In this document: positions 1 through 32,000 of the stretch, piece after piece
How positions within the stretch are numbered: the stretch's first letter is position 1
Layout: the number at the start of each line of letters is the position of its first letter
NCBI RefSeq assembly: GCF_025643275.1
Contig: NZ_CP089977.1
Coordinates: forward strand, 2,070,001-2,102,000
Length of the DNA stretch: 32,000 nt
Source: Moraxella nasicaprae
GTDB lineage: Bacteria; Pseudomonadota; Gammaproteobacteria; Pseudomonadales; Moraxellaceae
Direction: 5' to 3'
Translations under genes and position numbers: made by a program
The notes under the pieces: model-generated
What the model was told of the DNA's origin: nothing
What the model saw: the letters and a program-made list of their open reading frames with translations, nothing else
Database searches by the model: none

Positions 1-179
1 AACTGCCAAAGCCCCTACAAGCCGCCTATGACGATGCTCTAAAAATGCTAGGACTTGTGCGAGATGGTAAGGTGCATTTATTTGCCACCGACCTTGCCAA
101 AAATGAAAACGCCTTACACAAAGAGCGTGGGGCGTACCGAGTACGCTCTCGTGGCAAGAGTGATTGGAGTGGTTACTGA
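1..179 (+). CDS. C-terminal fragment of a phage structural protein (gene begins upstream of the window)
   Basis: Open frame from position 3 (...GKVHLFATDLAKNENALHKERGAYRVRSRGKSDWSGY*). Its TGA (177-179) overlaps the next ATG (TGATG). No family recognised. Confidence 0.4.
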   Translation, partial: LPKPLQAAYDDALKMLGLVRDGKVHLFATDLAKNENALHKERGAYRVRSRGKSDWSGY

Positions 180-685
180 TGGCGGACAGCATGACTTTGG
201 CGATTTTGGCAAGCGTGCGAGAAAAACTTCGTCAAGACTTGCCAAGCGTAGAAGTGGATTTATTTCCTGATAATCCTGCTACTTATCGCTTTATTCACGC
301 TGTTGGGGCGGTATTGATTGGTTATCAGGGGTCGGATTATGAGATGACGGACGACACGCACGCCATTGTCCAAACTCGTAAATTAACCTTTTCACTGACC
401 GTCTTTGGGCGTGGCGTACACCACGATAAGGGGGCGATTGCCCTCTTGGATAAAGTGCGAGCAGTCATCACAGGCTTTCGCCCTAAGCATTGCAACAAAA
501 TTCATCTATTAAGCGAACGCTATCTGCACCAAGACGGTGGGGCGTGGCAATATGAGCTGAAAGTACGCACCGAGACCCAAAGTGTGGAAGTTTGTCAGAG
601 CGACAATCGTCCCAAAGTGGTGCAAGTCCACACAAGACGCCCCTTTGACCCTTTAAATTCAACCCTTAAAAAGAAAACCCCTTAA
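179..685 (+). CDS. Phage virion protein immediately upstream of the sheath gene (tail-completion / Mu gp37-like position); family not recognised
   Basis: ATG at 179 is coupled to the upstream stop; the ORF-track start at 164 is a TTG. About 168 aa. The call rests on position in the operon. Confidence 0.55.
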   Translation: MADSMTLAILASVREKLRQDLPSVEVDLFPDNPATYRFIHAVGAVLIGYQGSDYEMTDDTHAIVQTRKLTFSLTVFGRGVHHDKGAIALLDKVRAVITGFRPKHCNKIHLLSERYLHQDGGAWQYELKVRTETQSVEVCQSDNRPKVVQVHTRRPFDPLNSTLKKKTP

Positions 686-702
686 CTTAAAAGGAGTATT
701 TT

Positions 703-2091
703 ATGTCTTTTCATCACGGCACCGAAACCAAACGCATTGACGGTGGTTCTAGCCCTGTCTATACCGTTAATGGGGCGATTACCGCCATTGTGGGGACTGC
801 CCCCATTGGTGATGTCAATGTGCTAACCCTATGCCAAACCACCAAAGACTTTGCCAAGTTTGGCGGAGACGAGGCGACCCGTGCAGGCTTTACCTTGCCT
901 GATGCTGGCCATATCTGGACACGCTACAAGGCAGGCATTGCTTATGTGGTCAATGTCTGCGACCCTGCTCGTCACAAAACTGTGGTTACTGACGAAGTCT
1001 TGACGGTAGATGCCAATACCTTGACCGCCAAAACAAAAAAGCCAGCTATCCAAAGGGGCTACACCATCAAAGACGGTCAAACCGTGCTAAATGCCAACCA
1101 ATACACCATGAACACGCTGACAGGCGAGATTACCTTTAATGCTCGTCCCACCGCCCCAACGATTAGCTACACTTACACCGACCCTGCCAAAGTTACCGAA
1201 GCTGACATTTTGGGTGGATTTGTAGCAAGCACTGGCAAACGCACAGGCTTAGAGCTTTTGACCGAAGGCTTTGGTAAATTTGGGGCGGACGCCAAAATCA
1301 TCATCATGCCAGAGTATGATAAGACCGACACGGCAAGTAGTGCGATGATTACCATGGCAAATAAATTAAACGCCATCACCTACTACAACGCCCCCAAAGG
1401 CACAAGCCTATCTGCTGTCCTACAAGGGTGTGGAGCAAGTGGCACGATTAACTTTAACACAAGTTCCGACCGTGCCGAGCTGTGTTATCCGTATGTCGTG
1501 GGTATTTTGGGTACAGAACACCTTGCCACGCATTTGGCAGGTCTGCGTATGAAAGTGGATGTGGATAAAGGCTACTGGCATTCAAAATCCAACCACGAGC
1601 TACTTGGTGTAACTGCCCTAGAAATCCCTTTGACCGCTCGTATTGATGACCCACAGTCTGAGACCAACCGCCTAAACGAAAAAGGCATTACCACCGTCTT
1701 TAATAGCTATGGTACAGGCTTTCGTGCTTGGGGCAACCGTTTAGCGTGCTTTCCGTCTGTCAGTCATCCCAAAAACTTTGAAGTGGCTCAACGCACAGGC
1801 GACATCATTGATGAGTCTATCCGTCAGTTTGAGCTGCAATATGTGGACAGACCGATTGATGATGCTCTGATTGATAGTCTTATCGAGGGTATTCGTACTT
1901 ATTTGGGAACGCTTAAATCCATTGTTGGCTATTCGGTAGGGCTAGACTACGATTATGACCTTGTGGACGCATTTAGTAAGGGGCAAATTCCGCTCGTTTA
2001 TGACTATACACCAAAACTGCCTGCCGAACGCATTACCAACGCCAGTGTGATGACTCGTAAATATCTGGTTAATTTGACTGGTAAAAAATAA
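703..2091 (+). CDS. Contractile tail sheath protein (P2 FI / Mu L-like)
   Basis: 462 aa with RBS AAGGAG upstream. The C-terminal segment KGITTVFNSYGTGFRAWGNR resembles the conserved sheath C-terminal motif. The tube gene follows directly. Confidence 0.9.
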   Translation: MSFHHGTETKRIDGGSSPVYTVNGAITAIVGTAPIGDVNVLTLCQTTKDFAKFGGDEATRAGFTLPDAGHIWTRYKAGIAYVVNVCDPARHKTVVTDEVLTVDANTLTAKTKKPAIQRGYTIKDGQTVLNANQYTMNTLTGEITFNARPTAPTISYTYTDPAKVTEADILGGFVASTGKRTGLELLTEGFGKFGADAKIIIMPEYDKTDTASSAMITMANKLNAITYYNAPKGTSLSAVLQGCGASGTINFNTSSDRAELCYPYVVGILGTEHLATHLAGLRMKVDVDKGYWHSKSNHELLGVTALEIPLTARIDDPQSETNRLNEKGITTVFNSYGTGFRAWGNRLACFPSVSHPKNFEVAQRTGDIIDESIRQFELQYVDRPIDDALIDSLIEGIRTYLGTLKSIVGYSVGLDYDYDLVDAFSKGQIPLVYDYTPKLPAERITNASVMTRKYLVNLTGKK

Positions 2092-2102
2092 GGGGAAACG
2101 CA

Positions 2103-2615
2103 ATGCAAATTAACGCCATTTTTAACGCCAACATTTATGTAAACGGCAATAGCCTACTGGGACAAGCCAGCGAAATCAAACTGCCAGAGGTGGAAATTTC
2201 CCAAGATGAATATAAGGGCTTGGGACTTGCTGGCACGATTAAACTGCCGTCAGGCGTAGAAGCACTGGAAGGGGAAATCACTTGGAACAGCTTTTATGAA
2301 CAAGTTTTTGCCACCGTGTATCACCCATTCAAAGCCGTTCAGCTGATGGTGCGTGCTGATATTCAAAAGCACGATGCACAAGGCTTAGCGGCTGAGGTGC
2401 CATTGGTTACCATTCTGACAGGCACATTTAGTAAAAACCCTTTGGGAAGTTACAAACCCAAAGAAAAGGCGGAGTTTGCCAGCACCTTTCAAGCTCATGA
2501 AGTGCGTCAGCTGGTGGACGGTAAAGAAGTGTTTTATTTTAATGCCTTTAAAAACGAATATCGTGTCAATGGCACGGATGTACTGGCGAACTTCCGCCGT
2601 GTGGTCGGTGCTTAA
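2103..2615 (+). CDS. Tail tube protein (P2 FII-like)
   Basis: 170 aa. N-terminal pattern NANIYVNGNSLLGQASEIKLPEVE...YKGLG matches the FII-type N..lnG.s..G.a..v.LP pattern. Position is right after the sheath gene. Confidence 0.85.
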   Translation: MQINAIFNANIYVNGNSLLGQASEIKLPEVEISQDEYKGLGLAGTIKLPSGVEALEGEITWNSFYEQVFATVYHPFKAVQLMVRADIQKHDAQGLAAEVPLVTILTGTFSKNPLGSYKPKEKAEFASTFQAHEVRQLVDGKEVFYFNAFKNEYRVNGTDVLANFRRVVGA

Positions 2616-2616
2616 A

Positions 2617-2649
2617 GGATTTTTCTTAAAATCCTTTAAAAGACCCAAA
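2617..2649 (+). repeat. 33-nt conserved intergenic element, copy 1 (GGATTTTTCTTAAAATCCTTTAAAAGACCCAAA)
   Basis: 32/33 identical to 9277-9309. Contains the small dyad GGATTT/AAATCC. Lies just after the tube gene stop. Confidence 0.8.
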
Positions 2650-2664
2650 AGCCCAATCTCTCTA

Positions 2665-2699
2665 AAATACGCTTATCGTTTGATGAGCGTATTTTTTTA
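2665..2699 (+). terminator. Rho-independent terminator after the tube gene
   Basis: AAATACGCT...AGCGTATTT 9-bp stem followed by a T7 run. Confidence 0.7.
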
Positions 2700-2722
2700 A
2701 CCTTTCATTTACGGAGTTTGTT

Positions 2723-3025
2723 ATGTCAAACCAAAATCAAAACACCGCCAATCCTGCCCACCTTGTTGCCGAGCAACTAAACACTCATACCACGATTGTG
2801 CTTAAATTTCCCATTAAAAATGGACTTGGCGAAACGGTGAGCGAGCTTAAAATGCGTCGTGCCAAAGTGGGTGATTTGCGAGCGGTTGGGCAACTTAAAA
2901 ACGAAATGGAGCAAGAGCTTGCCTTATTTGCTCGTCTGACAGGGCTTGTTCCAGAAGATTTGGATTTGCTTGATACCGCAGACTATAAACAAATCCAAGA
3001 CACTTTTCGCAAATTTAGCGAATAA
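2723..3025 (+). CDS. Tail assembly chaperone (P2 gpE-like)
   Basis: 100 aa. The pattern TIVLKFPIKNGLGETVSELKMRRAKVGDLR resembles gpE (v.L..P...g..i.el.lR.p..Gdlr). Position is between the tube and tape-measure genes. Confidence 0.75.
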   Translation: MSNQNQNTANPAHLVAEQLNTHTTIVLKFPIKNGLGETVSELKMRRAKVGDLRAVGQLKNEMEQELALFARLTGLVPEDLDLLDTADYKQIQDTFRKFSE

Positions 3026-3206
3026 CACAGGCAAAAAACCTGACCCCAACTGGCTTGATAAGCTCTATGATGCCATTGCTGACCTTGCATGGTGGTATGG
3101 GTGGGATAGTCAAGCCATTGATGAGCTGACCCTTGATGACTTTGATGTCTGGCTAAAACAACTATCCCGCCAAGTCAAGGCGGGATATGGGAGGGGTGGG
3201 GGTTAG
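2940..3206 (+). CDS. Frameshift extension of the tail chaperone (gpE'-like C-terminal part; fused product about 2723..3206)
   Basis: The overlapping frame is open from 2940 (stop at 2937-2939). It encodes ...NWLDKLYDAIADLAWWYGWDSQAIDELTLDDFDVWLKQL, typical of the E' tail. The frame is +1 relative to gpE. Confidence 0.6.
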   Translation, partial: QGLFQKIWICLIPQTINKSKTLFANLANNTGKKPDPNWLDKLYDAIADLAWWYGWDSQAIDELTLDDFDVWLKQLSRQVKAGYGRGGG

Positions 3207-3211
3207 ATGGC

Positions 3212-3586
3212 TTATTGGCTTGTAATGTGTTGCAATTGTTTGTTTGCAAAAACACTTACAATGGCAGATACGACAAGCCAACCAACAAAAAGCAAATATG
3301 CTGGCACATCGGTCAAAATAGCAATGCCAATAAACAAGGCGGTATAACCCATACCAATCAAACCTACCTTCAACTCGAGTTTTTCTTTGGCGGTCATCGG
3401 AGTCGCAACCAATGTTTGTTTAGTGGCAATAGGTGTTTTTTTAGTGATTGTTTTTCTGGTGGTCTTTGGCAAAATCAAGCCAATGATTTGACATAGAGTC
3501 ATCAACAAACCAAAAAACAAGCCTAAACCATAGCCAAGTAAGACTATAAGACCATAAAGAAATAAGAATATGAGCAAAATTTCCAT
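3212..3586 (-). CDS. Small polytopic membrane protein, antisense moron inside the tail operon
   Basis: 124 aa: two hydrophobic helices, a basic linker (PKTTRKTITKKTPIATKQ) and two more helices. It fills an otherwise unexplained 428-nt gap between E' and the tape-measure gene. The region is visibly AT-richer than its flanks. The RBS is weak. Confidence 0.55.
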   Translation of the reverse strand: MEILLIFLFLYGLIVLLGYGLGLFFGLLMTLCQIIGLILPKTTRKTITKKTPIATKQTLVATPMTAKEKLELKVGLIGMGYTALFIGIAILTDVPAYLLFVGWLVVSAIVSVFANKQLQHITSQ

Positions 3587-3634
3587 TATATGTCGTTCAT
3601 TTTTAAGTATTGATTTTTAAGGATATTGTAACTT

Positions 3635-6553
3635 ATGGCGACCGAATTATCAATTGTTATTAGTGCATCTGCGATGATTGGCGGAGCAATGAACGCCATT
3701 CGTACATTGACAGGTGGACTGGATAGTGTTCGTCGCAGCTCAAATATCTTGGGTAATGAACAAAGACGGCTTAGAGGCGAGATAGACCGCTTGGGTGGCT
3801 CATCGGCTGTGCCTGCCTTGCAACGCCAGTACGATAGGCTTGGCAGGACAATGCAAGGTTTGCGAACCAATGCCGTTCAGCAAGCAGGCATTCAAACTCG
3901 CCTAGAAAACAACCGTCAGGCTCGTGCCGATATGCAAAGCCAAGTCATGGGATTATTGGGTGCAGGCATGACAATCGCCGCCCCAGTCAAGCTCGCCATT
4001 GACTTTGAAAGCTCGATGGCAGATGTCAAAAAAGTGGTGGACTTTGGTGATGACCCTATCATTGCCAAAAAGCAATTTCAAGAATTGTCTGATGAAATTC
4101 TGCATCTATCTACCATTCGTCCTATGTCAGCCAATGACATTGCTCAAATTGTGGCATTGGGCGGACAATCTGGCATTGCTCGTGGCGAGCTTATGAAATT
4201 CGCTGATGATGCGGTCAAAATGGGTGTGGCATTCGATGTGTCAGCACAACAAGCAGGCCAGTCAATGGCTGAAATGCGTACCGCTTTCGGCATGAACCAA
4301 ACGCAGGTGGTTGAGCTTGCCGACCAAATCAACCATCTGGGTAACAACACCCCTGCTGCTGCCAAAAGTATCATGGAAATCGTTCAAAGAGTTGGGGCGT
4401 TTGGCGAGGTTGCTGGTTCATCAGCAGGGGCGATTGCCGCTGTTGGTGCAACCATTCGTGGCATGGGGGTGGCTGATGAAGTGGCTGCCACTGGCATTAA
4501 AAATATGTTTTTGGCATTGGGTAAGGGTGAGAATGCAACCAAAGGACAAAAGGCGGCATGGGAAAAACTTGGTCTTGACCATGAGCAAATCGCCAAAGAT
4601 ATGCAGACCAATGCCGAAGAAACCACGCTTAAAGTCTTAGAATCCATTTCAAAACTAGAAAAGCATGAACAAGGACAGGTACTCGAATCATTGTTTGGTA
4701 GTGAGTCCCTGTTAGCTATTGCTCCGCTGCTATCTCAGTTAGGCACACTCAAAGACAATCTAAAAAAAGTGGGCGATAGTAGTCAGTACGCTGGCTCAAT
4801 GAATAAAGAGTATGAAGCCAGAGCCCAAACCACTGCTAATAATTTGCAAACCCTAAAAAATCAAATGGTTATGCTGGGTATTTCAGTTGGTTCGGTGGTA
4901 TTGCCTGCCTTAAATGGGCTTATCAATGACATTAAACCTGTGATTGAAAGCGTCATCGCCTTTACCAAAGCCAATCCTGAGCTTATTGCCACACTTTTTA
5001 AGGTAGTGACTGCTCTTTTTGCCTTTAAAGCAGGCTCATTGGCGGTTCGATTTGGTTTTAATCTGCTATTTGGTGGTCTTTTATCTGGGTATGGGGTAGT
5101 AGCTCGTTTTATGGGTGCTTTTAGGCTGGTTAATGCGTCCATTCGTCTTTTCCAGATGGGCAGAGCCGTTTCCGCCCTGCGACTATTTGGACTGTCCGCT
5201 CGTCAAGCCCGCACCGCCATCAGCTTGTTCACTGGGGGCTTTAAACTGATTCGTTCAGGGGCGACTGGCTTTGTGTCTGTACTGGGCAAAATCATGAATT
5301 TTGCCAAATTGTTTGGCTCATCGCTTTTCAGTGTGGGTGCAAAAGTCGGTCAAGCCTTTATGATGATTGGACGAGTAATGGCTGTTGTTGGACGAGCAAT
5401 GCTGACTAATCCCATTATTTTGATTGCGGCAGTTATTGCGGGTGTGGCGTATCTGATTTATAAAAACTGGGATACTATCAAGCCAATGCTTGTGGCATTC
5501 TGGACGAGCATCACGCAGGCGGCAAGTGACGCTTGGCAATGGCTGGTTGGTATCTGGAATGGCTTTACGGCTTGGTTTAGCAGCTTGTGGAATGGTGTTA
5601 GCAGTTGGATTGGTGGTGTCTGGACAGGTATCGTAAATGGTGCAAGCATTGCTTGGCAATGGCTGATTGGTATTTGGAGTGGTTTTACGGCTTGGTTTAG
5701 CAGTCTTTGGACTGGCATTACTGCTTGGGTAAGTGGTGTCTGGACAGGTATCGTAAATGGTGCAACAGCCGCTTGGCAATGGCTTGTCGGCATTTGGAGT
5801 GGTGCATCTGCTTGGTTTGGTGGATTATGGCAATCTGTTTTATCCGTTGTCATGTCTGTTTGGAGTGGTATCACTTCATTTCTGAGCGGTGTGTGGGCAA
5901 ACATTAGGGGTCTGGTGTCAGCAGGTGTGCAAGGACTAATGGCTATCATCCGTGGATTTAGCCCCATCTCCGCCTTTTCCACTGCTTTTTCAGCCGTTTG
6001 GGGCTTTTTAAGTGGCTTGGTTGGTCGCTTTCGCACCTTTGGGGTCAATATCATTCAAGGGCTTATTGGTGGTATCAAATCAATGGCAGGAGCTGTGGTT
6101 GGGGCAATTAGTAGCACCGTGGGTAATGTTGCTGGTACCGCCAAAAGAATGCTTGGCATTAATAGTCCTAGCCGTGTGTTTCGTCAGCTTGGCTCGTGGG
6201 TGTCCGAGGGCTTAGCCATTGGTATTGATAAAGGCGGTCAAAAACCTGTGTCCGCCATTGGCTCTGTTGCAAGTGGGGTTACGGCAAACTTTGGGGCAAA
6301 AATGGGCAATCTGTCCGCCCAAATCAGCACCAGTGTGGGCGAACATCAAGCAAGAATGACAAACGCCAACGCCACCAATGCCTACAACTCAAACAACCAA
6401 CAACAAGGCAACATTACTATCCATTTTAATCCCACCATCAACACAAGTGGCGGCGATGTGGGCAAAATTGAAAGAGCCTTGCAAATCTCACAAGCTGAAT
6501 TTGAAAAACTATTTAACCGTATGCAAGCCGACAGACAAAGGAGAGCTTACTGA
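3635..6553 (+). CDS. Tail tape measure protein
   Basis: 972 aa. Helical N-terminal half, hydrophobic/Gly-rich centre and Trp-rich tandem repeats. Position is after the chaperone pair. Confidence 0.9.
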   Translation: MATELSIVISASAMIGGAMNAIRTLTGGLDSVRRSSNILGNEQRRLRGEIDRLGGSSAVPALQRQYDRLGRTMQGLRTNAVQQAGIQTRLENNRQARADMQSQVMGLLGAGMTIAAPVKLAIDFESSMADVKKVVDFGDDPIIAKKQFQELSDEILHLSTIRPMSANDIAQIVALGGQSGIARGELMKFADDAVKMGVAFDVSAQQAGQSMAEMRTAFGMNQTQVVELADQINHLGNNTPAAAKSIMEIVQRVGAFGEVAGSSAGAIAAVGATIRGMGVADEVAATGIKNMFLALGKGENATKGQKAAWEKLGLDHEQIAKDMQTNAEETTLKVLESISKLEKHEQGQVLESLFGSESLLAIAPLLSQLGTLKDNLKKVGDSSQYAGSMNKEYEARAQTTANNLQTLKNQMVMLGISVGSVVLPALNGLINDIKPVIESVIAFTKANPELIATLFKVVTALFAFKAGSLAVRFGFNLLFGGLLSGYGVVARFMGAFRLVNASIRLFQMGRAVSALRLFGLSARQARTAISLFTGGFKLIRSGATGFVSVLGKIMNFAKLFGSSLFSVGAKVGQAFMMIGRVMAVVGRAMLTNPIILIAAVIAGVAYLIYKNWDTIKPMLVAFWTSITQAASDAWQWLVGIWNGFTAWFSSLWNGVSSWIGGVWTGIVNGASIAWQWLIGIWSGFTAWFSSLWTGITAWVSGVWTGIVNGATAAWQWLVGIWSGASAWFGGLWQSVLSVVMSVWSGITSFLSGVWANIRGLVSAGVQGLMAIIRGFSPISAFSTAFSAVWGFLSGLVGRFRTFGVNIIQGLIGGIKSMAGAVVGAISSTVGNVAGTAKRMLGINSPSRVFRQLGSWVSEGLAIGIDKGGQKPVSAIGSVASGVTANFGAKMGNLSAQISTSVGEHQARMTNANATNAYNSNNQQQGNITIHFNPTINTSGGDVGKIERALQISQAEFEKLFNRMQADRQRRAY
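5531..5830 (+). repeat. 120-nt (40-aa) tandem repeat, about 2.5 copies, inside the tape-measure gene
   Basis: AWQWL(V/I)GIW(N/S)GFTAWFSSLW.G...W..GVWTGIVNGA.. recurs starting at 5531, 5651 and 5771. Confidence 0.85.
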
Positions 6554-7440
6554 TGTACGCCATGCTTGGGCAAATCCCTTTTGAAGCCACAGACAGCTTT
6601 ACCGCTTTGACTACCACGCATGATGCCAAATTTGTTCATCATAAGGTCATACAGGGCAAGCCACGCACACAAGGCTTGGGGCTACTTCTCGACAAGCTCA
6701 AATTTAGCCTGCGACTGCATTGGCGACTGGGTGATGTAGGTGGGCAGTATCAAGCACTGCACCAAGCATTTATTTCCCAAGACGCACAGGCACTCGTTAC
6801 AGGCTCAGGGCAGATGATGGGTTTTTATACCATTGATAAATTATCCGTAACCACCACCGCTCAAAATGACACGGGCGATACTTTGGCGATGGACATTGAT
6901 GTGGATTTGACTGAATTTATCGGCGACCCTACCGCCCCAAATCCTACGCCAGCCATTGCCACCATGGACAGCGTACCGCTCTTATCCATCAAAGATGACA
7001 GTATCAATGCTCCCATCGATATTGAAACGGCAAGCCTGATAGCAGATGTGGGGGCGTGGCACAGAAGTGAAGGGCTGCTTGATGGCATTTCATCAAAACT
7101 TGCCTTATTGGGCGAACTGTCAAACGACCCTGCACGCTATGCTTTAACATTATCTGAGATTGTGTCGGACGGCACAGGTGTTATTAAGGGTCTATCAAAT
7201 ATTCCTGCTTTATCCGCTTATGCTGATAAATTGGACGGCATGGGTCGCTTTGGCGATGTGGTGTCTGATGTGATTGGCAAGGTAGGCACAGGTGTTGGGG
7301 CGGTACAAGCAGGTAATTTAACTGGGGCAAAAACCGCCTTTATGGGGGCAATCGGTGCAATGGGTGTGGGTAAATCCACCGTCAGTAAGCTCACCGCCAA
7401 AATTGCCAGTAAAAAGCCCCTAAAACTATTTAAAAGATAG
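6553..7440 (+). CDS. Tail protein, P2 gpU-like N-terminal domain with a long Gly/Ala-rich C-terminal extension
   Basis: The N-terminus MYAMLGQIPFEA...HHKVIQGKPRTQGLG...LKFSLRLH resembles gpU. The start overlaps the TMP stop (TGATG). Confidence 0.7.
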   Translation: MYAMLGQIPFEATDSFTALTTTHDAKFVHHKVIQGKPRTQGLGLLLDKLKFSLRLHWRLGDVGGQYQALHQAFISQDAQALVTGSGQMMGFYTIDKLSVTTTAQNDTGDTLAMDIDVDLTEFIGDPTAPNPTPAIATMDSVPLLSIKDDSINAPIDIETASLIADVGAWHRSEGLLDGISSKLALLGELSNDPARYALTLSEIVSDGTGVIKGLSNIPALSAYADKLDGMGRFGDVVSDVIGKVGTGVGAVQAGNLTGAKTAFMGAIGAMGVGKSTVSKLTAKIASKKPLKLFKR

Positions 7441-7453
7441 GATTGTTTAAAAA

Positions 7454-7672
7454 ATGAGTAGCGTACTAATCCACACCTGCAATGAACACGACCGCTTTGA
7501 TTTAATCGCCCATCGCTATTATGGCACAATTGATGAGATTGGGCGTATTATGGACGCCAATCCACAGCTTGCCTTATCTGAGACCTTGACCGCAGGCACA
7601 ACTGTCTTTGTGCCGATTATTCAAAAATCGCAAGCCAAAAATACCAATTTGCCACCTTGGTTTAGAGATTAA
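7454..7672 (+). CDS. Tail protein X (P2 gpX-like, LysM-like fold)
   Basis: 72 aa. DRFDLIAHRYYGTIDEIGRIMDANPQL...LTAGTTVFVP matches the gpX pattern. Confidence 0.8.
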   Translation: MSSVLIHTCNEHDRFDLIAHRYYGTIDEIGRIMDANPQLALSETLTAGTTVFVPIIQKSQAKNTNLPPWFRD

Positions 7673-7674
7673 CA

Positions 7675-8721
7675 ATGATACAAAATACTGACAAGCCCAA
7701 ATTTGCTGTTATCTATGAGCAAAAAGACATCACAAACGCCATTACGCCATACCTACTGGAAATCACTTATACGGACTATCTGTCTGACCAATCGGACGAA
7801 ATCACGCTGACCCTTGAAGATGTGAATGGCGACTGGCTGTATGACTGGTATCCTGACAATGGCGATGGCGTGGAGCTGTCTTTGGCGGACGATATGGGCG
7901 AGCTGATGTCGCTTGGGCGGTTTGAGATTGGCGAGATTGAATACCGCTATCCACCGTCTGTCGTGGTGTTAAAGGCACTCTCCACAGGCATTAGCAAGGC
8001 AAACCGCACCAATCAAGCCAAAGTCTATAAAGACACCACGCTTGCCGACATTGTCCGCACGGTGGCAAAACGCCTAAATCTGTCGGTAACTGGGCAAATC
8101 AGAGACATCAAAATCACCACTGTAACCCAGTATCAAGAGCGAGATGTGGAGTTTTTGACCCGACTTGCCAAAACTTACGGGCATAGTTTTAAGATTGTGG
8201 ATAAAACGCTGGTCTTTTATGACAATGAAAAACTGGGCGAAAATGAAGCGGTGGCGGTACTGGATAAAACATCTGTCATTGATGTGCGTTTTCGTGATGT
8301 CATCAAAGACACACCAAGCGAAGTACAGGTTTCCACCTACAACACTCAAAAGAAAGAAACCATTACCAAAACCGCCAAGCCCAAACCCAAAAGAAAAGGG
8401 GCGAAACCTACCACCACCGACACCCTAAAAATCACCGCCCCCAACAATGCCACAGACGGCGAAGCACAAGCAATGGCAAATGCCCACGCACAAAACCAAG
8501 CGGACGAGCAAATTGCAGGGGAGATTGAATTGGTTGGTAATGCCATGCTGGTGGCAGGTCAGACAATTCTAGTAACTGACTTTGGTAAATTTAGCGGTAA
8601 ATACTTGGTAAAACAGGCTCGCCATACCCTAAATAACCAAGGCTTTTTAACCACGATTGAGATTAAAATGCTTGAATACATTGACCCAAAAGACAACAAA
8701 ACACAGGAAAACACTCAATGA
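7675..8721 (+). CDS. Late control / baseplate hub protein (P2 gpD-like)
   Basis: 348 aa. Position is after U-X. The C-terminal LVGNAMLVAGQTILVTDFGKFSGKYLVKQARH is gpD-like. Confidence 0.8.
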   Translation: MIQNTDKPKFAVIYEQKDITNAITPYLLEITYTDYLSDQSDEITLTLEDVNGDWLYDWYPDNGDGVELSLADDMGELMSLGRFEIGEIEYRYPPSVVVLKALSTGISKANRTNQAKVYKDTTLADIVRTVAKRLNLSVTGQIRDIKITTVTQYQERDVEFLTRLAKTYGHSFKIVDKTLVFYDNEKLGENEAVAVLDKTSVIDVRFRDVIKDTPSEVQVSTYNTQKKETITKTAKPKPKRKGAKPTTTDTLKITAPNNATDGEAQAMANAHAQNQADEQIAGEIELVGNAMLVAGQTILVTDFGKFSGKYLVKQARHTLNNQGFLTTIEIKMLEYIDPKDNKTQENTQ

Positions 8722-9260
8722 ACTACGCCCACAATAACCTATCCGCTACGCTCCAATTTGGCGAAGTGAGTGAAATTGACCCAAAGACACACAAAGTGAA
8801 AGTAAATTTCAATGCCTTGGATAGTATGACAAGCGACTGGCTTCCTGTCATCTCGATGGGGGCAGGTGGCAATCAATTCTATACCTTGCCCGATGTGGGG
8901 GCGACCGCCGTGTGCCTGATGAATGCGGGTGGCGATGGCGGTGTGGCACTTGGCGTGATTTATAATGACCAAGATACCCCACCAACCGATAACGGTGAGC
9001 TATGGGTCAAGCGATTTAGTAATGACACCGTCATCAGCCACAACCGCCAAAACGGACAAATCATCGTAGAAACGAGTGGTGATGTACTGATAAAAGCAAA
9101 ACAAGTAACGCTTGACACTCCAAGCACCATCATCACAGGCAATGTACAGGTAACAGGGAAACTTACCGCAAGCATAGATGTGGTGGGCGGTGGGGTCAGC
9201 CTAAAATCGCATACGCACGGCGGTGTCGCTGGTGGCAATAGCAGAACTGGCACACCTTAA
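8718..9260 (+). CDS. Baseplate spike protein (P2 gpV-like)
   Basis: 180 aa. ATGA overlap with gpD. Has an OB-like N-terminal domain and a C-terminal SLKSHTHGG tip motif. Confidence 0.85.
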   Translation: MNYAHNNLSATLQFGEVSEIDPKTHKVKVNFNALDSMTSDWLPVISMGAGGNQFYTLPDVGATAVCLMNAGGDGGVALGVIYNDQDTPPTDNGELWVKRFSNDTVISHNRQNGQIIVETSGDVLIKAKQVTLDTPSTIITGNVQVTGKLTASIDVVGGGVSLKSHTHGGVAGGNSRTGTP

Positions 9261-9276
9261 CACACCTTTAACATAC

Positions 9277-9309
9277 GGATTTTTCTTAAAACCCTTTAAA
9301 AGACCCAAA
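9277..9309 (+). repeat. 33-nt conserved intergenic element, copy 2
   Basis: GGATTTTTCTTAAAACCCTTTAAAAGACCCAAA has one mismatch to 2617-2649. Confidence 0.8.
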
Positions 9310-9327
9310 CTCCAAAACCCCCTACAA

Positions 9328-9357
9328 TACACCCAATCACTTTGGGTGTATTTTTTT
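9328..9357 (+). terminator. Rho-independent terminator after gpV
   Basis: TACACCCAA / TTGGGTGTA 9-bp stem, 5-nt loop, T7 run. Confidence 0.7.
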
Positions 9358-9367
9358 GTAGGTCAAA

Positions 9368-9718
9368 ATGACAACCACCAACCACCGCCATTGGCAATTA
9401 TCATCTGACAGCACGGCAATCACGGATATTGATGACATTCATCGCTGTATCGAGATTATTTTGGCCACCAAAAAAGGCTCTGATGTCTTGCGACCGACCT
9501 TTGGCTCGGCTCATTTGGATTATTTGGACGCACCAACTGATATTTTAATTCCTAATGTGGTGCGTGAGATTCATCTGGCACTGCAAACTTGGGAAAAGCG
9601 AGCCATCATCAAAGACATTTATTTTACAGGGCAAGCACCACATTTGACGATGATGATTGATTGGCAAGTGGCGGATAGTGTCAAAGGCGAGATTTATAAA
9701 AGCGAATTTATCTTGTAG
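9368..9718 (+). CDS. Baseplate wedge protein (GPW/gp25 family, P2 gpW-like)
   Basis: 116 aa. CIEIILATKKGSDVLRPTFGS is the characteristic gp25/GPW motif region. Confidence 0.85.
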   Translation: MTTTNHRHWQLSSDSTAITDIDDIHRCIEIILATKKGSDVLRPTFGSAHLDYLDAPTDILIPNVVREIHLALQTWEKRAIIKDIYFTGQAPHLTMMIDWQVADSVKGEIYKSEFIL

Positions 9719-9726
9719 GGGCGAGC

Positions 9727-10866
9727 GTGAAACTACCAAAACGAGAAAACTTAAAAATCGTGGACGATGACATCGGCACGATTTTAAGTGAGACAATCAA
9801 AGACTACGAACACCGAGCAGGCAAAGTGCTACAACCTGCTCATATTGAACGCCTTCTCATCAATGCCTTTGCTTATCGTGAGTTATTGCTACGAAAACAG
9901 CTTAACGAAGCCTACCGCCAGCAACATATCCCCTATGCCACAGGCTTAATGCTTGATGTCGCTGGGGCGGATTTTGGCACACATCGCCTGTCCGCACAGC
10001 CTGCGGATACTGTTTTGGAATTTAGCGTTAATCCTTCTGAAATTGGCAATTTAACCATTCAAATCGCCAAGGGCACACAAGTCTTGGCGGGCAATGTTAC
10101 CTTTGCTACCACAGAGGGTGGACAGCTTAATCAAAACAGTCCAAGTATCCGCCTAAATGCCGTTTGCACTCAAACAGGTGCAGTTGGCAATGGCTATGCG
10201 GTGGGGCAAATTGGCACGCTGGCAACTCGCCCACACCCCACCATTAGCGTATCAGCCAAAAACATCACCATCAGCCAAAATGGGACTGATGTAGAGAGCG
10301 ATGACAGCTACCGAGAGCGGATTATGCTTGCTTTTGAGCGTTTTAGTAATGCAGGCTCAAAAGGAGCGTATGCTTATTTTGTCCGCTCGGTCAGCCAAGA
10401 GATTATTGATGTCTATGTAGGTAATGCCATAGACCGTCAAGGACAGCCGATTGGCGGGACGGTGGCGGTGTACTTGCTTGGCAAGACTATGCCAGTTTCG
10501 GACAATCTGATTCGTGAAGTAAATAAGGCGTTGAATGACGAAAAGGTACGCCCCCTATGTGATACCGTTACCGTAAATTCTGCAAAAGTGGTTAATTTTA
10601 CCCTAAATGCCGAGCTGACCGTCTTTACAGGGGTAAATGCTGATGAAGTCTTGGCAAATGCCAAAAGTGCATTTGATGTTTATCAAAAAGAGGCACAAAG
10701 CCGACTTGGGCAAGATGTCGTTCCCCTAAACATCGCCAAAACCTTGCAAGTGGCGGGCGTTTATGATGTTAAGCTCATTAGCCCTACCTTGACCGCCATT
10801 GCCCCTGATACGGTTGCCATTTGCAATCACATCAATATCCGTATTGTGGGGCAAACCGATGGATAA
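9727..10866 (+). CDS. Baseplate protein J (P2 gpJ-like)
   Basis: 379 aa with a GTG start. Position is between W and I. The size and central region are Baseplate_J-like. Confidence 0.8.
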   Translation: MKLPKRENLKIVDDDIGTILSETIKDYEHRAGKVLQPAHIERLLINAFAYRELLLRKQLNEAYRQQHIPYATGLMLDVAGADFGTHRLSAQPADTVLEFSVNPSEIGNLTIQIAKGTQVLAGNVTFATTEGGQLNQNSPSIRLNAVCTQTGAVGNGYAVGQIGTLATRPHPTISVSAKNITISQNGTDVESDDSYRERIMLAFERFSNAGSKGAYAYFVRSVSQEIIDVYVGNAIDRQGQPIGGTVAVYLLGKTMPVSDNLIREVNKALNDEKVRPLCDTVTVNSAKVVNFTLNAELTVFTGVNADEVLANAKSAFDVYQKEAQSRLGQDVVPLNIAKTLQVAGVYDVKLISPTLTAIAPDTVAICNHINIRIVGQTDG

Positions 10867-11440
10867 GCTCATTTATGCCGATGTGATTGCCAAAGAGCAA
10901 ACCTTTACAGCTTTGGCGGATTTGGGGCTTGCCCTTGATGAGTTGCCAATAGATAAGCTCCTTATTCGCTTGATTGATTTGGTAGACAGTGAGCATTTAC
11001 CAATTTTGGCAGAGAGTATGAGTGTCGCTGGAGTGGACGGCTATTGGCTTGCCGAAAGCGATGAAGCAAGGCGAAATCTTATTAAAGGAGCGTATGACCT
11101 GCACCGCTTCAAAGGTACACCGTGGGCGGTTAAGGAAATCGTCAGACGGCTTGGCTTTGGTAATGCCACGCTTGAAGAGGGCTTTGGTGGCAAACGACAT
11201 AATGGCGAAATCACAAGGCGAGATGGCGTCTATAACTATGGGCATTCTGACCGCTGGGCGTATTATCGCATCATCATTCACGAACCTATTACCCTTGAAC
11301 AGGCGAACCTACTTAGAAAGACTTTGTCCGCGTTTGCCCCTGCTCGCTGTATTTTGTCCGCCCTTGATTTTACACAGGCAAGCATTCGGCACAATGGCAA
11401 AATTATCCGAGACGGCAGATACACTCGTGGCACGGCTTAA
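10859..11440 (+). CDS. Tail protein I (P2 gpI-like)
   Basis: ATG at 10859 overlaps the gpJ stop (ATGGATAA). HLPILAESMSV...WLAESDEARRNLIKGAYDLHRFKGTPWAVKEIVRRLGF matches the gpI family pattern. Confidence 0.8.
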   Translation: MDKLIYADVIAKEQTFTALADLGLALDELPIDKLLIRLIDLVDSEHLPILAESMSVAGVDGYWLAESDEARRNLIKGAYDLHRFKGTPWAVKEIVRRLGFGNATLEEGFGGKRHNGEITRRDGVYNYGHSDRWAYYRIIIHEPITLEQANLLRKTLSAFAPARCILSALDFTQASIRHNGKIIRDGRYTRGTA

Positions 11441-11662
11441 ACGACTTTAATTTGTAAGGAAAAGATTATGGCAAACTTGCAAGAAACACCCACTTGGGAA
11501 GCTGGTATTTATCAGCTTGAAACTTCTGACCCTGTGATGGGCGGAGAAAATGGTATTGATAATAGAGCTCCAAGACAACTCGCCAACCGCACACTGTGGC
11601 TAAAAAATGAGCTAGCAAGGCAGATTGGGGTGGTCAATAGTGGCAAACTTGGCAAAACTGAA

Positions 11663-12039
11663 AATGCGGTATCAGCAAGCAAACTTGCCACCGCTCGCAA
11701 TATTGCAATGACAGGGACGGCTCGTGGAATGTCAATTTTGACGGCTCACAAAATGCCACAGGTGCCTTAACGCTTGCAAACAGCGGTGTTACGGCAGGCT
11801 CTTATAACTCGGTTACAGTAGATGCCAAAGGACGAGTAACAGCAGGCTTAACCCAAACGCACGGACTGGTAACCGCCACTACCGCACAAGGGACAGCCAA
11901 TGTCGCCACAGGTAACGGCAACACCTTTCTTAACATTGTTGCAAGTGGCGTGGGTCAAACTGCGTCTGTTGGTTCATCCACCCAAATCACAGGTACAAAT
12001 GGTATTACCGTCTCATCAGACACGGCTGGCAAGCTCATT
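11663..12039 (+). repeat. Tail-fibre internal module, copy A (about 377 nt)
   Basis: Encodes N.VSASKLATARNIAMTG(D)GSWNVNFDGSQNATGALTLANSGVTAGSYNSVTVDAKGRVTAGLTQTHGLVTATTA...NTFLNIVASGVGQTASVGSSTQITGTNGI.VSSDTAGKLI. Paralogous to 12547-12924. Confidence 0.85.
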
Positions 12040-12546
12040 TTAGGGCAAACACTTGCCAATAGTTTGACTGATGCTTCTACCGCCAAGGCTTTGACCGCCT
12101 TACAAGGTAAGGTGCTTGATGAGAAGATTACGGCTGTCAATAACGCTTTGACAAGCCACCGCCATAATTGGAATGAGATTGATAGCAAGCCCAGCACTTT
12201 TACGCCATCAAGCCATACACATACCATCGCTAATATTACCGATTATGATGTTAGGCAAATCAGTACTGAAGATTTGGATAGCATTACCAAATGGGGTATT
12301 TATGGACAAGGGGCAAACAATCAATCACTGACTGAGAGAAATTATCCTGTACCTAATGAAGCTGGCACATTGGAAGTTATGCCTGGCACTTACGGACTTC
12401 GCCAAAGATTTACTACATTTGCCACTCATCGTCAGTTTGAGCGCTCAAGAAACAATGCTCAAACAGGCTGGAATGCGTGGACGGAGCTATCAAACACATG
12501 GGACGCCATACGAGGCAAGCCAAATAACCTTGCTACCACCACAAGC

Positions 12547-12924
12547 AATGTCGCCTCTGCCACCAAGCTCCAAACCGCCCGCAATATCGCAATGACTGGC
12601 GATGGCTCGTGGAATGTCAATTTTGACGGCTCACAAAATGCCACAGGTGCCTTAACGCTTGCAAACAGTGGTGTTACGGCAGGCTCCTATAACTCAGTAA
12701 CGGTGGACGCAAAAGGACGAGTTACCGCAGGCTTAACCCAAACGCACGGACTTGTAACCGCCACCACCGCCACAGGGACAACCAACACCGCCACCACGAA
12801 CACTAATACATTTCTAAACATTGTGGCAAGCGGCGTAGGTCAAACTGCGTCTGTTGGCTCAAGTACGCAAATCACAGGCACAAACGGCATCAGCGTATCA
12901 TCAGACACTGCTGGTAAGCTCATT
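12547..12924 (+). repeat. Tail-fibre internal module, copy B (378 nt); a third partial copy lies at about 12940-13035
   Basis: Direct repeat of copy A at an offset of 884/885 nt. Long identical stretches are separated by a divergent Thr/Asn-rich centre. Confidence 0.85.
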
Positions 12925-13346
12925 GTTACCCGTGATAGCAACTCGCCCACCGCCACCAAACTTGCCACCGCCCGTAACATCGCCCTAACAGGAGCGGTAA
13001 CTGGCAATGTCAATTTTGATGGGTCGGGGAATGTGAGTTTGGCAACAACTGTGCAATCCGTGAGTGGCAAAGTGGTTGTTATGACTGGTACTATCGAACA
13101 TGGTGGCACCATTCCACTACCAGCAGGATTTAATGAAAATCAATGCAAGTGGATGGTTTCAATGAATGATGACAATCCAACTCGAACAACATGGGATATT
13201 AACGAAGGAGGGTATCATTTACATTATCGCCAAGAATGCTTTACGGAAGGTCGTGTGGTAACAGCTAGGACTTATCTAGGTGGACATTCTGGCTCATCAT
13301 CTGTTGTGAACAGTAAGGCTAACTACATCATCATTGGAGTGAAATA

Positions 13347-13925
13347 ATGTATTACATTTTTAATAAAGATGGTAAAAATATCGGTCAGTGCGACTTTGAG
13401 CCAAACGCAGAAGACTTAGCAAGTCGCCAAGAAAGCTATCAACTGTACAAAAATCCTTTACAACAAGGGGATGAAATTTGGCTTGTTGATGGAAAAATCA
13501 CAATCATCAGCCCGGCTCAATTAACGACAGAAGAGCTTAAAGTCCAACACCAATCCCAAATCTGGGAAGCCATCAAACAAAAACGTCACACCATCACTCG
13601 TGGCGGGGTTTATGTCAAATCGGTCAAAAAGTGGTTTCATACCGATGATAGTTCTCGCACACAGTATTTGGCATTGCAAATCTTGCCACAGCTACCGCCT
13701 GATTTAATGTGGAAAACGATGGATAACAGCTTTGTCAAATTGGATAAGGCGTTATTGACCGAGCTTGCGATGACGATTTTGACCGCCGAGCAAGCTGATT
13801 TTGCTAATGCTGAAAAGCACCGTTTGGCAATGTTACAGGCACAAAATCCCCTAGAATACGATTATTCAAAGGGTTGGACAGCCATTTATGACCCAACTGA
13901 CAAACAAGGAGCAAGCGATGAATAA
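13347..13925 (+). CDS. Tail fibre assembly / chaperone protein (gpG/Tfa position)
   Basis: 192 aa. TAATG overlap with the fibre gene stop. The call is mainly positional. Confidence 0.6.
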   Translation: MYYIFNKDGKNIGQCDFEPNAEDLASRQESYQLYKNPLQQGDEIWLVDGKITIISPAQLTTEELKVQHQSQIWEAIKQKRHTITRGGVYVKSVKKWFHTDDSSRTQYLALQILPQLPPDLMWKTMDNSFVKLDKALLTELAMTILTAEQADFANAEKHRLAMLQAQNPLEYDYSKGWTAIYDPTDKQGASDE

Positions 13926-14373
13926 AGTCTATTTAGCTTGCTATCGTGGGCGTGGCGACAAATTGACCCACCGCCTATGTGATGGCATTACCCGCTTTTT
14001 TACTCGTGGCAAATACAGCCACACCGAGATTGCCATCGCCTTGCCTGACGGTCGTTACCAATGCTATTCATCAAGCGTGCGTGAAGGTGGTGTGCGTACC
14101 AAGATAATGCCCTTAAATCCTGACAAATGGGACTTAATCGCCCTTGGTGGCATTTCGCCCGAACAAATTACCCGCTATTACCGACAAAATCACGGCTCGG
14201 ATTATGACCTTTTGGGGGCGTTGGGCTGTGTGGCGGGACTACCACAGAACGCAGATAAATTCTTTTGTTCTGAGTGGTGCTACAACGCCATTTTTGGGTC
14301 AAATCAAGGCTTTCGGTTTAGCCCCAATCAGCTTGCCGAGATTGTTCGCCATTTATCCATTTTGGATAACTAA
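13918..14373 (+). CDS. Putative permuted papain-fold (NlpC/P60, YiiX/C92-like) hydrolase
   Basis: ATG at 13918 is preceded by AAGGAG. His-containing YSHTEIAI comes before Cys-containing FCSEWCY, the order expected for permuted NlpC/P60 amidases. Recognition is only by motif. Confidence 0.45.
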   Translation: MNKVYLACYRGRGDKLTHRLCDGITRFFTRGKYSHTEIAIALPDGRYQCYSSSVREGGVRTKIMPLNPDKWDLIALGGISPEQITRYYRQNHGSDYDLLGALGCVAGLPQNADKFFCSEWCYNAIFGSNQGFRFSPNQLAEIVRHLSILDN

Positions 14374-14398
14374 TTTTGTTCTTATTTAGGAGAAATCA

Positions 14399-14920
14399 AT
14401 GCCAAATCCAAGTAACTACCCAACCCAAATCACGCCACATTTTAGCTATCGTGAGCTGACAAGAAGCGAAACTGCCAGACGGCATGGAGTTGCAAACATC
14501 CCAAGCCAAAGCGATCTTGCCAACATCACTTATACCGCTCATCAGCTTGAAAAGGTGCGTGCTTATTTAAATGACAAATACCAAAAGCCCATCGCCATCA
14601 TCGTAACTTCTTGCTTTCGTAGCGAAAGGGTTAATAAACTGGTTGGTGGTTCAAAAACTTCCGCTCATCGCTTTGGACTGGCGGCGGATTGTGATGCTAC
14701 AGGCTTTACATCAAGGGCATTTGCCAAAGAAATCATTGAGATGCGTGATAAGGGCTTGATTGCCTTTGATCAGCTGATTTTGGAATTTCCAGAAAGAGGT
14801 GATGGAGCATGGGTGCATTTGGGCTTTAAAAAAGACGGCAAAGGTCAAAGAAATCAAATCTTAACCGCCACCAAACGAAACGGCAAAACTGTGTATTTGC
14901 AAGGCTTGCAAGGAGGTTAA
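14399..14920 (+). CDS. Peptidase M15A-family peptidoglycan hydrolase (phage endolysin-type)
   Basis: SCFRSERVNKLVGGSKTSAHRFGLAADCD ... GAWVHLG carries the H-x6-D ... H zinc-ligand arrangement of M15 D-Ala-D-Ala / L-Ala-D-Glu peptidases. Confidence 0.8.
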   Translation: MPNPSNYPTQITPHFSYRELTRSETARRHGVANIPSQSDLANITYTAHQLEKVRAYLNDKYQKPIAIIVTSCFRSERVNKLVGGSKTSAHRFGLAADCDATGFTSRAFAKEIIEMRDKGLIAFDQLILEFPERGDGAWVHLGFKKDGKGQRNQILTATKRNGKTVYLQGLQGG

Positions 14921-14959
14921 GATGATTTAGATTAAACGATAAAAAAAGAAAAGACGGTC

Positions 14960-15046
14960 GGTATGACGGTGTGCGACCACCGCCATACCAGCCACGCAGT
15001 GTGAGTGCGTAAGCCCAAAGAACCGCCTGCTTAGCTAAGCGGTGTT
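14960..15046 (+). other. Cluster of three hairpins between the lysis genes and com (possible terminator/structured leader)
   Basis: H1: GGTATGACGGTG-6nt-CACCGCCATACC (11/12 bp, 14960-14989). H2: ACGCA-7nt-TGCGT (14994-15010). H3: ACCGC...GCGGT around the palindrome GCTTAGCTAAGC, followed by GTTATTTT (15022-15050). Confidence 0.4.
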
Positions 15047-15080
15047 ATTTTACCACAAAATCCATAGGATTACGCAAAAA

Positions 15081-15275
15081 ATGAAACAGCGTTGCACAAA
15101 TTGCAAAAAACTTTTAGCCATTGGCACGGGCAATTTTGCCATCAAATGCCCAAGATGCAAAACTTTAAATCAAATTAACACGCAAACCAAAGAATGCCAC
15201 GAGCATCATAACCCTTTAAATAAGGAAACCTATGAATGCTCAAAACAACCCCCAACCAACCCAATCCACCCCTAA
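15081..15275 (+). CDS. com: Com-like zinc-finger translational regulator
   Basis: MKQRCTNCKKLLAIGTGNFAIKCPRCKTLNQI has the CxxC...CxxC layout and wording of phage Mu Com (MKSIRCKNCNKLLF...IRCPRCK). Its 3' end overlaps the start of the downstream methylase gene, as com overlaps mom in Mu. Confidence 0.75.
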   Translation: MKQRCTNCKKLLAIGTGNFAIKCPRCKTLNQINTQTKECHEHHNPLNKETYECSKQPPTNPIHP

Positions 15276-16109
15276 CCCCAAACAATACCCAAAATCAAAA
15301 CCCAGTGTCGGCAGTCTCTTTGCTGGCATTGGCGGATTTGACTTGGGATTTGAAAACGCAGGTTTTTACACCAGCTGGCAAGTGGAAATTGACCCCATTT
15401 GCAAAGCGGTGTTATCAGACCGTTTCCCCCACGCCACCCAGTTTGACGATGTTAGAAACTGCTTGCCCAAAATCCAAGCCCTGCCAAATGGCGGAAGTGT
15501 CGATGTCATGTCTCCATGGCAGGCAAACGAGCAGGACTTCACGGACAGCGGACAGGCTTGTTCTTTGATGCTATCGGTATTATCCAAGCAATTAAGCCAA
15601 GATTTGTCGTGCTTGAAAATGTCACAGGTCTCATCAATTCCAACGATGGCAAAGACCTACAAACAGTCATTGAAACGCTTGCCCAATGCGGGTATGTGGG
15701 ATTTTGGCGAGTGCTGGACAGCCGTTATTTCGGAGTCCCCCAAAAACGCCGTAGAGTATTCTTGGTTGCAGGTCTTGGAGAATACCCACCATTTAGCCTT
15801 ATGGCTGACTTGGGGTCAGTGGAACGCATTTCTGGCAAGACTGAATCGCAATCGTGCTGGGCGGACGCACACCATACGCTACTGGCAGGGGTCGGCTCAT
15901 CCGCCATCAACATCAATTGTGCTGATATCATCGCTGTGCCAAATGGACGGCATCAGATGGCTGTCAGGGAGCGAACGACTGTCGATGATGGGCTTTGCAA
16001 AGGATTGGATGAGACCAACGCTTGTGAGGCTAGGACTGCGGGAAACGCCGTCTGTCCGCAAGTCGCACAGTTTATCGCAAGCCACTTGATGACGTCTTTT
16101 AACCCATAA
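15232..16109 (+). pseudogene. C5-cytosine DNA methyltransferase, disrupted (at least 3 frameshifts; catalytic PCQ motif lost)
   Basis: Motif I LFAGIGGFDLGF is in the frame of 15232. AGKRAGL, VVLENVTGL and VPQKRRRVFLVAG are in the frame of 15516. Motif IX-like SERLSMMGFAKDW (15970-16008) is back in the first frame. Motif X GNAVCPQVAQFIA (from 16041) is again in the second frame. Where GxPCQ is expected the sequence reads SPWQ (15511-15522). Confidence 0.8.
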
Positions 16110-16172
16110 TTGAACCAGCATTTCAACCATTTTGAGTGTCTTGAACGCCTTTAACTTTAAAAGGATAAGTTT

Positions 16173-17039
16173 ATGACACTCAATTCACTTTCTAACAAAC
16201 ATTACAAAACCGCCCCTTTGCCATTTACAGGGCAAAAGCGAATGTTTTTAAGGCACTTTGAAAAAATCTTAAAAGATAATGTCTCAAATGATGGAGAGGG
16301 CTTTACGGTGCTTGATGTCTTTGGCGGTTCTGGACTGCTTGCTCACAATGTCAAGCGTATCTTGCCCAAAGCCAACGTCATTTATAACGACTTTGACGGC
16401 TATGCTGAGCGTTTGGCTCATATTCCCACCACCAATCGCTTACGCCAAGAGCTGTTTGAAATCTTAAAAGACGAGCCAAGAAGTGCCAAATTATCAAACA
16501 CCACCAAAGCCAAAGCCCTAGACCATATCCGTAAAAGTGCCGACAACGGGACTTTTGTTGATGTGCAAACCTTGGCAGGTTGGTTGTTGTTTAGCGGACG
16601 ACAAGTGGGCAATCTTGATGAGTTTTTGGCAGAGTCCACCTTTTATAACCGTATTGTCAAAACTGACTACGACACCGCAGATGGCTATCTGGAAGGTCTT
16701 ATCATTGAATGCCTAGATTTTGAAAAGCTGTTACAAAAATACCAAGACACCCCAAATTGCTTGCTTCTGCTTGACCCGCCTTATGTTTGCACCGCACAGG
16801 GGGCGTATGCCAAGCACGGCTATTTTGGCATGACGAAGTTTTTACGGCTTATGCAGTTTGTGCGTCCACCCTTTATCTTTTTTAGCTCCACCAAAAGCGA
16901 GTTGATGGATTATATGGCTTATGTGGAGCAGTACGAGCCACCCACTTGGCAAAGGGTTGGGGGCTTTGAGCGGATTGTTGTCAATGCTCGCATTAACGCA
17001 CAAATTGGCTATGAAGACAATATTTTGGTTAAGTTTTAA
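16173..17039 (+). CDS. N6-adenine DNA methyltransferase (Dam/D12-class-like), orphan
   Basis: 288 aa. Has the SAM-binding motif LDVFGGSG and the catalytic DPPY (LLLDPPYV) in the alpha-group order. RBS AAGGA. No adjacent restriction endonuclease gene. Confidence 0.8.
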   Translation: MTLNSLSNKHYKTAPLPFTGQKRMFLRHFEKILKDNVSNDGEGFTVLDVFGGSGLLAHNVKRILPKANVIYNDFDGYAERLAHIPTTNRLRQELFEILKDEPRSAKLSNTTKAKALDHIRKSADNGTFVDVQTLAGWLLFSGRQVGNLDEFLAESTFYNRIVKTDYDTADGYLEGLIIECLDFEKLLQKYQDTPNCLLLLDPPYVCTAQGAYAKHGYFGMTKFLRLMQFVRPPFIFFSSTKSELMDYMAYVEQYEPPTWQRVGGFERIVVNARINAQIGYEDNILVKF

Positions 17040-17129
17040 AAAGTGAAAATTCATTACAAAAAGACTGGACTACGCTCTATGAGTACGGCAGTATGTGCCT
17101 TATAAATTAACAAGTTAAAGGTAAATGTA

Positions 17130-17576
17130 ATGTTAGACATTCAAACGGTTTCAAGTTTTGTCCAAGAGTATGGTGTGGTAGATTTTGACTGCGAGATGGA
17201 CGATGGCGTACTTTGGTTTCGGGGTGTCAATTGTTATTTGATTATTGGCAAAGTTACTGACAAGCAGGTGTTTTTGACGGTTTGGGAAGATGATGAGTGC
17301 AATGAAGTCATTGAAAACTTTGAAATCCAGAACCTTGATGAATTGAATGTTTGCTTAAAGAAATACGCCTTGATTGCTCAGGTAAGCACCAAGCAAGATG
17401 AAACCATCCAAAAACCAACCGACACCACGATGATTGATATCTACTTTAAGCTCATTAAAGACAAATTGGCAGAACATCAAATCAACCTTGATTTTGAAAA
17501 ACAAAGCCAAGCCGAAAAGCTGGTCATTCGCCACATTGAGGATAAACTGGTGGAGGTTATCAAATTTTTGCAATAA
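17130..17576 (+). CDS. Acidic hypothetical protein, last gene before the phage end
   Basis: 148 aa with RBS AAAGG. A clean terminator follows. No recognisable family. Confidence 0.5.
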   Translation: MLDIQTVSSFVQEYGVVDFDCEMDDGVLWFRGVNCYLIIGKVTDKQVFLTVWEDDECNEVIENFEIQNLDELNVCLKKYALIAQVSTKQDETIQKPTDTTMIDIYFKLIKDKLAEHQINLDFEKQSQAEKLVIRHIEDKLVEVIKFLQ

Positions 17577-17596
17577 CCAAGTAAGATAAAAAAGTA

Positions 17597-17626
17597 AATG
17601 CCCCAAGTAAGATTGGGGCATTTTTT
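17597..17626 (+). terminator. Rho-independent terminator of the last phage gene
   Basis: AATGCCCCA-8nt-TGGGGCATT followed by TTTT. Confidence 0.75.
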
Positions 17627-17649
17627 ATGGGGTAATTGTAAAAATGAAA

Positions 17650-20600
17650 TTATCTTGCACATAGTGCAACAAAACCAAAAAGATATTTATTGCATAAATA
17701 GGCGAGATTTTTCGCGGCGGGCATCATCATCTCCAATCTTCCTGTATTTATTAGGGCTGCCAATCTATTTGCTTCTTCCTGATTGGCTTTTGGTGCATTT
17801 GCTCTAATTTTATTATAATAAGCCCCATTCCATCTCACCACCTCCTCAGCCATCTGCACTGCCATATTCACATCTTCTTCTGCTAGGGCTGCTACTGTCC
17901 CTGCGATGAGTTTGGCTTGGTTGATGATACTTTGTCTTTGAGAGTCTGTTAGGGTAGTGGGGTCATCTATTTGCCAATCTGCCCAGATTTCTGCCATACT
18001 AGCACCTAAGGCACCTGCTTGGCAAGTTGATCCTTGTGCTTTGGCAGATAGACAGCCTGTGAGTCCTGCGGCAAGTTTGTGGGCGATGTTGTTAATGTTG
18101 CCATCTGTATCAATGGGTTTAACCAAATGAGCAAAGGCTTGTTGATGTGATAGGGCAATCAGTTGATTACCAAGATTGGTTTTTAGGTTGTCTTCTAAGT
18201 CTGTGCCATAGATGGCAGATTGTAGTAGGCTTTTTGAAGTACTTTGGGCAATGCCTTTGATGAATCTGTCATTAAGACTTAACTGGGTTTGGTCAATGCC
18301 TTGTATGTTTAGTCCTTTATCAATCTTATTGCTGATACCAGCACTGGCGATGGCAAAGGCAAGCTGTTTGGCATTGTCTTTATTGCCAAGCTGCTTGATG
18401 GCGGCTTTGATGTTGCCTTGATTATTGATTAGGCTGATGGTGGCTTGTTCGGCAAGGGTGCTAAGAGCGGTATTTGCCATCGCTGTCAGGGTATGACTGC
18501 CCAATAAAGTACCGTTAATCGGTGCAATACCGCCTGTTGCCATTCCCATGGCAATGGTTAAGATGGCAGCCCCTGCTGGAGTAAGACCTGCTTGCTGGTA
18601 GTTCCATTCTTTTTGAGTGAGAATAAGGGTCTGCCAGTCGATGTTGTTTTGCTGGATGAGCGAATTTAGATAGCTGTATTCGGGCTGTTTGGCAAGTTCA
18701 AGGATTTGTTCCTTGATGACTTTTCTTTGGACATCTTTTTCGCTGATAGGGATTTGTACCACAAGACCGCCATCGGCAACAAAACTAGGCGGTGTACTAC
18801 CTGTAAAGCTGGGTAAAACAGCTGTTTGAGTATATTGTCCTTTATCTTGCATTCGTTGCCAAAAGACTTCATTGGCTTGTGAGGTGGTGCTTATATTGAG
18901 AGTGCTAATCGCTGGAAGTAGATGAACTTTGCCGCCTGCTTCAATATTTGCACCAGACAGATAGCTAAATATACTGCCTTGTAGGGTGGTGTCGCCAAGA
19001 GATTTGGTATTGATATAACGAGCGGTCAAAGAGGCGGGCAGGGCAGTAATTTGCAATTTGTGATGATTGGTTGTTGCATTGCCTGCTTTAACGCCCAAGA
19101 TGCGTCTTTTGACCTGAGTATCTTGATGATGCTCATGCACATCATTGACGCTAAATAGATTGATTGCACCTGTAGCAAAGACACTGATATTGCCTGTCGT
19201 ACTCATTTTGGTGGCATAAAAGTCAGCATTACTTTGATGACCTTGAGCGGTTAATGAGATATGATGGGCAGCCAAAGAAGTCGGTAGGGCGGTGGAATAC
19301 TCATCTTGGGTTTGAACATTGATGGTTTTGCGATTGAGTGCACTGCCTTTTTTGCTGCTACTTTCATCGTAGCGATGGGTATAATTGATGGCATGGTCAA
19401 CGAGTAAATGATGATTAGCAGCGATGGTTAGGTTAGACTTAGCATCAATGTTGCCAGCTTGTACAACCAAATGGACTGGCTGCCCTGCTTGATTGGTCTT
19501 GGTGGCAGATAGGCTGACATTACTGGCTGTGATTTGACTTGGCACAAACAAAGCATGGTTGCGATAATAAGAGGAGTTTTCCTTGCCCATTTCATAGATG
19601 TTGTGTGAGCCATCGACTAGGATGCTGGCGGTGATGTTTTGGTCGTTTTTGTGGTATTTGTCAGTTAATGTACCCTGTGCTTGCAAAGTGATGTTATTGG
19701 CAGCGGTCAAGTTCGATGAACGGATTAGAATGCCTTGAGCAGCATTCATGCTGATATTGTTTTGTGCTGTCAGGGTGGAGGGCTGATATTCTGTACCGAT
19801 TGGATTTCTTTTCAAGTCAGCCAGTTGGTCAGTCAATCTTGATACATCAGCTTGCAAAGCCTCCTCTTTTGATTTGGCAGGCAAATGCTTAGATAATACC
19901 GATTCTAATTCGTTGATTTTGGCGTTGGTTTGGTTAATTAGTCGGTCATAGTCAGCCACAGTCTTTGGATCTGCCGGCGAAGTGGGTGATGCTGAACGAA
20001 ATCTAATCCCTGATGGTGGGGGAGGCGGTGGGGGAGGTAAGAGAGTGTCGCCAAGCGATCTGCTGTTTTCTGGTAGAGATGGCGTGGCAGGATTGCTTAA
20101 TGCCTGTCTTTGACTATGATGCAAAGCTAGCTGAAATTGCAGAGAATTAATCTGAGTCTGCAATTGTCGATAAGACTGATATGCGTCAGATTTTTGAAAG
20201 ATTGCTAATGCTTGCTTGGCTTGTTTGAGCTGTTTTTCTATATTGTCAATCGTATGTATGGGCAATGCTTGACCATCTAGGCGATTGCTTAGAGCATCAA
20301 CCAGAACGGAGCCCTTCCCAGCATTTAGATGGATATTTTTACCTGTAATATTTGCCCCTTGTAAAACAATCTCTTGTGCGGATATGGTCAAATTTCCTTT
20401 TGGAGTAAGTTGTGCTAATTGACCTGAGCCAATACCCTTAGTGCCTTCATGACCGATTAAATCAATGTTGCCATTTTGGGACTGTAGCCATAAATCTCCA
20501 TCAGCAGATAATTGATGTGTCTGAGGTCGAATGTGCAATGCTTGCTCGCTAATAATAGATAAGTCGCCACTTAGTGTCGTAGTTTGCGGATTTTTGGTTA

Positions 20601-22197
20601 ACAGCTGTGTTTTGGTTGCATTAGCAAATAATTGACCCTGCGGCTTGATGGACAGCTTTTTGGTTTTTAATAAAATTGCACCAGCCGTCAGATTGGTCGA
20701 TCCTGTAATCGTATGCAAACCAAGTGAAACGCTACTTAAGATACCCTTAGCACTTAAATTACCACCTATATTTTGATCGCCTGTGGTATAAAGCGTTAAA
20801 TGATGATCGGCATTGGCAGTCGTGTTTTGCCAAACTAGGTCTTTTCTAGACTCAATAGAGATGTTTTTGTGTGCAGTTAAATTACTGTTAGTCAGCGTTT
20901 GATTTTGGTGTGTGTAGAGATTGATTGATCCATCTGCATTTAACTGGTTGTCAGTCATTTGTGCACTGCCAGCTAATGATGCTACAGTGATGTTGCCTGT
21001 TGTACGAATACTACTTTTACCGATAGATAGAGCGTCTTTGGTAACTAACTGGACATTGCTGGCAGTCATATTGGACTGCTGTACGCTGAGCGTCTTGGCT
21101 TTGGTTTCAATGTTGCTGGCAGTTAAATTTGTTTGATGTAGATTAAGGGTGTTGTTTGTTGTTAAAAGGATGTCTCTCCCTCCTGTCACATTGCCTGCCA
21201 AAGTTTGATTGTTAGCATTTAGGTGGATATTGCCTTGTTTGGTGCTCATCACCCCTTGTGCCGACTGGTAAATATCTGTTTGGCTACTTAGTAGGATTTG
21301 ATGATCTGCATGTATATTGCCTGTGTTTTTGATGTATCCATCACTACTGACATAGACTTGCTGAGCGGCGTTTAAGCTACCAGCATTATTGACACCAACG
21401 CCCTGATCGGTAACAATCAAACGAATATTGCCAGCATACATACCGCCAAGCTGACCTGTATCAATAGCAATGGTGGCAGCGGAAGATTTATTTGATGATG
21501 CTTGAACAGGAGTGGAAAGTCCATTGGTAATAATATTAGAGCCTGCAACAACATTAATACTATCATTGGCATGGATTTTGCCATTTAATTCCACTGCTTT
21601 AGCATATAGATTAAGATAATTGGCTTGATGCCTATCGGACATACCTGTTTGACCGATATTAATTTTACCAGCATTGATTTGATGGCTAATGTTGCCCTGC
21701 AAATGACTAACCGTGCCAGTTGTTAATGTTGCCTCATTTGTGTTAATAAACCCAGCACCAGAAACTACAATTCCTGACGGGTTGGCAATGATAACATTGG
21801 CTGTTTGTCCAGCAACCTCAATAATACCAGCAATATTGGTGGCTTTACTACTGTTAATTTCATTGATGATGGTATGGGCAGAACCTTGTTGTAAAAAAGG
21901 ATTACCCTCAATCTGATTGGCAAGCTGTGTCTGTGTACTACCACGAGCATTGTTTAGCACGACACCTATGTCATTAACATTGAACCTTTCGTATTGATTA
22001 TGAGATATGCCATTAACAGGTGTGCGAATCTGTACCACAGGAACAGCTTGTCCATTAGTATGAGTTCCTGCAAGAATAATGGGTTTTTTATTAGAATCTG
22101 CTTTTGGATCGCTGATAACTTGGGCAATGCTTGATGTTGAAATTGATAAAAGAATGGCAGAAATGGCAATATTCAAAGATGATTTTGAAAATAGCAT
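17650..22197 (-). CDS. cdiA: CdiA/TpsA filamentous-haemagglutinin-type exoprotein, copy 1; alternative C-terminal tip truncated by, and reading into, the prophage end
   Basis: 1,515 aa. Signal peptide plus TPS domain (NQYERFNV, QIEGNPFL, NPSGIVVSGAGFINT). Long FHA-type repeats. DUF637-like pretoxin segment (AGLTPAGAAILTIAMGMATGG). VRWN motif at aa 1454-1457, then only 58 further codons. The last ~24 codons lie within the putative phage end. Confidence 0.85.
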   Translation of the reverse strand: MLFSKSSLNIAISAILLSISTSSIAQVISDPKADSNKKPIILAGTHTNGQAVPVVQIRTPVNGISHNQYERFNVNDIGVVLNNARGSTQTQLANQIEGNPFLQQGSAHTIINEINSSKATNIAGIIEVAGQTANVIIANPSGIVVSGAGFINTNEATLTTGTVSHLQGNISHQINAGKINIGQTGMSDRHQANYLNLYAKAVELNGKIHANDSINVVAGSNIITNGLSTPVQASSNKSSAATIAIDTGQLGGMYAGNIRLIVTDQGVGVNNAGSLNAAQQVYVSSDGYIKNTGNIHADHQILLSSQTDIYQSAQGVMSTKQGNIHLNANNQTLAGNVTGGRDILLTTNNTLNLHQTNLTASNIETKAKTLSVQQSNMTASNVQLVTKDALSIGKSSIRTTGNITVASLAGSAQMTDNQLNADGSINLYTHQNQTLTNSNLTAHKNISIESRKDLVWQNTTANADHHLTLYTTGDQNIGGNLSAKGILSSVSLGLHTITGSTNLTAGAILLKTKKLSIKPQGQLFANATKTQLLTKNPQTTTLSGDLSIISEQALHIRPQTHQLSADGDLWLQSQNGNIDLIGHEGTKGIGSGQLAQLTPKGNLTISAQEIVLQGANITGKNIHLNAGKGSVLVDALSNRLDGQALPIHTIDNIEKQLKQAKQALAIFQKSDAYQSYRQLQTQINSLQFQLALHHSQRQALSNPATPSLPENSRSLGDTLLPPPPPPPPSGIRFRSASPTSPADPKTVADYDRLINQTNAKINELESVLSKHLPAKSKEEALQADVSRLTDQLADLKRNPIGTEYQPSTLTAQNNISMNAAQGILIRSSNLTAANNITLQAQGTLTDKYHKNDQNITASILVDGSHNIYEMGKENSSYYRNHALFVPSQITASNVSLSATKTNQAGQPVHLVVQAGNIDAKSNLTIAANHHLLVDHAINYTHRYDESSSKKGSALNRKTINVQTQDEYSTALPTSLAAHHISLTAQGHQSNADFYATKMSTTGNISVFATGAINLFSVNDVHEHHQDTQVKRRILGVKAGNATTNHHKLQITALPASLTARYINTKSLGDTTLQGSIFSYLSGANIEAGGKVHLLPAISTLNISTTSQANEVFWQRMQDKGQYTQTAVLPSFTGSTPPSFVADGGLVVQIPISEKDVQRKVIKEQILELAKQPEYSYLNSLIQQNNIDWQTLILTQKEWNYQQAGLTPAGAAILTIAMGMATGGIAPINGTLLGSHTLTAMANTALSTLAEQATISLINNQGNIKAAIKQLGNKDNAKQLAFAIASAGISNKIDKGLNIQGIDQTQLSLNDRFIKGIAQSTSKSLLQSAIYGTDLEDNLKTNLGNQLIALSHQQAFAHLVKPIDTDGNINNIAHKLAAGLTGCLSAKAQGSTCQAGALGASMAEIWADWQIDDPTTLTDSQRQSIINQAKLIAGTVAALAEEDVNMAVQMAEEVVRWNGAYYNKIRANAPKANQEEANRLAALINTGRLEMMMPAAKNLAYLCNKYLFGFVALCAR
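17677..17726 (+). mobile_element. Putative Mu-type right end (transposase-binding region, terminal ...CA)
   Basis: Read outside-in, the region gives TGATGCCCGCCGCGAAAAATCTCGCCTATTTATGCAATAAAT. My recollection of Mu attR is TGAAGCGGCGCACGAAAAACGCGAAAGCGTTTCACGATAAAT. TGA, CGAAAAA and ATAAAT fall at the same offsets. The exact terminus is ambiguous (CA at 17723, 17726 or 17729). Confidence 0.5.
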
Positions 22198-22339
22198 TTT
22201 AACTTCCTTGTAAAATTGTCAGCTCCTTCTTAGATTTAGTGAAAGTTTAGCAAATACCAAAAAATAGTTCAAGTCGGAATTGGTATGATTTTTGAGGAAA
22301 TTTAATCACGGGTTGGTGTGTATGAATACCTTATTTAAC
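17837..22339. repeat. 4,503-bp direct repeat, copy 1 (cdiA promoter plus codons 1-1453)
   Basis: Identical to 25632-30134 wherever compared. All six-frame sub-ORFs recur at a +7,795 offset with identical translations. Confidence 0.9.
22244..22272 (-). promoter_or_regulatory. Sigma-70-like promoter of cdiA copy 1
   Basis: The - strand reads TTGAAC-17 nt-TAAACT. It is followed by RBS AGGAAG 6 nt before the ATG. Confidence 0.5.
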
Positions 22340-22812
22340 TAATCTTTTATGTAACGAACTTCAAAATTATAATAATATTAAAAATCAATTATTAACTAAT
22401 TTCTTTGATTTTTGAGTTCATAAACAAGCATTTTGTTCGTCTTATTATGCCACATCTTATAGATATTATAAGTCTTTTGCTTGCAGAAATGCCAAGACAA
22501 GACTGCGAAAAAATTAAAAAAATGAGAGTTTGGTTCCCACAAGAACGGGAGAGGAGCGGTGTTCTTATGTGTCATGTAAAGCAGACTATCTGTGCAATAC
22601 AGCCTAAAACAAGGCATGGAGCATCCGCTAAAACTGATGGCACGCACCACCTTTATCCCATGGATGGATGACATCTGGGATCGGGGTATGTACGAAAGAC
22701 AGAGTGCTGATTATTACTGGCAAGGTTATAAAGATTTGTGCTTTAGAGTGCAGGCGTATGTCAATGAGAATCCCAAGCTAAGAGACATGTATCCCTAAAC
22801 CGCTTTATCAAG

Positions 22813-22844
22813 AATAAAAAACCACCATCGAAAAGATGGTGGTT
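22813..22844 (-). terminator. Rho-independent terminator of the cdiA-immunity operon
   Basis: The - strand reads AACCACCATC-TTTTC-GATGGTGGTT followed by TTTTTATT, about 50 nt after the stop at 22894. Confidence 0.75.
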
Positions 22845-22893
22845 GGTGGGGTTGGTTATGCAGTGTACTAGCACAATGCTGAGTCTGATATAA

Positions 22894-23772
22894 CTATAAC
22901 TTACTAGCCCAAGGACCAAAATCAAACCTAGAATAATCCTCTCCAACTTGTGAAAATACATGTAAGAAATATTCATCTAGCATCTCTTGTGGGTTATTGA
23001 TTTCATAAATTCCATTAATAAAGTCGCCATCTTTTACCCAAAACATACGATGGTCATAATAGTAACACATGAGTATTAAATCATATTCTTTTGGGTCTTC
23101 ATCAGGCTTACAGCAATCTATCATAACCCTTAGATTGGGAAAACCATCTGTACGATATTTTTCTTGTTTTTCAATACCTTCAATTTCAATATCAATAAAA
23201 GCATAGGGAATTTTTTTAACCAAACTTTCAATTGCTTGCTTGGCTTTTTTGCGTGAGTTGGGTAAGTAAATATCAAATGGTTTCCAACAGCTATATGGGT
23301 CTCCGATTAGCATGGTTCCCCCTTGAATATACCTAACACTATCAGATAGTAACACGCCACCAAATGCCTTTAACCAACCATCTTTTAAATAGTTTGGTAG
23401 CCAATGGTAATAATCTTCACTAGGGTCAGTTAAAAAATAAATTCTTTGGTTTAACTCAAAAAATGTTGATAAAGATAAATTTAACTCAATTAATTCATAC
23501 CAATAAACTGTTAATTGGCAATTTAATTGGAAATCATTTAAATATTGATAGGTTTTTGGATAATGGGCTTGTAATGATAATATGGATTTGTGAATATCCA
23601 ATCCTAACTGTCTGATTTGTTCATCATAAATCCACTTATAATCACTGTTATTGATATAATCCATTTCTTTGTGCTTCATATCAGAGACAAAATCTGCAAC
23701 ATACTCAACAATTTTATTTGACATATTTTGCTCAAGTTTGTCTTTTGTATAGATAGGCATAGTTTTCTCCAT
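22894..23772 (-). CDS. Second immunity-like protein, paralogue of the 23796-24656 product
   Basis: 292 aa, acidic and Tyr/Asp-rich, with no signal peptide. Shares PKTYQ(L/Y)L and a C-terminal NNPQE.(I/L)D.Y..H(I/V)FS...D..F.P block with the upstream gene. Very AT-rich. Confidence 0.6.
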   Translation of the reverse strand: MEKTMPIYTKDKLEQNMSNKIVEYVADFVSDMKHKEMDYINNSDYKWIYDEQIRQLGLDIHKSILSLQAHYPKTYQYLNDFQLNCQLTVYWYELIELNLSLSTFFELNQRIYFLTDPSEDYYHWLPNYLKDGWLKAFGGVLLSDSVRYIQGGTMLIGDPYSCWKPFDIYLPNSRKKAKQAIESLVKKIPYAFIDIEIEGIEKQEKYRTDGFPNLRVMIDCCKPDEDPKEYDLILMCYYYDHRMFWVKDGDFINGIYEINNPQEMLDEYFLHVFSQVGEDYSRFDFGPWASKL

Positions 23773-23795
23773 AAAAACATATCTAATTCTATAAT

Positions 23796-24656
23796 CTAAA
23801 AATCCACCATATATGGAGTAAAATCAAAGTCGCCATCTTGACCCGAAAAAATATGGGCTGCGTAACTATCAATGGCTTCTTGTGGATTATTCAATCTTTT
23901 TATGCTAAATACATCAGCATTTTGGATAATATAGATATTTTCTCCCTGATCAATAGATGAGCAAAATAATTGGAAACCAGTGTTGCTATAGTCGTCCATA
24001 GTTCGTGTATCTAATAGATTTCTTAACTCAAAATAATCATTTCTATTATCCCCTGTATACTGATCGTCATCATAATCTCTCACGATGCGATGATTAAACT
24101 TAGCATCTAAAAAATCACAATATTTATCTCTATTTTGTCTAGTTTCAAAATTATCTATAATAGAGTGAATTGGACTTTGTAAAGTTGTTGGCAGACGGCT
24201 TTTAAAAGGACTAGTAACTGTGTCTTCTGCAATATGCCACGCATCTGTGTGGAGTATCCAAGAGCGAAGAACAAAAACTGGTAAATTTTTGTAAAAAATA
24301 CTATCAGGATCTTGTTCGTAGCAAGGAATTGATGGATATGATAAATAAAAACATTGATGATTAACAATTATACCAAATTGAGTAATATCTCCCATAATTT
24401 CTGGATAAGGTGATTTTTCTACAGCATAGAAGAACTCTGCTTTTAAAAGCAGCTGATAGGTTTTGGGTTGAAGGCTTTCAAAGGGTTGGACTAAATATTC
24501 CTTTAAATCGCCTTTTGAAATAAAATGGTAGCCATCATATTTTCTTTCATTGCATTTTAAACTTAGTTCCATAAATGGAATATCATCAAAATCATTTTGA
24601 TAAAAGACTTTATCACAACTTTCCTCTAACTGAGTTTTAGTCAAAAATAGTTTCAT
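23796..24656 (-). CDS. cdiI: Putative CdiI immunity protein for the HINT-HNH toxin tip
   Basis: 286 aa. The ATG overlaps the cdiA stop (ATGA), the usual cdiA-cdiI coupling. Cytoplasmic, acidic, AT-rich. Family not recognised. Confidence 0.6.
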   Translation of the reverse strand: MKLFLTKTQLEESCDKVFYQNDFDDIPFMELSLKCNERKYDGYHFISKGDLKEYLVQPFESLQPKTYQLLLKAEFFYAVEKSPYPEIMGDITQFGIIVNHQCFYLSYPSIPCYEQDPDSIFYKNLPVFVLRSWILHTDAWHIAEDTVTSPFKSRLPTTLQSPIHSIIDNFETRQNRDKYCDFLDAKFNHRIVRDYDDDQYTGDNRNDYFELRNLLDTRTMDDYSNTGFQLFCSSIDQGENIYIIQNADVFSIKRLNNPQEAIDSYAAHIFSGQDGDFDFTPYMVDF

Positions 24657-27600
24657 GATTTTTTTCTCCGCTTAAATAATTCTTGATGAACTTTTTCGGT
24701 TGCATCTTTGAGTATCTGCTGCTGTTGCCTTAACAAATATGCTCTATATTTAGGAGATATTTCTTTATTCCCCTTAACATATTTAACCCATCCATCAGTA
24801 CCTGTTTCAATCTTAGAACCCTTAGAAGAGTTAAGATGTTTAGGTAGTGGCTGTAAATTAGAAGGATTATTTATGAGCTTTTCTTGTACATCTTTTGGCA
24901 AATCATTAAAGCCTGGAATTTTTTTAAATTCCGCTCTGGGGAGAATATGATCAAAAGATGCTACAGCGTCATCGGGAAAGAATTTTTTGGTATTTGTAAA
25001 AGGATCCAAATACATTACCTTGCCAGTTTTAGCATCTACCCAATCACCTTTGATTAAAATCTCGGCAGCATTACCATATTTGTTGCCAAAATCACAACAA
25101 TTCGCATTATGCACCCACACACCCAATCTGCCCACATGATAGGTGTGAAAGTCATCCACTTCGATATTATAGACAGTGTCGGTGTGGTTGGGTAGTAGGT
25201 ATTGGCTTATAACTTCTACTTCTTGATTGTTTCTATCAAGTAGTATCATGCCTTGTTCTAGTAAAGACGCTTTTAGCCAGCCTGTATCTTTAATCCAAAA
25301 TGGGTGTTCAGCTGTGGTTTCTAAGGTTTCAATTTGACCTTGATGGTTTTTGACCGTTACTTGGAAAATGGGTTGGTCAGGTGTTGCTTTGGTGGCAATG
25401 ACAGGACGATAGCCGTATTCTAGGGTAATGTCATTTCTTGTCCAAATCAGTTCACCACCTGTGAAGGTTTCGATGGTTTTCAAGCCTTCTGATGTTTCAA
25501 TCAGGGTTCCTGCGGTAAAGCAAACGGTGCCTTTCTTGCACAGTTTAGAGATGCTATTGATAATAGCGGCACTAGCACCAGCACCAAAACCACCACCCAA
25601 TCTATTTAAACTGGTGGTTGCATTCCACCTAACCACCTCCTCAGCCATCTGCACTGCCATATTCACATCTTCTTCTGCTAGGGCTGCTACTGTCCCTGCG
25701 ATGAGTTTGGCTTGGTTGATGATACTTTGTCTTTGAGAGTCTGTTAGGGTAGTGGGGTCATCTATTTGCCAATCTGCCCAGATTTCTGCCATACTAGCAC
25801 CTAAGGCACCTGCTTGGCAAGTTGATCCTTGTGCTTTGGCAGATAGACAGCCTGTGAGTCCTGCGGCAAGTTTGTGGGCGATGTTGTTAATGTTGCCATC
25901 TGTATCAATGGGTTTAACCAAATGAGCAAAGGCTTGTTGATGTGATAGGGCAATCAGTTGATTACCAAGATTGGTTTTTAGGTTGTCTTCTAAGTCTGTG
26001 CCATAGATGGCAGATTGTAGTAGGCTTTTTGAAGTACTTTGGGCAATGCCTTTGATGAATCTGTCATTAAGACTTAACTGGGTTTGGTCAATGCCTTGTA
26101 TGTTTAGTCCTTTATCAATCTTATTGCTGATACCAGCACTGGCGATGGCAAAGGCAAGCTGTTTGGCATTGTCTTTATTGCCAAGCTGCTTGATGGCGGC
26201 TTTGATGTTGCCTTGATTATTGATTAGGCTGATGGTGGCTTGTTCGGCAAGGGTGCTAAGAGCGGTATTTGCCATCGCTGTCAGGGTATGACTGCCCAAT
26301 AAAGTACCGTTAATCGGTGCAATACCGCCTGTTGCCATTCCCATGGCAATGGTTAAGATGGCAGCCCCTGCTGGAGTAAGACCTGCTTGCTGGTAGTTCC
26401 ATTCTTTTTGAGTGAGAATAAGGGTCTGCCAGTCGATGTTGTTTTGCTGGATGAGCGAATTTAGATAGCTGTATTCGGGCTGTTTGGCAAGTTCAAGGAT
26501 TTGTTCCTTGATGACTTTTCTTTGGACATCTTTTTCGCTGATAGGGATTTGTACCACAAGACCGCCATCGGCAACAAAACTAGGCGGTGTACTACCTGTA
26601 AAGCTGGGTAAAACAGCTGTTTGAGTATATTGTCCTTTATCTTGCATTCGTTGCCAAAAGACTTCATTGGCTTGTGAGGTGGTGCTTATATTGAGAGTGC
26701 TAATCGCTGGAAGTAGATGAACTTTGCCGCCTGCTTCAATATTTGCACCAGACAGATAGCTAAATATACTGCCTTGTAGGGTGGTGTCGCCAAGAGATTT
26801 GGTATTGATATAACGAGCGGTCAAAGAGGCGGGCAGGGCAGTAATTTGCAATTTGTGATGATTGGTTGTTGCATTGCCTGCTTTAACGCCCAAGATGCGT
26901 CTTTTGACCTGAGTATCTTGATGATGCTCATGCACATCATTGACGCTAAATAGATTGATTGCACCTGTAGCAAAGACACTGATATTGCCTGTCGTACTCA
27001 TTTTGGTGGCATAAAAGTCAGCATTACTTTGATGACCTTGAGCGGTTAATGAGATATGATGGGCAGCCAAAGAAGTCGGTAGGGCGGTGGAATACTCATC
27101 TTGGGTTTGAACATTGATGGTTTTGCGATTGAGTGCACTGCCTTTTTTGCTGCTACTTTCATCGTAGCGATGGGTATAATTGATGGCATGGTCAACGAGT
27201 AAATGATGATTAGCAGCGATGGTTAGGTTAGACTTAGCATCAATGTTGCCAGCTTGTACAACCAAATGGACTGGCTGCCCTGCTTGATTGGTCTTGGTGG
27301 CAGATAGGCTGACATTACTGGCTGTGATTTGACTTGGCACAAACAAAGCATGGTTGCGATAATAAGAGGAGTTTTCCTTGCCCATTTCATAGATGTTGTG
27401 TGAGCCATCGACTAGGATGCTGGCGGTGATGTTTTGGTCGTTTTTGTGGTATTTGTCAGTTAATGTACCCTGTGCTTGCAAAGTGATGTTATTGGCAGCG
27501 GTCAAGTTCGATGAACGGATTAGAATGCCTTGAGCAGCATTCATGCTGATATTGTTTTGTGCTGTCAGGGTGGAGGGCTGATATTCTGTACCGATTGGAT

Positions 27601-29992
27601 TTCTTTTCAAGTCAGCCAGTTGGTCAGTCAATCTTGATACATCAGCTTGCAAAGCCTCCTCTTTTGATTTGGCAGGCAAATGCTTAGATAATACCGATTC
27701 TAATTCGTTGATTTTGGCGTTGGTTTGGTTAATTAGTCGGTCATAGTCAGCCACAGTCTTTGGATCTGCCGGCGAAGTGGGTGATGCTGAACGAAATCTA
27801 ATCCCTGATGGTGGGGGAGGCGGTGGGGGAGGTAAGAGAGTGTCGCCAAGCGATCTGCTGTTTTCTGGTAGAGATGGCGTGGCAGGATTGCTTAATGCCT
27901 GTCTTTGACTATGATGCAAAGCTAGCTGAAATTGCAGAGAATTAATCTGAGTCTGCAATTGTCGATAAGACTGATATGCGTCAGATTTTTGAAAGATTGC
28001 TAATGCTTGCTTGGCTTGTTTGAGCTGTTTTTCTATATTGTCAATCGTATGTATGGGCAATGCTTGACCATCTAGGCGATTGCTTAGAGCATCAACCAGA
28101 ACGGAGCCCTTCCCAGCATTTAGATGGATATTTTTACCTGTAATATTTGCCCCTTGTAAAACAATCTCTTGTGCGGATATGGTCAAATTTCCTTTTGGAG
28201 TAAGTTGTGCTAATTGACCTGAGCCAATACCCTTAGTGCCTTCATGACCGATTAAATCAATGTTGCCATTTTGGGACTGTAGCCATAAATCTCCATCAGC
28301 AGATAATTGATGTGTCTGAGGTCGAATGTGCAATGCTTGCTCGCTAATAATAGATAAGTCGCCACTTAGTGTCGTAGTTTGCGGATTTTTGGTTAACAGC
28401 TGTGTTTTGGTTGCATTAGCAAATAATTGACCCTGCGGCTTGATGGACAGCTTTTTGGTTTTTAATAAAATTGCACCAGCCGTCAGATTGGTCGATCCTG
28501 TAATCGTATGCAAACCAAGTGAAACGCTACTTAAGATACCCTTAGCACTTAAATTACCACCTATATTTTGATCGCCTGTGGTATAAAGCGTTAAATGATG
28601 ATCGGCATTGGCAGTCGTGTTTTGCCAAACTAGGTCTTTTCTAGACTCAATAGAGATGTTTTTGTGTGCAGTTAAATTACTGTTAGTCAGCGTTTGATTT
28701 TGGTGTGTGTAGAGATTGATTGATCCATCTGCATTTAACTGGTTGTCAGTCATTTGTGCACTGCCAGCTAATGATGCTACAGTGATGTTGCCTGTTGTAC
28801 GAATACTACTTTTACCGATAGATAGAGCGTCTTTGGTAACTAACTGGACATTGCTGGCAGTCATATTGGACTGCTGTACGCTGAGCGTCTTGGCTTTGGT
28901 TTCAATGTTGCTGGCAGTTAAATTTGTTTGATGTAGATTAAGGGTGTTGTTTGTTGTTAAAAGGATGTCTCTCCCTCCTGTCACATTGCCTGCCAAAGTT
29001 TGATTGTTAGCATTTAGGTGGATATTGCCTTGTTTGGTGCTCATCACCCCTTGTGCCGACTGGTAAATATCTGTTTGGCTACTTAGTAGGATTTGATGAT
29101 CTGCATGTATATTGCCTGTGTTTTTGATGTATCCATCACTACTGACATAGACTTGCTGAGCGGCGTTTAAGCTACCAGCATTATTGACACCAACGCCCTG
29201 ATCGGTAACAATCAAACGAATATTGCCAGCATACATACCGCCAAGCTGACCTGTATCAATAGCAATGGTGGCAGCGGAAGATTTATTTGATGATGCTTGA
29301 ACAGGAGTGGAAAGTCCATTGGTAATAATATTAGAGCCTGCAACAACATTAATACTATCATTGGCATGGATTTTGCCATTTAATTCCACTGCTTTAGCAT
29401 ATAGATTAAGATAATTGGCTTGATGCCTATCGGACATACCTGTTTGACCGATATTAATTTTACCAGCATTGATTTGATGGCTAATGTTGCCCTGCAAATG
29501 ACTAACCGTGCCAGTTGTTAATGTTGCCTCATTTGTGTTAATAAACCCAGCACCAGAAACTACAATTCCTGACGGGTTGGCAATGATAACATTGGCTGTT
29601 TGTCCAGCAACCTCAATAATACCAGCAATATTGGTGGCTTTACTACTGTTAATTTCATTGATGATGGTATGGGCAGAACCTTGTTGTAAAAAAGGATTAC
29701 CCTCAATCTGATTGGCAAGCTGTGTCTGTGTACTACCACGAGCATTGTTTAGCACGACACCTATGTCATTAACATTGAACCTTTCGTATTGATTATGAGA
29801 TATGCCATTAACAGGTGTGCGAATCTGTACCACAGGAACAGCTTGTCCATTAGTATGAGTTCCTGCAAGAATAATGGGTTTTTTATTAGAATCTGCTTTT
29901 GGATCGCTGATAACTTGGGCAATGCTTGATGTTGAAATTGATAAAAGAATGGCAGAAATGGCAATATTCAAAGATGATTTTGAAAATAGCAT
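24653..29992 (-). CDS. cdiA: CdiA/TpsA exoprotein, copy 2, full length with a VRWN - linker - HINT - HNH-like nuclease C-terminus
   Basis: 1,779 aa. Residues 1-1457 are identical to copy 1. The C-terminal 322 aa are unique. Confidence 0.9.
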   Translation of the reverse strand: MLFSKSSLNIAISAILLSISTSSIAQVISDPKADSNKKPIILAGTHTNGQAVPVVQIRTPVNGISHNQYERFNVNDIGVVLNNARGSTQTQLANQIEGNPFLQQGSAHTIINEINSSKATNIAGIIEVAGQTANVIIANPSGIVVSGAGFINTNEATLTTGTVSHLQGNISHQINAGKINIGQTGMSDRHQANYLNLYAKAVELNGKIHANDSINVVAGSNIITNGLSTPVQASSNKSSAATIAIDTGQLGGMYAGNIRLIVTDQGVGVNNAGSLNAAQQVYVSSDGYIKNTGNIHADHQILLSSQTDIYQSAQGVMSTKQGNIHLNANNQTLAGNVTGGRDILLTTNNTLNLHQTNLTASNIETKAKTLSVQQSNMTASNVQLVTKDALSIGKSSIRTTGNITVASLAGSAQMTDNQLNADGSINLYTHQNQTLTNSNLTAHKNISIESRKDLVWQNTTANADHHLTLYTTGDQNIGGNLSAKGILSSVSLGLHTITGSTNLTAGAILLKTKKLSIKPQGQLFANATKTQLLTKNPQTTTLSGDLSIISEQALHIRPQTHQLSADGDLWLQSQNGNIDLIGHEGTKGIGSGQLAQLTPKGNLTISAQEIVLQGANITGKNIHLNAGKGSVLVDALSNRLDGQALPIHTIDNIEKQLKQAKQALAIFQKSDAYQSYRQLQTQINSLQFQLALHHSQRQALSNPATPSLPENSRSLGDTLLPPPPPPPPSGIRFRSASPTSPADPKTVADYDRLINQTNAKINELESVLSKHLPAKSKEEALQADVSRLTDQLADLKRNPIGTEYQPSTLTAQNNISMNAAQGILIRSSNLTAANNITLQAQGTLTDKYHKNDQNITASILVDGSHNIYEMGKENSSYYRNHALFVPSQITASNVSLSATKTNQAGQPVHLVVQAGNIDAKSNLTIAANHHLLVDHAINYTHRYDESSSKKGSALNRKTINVQTQDEYSTALPTSLAAHHISLTAQGHQSNADFYATKMSTTGNISVFATGAINLFSVNDVHEHHQDTQVKRRILGVKAGNATTNHHKLQITALPASLTARYINTKSLGDTTLQGSIFSYLSGANIEAGGKVHLLPAISTLNISTTSQANEVFWQRMQDKGQYTQTAVLPSFTGSTPPSFVADGGLVVQIPISEKDVQRKVIKEQILELAKQPEYSYLNSLIQQNNIDWQTLILTQKEWNYQQAGLTPAGAAILTIAMGMATGGIAPINGTLLGSHTLTAMANTALSTLAEQATISLINNQGNIKAAIKQLGNKDNAKQLAFAIASAGISNKIDKGLNIQGIDQTQLSLNDRFIKGIAQSTSKSLLQSAIYGTDLEDNLKTNLGNQLIALSHQQAFAHLVKPIDTDGNINNIAHKLAAGLTGCLSAKAQGSTCQAGALGASMAEIWADWQIDDPTTLTDSQRQSIINQAKLIAGTVAALAEEDVNMAVQMAEEVVRWNATTSLNRLGGGFGAGASAAIINSISKLCKKGTVCFTAGTLIETSEGLKTIETFTGGELIWTRNDITLEYGYRPVIATKATPDQPIFQVTVKNHQGQIETLETTAEHPFWIKDTGWLKASLLEQGMILLDRNNQEVEVISQYLLPNHTDTVYNIEVDDFHTYHVGRLGVWVHNANCCDFGNKYGNAAEILIKGDWVDAKTGKVMYLDPFTNTKKFFPDDAVASFDHILPRAEFKKIPGFNDLPKDVQEKLINNPSNLQPLPKHLNSSKGSKIETGTDGWVKYVKGNKEISPKYRAYLLRQQQQILKDATEKVHQELFKRRKKS
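24656..25105 (-). other. C-terminal toxin domain of cdiA copy 2: HNH/EndoVII-fold nuclease-like (D-H...N...N..K pattern)
   Basis: SFDHILPRAEF...PSNLQPLPKHLNSSKGSK compares with the generic HNH pattern hHHIiP....NL..L....N/H. It possibly belongs to the DHNNK class of polymorphic-toxin nucleases (from memory). Confidence 0.55.
25106..25522 (-). other. HINT (intein-like, pretoxin PT-HINT) domain within cdiA copy 2 (aa 1491-1629)
   Basis: Starts with CFTAGTLIETSEG and ends with VYNIEVDDFHTYHVGRLGVWVHN, i.e. the Hint N-terminal Cys and C-terminal HN blocks. The +1 residue is Ala. Confidence 0.8.
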
Positions 29993-30134
29993 TTTAACTT
30001 CCTTGTAAAATTGTCAGCTCCTTCTTAGATTTAGTGAAAGTTTAGCAAATACCAAAAAATAGTTCAAGTCGGAATTGGTATGATTTTTGAGGAAATTTAA
30101 TCACGGGTTGGTGTGTATGAATACCTTATTTAAC
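25632..30134. repeat. 4,503-bp direct repeat, copy 2
   Basis: See 17837-22339. The repeat ends 142 bp upstream of the ATG (...CCTTATTTAAC) and at the V codon of VRWN. Confidence 0.9.
30039..30067 (-). promoter_or_regulatory. Sigma-70-like promoter of cdiA copy 2 (duplicate of 22244-22272)
   Basis: Same TTGAAC-17-TAAACT on the - strand. Confidence 0.5.
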
Positions 30135-30604
30135 ATAATATACATTATGCGAAGTGTAAGCAATCGACTTAGGGGATTGATGAATGCTTGATACGCACAC
30201 TTTAAACGATGTGTTTGGCATGATTACTCATCAAGTTGCTCGTTGTGATTGCTTGGGTTTGAAGCTAATGACGGCACTCATCAAGACCAACTGATGGCGA
30301 TTTGGTTTTGGTGCTAGTCATGCTTGGTCAATGTGCATTCATCAAATGTGTTAAATATACCTCATCAAATCATCAAAATAATGCCAAAAAATCAATCAAT
30401 TTGGGCGAAAACCCCACCTGTATTTATGTTAATTATCTTCACAAAATCAGTACCACATAGTCGATAATCGGTCTTGTGAATATCGCTATATTCATCTATA
30501 ATAGCTTGTTATTTGTGCAAAAATTTTGGCAAAATACTTGATTTTACGAAGAATTTGATGCCAAATCGATGTTTTTAATACACCAAACATGATAGGAGTT
30601 TTTT

Positions 30605-30940
30605 ATGTTGGACTTGCTGATTAACACCGCTCACGCCACACAAGGTGCGGCTGGCGAACAGTCGCTATTCATGAATCTGTTGATTCCTGTGGCATTTTTT
30701 GCAATTTTTTATTTTCTCATCATTCGCCCACAATCAAAACGCAATAAGCAACATAAAGCGATGGTTGATGGCTTGTCAGCTGGCAATGAAGTGGTATTTG
30801 CAGGTGGTTTGATTGGTAAAATCAAACGCATTGAAGGCGATTATGCGGTCGTAACGCTCAACAATGGCGGTACAGAAGTTAAGGTTCAGCGTGCCAGCGT
30901 TTTGATGGTATTGCCAGCAGGCACTGTTGATAATATCTAA
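30605..30940 (+). CDS. yajC: Preprotein translocase subunit YajC
   Basis: 111 aa. LLIPVAFFAIFYFLIIRPQSKRNKQHKAMVDGLSAGNEVVFAGGLIGKI is collinear with E. coli YajC. secD follows. Confidence 0.9.
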   Translation: MLDLLINTAHATQGAAGEQSLFMNLLIPVAFFAIFYFLIIRPQSKRNKQHKAMVDGLSAGNEVVFAGGLIGKIKRIEGDYAVVTLNNGGTEVKVQRASVLMVLPAGTVDNI

Positions 30941-31048
30941 TTTTATGCTTGCCCAAACAGCTTTTTTGCAAAGATTTTTTTGCAAAATTGACCGTTTGGG
31001 TTGTTTTATTTCTAAGCCAATCGGCTTATCAATCAAATAAGAATATCT

Positions 31049-32000
31049 ATGCATTATCCCGCTTGGAAATATGTGCTGATTGCTCTTGTGTTGTTCATCG
31101 CAGGCATTTATGCACTACCAAATCTCTATCCTGATGAACCTGCGGTACAAATCACGGGTGCTAGTGCAGGTACACAGCTGACTGAGGAGGTCTTAACTCA
31201 GGCTCAATCAGCATTAAGCGAGGCAGGACTTGACCATCATGATGGTAGTTTTGCCAATAATAGTGCCTTAGTCCGCTTAAATAATTCCGAAGACCAGCTA
31301 AAAGCCCAAGAAGTTCTACGCCGTAAATTGGGCGAAAACTATGTGGTTGCTCTCAACCTTGCCCAAACCACGCCAGAATGGCTGACCAAAATCGGTGCAA
31401 AACCAATGAAACTGGGTCTAGACTTGCGTGGCGGTGTGCGTTTTGTGCTTGAAGTGGACATGGACAAGGCATTGGAACAACGCCTAAGCACTGCCAGCCA
31501 AGATGTTCGCCGAGCTTTGCGTGCTGAGCAGATTCCTGTGCAGTCAATGCGTACCACCAAACAAGGCTTGATGCTGACCTTTGGCAGCAATGAGCAACGC
31601 AATCAGGCTCAAACTGTTCTACAAAAAAACATGGGTCTTGATTTTGCTTTGCGTCCGCTCATGGATACACAAGGCCCTGCCCTTGAAATGGTATATACCG
31701 AAGCCAAACTTGCTGAGATTAACGAATATGCCGTCAGCCAAAACTTGACCACCTTGCGTAATCGTATCAATGAGCTTGGTGTGGCAGAGGCATTGGTTCA
31801 ATCACAAGGTTCAAACCGCATCGTGGTTGAGTTACCTGGCGTCCAAGACACCGCCGAAGCTAAGCGTGTGCTTGGTCGTACTGCCAACCTAGAATTTCGT
31901 ATGGTGAGCGAAGAAGCTGCCAATTATACAGGCGGCATTCCACCTGCTGGTACGGAGGCTTTCCCGTTTGGTACCACAGACGGCCCTGCGGTTTTGCTTG
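31049..32000 (+). CDS. secD: Protein translocase subunit SecD (5' part; runs off the window)
   Basis: ATG at 31049. MHYPAWKYVLIALVLFIAGIYALPNLYPDEPAVQITG matches the SecD N-terminus. The frame is open to 32000, so it is absent from the ORF track. Confidence 0.9.
   Translation, partial: MHYPAWKYVLIALVLFIAGIYALPNLYPDEPAVQITGASAGTQLTEEVLTQAQSALSEAGLDHHDGSFANNSALVRLNNSEDQLKAQEVLRRKLGENYVVALNLAQTTPEWLTKIGAKPMKLGLDLRGGVRFVLEVDMDKALEQRLSTASQDVRRALRAEQIPVQSMRTTKQGLMLTFGSNEQRNQAQTVLQKNMGLDFALRPLMDTQGPALEMVYTEAKLAEINEYAVSQNLTTLRNRINELGVAEALVQSQGSNRIVVELPGVQDTAEAKRVLGRTANLEFRMVSEEAANYTGGIPPAGTEAFPFGTTDGPAVLL

Follow-up and report, generated by a model that had tools for sequence, protein, structure and literature searches.

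The 32,000-nucleotide stretch of Moraxella DNA analysed here (the window) contains, judged from its sequence, a contact-dependent growth inhibition locus (CDI, a form of two-partner secretion) adjoining yajC. This locus has two cdiA genes which have the same body and different C-terminal ends. The most probable reading, at roughly 55%, is that the locus was produced by a recent within-lineage duplication of cdi together with recombination between the main gene and an orphan toxin module. It looks like a natural snapshot of a published, rarely seen form of toxin switching. The features are listed in Table 1.

The two genes, both on the minus strand, form a direct repeat. Direct comparison gives 4,503 bp with 0 mismatches, a period of 7,795 bp and 3,292 bp of unique DNA between the copies (22340-25631), just as the original prediction had described. 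The exact repeat cannot be extended by a single base on either side, and flank identity (25-36%) is at the random level. The 142 bp upstream of the ATG lie inside the repeat, and residues 1-1457 are common to both proteins, ending in EEVVRWN; these points had also been called correctly. DNA identity stops 12 nt short of the end of the VRWN codons; the last four common residues are encoded by different codons in each copy. The upstream copy is 97.7% identical to the single cdiA of the sister strain Moraxella sp. GCA_030530725.1 (L028), and the homology of the downstream copy to the L028 main gene spans 22343 to 17727. There are no differences in 4,503 positions between the copies, compared to 102 in 4,497 with L028 and 86 in 4,014 with L023. 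The latter has one cdiA beside yajC on a contig broken inside the gene body, and is uninformative on copy number. A distance of ~2.2% to other strains argues against import from another strain; a recent, within-lineage origin of the two copies is consistent with these counts. As had been proposed, the lack of any divergence speaks for an event in the very recent past, for homogenisation or for an artefact, and the tandem structure and perfect identity could be owed in part to assembly or polishing.

Table 1. Coordinates of features at the cdi locus (positions within the window).
Feature	Position	Strand	Description
Mu-like transposable prophage, right arm	1..17727	+	Gp37, sheath, tube, tape measure, baseplate, fibres, M15 peptidase, two methyltransferases (Pfam)
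Terminator hairpin	17596..17623	-	11-bp stem; between last phage gene and phage end
Downstream cdiA, 1,515 aa	17650-22197	-	Body as upstream, CT1 stub, prophage read-through, stop codon
Read-through into prophage end	17653-17727	-	25 codons
CT1 stub	17728-17826	-	33 codons
Repeat copy D	17837..22339	-	Identical 142-bp leader and cdiA codons 1 to ~1453; downstream copy
Duplication joint (e/a)	22334..22345, at 22340/22339	-	...AAAGATTA/GTTAAATAAGG...
AT-rich spacer part	22340..22598	-	259 bp, no match anywhere
Arc/ribbon-helix-helix gene, 3' remnant	22599..22855	+	~75 codons, in-frame stop; convergent with orf292
Intrinsic terminator 3' of orf292	22820..22844	-	10-bp stem, T-run; bidirectional shape; strong
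orf292, second immunity-like gene	22894..23772	-	Distant orf286 paralogue (37% over 57 C-terminal aa)
orf286, putative cognate immunity gene	23796..24656	-	ATG overlaps cdiA stop codon (ATGA)
Upstream cdiA, 1,779 aa	24653-29992	-	TPS 25-290, DUF637 1240-1399, PT-VENN 1414-1455 (VRWN), PT-HINT 1497-1630, tip 1631-1779 (Pfam)
CT2	24656..25621	-	Linker, PT-HINT (25103-25504), toxin tip (24656-25102)
Repeat copy U	25632..30134	-	142-bp promoter/leader and cdiA codons 1 to ~1453; upstream in direction of transcription
First 29 nt of repeat, hot-spot/att-like	30106..30134, again 22311-22339	-	GTTAAATAAGGTATTCATACACACCAACC
yajC	30605..30940	+	Pfam YajC, E 7e-26; then 5' part of secD; divergent from cdiA, conserved chromosomal flank

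Both proteins contain the Pfam domains TPS (PF05860, E 1.7e-40, residues 25-290), DUF637 (E 6e-21) and PT-VENN (PF04829, 27.9 bits against a cut-off of 20.3), in which the VENN-type motif is VRWN. NCBIfam also supports an N-terminal TPS secretion domain, with the filamentous haemagglutinin N-terminal domain (TIGR01901) found in the upstream protein. By domain content both genes are true CdiA/TpsA proteins, and the cdiA label originally given to them is justified. PT-HINT is confined to the upstream protein (Pfam, E 8e-25). Across the window and L028, VRWN precedes three different C-termini. The best matches outside Moraxella are Acinetobacter type-I-like CdiA proteins (28-35% identity). The protein body has no match in GTDB species-representative genomes, a set expected to include M. 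catarrhalis, and a scan of a genome collection found relatives of the PT-HINT/toxin region only, with the gene body unmatched. Exact-protein look-ups with both CdiA proteins, orf286, orf292 and a spacer ORF found none of them in any other assembly.

The CT2 tip has the core DHILP...NLQP...NSSKGSK, which is HNH/His-Me-finger-like and is kept in the M. bovoculi and M. oblonga tips. Its match to GmrSD_C lies below threshold (E 6.5e-4; 20.1 bits, cut-off 23). On the strength of the motif and this sub-threshold Pfam match, the tip is a putative nuclease. A PDB sequence search with the tip gave no match, and its single-sequence AlphaFold model (mean pLDDT 47) is unfit for fold search.

Comparison with the sister strain points to a probable source of the upstream tip. 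The yajC neighbourhood is shared with L017-L026 and with L028. At the same yajC site L028 has one cdiA with a full CT1 (starting GAYYNKIRANAPKANQEEANRLAALINTGRLEM, ~167 aa), followed by two small ORFs, a 380-aa orphan and an orphan which begins with CT2; its contig reaches about 3 kb past cdiA. CT2 in L028 is the distal, 5'-truncated orphan (its start is at L028 17693-17923), and it has only ~30 nt in common with the gene body. The exact repeat ends inside these ~30 nt (ATGGCAGTGCAGATGGCTGAGGAGGTGGT), and precisely at this end the upstream copy takes on the codons of the L028 orphan (GTT AGG TGG AAT GCA ACC). The chimera junction therefore lies within sequence common to main gene and orphan, as the Koskiniemi model requires. 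One genome contains both the parental main gene, with the start of CT1, and the main/orphan chimera with CT2. The toxin cassette had been described as new; this does not hold, as CT2 is a resident distal orphan in the sister strain. On the proposed check for single-copy alleles in related genomes, CT1 is found on the single L028 cdiA and CT2 occurs there as an orphan.

The downstream gene had been credited with CT1 as its tip; only a stub is left. The gene follows the L028 main gene to 17727 and not beyond, and a Mu-like prophage starts there. Since the prophage breaks CT1 at this position, the downstream gene is unable to encode its toxin. The tail of the downstream CdiA has no homologue among 5.8 billion proteins. 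The window contains the right arm of the prophage only, and the left end is outside it. The arm is in Mu order (Gp37, sheath, tube, tape measure, GpU-like, GPD, V, J, I), and relatives which are 85-92% identical in this arm have the rve transposase, AAA_22 ATPase, DUF3164, GemA and Mu Gp36. Phage homology reaches at least 17591; host homology ends at 17727. Inward from 17727 the right end reads TGATGCCCGCCGCGAAAAATC, which resembles the Mu R1 site, and the terminus is probably of Mu type. A close relative of the right end was absent from the phage database and the end sequence was absent from viral contigs; related viral contigs are trimmed at gene boundaries, and none has a similar terminal sequence. 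The window lacks the immunity and orphan modules seen in L028. What is left of CT1, the CT1 immunity gene and another orphan array, all missing from the window, are predicted to lie beyond the prophage.

The ATGA overlap couples the upstream toxin gene to orf286. This gene belongs to no family in Pfam or NCBIfam; a homologue (73% identical) sits after the homologous tip in M. bovoculi. The orf292 family is restricted to Moraxella. In M. oblonga L001 a copy which is 93% identical is found directly after a diverged tip (36%), and orf292 may thus be an orphan immunity gene that has been kept. Together, tip, orf286 and orf292 make up a conserved cassette, which is also present as an orphan in M. 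bovoculi. The terminator behind orf292 divides two transcription units; in L034 it accompanies an Arc-like gene. Remnant DNA of such a gene in the window is 81% identical to L034. A 60-aa peptide encoded there (22616-22795) matches residues 260-318 of P0145, a protein of 319 aa, at 71% identity; P0145 and its relatives contain the Pfam Arc domain. The AT-rich part of the spacer has a promoter-like TTAATA-18-TATAAT at 22395-22366 and a copy (16/19) of the cdiA leader motif at 22416-22398. There are no Rfam families in 17-32 kb and no tRNA in the window.

The layout which had been deduced (promoter, body, CT2, two small genes, spacer, promoter, body, CT1) is correct. The promoter itself is a weaker case. 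Its hexamers, TTGAAC (30067-30062) and TAAACT (30044-30039), are present with the 17-nt spacing that had been claimed, but they match 8/12 consensus positions and fall below the reporting threshold of the promoter scan. Given the strong terminator and the same 142 bp upstream of each copy, independent expression of both cdiA genes is plausible. Moraxella and Faucicola TpsB probes gave only chance matches in the window (E > 1), and TpsB is also absent from the 17.9 kb around the L028 cdiA; in M. bovoculi it is at the far end of the array. The TpsB gene may lie beyond the prophage or elsewhere. As there is no cdiB nearby, the activity of either gene is putative.

The favoured history is as follows. 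The ancestral state, kept in the sister strain, would have been cdiA-CT1, its immunity genes and 5'-truncated orphan modules, with CT2 the most distal. A within-lineage duplication would have copied the DNA from 142 bp upstream of the start codon to 554 bp past the last immunity-like gene. Within the upstream copy, recombination between the body and the CT2 orphan would have taken place in the ~30 nt just before the VRWN (VENN-type) motif; the product would be a full-length, promoter-equipped cdiA-CT2 with PT-HINT and an HNH-like tip, followed by two immunity-like genes. The ancestral cdiA-CT1 would have remained as the downstream copy. Separately, a Mu-like prophage would have entered CT1 after codon 33, reducing the downstream gene to a toxin-less CdiA body and leaving the remaining CT1, immunity and orphan modules on its far side. 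The joint may have formed by unequal exchange, or by re-integration of an excised circle of the same clone at a hot spot. By analogy, this route would correspond to published duplication-recombination, in which an orphan toxin is used without loss of the parental locus.

The duplication endpoints are unusually tight around the locus. In sibling strains an unrelated integrase element has its junction only 6 bp away from the proximal endpoint (22339/22340), and this proximity suggests a site-specific or island-level mechanism over random duplication. It should also be noted that ~30 nt of homology is short for RecA-dependent exchange. Other accounts were rejected. Unequal exchange between main gene and orphan would duplicate the toxin/immunity segment, not the body and promoter. 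An older, longer duplication behind the repeat edge is contradicted by the spacer, which has no similarity to the yajC-cdiA intergenic DNA. For a plasmid origin of the 7.8-kb unit, the sole M. bovis plasmid match is 86 bp.

The original prediction favoured a circular donor. A foreign circle (plasmid, excised island or transformed DNA) with promoter, body and CT2/immunity would have entered the chromosomal cdiA-CT1 by a single crossover. This is the foremost of the alternatives and is itself unlikely. The layout is the exact outcome of Campbell-type integration, and the integrase element, too, uses the sequence at the joint; furthermore, Moraxella bovis plasmids have haemagglutinin-like genes with the 86-bp pre-toxin stretch in common, and the repeated cdiB-cdiA units of Faucicola are beside a Rep_3 initiator gene. 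However, the absence of any difference over the repeat, against ~2.2% in two strains, means that the donor would need to be the same clone. CT2 was already resident as an orphan in the sister strain and the fusion point is in its short homology. Neither a replication gene nor an integrase gene lies in the 7,795-bp unit, and no similar plasmid was found. A circle from the same clone is formally possible. A somewhat smaller probability attaches to an artefact of assembly or polishing, in which mixed cells (or a circle) with cdiA-CT2 and cdiA-CT1::prophage were threaded together, or differences were polished away. Multi-mapped polishing yields perfect identity over 4.5 kb, such recombinants are predicted to be unstable subpopulations (PMC3967940, PMC4927057), and the locus is represented by its exact proteins in this assembly alone. 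Against this, the joint between AAAGATTA and GTTAAATAAGG unites dissimilar sequences, which is not a repeat collapse or expansion, and a real molecule has to carry it; ordinary long reads can span a 7.8-kb period, and tandem near-identical cdiA genes occur in related complete genomes.

It is improbable that cdi is an att-bounded island present in two head-to-tail copies, made by a recombinase or by unequal exchange between att repeats. Such an island would explain why the repeat starts exactly at GTTAAATAAGG, and the duplicated segment closely fits the limits of the locus. The first 29 nt of the repeat recur in L017, a contig with no cdiA, and the junction with the two-integrase element of L018-L021 comes directly after GTTAAA. 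Yet there is no recombinase gene in the window, the distal island end is found in no other sequence (the spacer end and the att-like 29-mer each gave 0 hits in metagenome scans), and the fusion of body and orphan would still need a separate step. Old paralogues kept identical by gene conversion are the least probable source of the pair. The two M. catarrhalis haemagglutinin-like proteins with a near-identical N-terminal region could be such a case, and the Faucicola cdiA copies are 99.8-99.95% identical. Here, however, the copies agree at every base as far as two abrupt edges, the spacer is no decayed version of the upstream DNA, and L028, within the extent of its contig, has a single cdiA and then orphans. 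Duplication within the lineage followed by capture of the resident orphan is preferred to all of these.

Several known systems resemble the locus. In Salmonella Typhimurium rhs (Koskiniemi et al. 2014, PMC3967940), a full-length gene recombines with a downstream orphan via shared sequence; thanks to the duplication the cell retains its parental gene, and the structure is predicted to be recent and reversible. That system is Rhs/T6SS rather than CdiA/TPS, and its homology is 522 bp instead of about 30 nt. In evolved laboratory lines it was deduced by Southern blots and PCR, with the joint unsequenced, whereas here one sequence contains the whole structure, and a prophage has in addition inactivated the parental copy. 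For cdi, duplication-recombination has been proposed only (PMC4927057, PMC6336857). The cdiBAI orphan arrays (Poole et al. 2011, PMC3150448; Ruhe et al. 2016, PMC4927057) likewise have polymorphic toxins after a VENN-type motif, each with an immunity gene behind it. Their orphans keep homology to the main gene, and L028 shows exactly that layout. The window departs from the usual main gene with orphans, as had been recognised: its second module, where a 5'-truncated fragment would be usual, comes with a full body of 1,457 residues and an upstream region of its own, the motif is VRWN and there is no adjacent cdiB.

The mha genes of Moraxella catarrhalis (MhaB1/MhaB2/MhaC, PMC3699455) are from the same genus and include two TpsA-type proteins with near-identical N-termini and different C-termini. 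Both MhaB1 and MhaB2 are exported by one TpsB (PMC3699455), and a locus without adjacent cdiB has been reported for this species as well. They differ in having been investigated as adhesins and in being a pair that is kept from isolate to isolate; here the sister strain has one copy. In Neisseria meningitidis (Arenas et al. 2013, PMC3848433), the 3' end of tpsA is swapped with downstream tpsC cassettes. Some meningococcal strains have a duplicated tpsA1 locus, for which circular-intermediate and sister-chromosome models were discussed; those duplicates have widely separated tags (NMB0497/NMB1779), unlike the adjacent, perfect tandem here. Acinetobacter type-I CdiA (De Gregorio et al. 2019, PMC6336857) is similarly short (~2,000 aa) and has DUF637 and PT-VENN. 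Its loci are reported without orphans, in contrast to the Moraxella loci, which have long orphan arrays, often with PT-HINT fragments as a homology handle.

Many cdi and rhs loci are followed by orphan toxin/immunity modules, and it is a matter of debate whether these are fossils or a reserve that can still be used. A safe way to use them has been proposed: the locus is duplicated first and an orphan is then fused to one copy. Experimental support comes solely from Salmonella Rhs, where the structure was not read by sequencing. Provided that the assembly is correct, the window is a fully sequenced natural example for cdi, with the sister strain as the 'before' state. The pair formed by the window strain and L028 permits direct tests of the model, of reversibility and of selective value. 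Destruction of the parental toxin by a transposable phage may be why the new fusion was retained.

A more speculative reading, about as improbable as the att-bounded island, is that the 7.8-kb unit is a discrete mobilisable cassette. It would end at GTTAAATAAG by yajC, and would have been moved or duplicated in trans by the recombinases of the multi-integrase elements found at this site in sibling strains. If this were true, whole toxin-delivery genes, and not tips alone, would be shuffled site-specifically and could be stacked in tandem. The unit comprises the leader, cdiA, the toxin tip, two immunity genes, the terminator and the remnant of a regulator gene.

The two cdiA genes lie on the minus strand and are called upstream and downstream in the direction of transcription. 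They were predicted to form a perfect direct repeat, and direct comparison bears this out: positions 17837-22339 and 25632-30134 are identical over 4,503 bp (0 mismatches). The exact match is not one base longer at either side, and flank identity is at random level. The repeat period is 7,795 bp, with 3,292 bp of unique DNA between the copies. Residues 1-1457 are common to both CdiA proteins, ending in ...EEVVRWN. The cdiA label holds for both genes: each has the Pfam TPS domain (E 1e-40), DUF637 and PT-VENN. PT-HINT is found by Pfam in the upstream protein only. TpsB/CdiB is absent from the window, where Moraxella and Faucicola transporter probes gave only chance-level matches; the window contains no tRNA and its 17-32 kb part no Rfam family. 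An 86-bp pre-toxin stretch of both genes (25796-25881 and 18001-18086) is 83% identical to one in mobilisable M. bovis plasmids of ~46 kb (e.g. NZ_CP087852.1, 28497-28582), where it sits in filamentous-haemagglutinin genes.

Features of the cdiA region and its flanks (window coordinates)
Feature	Position	Strand	Product	Remarks
Prophage right arm	1 to about 17.7 kb			Myovirus
Downstream cdiA	17650-22197	minus	1,515 aa	
Spacer	22340-22893			Terminator, Arc-type gene remnant and matchless 259 bp
Terminator	22844-22820			Strong; within spacer
orf292	22894-23772			Immunity-like
orf286	23796-24656			Immunity-like
Upstream cdiA	24653-29992	minus	1,779 aa	
yajC	30605-30940			Flank opposite prophage, with secD; both divergent from cdiA

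By far the closest relative of the window CdiA is protein P0001 of Moraxella sp. GCA_030530725.1, with 97% identity across the shared body; the next-best matches reach 38-39%. Its locus, L028, occupies the same yajC-adjacent site and has the classical layout: one cdiA (1,624 aa), small ORFs of 159 and 137 aa, a 380-aa orphan, a 169-aa ORF, a second orphan and the contig end. As far as its contig extends, it is a single-copy allele of the kind to be sought among relatives, with a full CT1 toxin end on the main gene and CT2 as an orphan. The complete CT1 begins GAYYNKIRANAPKANQEEANRLAALINTGRLEM, continues NKENLDYLYQ... and has ~167 residues. The 380-aa orphan consists of the last ~190 body residues, VRWN and a third toxin (CT3). 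The second starts with just a short body-derived piece followed by VRWN-ATTSLNRLGGG..., the CT2 of the window. At its 5' edge (L028 17690-17740), GASMA is followed directly by VQMAEEVVRWN, as though a deletion had fused two separate body segments, each ending ATGGCAG, and had cut contiguous homology to only ~30 nt.

The exact DNA repeat stops 12 nt short of the end of the VRWN codons. Beyond it the downstream copy reads GTG AGA TGG AAT GGG GCT, as in a main gene, and the upstream copy GTT AGG TGG AAT GCA ACC, the same as the L028 CT2 orphan. Body homology of that orphan covers only about 30 nt (ATGGCAGTGCAGATGGCTGAGGAGGTGGT). Since the upstream copy takes on orphan codons within this stretch, the upstream gene is a body joined to orphan CT2 by exchange there.

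CT2 comprises a PT-HINT domain and a 149-residue tip with the conserved core DHILP...NLQP...K..NSSKGSK, a putative HNH/His-Me-finger nuclease motif. Evidence for a nuclease is weak: the tip matches GmrSD_C under the Pfam cut-off, has no match in PDB and gave a poor structure model. Together with orf286 and orf292 the tip forms a conserved three-gene cassette, also present as an orphan in M. bovoculi (85.8% DNA identity). The start of orf286 overlaps the cdiA stop (ATGA), as expected of a putative cognate immunity gene. A distant paralogue of orf286, orf292 is 93% identical in M. oblonga (L001, 3163-4035), where it directly follows a tip only 36% identical to that of the window and orf286 is absent. 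The window orf292 may therefore be the immunity partner of a different tip, retained as an orphan immunity gene. Many orphan modules in Moraxella and Faucicola arrays start with C-terminal PT-HINT fragments at 85-95% DNA identity (window 25093-25540; L002, L007 and L029, several places each), so recombination seems to use PT-HINT as a second handle in addition to the VENN-type motif.

Homology to the L028 main gene begins at 22343 and breaks off at 17727. On the minus strand the window reads GGAGATGA up to this end and TGATGCCCGCCGCGAAAAATC... after it. Homology of a related phage contig, from within the prophage, reaches at least 17591. The downstream cdiA therefore keeps just 33 CT1 codons (17728-17826), and its final 25 codons come from reading on into the end of the prophage. 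Its tail has no homologue among 5.8 billion proteins searched. The downstream gene is incapable of delivering its toxin and yields at most a toxin-less exoprotein. The prophage terminal TG followed by CGAAAAA looks similar to the right end of phage Mu; related viral contigs are trimmed at gene boundaries.

The spacer between the two units carries, on the opposite strand, the remaining 3' part of a gene for an Arc/ribbon-helix-helix protein, and 259 bp of the spacer match nothing searched. Nothing in the spacer resembles the intergenic DNA between yajC and cdiA, which makes the repeat edge a true breakpoint. The repeat begins exactly at GTTAAATAAGG..., and its first 29 nt are also present in a cdiA-less contig (L017). 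An element is attached right after GTTAAA in the sibling strains L018-L021, whose yajC-secD region is 98% identical. This three-gene element at the cdiA site (L018 1158-6489, L021 2436-7767; equivalent in the window to left of 30129) encodes two tyrosine recombinases, one of 429 aa and a weakly GmtY-like one of 505 aa, plus a protein of 791-799 aa that matches integrases faintly; it looks like a recombinase-trio mobile element at the same hot spot. The duplicated segment closely fits the locus limits. This close fit, the shared 29 nt and the element joined after GTTAAA hint at either a hot spot or site-specific behaviour at the level of an island. The distal end of the cdi locus was not found in any other sequence searched.

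Over the same 4.5 kb, 102 of 4,497 positions differ from L028 and 86 of 4,014 from L023 (a cdiA next to yajC in another strain), versus 0 between the window copies. The second copy is therefore very recent within the lineage, homogenised or partly an artefact; judged by these distances, it was not derived from a typical other strain. The layout is formally that of a Campbell-type product, as claimed. The proposed donor, a circular molecule of foreign origin with a new cassette, is disfavoured by the absence of differences between the copies and by the residence of CT2 as an orphan in the sister strain. The original prediction is thus upheld as an observation and partly supported as an interpretation. 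Simple unequal exchange between main gene and orphan would duplicate the toxin/immunity segment, not body and promoter. The structure needs both a tandem-duplication joint and a body-orphan exchange in the upstream copy. Short-read polishing of a two-copy region likewise yields perfect identity, and assembly could have threaded a mixed population or an excised circle into a tandem. The joint itself connects sequences that are not alike and must therefore exist in some real molecule.

The most likely reading, somewhat better than even at roughly 55%, is a recent duplication of the cdi locus within the lineage. The joint, between 22340 and 22339, links the spacer end to a point 142 bp upstream of the ATG; the upstream copy would have captured the orphan toxin by body-orphan exchange, and the downstream, parental copy would have been inactivated by the Mu-like prophage. 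A perfect 4.5-kb direct repeat should be readily lost through homologous recombination. Duplication-recombination, a model predicting recent, unstable structures, was inferred for Salmonella Rhs from Southern blots and PCR (PMC3967940) and proposed for cdi loci without an example (PMC4927057; PMC6336857). The window would be a natural, sequenced instance of this model, whose support has so far been only indirect. The rest of the ancestral locus that it predicts falls outside the window.

Tandem layout is not unique. In the complete Faucicola mancuniensis genome, full-length cdiA genes follow one another, with bodies 99.8-99.95% identical and different toxin arrays; two such loci lie ~100 kb apart in CP171363.1 (L005 and L007, 2.556-2.581 and 2.667-2.689 Mb). 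Each unit is preceded by a divergent TpsB gene (ShlB and POTRA) and an adjacent Rep_3 plasmid replication initiator gene, an arrangement suggestive of cdiBA modules of plasmid origin that were integrated and repeated. MhaB1 and MhaB2 of M. catarrhalis are 99% identical in the N-terminal region and use a single TpsB, MhaC (PMC3699455); the tpsA1 locus is duplicated in some meningococci (PMC3848433). Unlike these, the window combines perfect identity, adjacency and a sister strain that keeps the locus as it was before duplication, CT2 being an orphan there.

Independent transcription of both copies, as originally predicted, is plausible given the identical 142-bp upstream regions and the terminator between units. 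The promoter named for it, TTGAAC-17-TAAACT, is less convincing, matching at only 8/12 positions and unreported by the promoter scan. The spacer holds a better-matching site, TTAATA-18-TATAAT (22395-22366), which only the downstream copy has upstream of it. Promoter-like sites abound in the AT-rich DNA here (61 found, 43 expected), so promoter matches are no evidence of function. The spacer site follows, at similar spacing, a 16/19 copy of the cdiA leader motif CTCAAAAATCATACCAATT (22398-22416; 0.05 such matches expected by chance per window). The regional alignment around it is not significant (reached in 32/500 shuffles); the region may be a decayed paralogous promoter region.

Gene order in the prophage arm is Mu-like: Gp37, sheath, tube, tape measure, GpU-like, GPD, V, W, J, I and fibres, ending with an M15 peptidase and two DNA methyltransferases. 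Viral contigs 85-92% identical to the arm encode an rve-family transposase, an AAA_22 MuB-like ATPase, DUF3164, GemA and Mu Gp36; by this gene content, the prophage is probably a transposable Mu-like phage. In two relatives (L041 1-10000, L046 1-5000), the transposase lies ~10 kb from the left contig edge, preceded by leftward-transcribed small genes, and GemA and the head genes have no terminase or portal gene between them, so these genomes are not ordered as in Mu. The C5-cytosine methyltransferase is seemingly split into overlapping ORFs (15232-16089 and 15516-16109), Pfam matching the N-terminal part only; the N6-adenine methyltransferase is at 16173-17039. One 1-kb segment of the tape-measure gene (5001-6000) deviates strongly from its neighbours (GC skew +0.23, AT skew -0.30). 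The tail-fibre region (11576-13050) aligns at several different places of viral contig L027 with 76-86% identity, indicating internal repeats or a mosaic gene.

Follow-up and report, generated by a model that had tools for sequence, protein, structure and literature searches.

A BcepMu-like transposable prophage ends within the toxin tip of a duplicated cdiA gene in Moraxella nasicaprae

In the 32,000-nucleotide stretch of Moraxella nasicaprae DNA analysed here, which we call the window, a BcepMu-like temperate myovirus has very probably integrated by transposition inside the CT1 toxin tip of cdiA copy 1. Positions 1-17726 hold the right half of the myovirus prophage, and its last base, 17726, falls within cdiA copy 1. 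Comparison with related prophages and with intact CT1 homologues places the element boundary at 17726/17727, 100 nt past the VRWN codons. Of the roughly 167 residues of CT1, 33 remain, about 80% of the tip having been lost, and the copy 1 ORF closes with 25 codons and a stop that are phage DNA. Through this insertion the strain has probably been deprived of one CDI toxin out of two. As a gene disruption by a transposable phage it is clean but ordinary and of a kind already known, and as a plain case of phage-driven change in inter-bacterial competition systems it opens no new question.

The prophage boundary in cdiA copy 1

The features around the boundary are the following.

1-17726, + strand: right half of a BcepMu-like transposable myovirus prophage (PHROG and Pfam matches; collinear with IMG/VR prophages)
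17130-17576, + strand: last phage ORF, 148 aa, without known family; kept in relatives L001, L003 and L004, absent from L007
17596-17623, no strand: hairpin (11-pair stem, flanked on either side by T-runs), read as a bidirectional terminator
17627-17726, + strand: phage right end (attR-type transposon end), terminal ...GGCATCA-3', common to L003/L004 and L007
17650-17726, - strand: phage-encoded tail of the fusion ORF (..MMPAAKNLAYLCNKYLFGFVALCAR and stop); its 25 residues match the translated right ends of L003 and L007 (tblastn)
17685-17693, - strand: proposed transposase-binding core R2, GCAATAAAT, offsets 34-42 from the tip
17707-17715, - strand: proposed transposase-binding core R1, GCGAAAAAT, offsets 12-20 from the tip
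17727-17732, no strand: host TCATCT, predicted copy of the 6-bp target duplication (compare GCCAAA in contig 2843589229_000003, and PMC8705779)
17727-17826, - strand: retained host-encoded start of CT1, 33 codons (GAYYNKIRANAPKANQEEANRLAALINTGRLEM) and one base, with about 64% amino acid identity to P0001 and P0002
17827-17838, - strand: VRWN codons, a VENN-type motif marking where the toxin tip begins; VRWN is also conserved in P0001, P0002 and L283/L284
17650-22197, - strand: cdiA copy 1, truncated and phage-fused, 1515 aa, with TPS, DUF637 and PT-VENN and an NPXG adhesin domain

The terminal ...ATTTTTCGCGGNNGGCATCA is common to related IMG/VR prophages, and in our alignment A1 the window and these relatives part company right after CATCA. 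The bases next to the right end are TCATCT in the window, GCCAAA in L003 and GTCAAG in L007, and by blastn the similarity of the prophage to L003 ceased precisely at 17726. An exact pattern search of IMG/VR for this right end returned the three contigs already known and none further.

The end terminates in CA, and read outside-in from 17726 it starts with TG and runs TGATGCCCGCCGCGAAAAATCTCGCCTATTTATGCAATAAAT. The Mu right end (record AF083977) reads TGAAGCGGCGCACGAAAAACGCGAAAGCGTTTCACGATAAATGCG, with TG, CGAAAAA and ATAAAT at offsets equal to those of the window. Agreement with Mu amounted to 13 of the terminal 20 nt, attained by 8 of 63,981 positions on both strands of the window, and to 22 over 45 nt, which 36 positions attain. 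The terminal 21 nt matched the BcepMu right end at 15 positions, the top score among about 64,000 window positions, and the Mu right end at 13. Both cores are in register with BcepMu. At the offsets of R1, GCGATATTT occurs in the BcepMu right end and ACGAAAAAC in that of Mu, and the R2 motif recurs at offsets 35-43, reading GCAATAAAT or GCGATAAAT in the left ends of the family and GCGATAAAT in the right end of BcepMu. We infer that R1 and R2 are the sites that bind the transposase.

On the host side, copy 1 showed TPS (1e-40), DUF637 (5e-21) and PT-VENN domains, the last at residues 1414-1454 and ending in VRWN. Past VRWN the gene has 58 codons (GAYYNK...LEMMMPAAKNLAYLCNKYLFGFVALCAR*), with no host gene beyond. 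DNA identity to the intact orphan CT of L282 was 87/112 (78%, 17727-17838) before the junction and 20/77 (26%) after it. By its sequence, the hairpin at 17596-17623 ends the phage late transcript and, on the opposite strand, lies just past the stop of the cdiA1-phage fusion ORF.

Every sequence feature described in a first-pass annotation of this DNA was recovered, and its span of 17650-17836 is exactly the portion of copy 1 downstream of the DNA repeat described below. It had counted only 58 codons after VRWN and no immunity gene in copy 1, in agreement with the ORF at 17650-22197, and had placed the last phage gene and its terminator about 100 nt inside the end, where the 148-aa ORF and the hairpin indeed lie. 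Its in-register alignment with the Mu right end held against the Mu record. Some 24 terminal codons had been assigned to the phage end; 25 now match translated phage ends. The truncation of CT1 that it proposed is supported by the intact homologues, which run about 134 residues further.

The phage family and its transposition machinery

Gene order in the prophage part of the window is Gp37, sheath, tube, tape measure, baseplate, fibres, endolysin, two DNA methyltransferases and the 148-aa ORF, with tail-module homologues of Gp37, sheath, tube, GpU, GPD, V, W, J and I. All 17.7 kb of the visible prophage were collinear with the IMG/VR relatives at 72-88% nucleotide identity, and the visible structural genes are long and open. 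There is some decay: the C5 methyltransferase occupies two frames in the window, whereas in L001 it is intact (351 aa). The prophage may be defective. A megablast search of the prophage against sequenced phages gave a sole match of 113 nt, to Moraxella catarrhalis phages.

The transposition genes were seen in the relatives. These encode an rve-type DDE transposase of 592-598 aa (L023:965-2743, L097:10752-12548), which gave weak rve, IS481 and IS3-type matches and is 44% identical over 97% of its length to BcepMu gp09, annotated as 'Tn552/IS1604 rve transposase'. Beside it lies an AAA_22 ATPase (2e-18; L023:2701-3885, L097:12560-13687), in the position of BcepMu gp08. DUF3164, Mu Gp27, Portal_Mu, Mu F, the Mu G family, Gp36 and Gp37 were found as well. 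No Mu-specific Pfam domain was detected in the transposase of the relatives, nor any structure match to MuA in the PDB, even at E values up to 1, and no integrase was seen in the relatives examined. A gene order as in Mu, in which 20 kb would separate the transposase from the sheath downstream of it, was considered for the family and dropped: in the relatives this distance is only 9 kb, and the head genes are located elsewhere.

The relatives occupy many insertion sites in unrelated target genes, eight junctions being available including that of the window. The right end was seen with three differing flanks (window, L003/L004, L007). A common left end was recovered from L105, L106, L108, L112, L113 and L117 with six differing flanks, five of them in alignment A2. 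It begins TAAACCCC or TAAACCCCACC, that is with TA and not TG, conforms to the type TAAA(C/A)CCCACC...TGC(A/G)ATAAATGGG, and is an imperfect inverted copy of the right end. Only one relative, contig 2843589229_000003, carried both junctions; the others stop 45 nt before the left or about 300 nt before the right end. It is flanked by the 6-bp direct repeat GCCAAA, the boundaries of the duplication being set by comparison of the six left ends and three right ends. Removal of one GCCAAA copy restored a lambda-K-like ORF with a Prok-JAB match and a weaker, sub-threshold match to NlpC/P60.

The literature gives a target duplication of 6 bp for B3/Tn552-type transposases (PMC8705779); PMC2628397 was also relied on for the duplication length. 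From the 6 bp in this relative and from PMC8705779, TCATCT (17727-17732) is therefore predicted as the duplicated target in the window, and not the 5-bp TCATC of the first-pass annotation. Its central inference, a transposable prophage landing in cdiA-CT1, is supported by the common end, by the transposase and ATPase of the relatives and by the intact CT1 homologues. The alternative it had named, an integrase/att-type boundary in a prophage without transposase genes, was not what the relatives showed, with their transposase, varied sites and no integrase seen. Of the MuA/MuB-like genes it anticipated, the relatives have a transposase and an AAA+ ATPase, though without a MuA match, and the other end is inverted in the family as foreseen, but imperfectly so and starting with TA.

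The alignments assign the window prophage to the BcepMu-like transposable phages, a supercluster known from prophages of Haemophilus and Aggregatibacter (PMC6776037). Judged from its relatives, the phage is supported as one of the BcepMu/Tn552-related (rve) transposase kind and not of the MuA kind. It shares with BcepMu the rve/Tn552-related transposase, the AAA+ transposition protein, DUF3164 and the Mu-type head genes (all in relatives), a right end beginning TGA.GC with repeated cores at offsets 12-20 and about 35-43, and a P2-like contractile tail in the gene order of gp39-gp52, the sheath being 42.6% identical to BcepMu gp39. Unlike BcepMu, a Burkholderia phage of the genus Bcepmuvirus, it resides in Moraxella, and protein identity is only about 43%. 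Furthermore, the gene order of the left arm differs: relatives of the L097 type have everything from the left end to the G/I boundary inverted with respect to BcepMu, and those of the L095 type show a second inversion confined to the head block (6 kb, in opposite orientations in L095 and L097). The family left end is TA and not TG, and the accessory genes at the right end are methyltransferases where BcepMu has an acyltransferase. With Mu it has in common, in outline, a temperate life style, DDE transposition at near-random sites with inactivation of the genes entered, the right end in register and a DNA-modification gene adjoining it. It differs from Mu in a transposase family without MuA domains and a 6-bp duplication (both in relatives; 5 bp in Mu), and no invertible G segment or gin was seen within the window. 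The closest sequenced isolate by tail sheath was Pasteurella phage AFS-2018a (MH238466; 62%, full-length), which is absent among the 25 matches listed for the transposase of the relatives (44 further records lie beyond this list).

The duplicated cdiA locus and the CT1 family

Copy 1 shares the plan of CdiA/TPS toxins, with TPS, DUF637, PT-VENN and the VENN-type VRWN ahead of a variable tip. It departs from them in lacking about 80% of that tip and an immunity gene after it. Different, too, are the two full-length copies in a perfect DNA repeat (17837-22339 = 25632-30134, 4503 bp, 100% identical); the two copies are identical as far as VRWN, and copy 2 carries a tip, CT2, of the PT-HINT type. 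There is no cdiB within the window; it may be elsewhere in the genome. Upstream of copy 2, on the other strand, lie yajC (30605-30940) and secD (from about 31094), and a genome-contig scan with a SecD fragment, whose best match was 82% identical and came from M. pluranimalium, found cdiA adjoining yajC/secD in no relative.

The CT1 family was found by an exhaustive HMMER search with a 41-aa query. P0001, P0002, L283 and L284 carry VRWN followed by a 167-aa CT. The family also recurs as orphan modules with a small ORF after them, as in L282, where the ORF has 166 aa (L282:8203-8703) and is immunity-like; 3' remnants are common in orphan arrays (L285-L289). CT1 represents a previously unclassified CdiA-CT family of 167 aa with a candidate 166-aa immunity protein, and it gave no Pfam match. 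The C-terminal 94 aa of copy 1 had zero matches in a word-indexed protein search, exact-protein look-ups of CdiA copy 1 and of the sheath gave no record, and genome-contig and metagenome-contig scans with a 60-aa CT1 query returned nothing. The same was true of a viral-contig scan for the missing CT1 half. Metagenome matches to this half were intact or remnant CT genes, none adjoining a phage end. In a tblastn search against plasmids, FHA-like genes of M. bovis matched only up to the VENN motif (43%) and CT1 was not matched.

Proposed insertion event, rival readings and insertion sites

We propose that the transposition proteins of this phage group, a Tn552-related rve-type DDE transposase (TnpA) and its AAA+ partner (TnpB), would have brought the right end ...ATTTTTCGCGGCGGGCATCA-3' to the CT1-coding tip and joined it there. 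At either end TnpA would bind a pair of repeated cores (GCGAAAAAT at offsets 12-20, GCAATAAAT at 34-42), the target would be cut with a 6-bp stagger and joined to the 3'-OH of the terminal A, and repair would leave TCATCT duplicated at both junctions. The missing 134 or so CT1 codons and the immunity gene would then be found past the left prophage end, on the minus strand, the continuation being expected to resemble (N)KENLDYLY...GTYGFYDD.YNFEMH..LRPDELLRNANTKIGSP...FNKTNYNPKNII. Since the prophage is taken as 35-36 kb, the window should begin very roughly 18 kb to the right of this left end. CdiA copy 1 would now be a toxin-less stalk, with copy 2 still intact. Adjacent deletions or inversions can arise from transposable phages, and for this reason the other CT1 half may be missing or located elsewhere.

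The boundary could be genuine and yet belong to a defective remnant or to a tail cluster that has been domesticated, and not to a complete transposable prophage, or a later rearrangement could have removed or displaced the other CT1 half, so that neither the rest of CT1 nor cdiI would be found just beyond a left end. We consider this unlikely. In its favour, no more than the late right half can be seen, the C5 methyltransferase has a frameshift when compared with that of L001, relatives show rearrangements as large as the head-gene inversion between L095 and L097, and 3' remnants of the toxin family abound in the orphan arrays. However, the 17.7 kb run collinear with relatives that look complete, no base is missing from the right end, which has both core repeats, and the structural genes have stayed long and open.

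Membership of the Mu genus type proper, with a MuA/MuB-type transposase, a 5-bp duplication and near-perfect TG...CA inverted ends, would account for the 13/20 terminal identity with CGAAAAA and ATAAAT in register, and for the Mu-like Gp37 and gene order of the tail region. Yet the right end is nearer to BcepMu (15/21), the relatives' transposase is 44% identical to BcepMu TnpA and has no MuA domain or structure match, its rve, IS481 and IS3-type matches being weak, and the left end with TA and the 6-bp duplication of the relative do not fit either, which makes a true Mu very improbable. To a copy 1 C-terminus that is naturally short, or to site-specific att integration beside the gene end, we assign next to no probability. 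The ORF is open to 17650 and NL-YL in its phage-encoded tail resembles the NLDYL of intact homologues, but this likeness is three residues out of register, the final 77 nt have homologues in phage ends from three unrelated contexts, homology to intact CT genes ends at the junction, and the relatives sit at many sites with a transposase and no integrase seen.

With transposition into CT1 as the preferred reading, the prophage boundary can be annotated at base level, and copy 1 as a toxin-less, pseudogene-like fusion and not as a short novel toxin. The data also place BcepMu-like transposable phages in Moraxella, and the ends, ...ATTTTTCGCGGNNGGCATCA on the right and TAAACCCCACCACAATAAACC...TGCAATAAATGGG on the left, can be used to find further copies.

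As for the choice of target, two of the eight junctions fall in cdiA-type loci (window, L007) and one in an RTX-repeat protein of >1260 aa; three others are within other mobile elements and two outside long ORFs. That family insertion is non-random, being preferred, tolerated or selected in very large secreted toxin/adhesin genes, is improbable. If such a bias were true, the phage would act as a recurrent switch disarming contact-dependent competition systems of the host, and a perfectly duplicated cdiA could serve as a spare copy. In L007, orphan PT-VENN modules lie downstream of the junction. The flanking ORF there (607 aa) had no Pfam or NCBIfam match, and from such a downstream module together with our reading of its sequence it appears CdiA-like.

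Right end of the prophage and truncation of cdiA copy 1

The stretch joins a prophage arm to host DNA with a pair of cdiA genes. G+C content differs between the two, at 46% for the phage DNA and 41% for the host DNA.

1-17726, + strand: phage late genes, contractile tail; host DNA from 17727 onward
17596-17623: phage terminator hairpin, T-runs flanking both sides
17650-22197, - strand: cdiA copy 1
24653-29992, - strand: cdiA copy 2
30605-30940, + strand (opposite to the cdiA pair): yajC
from about 31094, + strand: start of secD

Inward from 17726, the sequence reads TGATGCCCGCCGCGAAAAATC...GCAATAAAT. The first-pass annotation had likened it to the right end of phage Mu, and the Mu sequence given there agrees with AF083977, our reference. 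Identity over the first 20 bases was 13/20, a level reached at only 8 of about 64,000 window positions; the resemblance is real but modest and alone would not prove a phage end. Relatives were found by an IMG/VR scan with the methyltransferase adjoining the phage end; their versions of this protein are 81-93% identical to that of the window. In the alignment of right ends, the window and the related prophage contigs L003/L004 and L007 had the terminal sequence ...ATTTATTGCA.AAAT.GG.G.GATTTTTCGCGG..GGCATCA in common, and from the next base on their flanks were all completely different. By blastn the window was collinear with relatives across all 17.7 kb (72-88% identity), and the match to L003 ended exactly at 17726. 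The shared terminus, the divergent flanks and this stop therefore place the final base of a mobile element at 17726; its insertion site differs from genome to genome.

As the first-pass annotation had accurately described, copy 1 continues for 58 codons after its VRWN motif, with no gene following before phage DNA. Initial searches returned no relatives of this toxin tip (CT1). Two, P0001 and P0002, emerged when HMMER was run exhaustively with 41 residues spanning VRWN; both are 64% identical and run 167 residues past this motif. Compared with contig L282, DNA identity was 87/112 from the VRWN codons as far as the junction and 20/77 beyond it. The host-encoded part ends ...TTG GAG ATG A, whereas the homologue reads ...TTG GAG GTT AAC AAA GAG, and the C-terminal 25 residues encoded by copy 1 matched the right ends of L003 and L007 in translation. 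The drop in identity and the phage-matching residues indicate that a fifth of the copy 1 tip remains and that its product terminates in phage-encoded sequence. On the minus strand, the phage hairpin lies 27 nt beyond the stop codon (17650) of the cdiA1-phage fusion ORF.

With a phage end common to relatives at 17726 and CT1 homology stopping at the junction, the proposed landing of a transposable phage in cdiA-CT1 is well supported and correct in substance. With an intact TPS domain and shaft, CdiA copy 1 could still be exported and displayed; toxin delivery, however, would be lost. If the copy 1 immunity gene is still present, the prophage would lie between it and copy 1. Copy 2 was untouched; its tip is of the PT-HINT type, and two ORFs (286 and 292 aa) lie downstream. 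Inactivation of a target gene by a transposable phage is well known, and the present case adds one more example. Because the left half, the transposase and the second junction lie outside the window, the completeness and activity of the prophage and the location of the CT1 remainder rank as predictions.

Phage type, ends and insertion sites

Followed leftward, the relatives' contigs carry genes for a CI-type repressor (with an S24 peptidase domain in L097) and a protein of about 300 aa. Also encoded are a 592-598 aa protein that weakly matches the integrase core (rve), along with an AAA_22 ATPase and DUF3164. Their head genes are Mu Gp27, large terminase, Portal_Mu, Mu F, a Mu G-family protein and Gp36. 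Late genes in the window are ordered Gp37, sheath, tube, tape measure and GpU-, GPD-, V-, W-, J- and I-like baseplate genes; fibres, endolysin, C5- and N6-type DNA methyltransferases and a 148-aa ORF follow rightmost. The relatives' 598-aa protein was 44% identical to BcepMu gp09 ('Tn552/IS1604 rve transposase') over 97% of its length, and among the matches listed the transposases of phiE255 and many Pseudomonas transposable phages were similarly close. For this protein, neither a MuA-specific domain nor a match to MuA structures was found. The window sheath was 42.6% identical to BcepMu gp39 and 62% identical to that of Pasteurella phage AFS-2018a. The similarities of transposase and sheath define the family as BcepMu-like; such phages have been described before in Pasteurellaceae (PMC6776037). 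The absence of a MuA-specific domain required the Mu-type label to be corrected. The terminal 21 bases of the window prophage agreed with the BcepMu right end at 15/21, and no other window position on either strand scored as high.

The left end was common to five contigs (TAAACCCCACCACAATAAACCAACCA...TGCAATAAATGGGATAAT), followed by five different flanks. It starts TA, as TAAACCCC, TAATCCCC or TAAAACCC (left-end contigs L105, L106, L108, L112 and L113 at about 6727-6752; L117 at 8354). TG...CA termini are stated for BcepMu-related elements (PMC2628397). Compared with the TG reported as typical of Mu- and BcepMu-like elements, the left end here deviates, whereas the right end conforms (CA). The two ends form inverted repeats (T.A..CCC.CC.C.A.AAA.C), as had been expected of an inverted copy, but imperfect ones. 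In each end a 9-bp core occurs twice, at offsets 12-20 and 34/35-42/43; the BcepMu counterparts at these offsets are GCGATATTT and GCGATAAAT.

Both junctions were present in one relative, contig 2843589229_000003:

Left junction, L117:8353/8354: ...CACGCCAAA / TAAAACCC
Right junction, L003:11533/11534: GGCATCA / GCCAAATCC

The flanking repeat is GCCAAA, 6 bp rather than the 5 bp anticipated earlier. Deleting one copy rebuilds a lambda-K-like ORF with a Prok-JAB match and, below threshold, a weaker one to NlpC/P60; this ORF lies among the clustered tail genes of a different prophage. Duplications are 6 bp for B3/Tn552-type transposases as against five for Mu (PMC8705779). For the window prophage, whose second junction lies outside the window, a TCATCT duplication is predicted. 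By analogy with Mu, B3 and Tn552-type elements, TnpA would bind the phage ends at the repeated cores, the target would be captured with TnpB and cut with a 6-bp stagger, and the terminal A would be joined to the target, with repair following.

Other flanks revealed as targets a >1260-aa RTX-repeat protein (L108), a phage capsid-like gene (L112/L100), an IS3-type transposase (L113) and the lambda-K-like tail gene (L003/L117), all dispensable or mobile DNA. L007 (11154-16628) shows a second, independent family member inserted in what is apparently another cdiA-type locus. There, a 607-aa open frame without any family hit or similarity to the window CdiA runs outward from the phage end, followed by small membrane ORFs and, beyond these, an orphan module that has a PT-VENN domain and the motif VEWN.

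Rearrangements and variable phage genes

A 6-kb block (gp27-terminase-portal-F-G) occurred in both orientations among close relatives (L095 37-5833 versus L097 6235-273). The L097 type corresponds to the BcepMu order with the entire segment from the left end to the G/I boundary inverted. The title of a 2018 paper cited in PMC8705779 speaks of 'two genomic organisations' among such phages. In the window, the C5-cytosine methyltransferase (15232-16109) is split into two overlapping frames of 285 and 197 aa, and in relative L001 it is a single 351-aa ORF; the split version is probably a frameshift or indel pseudogene. Given this split and the relatives' rearrangements, the element may be defective or rearranged.

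Within the tail operon, but on the opposite (minus) strand, 3212-3586 codes for a predicted membrane protein of 124 aa; the tail chaperone ORFs lie to one side of it and the tape measure to the other. It may be a moron, since this stretch had no alignment to relatives. The tail-fibre region (about 11640-13540) was likewise unalignable with most relatives, whereas its flanks aligned; only L001 extended through it, to 13033. The fibre ORF at 11950-13347 contains two occurrences of an internal repeat, 'GQTASVGSSTQITGTNGI.VSSDTAGKLI'.

The CT1 family and the cdiA pair

P0001 is an orphan cdiA-CT module within an array on L282, and a 166-aa ORF that follows it (6810-8703 for the two), with an N-terminal hydrophobic segment, is a candidate immunity protein. 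The same intact tip was found in metagenome contigs L283 and L284 (about 9900-10402 in the latter). Five further contigs (L285-L289) held 3' remnants of a CT1-like gene downstream of unrelated ORFs, typical orphan toxin array debris; these begin at residue 45 or 65 of a 134-aa query that starts just past the phage junction. Another contig (L290) has a 45%-identical version behind an AENN motif. Pfam has no family for the CT1 toxin domain or the 166-aa ORF, and CT1 belongs to an unclassified CdiA-CT family with 167 aa after VRWN.

TPS, DUF637 and PT-VENN domains were found in both cdiA products. No cdiB transporter gene lies beside the pair (29993-32000), where yajC and secD directly adjoin; the SecD fragment was most similar to Moraxella species (M. 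pluranimalium, 82%). CT2, the copy 2 tip, combines PT-HINT with a C-terminal domain bearing a DHILP...NLQPLPKHLNSSKG motif. The ORFs 3' of it (286, 292 and 92 aa; 22396-24656) had no family match and are candidates for the CT2 immunity gene. L282 carries a 287-aa ORF in the same position after a PT-HINT module, with faint similarity at its C-terminus. Both cdiA genes have in common a perfect 4503-bp direct repeat (17837-22339 = 25632-30134, zero differences), which begins 142 bp upstream of the ATG and extends to the VRWN codons, right at which the copies diverge. This identity suggests that the duplication is very recent or that gene conversion is ongoing, and recombination between the copies would remove CT2 plus its downstream ORFs.

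Follow-up and report, generated by a model that had tools for sequence, protein, structure and literature searches.

The 3′ end of the cdiA-1 gene of Moraxella nasicaprae and the two reading frames that follow it likely represent the end of a contact-dependent inhibition (CDI) operon, in which immA is the cognate immunity gene for the toxin tip encoded directly upstream (CT-A), and immB is an orphan immunity gene that is specific for a sibling tip (CT-B) and was probably left behind by replacement of the tip. These genes are located in a 32,000-nucleotide stretch of contig NZ_CP089977.1, which is referred to below as the window. According to this model, CdiA-1 would leave the cell through an unlinked TpsB transporter and would deliver its C-terminal CT-A nuclease into neighboring cells, as expected from known CDI biology. 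ImmA, the gene of which is translationally coupled to cdiA, would bind and block the basic CT-A domain in the producer and its siblings, and ImmB would protect the strain from neighbors that deploy CT-B on the same PT-HINT scaffold; gene context and co-variation point to these two roles. The most economical history may be that a CT-A/immA cassette overwrote an ancestral PT-HINT-CT-B/immB tip up to the ribosome-binding site of immB, such that the old immB would have come to stand behind the new immA. The two proteins are members of a new and unnamed family of predicted immunity proteins, which is divided into two putative specificity subtypes and falls within the well-known CDI scheme.

An initial annotation of this DNA had described two tandem open reading frames behind cdiA, the first of them coupled to it, and this arrangement is confirmed on the minus strand (Table 1). 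The ATG of immA at position 24656 overlaps the TGA stop codon of cdiA-1 to form an ATGA sequence, and a GGAG is located 9 nt upstream of this start. The second frame had been described as encoding 292 aa and starting 23 nt after the first, which holds for its first ATG (position 23772; immA ends at 23796). However, the second ATG (position 23760, MPIYTK...) is the start in all immB homologs, the similarity to other loci begins at the GGAG located 6 nt upstream of this codon, and the immB product is thus probably a protein of 288 aa, with a gap of 35 nt between the two genes. A terminator scan identified a strong hairpin only after immB and none that was convincing between cdiA-1, immA and immB. 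This suggests that the three genes comprise one operon, in which the cdiA promoter probably drives transcription of immA and immB as far as the hairpin (22844-22820). Beyond this terminator, the spacer that extends to a second cdiA gene, cdiA-2 (22197-22820), forms a patch of higher GC content (0.41) containing a minus-strand ORF of 92 aa (22396..22674) and, overlapping it in antiparallel orientation, a plus-strand ORF of 88 aa (22405..22671); both lack a match in Pfam.

Table 1. Features of the cdiA-1 3′ region, in coordinates of the window.
Feature	Coordinates	Strand	Description and basis
cdiA-1	24653..29992	-	1779-aa two-partner-secretion exoprotein; translation and Pfam
PT-HINT (pretoxin HINT) domain of CdiA-1, aa 1497-1630	25103..25504	-	Pfam; last residues GRLGVWVHNANCC
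CT-A toxin tip of CdiA-1, aa 1632-1779	24656..25099	-	Predicted basic His-Me-finger/HNH nuclease domain; Pfam profiles
immA (ORF-A), 286 aa	23796..24656	-	Predicted cognate immunity protein for CT-A
immB (ORF-B), 288 aa	22894..23760	-	immA paralog; predicted CT-B-specific orphan immunity protein
GGAG ribosome-binding site of immB	23767..23770	-	Junction alignment of 11 loci
Intrinsic terminator	22820..22844	-	10-bp stem, 5 G-C pairs, T-run; terminator scan; ~50 nt past immB

CdiA-1 comprises, in order, a TPS domain (Pfam E-value 1.7e-40), DUF637 (6.8e-21), a PT-VENN-like region with a VVRWN motif at aa 1453 (2.6e-6), PT-HINT (7.8e-25) and an HNH-type tip of 148 aa. The tip of the window scores 20.1 bits against GmrSD_C, just below the cut-off of 23; each of its nine aligned relatives matches this family (best E-value 8.6e-7), four match HNH_4, and a variant at one locus (L008) lies above the cut-offs of both. 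The residues D50-H51 (DHILP), N81 (NLQP) and N90/S92/K93 (NSSKG) are invariant. From its relationship to GmrSD_C and HNH_4, the tip is predicted to be a His-Me-finger/HNH-type nuclease domain; a profile search of the PDB with the tip gave no significant match. In Moraxella, orphan toxin fragments at three other loci (L001, 6646-7107 and 8954-9343; L052, 766-1485 and 2372-3061; L029, 4591-4782) start either inside PT-HINT or at its end (...GRLGVWVHNA[ND]CC), not at VENN. The recurrence of this junction at the starts of orphan fragments marks the boundary of a cassette, and the end of PT-HINT thus seems to be a recombination junction for cassette exchange. On one metagenome contig (L007, 2-2071), a CT-A tip and an immA-type gene occur on a lysine/asparagine-rich low-complexity protein without PT-HINT, which implies that, in a low-GC organism, a different delivery scaffold makes use of the cassette as well.

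The assignment of the two immunity genes is based mainly on the pairing of toxin and immunity subtypes across loci. Loci were obtained by exact-protein look-ups, from scans of genome and metagenome collections (the metagenome scan using the immB alignment) and from 42 genomes of the genus, and the stop-to-stop ORFs of all loci were classified by HMMs as immA (relatives of ORF-A), immB (relatives of ORF-B) or toxin tip. The tips fall into two subtypes with a mean identity of 39% between them: CT-A, which is characterized by NLQPLPKxLNSSKG and GWxxYVKxxKxIS, and CT-B, which is characterized by an N-terminal insert of ~25 residues, NLQPMLxSANSSKG and GWxTWxGQKV. The survey of homologs that the initial annotation had proposed shows CT-A upstream of the immA type and CT-B upstream of the immB type. 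CT-A is directly followed by an immA-type gene at 15 loci (the window, M. bovoculi, Haemophilus, Aggregatibacter-related MAGs, Bisgaardia, Pelistega and metagenome contigs), one toxin of which has a different N-terminal region, and CT-B is directly followed by an immB-type gene at 20 loci. No crossed pairing occurs among these 15 CT-A and 20 CT-B loci, counts that include related loci and do not represent independent events. The distances between stop-to-stop ORFs range from -15 to +40 nt for CT-A to immA (15 loci) and from -15 to +23 nt for CT-B to immB. When 25 non-identical pairs are compared, the identity of the toxins correlates with that of the immunity proteins (r = 0.97 overall, 0.89 within A and 0.975 within B), and the physical linkage of the two genes contributes to this correlation; in a Mantel test on the same number of pairs, none of 5000 permutations reached the observed value.

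Most loci contain a single immunity gene, either immA (e.g., L010 and L016) or immB (e.g., L008, L031, L032 and L052), and what comes after it is either the next orphan toxin fragment or unrelated genes; at no locus does the interval from the toxin to the next cassette hold another candidate immunity ORF. Apart from the window, the immA-immB tandem is found only in M. bovoculi-type sequences; in M. bovoculi, CT-A/immA/immB forms an orphan cassette within a long orphan array ending at cdiB. Orphan cassettes carry their immunity gene along, as is the case for CT-A/immA in M. bovoculi and Haemophilus and for CT-B/immB in L029, L031 and L052. Gene context and co-variation suggest that immA is most likely the cognate immunity gene for CT-A. 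The uncrossed pairing, the prevalence of single-immunity loci and the lack of CT-B in the complete genome of M. nasicaprae (see below) all speak for one of the explanations offered in the initial annotation, namely that the HNH domain is neutralized by one protein, the other being an orphan directed against a sibling allele.

The genome of M. nasicaprae is a single 2.1-Mb contig with a completeness of 99.8%, and a search of this complete genome with a CT-B query returned no CT-B, the sole match being CT-A itself (45% identity). The closest relative of immB (dN 0.027) is found in a sister Moraxella species behind a CT-B fragment, the PT-HINT part of which is nearly identical to that of the window; thus, there are CT-B-armed Moraxella that use the same scaffold. 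In M. porci and an uncultured Moraxella, immB stands alone beside thiolase and CoA-transferase genes. The dN/dS values of immB, toxin-less copies included, are 0.13-0.27, which argues that the gene has been kept for a function; its frame is intact and its GGAG is present. In the junction alignment of 11 loci, the homology to CT-B/immB begins at the GGAG of immB. Since the homology starts at the ribosome-binding site, no CT-B remnant is left between immA and immB, which fits the tip-replacement model (Zhang et al., 2012; PMC3482391). On this comparative evidence, immB is probably an orphan immunity gene left over from the replacement of a toxin tip. In another sister Moraxella species, a decayed CT-B tip occurs together with an immB that survives as two pieces of 79 and 61 aa (L055, 1495-3070), indicating that the module is dying in that species.

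The initial annotation had regarded the two proteins as highly diverged paralogs that share three sequence blocks. The divergence and all three blocks are real (PKTYQ; FYLSYPS/IYFLTDPS; and the C-terminal NNPQE..D.Y..H.FS...FDF.P), with the correction that the register of the second block had been off by one, and the relationship extends beyond the blocks that had been listed. In a BLASTP comparison, only the C-terminal 57 residues align (E 1e-6), whereas the alignment of the two family profiles by hhalign spans 247 columns (probability 97.7%, E 1.3e-12); ImmA and ImmB are thus full-length paralogs with ~19% identity. Across loci, the identity between immA-type and immB-type proteins is 17-29%. 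An exhaustive profile search yielded 133 representative clusters at the 50% identity level, mostly of 280-310 aa, and the traceable members belong mainly to Moraxellaceae, Pasteurellaceae and Alcaligenaceae. The named database members, which originate from Pelistega, Actinobacillus, a Pasteurellaceae bacterium, Oligella and Acinetobacter rudis, are all designated “hypothetical protein” except for one “tetratricopeptide repeat protein” fusion of A. rudis. No further members came from a profile word-index search with the alignment of 82 sequences or from 400 genomes sampled evenly across the class, which suggests that the family is sparse.

The absence of a recognized family, as noted initially, was borne out: nothing near the threshold was found for either protein in Pfam and NCBIfam, the Pfam matches of 82 full-length members of the superfamily were due solely to fused Sel1 or DUF1963 domains, and sequence and profile searches of the PDB (with 22-sequence and 82-sequence profiles) gave chance matches only. 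The structure prediction that had been suggested was informative only to a limited extent, in that AlphaFold2 monomers built from the family alignments were poor (mean pLDDT 62 and 56) and a Foldseek search of the PDB with both models gave nothing below E = 0.5; these models lend no structural support to any binding mode. The two proteins are indeed unusually large, as had been pointed out. Internal duplication was considered as a cause of the doubled size and rejected, since the hhalign probability between the N-terminal and C-terminal halves was at most 1.1% in all three alignments. Several members of the family are fusions, namely two with Sel1/TPR repeats (P0038, 372 aa, and P0039 of A. 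rudis, 514 aa) and one A4 member with DUF1963, and these may be polyimmunity-type fusions.

The composition and charge of the proteins were also compared with those of the toxin. As the initial annotation had remarked, immA and immB (GC content 0.317 and 0.311) are more AT-rich than the conserved body of cdiA (0.427); however, the CT-A tip is itself low in GC (0.342), and the tip-plus-immunity cassette as a whole, beyond the two ORFs alone, is compositionally foreign. ImmA (pI 4.59, net charge -20) and ImmB (pI 4.8, net charge -15) are acidic and the CT-A tip (pI 9.5, net charge +9) is basic, and their charges are complementary. Neither immunity protein contains a signal peptide or a membrane segment (Kyte-Doolittle maxima of 0.84 and 0.86 in a 19-residue window), and their N-termini are hydrophilic; both are most likely cytoplasmic, as expected for immunity against a nuclease toxin.

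The tandem arrangement in the window might instead mean that ImmA and ImmB act together, as a hetero-oligomer or sequentially, and that both are needed against CT-A, as the initial annotation had also considered. The two genes are adjacent and probably co-transcribed, and the inheritance of CT-A/immA/immB as one block in the orphan array of M. bovoculi and on short contigs (L002-L006) would fit a joint function there. However, the predominance of loci with one immunity gene counts against such a function: outside the bovoculi/nasicaprae lineage, at least 10 loci have immA alone behind CT-A, immB occurs alone behind CT-B in 20 loci overall, and M. porci has immB without immA or any toxin. Joint action against CT-A is thus very unlikely. 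A somewhat less improbable, though still unlikely, role of ImmB would be that of a redundant or broad-range second immunity protein that also neutralizes CT-A, given that CT-A and CT-B have a common catalytic core (DHILP, NLQP, NSSKG and GW; 28-47% identity) and that the conserved C-terminal block is common to both immunity subtypes. Such cross-protection is difficult to reconcile with the tracking of toxin subtype by immunity subtype, to which there is no exception, with an identity between the two immunity subtypes that is typical of specificity divergence, and with the generally allele-specific nature of CDI immunity (PMC3150448).

It is also highly improbable that the two genes encode something other than immunity proteins, such as a toxin chaperone, an activator, a selfish passenger or other accessory or unrelated cargo. 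The proteins do lack homology to characterized immunity families and a structural match, and they are about twice the usual size of CdiI. On the contrary, genes of both types are located directly downstream of a toxin with translational coupling and co-vary with its subtype, toxin-less orphans persist under purifying selection, the acidic charge complements that of the basic nuclease, and no alternative immunity ORF separates the toxin from the next cassette in any locus. It is tempting to speculate that this family of ~285 aa represents a new immunity fold that neutralizes GmrSD_C-like HNH toxins in an unusual manner, for instance through DNA mimicry by the acidic C-terminal block (FLDTR ... 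EAIDxY..H ... FDFxPY), or that ImmA and ImmB have become an obligate heteromer in the bovoculi/nasicaprae lineage, although we regard this as rather unlikely.

The preferred model, a cognate immA followed by an orphan immB, has precedents in several known systems. In the CDI loci of E. coli EC93, Yersinia and Neisseria, the tip and its immunity gene likewise form an exchangeable cassette past a conserved junction motif (Poole et al., 2011; PMC3150448). The orphan cdiI genes of such loci are co-transcribed with the main operon, as experiments on an orphan cdiI of E. coli have demonstrated, and protect against the toxins of other strains (PMC3150448), properties that are predicted for immB. By contrast with those loci, the orphan of the window has fully lost its toxin fragment, so that immB directly follows immA; the orphan immunity gene is a paralog of the cognate one; the junction is the end of PT-HINT (WVHNA[ND]CC) rather than VENN; and the immunity proteins, of ~286 aa, form part of a family that lacks annotation. 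Where several immunity genes trail a toxin gene in a string, they have been interpreted as relics of former toxin tips (Zhang et al., 2012; PMC3482391). The cdiA-1 locus resembles these polyimmunity loci in that closely spaced immunity genes on the same strand are found 3′ of a full toxin gene, and differs from them in that there are just two such genes, which are mutually homologous and belong to a family that is absent from the Imm families represented in Pfam.

The genes for proteins of SUKH and other Pfam Imm families occupy the same position, directly behind the HNH-type tips of polymorphic toxins; however, ImmA and ImmB have no detectable similarity to them, are roughly twice as long and contain no detectable internal repeat. 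Operons of nuclease colicins may carry a second immunity gene, for example the E8 immunity gene on ColE3-type plasmids. Such operons are similar to the present one in that behind a nuclease gene come first a cognate acidic immunity gene and then a homologous immunity gene for a sister toxin that is not encoded. On the other hand, the toxin is a soluble colicin there and a two-partner-secretion CdiA here, the colicin immunity proteins are unrelated and much smaller (~85 aa), and the colicin operons are located on plasmids.

These results offer a probable function for “hypothetical proteins” encoded beside HNH-type tips in commensals and pathogens of animal respiratory and mucosal surfaces, including Moraxella, Haemophilus, Actinobacillus, Pelistega, Oligella and Acinetobacter rudis, and the two toxin/immunity specificity groups could help to predict which strains inhibit which. 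The locus would also provide a clean natural case of toxin-tip replacement in which the old immunity gene is left in place. The combination of a cognate and an orphan immunity gene is already known, and the current understanding of contact-dependent inhibition is unchanged.

The surroundings of the locus contain further cdi-type elements. A 4519-bp direct repeat (17826-22343 and 25621-30139; 99.93% identical, with 2 mismatches and 1 gap) spans both cdiA genes of the window, beginning 146 bp before the ATG and ending at the VVRWN motif, and beyond this repeat cdiA-2 (22197..17650; 1515 aa) has an unrelated tail of 58 aa. Beside this truncated gene, positions 1-17600 of the window are prophage-like and encode a D12-class adenine methylase, a fragment of a C5 methylase and an M15 peptidase. 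Neither cdiA of the window has a cdiB/TpsB gene next to it. On the same contig, 22-42 kb before the start of the window, there are two ShlB-family genes (2028197-2029264 and 2047008-2048021), one of which lies beside a PT-HINT ORF (2048813-2049187), a 226-aa fragment. The distant ShlB-family genes and the PT-HINT fragment imply that a second cdi-type locus exists and that the transporter is unlinked.

Follow-up and report, generated by a model that had tools for sequence, protein, structure and literature searches.

A probable CdiA effector module with a predicted self-cleaving HINT domain and a DHNNK-type nuclease tip in Moraxella nasicaprae

What does the C-terminal end of a Moraxella nasicaprae CdiA protein consist of, and could it release its own toxin? 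We addressed this question in a window of 32,000 nucleotides (GCF_025643275.1, NZ_CP089977.1:2070001-2102000), which is the whole stretch of DNA analyzed and from whose first letter all positions are counted. The original prediction, made from the DNA alone, had placed a linker, a HINT autoprotease and an HNH-like nuclease at 24653-25621 behind a VRWN motif. The ORF and its translation showed these coordinates to be correct and supplied the strand, minus, that the prediction had not given. The bases encode the last 322 aa of the 1779-aa product of a cdiA/tpsA-like gene (24653..29992, minus strand; ORF list and translation), with bases 24653-24655 forming the stop codon and base 25621 the first base of codon 1458. 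VRWN occupies aa 1454-1457, residue 1458 is the first to follow it, and the three parts expected beyond this point (a 33-aa linker, a 139-aa HINT domain and a 150-aa tip) were all found by translation and numbering. The profile score of the HINT domain and the number of relatives of the tip, both given below, put this well outside chance.

From its N-terminus, the protein consists of a signal peptide, a TPS domain, a central region that includes a PPPPPPPP run, DUF637, PT-VENN, the linker, PT-HINT and the nuclease tip. Pfam matches were obtained for TPS (E = 1.7e-40), DUF637 (6.8e-21), PT-VENN (2.6e-6) and PT-HINT (7.8e-25). The PT-VENN pretoxin module (aa 1414-1457; 25622..25753, minus strand; PF04829, 27.9 bits versus a cut-off of 20.3) terminates in VRWN rather than VENN, and it is at this pretoxin motif that the constant body of CdiA ends. 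A TPS secretion domain and a pretoxin module in a large exoprotein, together with a variable C-terminal toxin, are features of polymorphic toxin/CDI systems, and the order ESPR-TPS-FHA-PT-VENN-PT-HINT-GmrSD_C also occurs in one independent protein of 2598 aa. We estimate a probability of about 75% that the locus represents the C-terminal effector module from a short "type-I"-like TPS CdiA of the Moraxellaceae type, with a HINT domain, a toxin tip and an overlapping immunity gene.

The TGA of cdiA overlaps the ATG of a 286-aa gene (23796..24656, minus strand) in the sequence ATGA. Genomes were scanned with an alignment of seven tip sequences, and of the 12 loci obtained, which come from Pelistega, Haemophilus, Stenoxybacter and MAGs, 10 had a homologue of this gene directly behind that of the tip; the scan with a single tip sequence as the query found no loci. 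The same pair is present in one Moraxella sp. contig. Because its homologues follow the tip in these 10 of 12 loci, the 286-aa gene is the predicted cognate immunity gene, cdiI, whose product would bind the tip. Its family had no match in Pfam, NCBIfam or the PDB, including in family-profile searches of Pfam and the PDB, which also gave no link to SUKH, SuFu or Imm33. A second, divergent member of the family (292 aa; 22894..23772, minus strand) matched the 286-aa protein by BLASTP in its last 57 aa (E = 1e-6) and could be aligned over its full length, with invariant positions in common; ORFs downstream of the Stenoxybacter tip match both proteins. This gene has no toxin of its own and probably represents an additional or orphan immunity gene within the operon of cdiA and cdiI. 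A pattern scan placed a terminator-like hairpin (22820..22844, minus strand; a 10-pair stem with 5 G-C pairs, and a T-run) at the end of this cdiA-cdiI-orf292 unit.

The window also contains a second cdiA copy (1515 aa; 17650..22197, minus strand). Over aa 1-1457 the two CdiA proteins share 100% identity; they part exactly after VRWN, where the second copy runs into an unrelated tail of 58 aa, for which an NCBIfam search gave nothing useful; it has no immunity gene. An assembly artefact might account for the 4.5-kb duplicate, but the two copies differ in their 3' ends and flanks, all of which are well formed. Upstream are yajC/secD-like genes and downstream is a myophage tail module (prophage); blastn of 14000-18200 against phages, aimed at placing the end of the prophage, gave patchy methylase matches only. 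No TpsB/CdiB transporter gene (POTRA or ShlB-type) was found in the 32-kb window, and secretion of this CdiA is therefore something that we infer. The lack of a transporter gene in the window, the nature of the two flanks, and a second copy whose last part is the 58-aa tail and which lacks an immunity gene would all be expected of a decaying or silent CDI remnant, in which the gene is intact but not exported, its transporter being missing or split off by the adjacent prophage and the duplication. We consider this rather unlikely, given that the 4.4-kb cdiA body is intact in both copies and identical between them, that the codons of cdiA and cdiI overlap and that the operon has a terminator. 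Moreover, in Moraxella catarrhalis a single transporter, MhaC, serves two near-identical TpsA proteins (PMC3699455), and because of this precedent we suggest that the transporter gene may lie outside the window.

The middle part of the C-terminal region (aa 1491-1629, 139 aa; 25106..25522, minus strand) was assigned by Pfam, AlphaFold, Foldseek and its motifs to the PT-HINT domains, or bacterial intein-like (BIL) domains of the A type. Its key residues are Cys1491 within CFTAGT (block A), the TxxH of T1560..H1563 (block B) and H1628-N1629 (block G), and the domain ends in VWVHN, with Ala1630 at position +1. The original prediction had described a complete Hint domain with a first Cys, a VWVHN end and Ala at +1, and both the profile search and the predicted structure agree with it. 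Pfam PT-HINT (PF07591) scored 88.2-91.2 bits, far above its cut-off of 27.7, with E = 8e-25 to 9e-26 and 137 of 137 profile positions covered. The AlphaFold model of the 322 aa had an overall pLDDT of 84.5, with values mostly of 82-98 per 10-residue block in the HINT stretch, and its best PDB match in Foldseek was 2LWY (E = 4.5e-15, TM 0.91, rmsd 1.9 Å, 36% identity), the solved BIL domain of C. thermocellum, with over 40 intein structures coming next. The Cys1, TxxH and His-Asn motifs are kept across the alignment of relatives. The +1 nucleophile, whose absence separates BILs from inteins, is lacking here, and among about 120 HINT relatives position +1 is Ala in most cases and Asp, Thr, Ser or Gly in the others, with Cys occurring only at +2 to +4. 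A true intein, that is, a mobile element in a host protein, was ruled out by the +1 Ala, the absence of a homing endonuclease and the pretoxin position.

These approximately 120 HINT modules share the junction WVHN/A[ND]CC, after which come unrelated tails that include RNase, EndoU, Endonuclease_NS and colicin-E3-like domains. In the present protein, the junction reads A1630-N1631-C1632-C1633 (25094..25105, minus strand), with the conserved Cys-Cys at +3/+4, and the polymorphic toxin sequence of the relatives begins past the CC. Short proteins from other genomes and from metagenomes begin within HINT and run on into the tip; these are likely orphan cassettes. GC content is 0.42 for HINT, 0.34 for the tip and 0.32 for cdiI, so that the drop lies at the HINT/tip border and not at VRWN. 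We propose that HINT is also a constant "handle" at which new toxin/immunity cassettes swap in. VENN in E. coli CdiA is a recombination handle. Taken further, HINT might be kept mainly as a handle of this kind, with proteolysis dispensable or vestigial in delivery: the short HINT-to-tip proteins, the position of the GC drop and the occurrence of one near-identical HINT ahead of many unrelated tails would suit such a role, as would the orphan cassettes of Neisseria MafB, which likewise start within an A-type BIL (PMC4287609). We find this quite unlikely, as relatives of only ~28% identity still have Cys1, TxxH and His-Asn as well as the flanking cysteines, which implies selection on chemistry and not on DNA homology alone, and as BIL domains of the A type cleave in vitro (PMC4031507). 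The handle role and the cleavage role of HINT are compatible with each other.

The toxin tip (aa 1630-1779, 150 aa; 24656..25105, minus strand) was classed by conservation and profiles as a Tox-DHNNK / DUF1524 (GmrSD_C)-type His-Me finger nuclease domain. D1681-H1682 and K1724 bound its core (24821-24952, minus strand), behind which is a long C-terminal helix with a basic end. The motifs named in the original prediction lie at 1681-1685 (DHILP), 1712-1717 (NLQPLP, given there as NLQPL) and 1719-1727 (HLNSSKGSK), with FKRRKKS as the basic tail. Among 1.84 billion proteins, 209 representatives related to the tip were found at E <= 1e-3; in all matches listed (77-6828 aa) except two repetitive proteins, the tip is at the C-terminus or no more than about 20 residues from it. 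E. coli CdiA-CTs carry a cytoplasm-entry domain; no separate domain of that kind follows HINT here. In 23 diverse relatives with 30-56% identity, D1681, H1682, N1712, N1721, S1723 and K1724 are invariant, the invariant residue types being D, H, N, P, N, S, K and Q. This D-H/N/N/SK pattern matches the published definition of Tox-DHNNK, which is an HNH/EndoVII fold carrying DH, N, N, N and K (PMC3482391).

Profile comparisons point the same way. The tip of the window scored 20.1 bits against Pfam GmrSD_C/DUF1524 (PF07510; E = 6e-4), below the cut-off of 23, while 15 of the 23 family members matched GmrSD_C at E <= 0.01, the best at 1.1e-6, and P0147 reached 23.6 bits. When the tip-family profile was compared with PDB sequences, BrxU of the GmrSD family was the best match (E = 0.0018), aligned on DH..N..N..K, with the DHIYP motif of BrxU opposite the DHILP of the tip (PMC8565348). 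A search of the CT against NCBIfam gave nothing useful. In the AlphaFold model of the tip (pLDDT 87.2, pTM 0.79) the DH closes one strand and N1712 precedes the next; the expected metal-binding helix (tip residues ~91-110) has low confidence (pLDDT 62-66). Foldseek with the tip only gave no significant match (best E = 0.56 in the PDB and 0.056 in BFVD), and the His-Me nucleases Vvn, BrxU, HNHc and Endonuclease I that lead both lists have non-significant E-values of about 0.06-0.8. The predicted HNH-like nuclease was thus strengthened by the sequence profiles (GmrSD_C and BrxU), and the fold-level matches for it were non-significant; a beta-beta-alpha-metal core is suggested at the fold level, and assignment to the Tox-DHNNK / GmrSD_C branch of the His-Me finger nucleases is supported by conservation and profiles.

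Whether the target would be DNA is a further matter. Some His-Me toxins act on RNA (PMC5714182), and with the tip of the window below the Pfam cut-off and its structural matches non-significant, the domain might instead be an RNase, or a nucleic-acid binder with a degenerate His-Me site. This is distinctly improbable in our view: the catalytic DH and both Asn are invariant over the 23 diverse relatives, the nearest characterized relatives, GmrSD/BrxU, cut DNA (PMC8565348), and a dedicated immunity gene is kept beside the tip, which implies a toxic activity.

From these features we infer self-cleavage, DNase activity and immunity at this locus. By analogy with its family, CdiA would be displayed on the surface of the producer and, on contact, its C-terminal region would enter the neighbouring cell. 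As the intact catalytic residues and the published biochemistry of BILs suggest, Cys1491 would attack the preceding peptide bond (N-to-S acyl shift), the thioester would be hydrolysed and the HINT-toxin portion would leave the CdiA body; Asn1629 would cyclise, breaking the bond to Ala1630 and freeing the toxin. With Ala at +1 no branched intermediate would form, so that cleavage should dominate over splicing. This expectation, already part of the original prediction, is supported by the behaviour of published BIL domains of type A: they have His-Asn as their last residues and no nucleophile at +1, and their products are mainly those of cleavage unless a Cys is introduced at +1 (PMC4031507, PMC7664689). 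The freed tip would degrade nucleic acid, most probably DNA, and the alignment of its motif to GmrSD/BrxU suggests His1682 as the general base, Asn1721 (with Asp1681) as the metal ligand and Asn1712 as the brace of the hairpin. Sibling cells would be shielded by binding of the 286-aa immunity protein.

Hedgehog transfers its body to cholesterol. That HINT here excises itself and ligates the CdiA body to the tip, or transfers the body to another nucleophile as Hedgehog does, is very improbable: low-yield splicing by aminolysis is possible for type A BILs (PMC4031507) and a conserved Cys lies near the junction at +3, but the family has mostly Ala at +1, as here, published BILs mainly cleave, and a spliced toxin would stay joined to the 1490-aa filament.

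The linker that precedes the predicted self-cleavage domain, ATTSLNRLGGGFGAGASAAIINSISKLCKKGTV (aa 1458-1490, 33 aa; 25523..25621, minus strand; translation and numbering), is Gly/Ala-rich as originally described, G and A making up 11 of its 33 residues and being concentrated in GGGFGAGASAA. In the 322-aa AlphaFold model it has low to moderate pLDDT, with a helix predicted at residues 14-28. The linker contains Cys1485, six residues ahead of the HINT Cys1, and a Cys at -4 to -6 recurs among relatives. The conserved cysteines around HINT (-6, +3, +4) are the one less-described feature of the locus. It is a tentative and doubtful idea that Cys1485, Cys1491 and Cys1632/Cys1633 form a redox device that times self-cleavage or toxin release. 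If this were true, disulfides would lock Cys1 or staple the flanks while the module is on the cell surface or in the periplasm, which is oxidising, and self-cleavage, or release of the nicked toxin, would take place only in the reducing cytoplasm of the target, timing the release without any host protease. Interchain disulfides in AB toxins and redox traps in some inteins are comparable timing devices.

The layout PT-VENN - HINT - nuclease, and release of CdiA toxins by self-cleavage, have been proposed before (Amitai 2003; Zhang 2011/2012; Mercy 2016; De Gregorio 2019). Accordingly, the suggestion that HINT adds a self-cleavage step in the TPS/CdiA context is not new (Zhang 2011; Mercy 2016; a 2022 CDI review), and because the layout has been described since 2003-2011, the locus is an ordinary new example of it. 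Like the class I CdiA proteins of Pseudomonas (P. syringae PSPTO_3229 and others; Mercy 2016, Amitai 2003), the Moraxella protein is predicted from its domains to be TPS-secreted, has DUF637 and carries an A-type BIL ending in WVHN directly ahead of a variable toxin; for the Pseudomonas proteins self-cleavage was proposed for toxin release, and the P. syringae BIL domain was reported to be active. Unlike them, it has PT-VENN (VRWN) ahead of HINT, and hence two nested junctions, and it differs in its Moraxellaceae host, toxin tail and immunity family. Acinetobacter type-I CdiA proteins (~2000 aa; De Gregorio 2019) are similar in having TPS, a heterogeneous central region, DUF637, PT-VENN and a CT, without long FHA repeat arrays, and among them bau-C3 carries a PT-HINT CT; a Moraxella catarrhalis homologue is mentioned in the same work. 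The protein described here is shorter (1779 aa) and has the VRWN motif and other tip and immunity families.

The position of HINT between a pretoxin domain (PT-VENN) and a C-terminal nuclease is that of the pro-toxins of Zhang, Iyer and Aravind (2011, 2012). In their 2012 table, Tox-DHNNK has HINT as its associated protease, as in the Moraxella CdiA, but is listed with T2SS, T6SS, T7SS and PVC and not with T5SS, the T5SS/TPS carrier found here, and with SUKH, SuFu or Imm33 immunity, in place of which this locus has the unannotated 286-aa family (PMC3482391). The tip shares DHI[YL]P ... NLQ ... N..K with the GmrSD/BrxU type IV restriction enzymes (DUF1524), and BrxU was both its best PDB sequence match and among its leading, non-significant fold matches. 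The similarity is limited to ~70 residues around the active site, and, unlike GmrSD/BrxU, the tip has no DUF262 NTPase partner domain and is predicted to act on its own as a secreted toxin domain, paired with an immunity protein. Class 1 MafB of Neisseria also has an A-type BIL between a constant region and a polymorphic toxin (PMC4287609), although MafB is MafA-dependent, has a DUF1020 N-terminus and forms no TPS filament.

According to the 2022 CDI review, the step that severs the CdiA-CT from its filament inside the target cell is still poorly characterized, and HINT-bearing CdiA proteins are the one class in which the protein could make this cut itself. To this class, which it also shows to be common beyond the Pseudomonas phytopathogens, the locus adds a clean, intact example from the Moraxellaceae with both VENN-type and HINT junctions, a compact DHNNK/DUF1524-type tip and an unannotated immunity family. 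It leaves the current picture unchanged, and its value is as a convenient construct for testing self-cleavage and the role of the flanking cysteines.

The cdiA gene under study (24653..29992, minus strand, from the ORF list and translation) encodes a 1779-aa protein in which Pfam places a TPS secretion domain at aa 25-290 (E = 1.7e-40), DUF637 at aa 1240-1399, a PT-VENN pretoxin module at aa 1414-1455, PT-HINT at aa 1497-1630 (E = 7.8e-25; 88 bits, cut-off 27.7), and a weak match to GmrSD_C/DUF1524 at aa 1672-1725. Translation and residue numbering bore out the original prediction that the 322 aa after the pretoxin motif VRWN fall into three parts: a linker (aa 1458-1490); a HINT domain (aa 1491-1629) with Cys1491 in CFTAGT, TxxH at 1560-1563, and VWVHN at its end, followed by Ala1630 as the +1 residue; and a 150-aa tip with DHILP at 1681-1685, NLQPLP at 1712-1717, HLNSSKGSK at 1719-1727, and the C-terminal end FKRRKKS. 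The predicted coordinates of this tail, 24653-25621, were right and omitted only that the gene lies on the minus strand. Pfam found no FHA repeat in the Q/L/K-rich central region (~aa 640-800), inside which both CdiA copies of the window carry a run of eight prolines at aa 721-728 (27809-27832, minus strand). By analogy, this region may be a counterpart of the coiled-coil "HET" region of Acinetobacter type-I CdiA.

The 322-aa tail was aligned with 28 trimmed homologues and then modeled with AlphaFold2. The model had a mean pLDDT of 84.5, with the HINT portion mostly at 82-98, and was of low confidence only over residues 1-11 and, right after the HINT C-terminus, 177-180. Its top Foldseek match in the PDB was the solution structure of a Clostridium thermocellum domain of the bacterial intein-like (BIL) type (2LWY; E = 4.5e-15, TM 0.91, rmsd 1.9 Å, 36% identity), followed by Tetrahymena BIL2 together with dozens of mini-inteins. 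Every catalytic position of a type A BIL is found in the HINT domain. Type A BILs, which have a His-Asn terminus without a +1 nucleophile, yield mainly products of N- and C-terminal cleavage and little splicing (PMC4031507; PMC7664689), and cleavage rather than splicing, as originally predicted, is therefore the textbook expectation for domains of this class. We also counted the cysteines around 63 mutually related HINT modules retrieved with both junctions: in 49, a Cys precedes Cys1 by 4-6 residues and two Cys lie at +3/+4 (or +2/+3), and most modules lacking the upstream Cys have just one, at +3. The corresponding residues of CdiA are C1485, C1491, C1632, and C1633 (flanking positions at 25538-25540 and 25094-25105, minus strand). 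Since the modules are kin, this co-occurrence may be simple inheritance; a redox gate or disulfide tether formed by the flanking cysteines is possible, with low probability.

phmmer, run exhaustively against 1.84 billion representative proteins, returned 209 relatives of the tip at E ≤ 1e-3. Among the matches listed, in proteins of 77-6828 aa, the match reaches the C-terminus or stops at most ~20 residues short of it, two repetitive proteins excepted, a placement that is characteristic of polymorphic-toxin domains. In an alignment of 23 relatives (30-56% identity), the invariant tip residues are D51, H52, N82, P85, N91, S93, K94, and Q127, corresponding to D1681, H1682, N1712, P1715, N1721, S1723, K1724, and Q1757 of the full protein. 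GmrSD_C (DUF1524), classed as group 3 within the His-Me finger superfamily (PMC5714182), was matched by 15 of these 23 members (best E = 1.1e-6), and no other Pfam family recurred among them, HNH_4 being matched once; the CdiA tip itself scored 20.1 bits, just below the cut-off of 23. Against PDB sequences, the best match of the family profile was the GmrSD-family type IV restriction enzyme BrxU (E = 0.0018), in an alignment covering exactly VDHIyP...NLQ...N..K; the DHIYP motif of BrxU (D474, H475) marks its HNH nuclease site (PMC8565348). A model of the tip alone (on the whole confident, with pLDDT 87.2 and pTM 0.79, but uncertain over residues 91-110) gave no significant Foldseek match in PDB or BFVD, and His-Me nucleases topped both lists at nonsignificant E values of 0.06-0.8 (Vvn and BrxU in PDB; HNHc, Endonuclease I, and HNH homing endonucleases in BFVD). 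Given these profile and Foldseek results, the prediction of an HNH-like nuclease is well supported by sequence, whereas the modeled fold only suggests it.

The 286-aa ORF at 23796..24656 (minus strand), whose ATG overlaps the cdiA TGA, is the putative cognate immunity gene, cdiI, because its pairing with the tip is kept across three bacterial families. A homologue lies directly downstream of a tip relative in 10 of 12 loci from other genomes (Pelistega europaea and P. suis, Haemophilus parainfluenzae, Stenoxybacter acetivorans, and several MAGs), at 40-47% identity in most and 25-27% in Stenoxybacter. The pairing also occurs in a Moraxella sp. contig (L013), where phage-tail remnants adjoin it. 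The family comprises ~10 clusters among 5.8 billion proteins, has no match in Pfam, NCBIfam, or PDB, and is not recognizable as SUKH, SuFu, or Imm33, the immunity families given for the published toxin family Tox-DHNNK; it is an immunity family new to the databases. A 292-aa ORF (22894..23772, minus strand) encodes a paralogue (21% identity over a full-length alignment) that shares W, P, and D residues and a C-terminal FDF motif with the 286-aa protein. No toxin is paired with it, and it therefore looks like an orphan or additional immunity gene. Gene order, this paralogy, and a terminator-like hairpin behind the 292-aa ORF indicate an operon cdiA-cdiI-(extra immunity gene).

The second cdiA product of the window is identical to the first through aa 1457. 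The two minus-strand genes and 142 nt of upstream leader form a direct repeat of 4.5 kb (17826-22339 and 25621-30134) with only two mismatches (17833 and 17836), right at the VRWN junction, a pattern suggestive of recent duplication or gene conversion, or possibly of an assembly effect. Past VRWN, the second copy has a 58-aa tail (GAYYNKIRANAPKANQEEANRL...; 17650-17825, minus strand) with no recognizable toxin and no immunity gene beside it, and may represent a truncated form or one lacking a toxin. Its end lies 27 nt short of a hairpin (17596-17623), a bidirectional terminator that serves the last ORF on the phage side as well. The cdi locus is adjoined there by a P2/Mu-like myophage late region (1-17576, plus strand). 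This tail module encodes Gp37, sheath, tube, tail chaperone, tape measure, GpU, GpD, spike, gp25, baseplate J and I, fiber-like ORFs, and an M15 peptidase, and is followed by two DNA methylases (C5-cytosine and N6-adenine). No tpsB/cdiB was found in the 32-kb window, including 29993-32000 upstream of cdiA, where ~600 bp of AT-rich noncoding DNA precede yajC-like (30605-30940) and secD-like (from ~31054) genes on the plus strand. A transporter gene beyond the window is plausible, since in M. catarrhalis one transporter serves two near-identical TpsA proteins (PMC3699455).

The original prediction is a correct reading of an already known architecture; its observation of the layout is confirmed and its interpretation supported. 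Mercy et al. (2016), citing Amitai et al., took a BIL domain bearing a WVHN motif as the defining feature of class I Pseudomonas CdiA, an account restated in a 2022 CDI review; their suggestion that only Pseudomonas phytopathogens have such proteins is not borne out. De Gregorio et al. (2019) described Acinetobacter type-I CdiA (~2000 aa: TPS, heterogeneous region, DUF637, PT-VENN, CT), one with a PT-HINT CT, and mentioned a Moraxella catarrhalis homologue. A separate 2598-aa database protein has the matching order ESPR-TPS-FHA-PT-VENN-PT-HINT-GmrSD_C. Departures from published accounts are minor: besides the occurrence outside Pseudomonas and the new immunity family, the published listing of Tox-DHNNK is without T5SS, whereas the tip described here sits on a TPS carrier.

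A search with the 322-aa tail returned ~120 proteins, chiefly from Moraxella, Psychrobacter, and Acinetobacter, whose HINT domains are 50-95% identical to that of CdiA and whose tails are unrelated toxin families (ribonuclease, Endonuclease_NS_2, EndoU, colicin-E3-like, Ntox47, and others). The C-terminal HINT junction is almost constant (WVHN|A[N/D]CC), and divergence begins past CC. Several matches are short proteins that start within HINT and run on into the tip; orphan cassettes of Neisseria class 1 MafB likewise start inside a HINT-type (BIL) domain (PMC4287609). GC content falls along the locus, with values of 0.43 for the cdiA body, 0.42 for HINT, 0.34 for the tip, 0.32 for cdiI, and 0.31 for the 292-aa ORF. 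From the drop between HINT and tip (24656-25522, minus strand), the horizontally acquired cassette seems to start where HINT ends rather than at VRWN. Because the window's two cdiA copies part at VRWN, CdiA would have two nested swap points. In the H. parainfluenzae locus (L005, 7842-9295), the tip ORF begins inside HINT, as expected of an orphan cassette, with a 4-nt overlap between its stop and the start of the immunity gene. The presence of the tip/immunity pair there and in P. suis (L002, 4275-7156), hence in Pasteurellaceae and Alcaligenaceae, indicates that the module has been exchanged between families.
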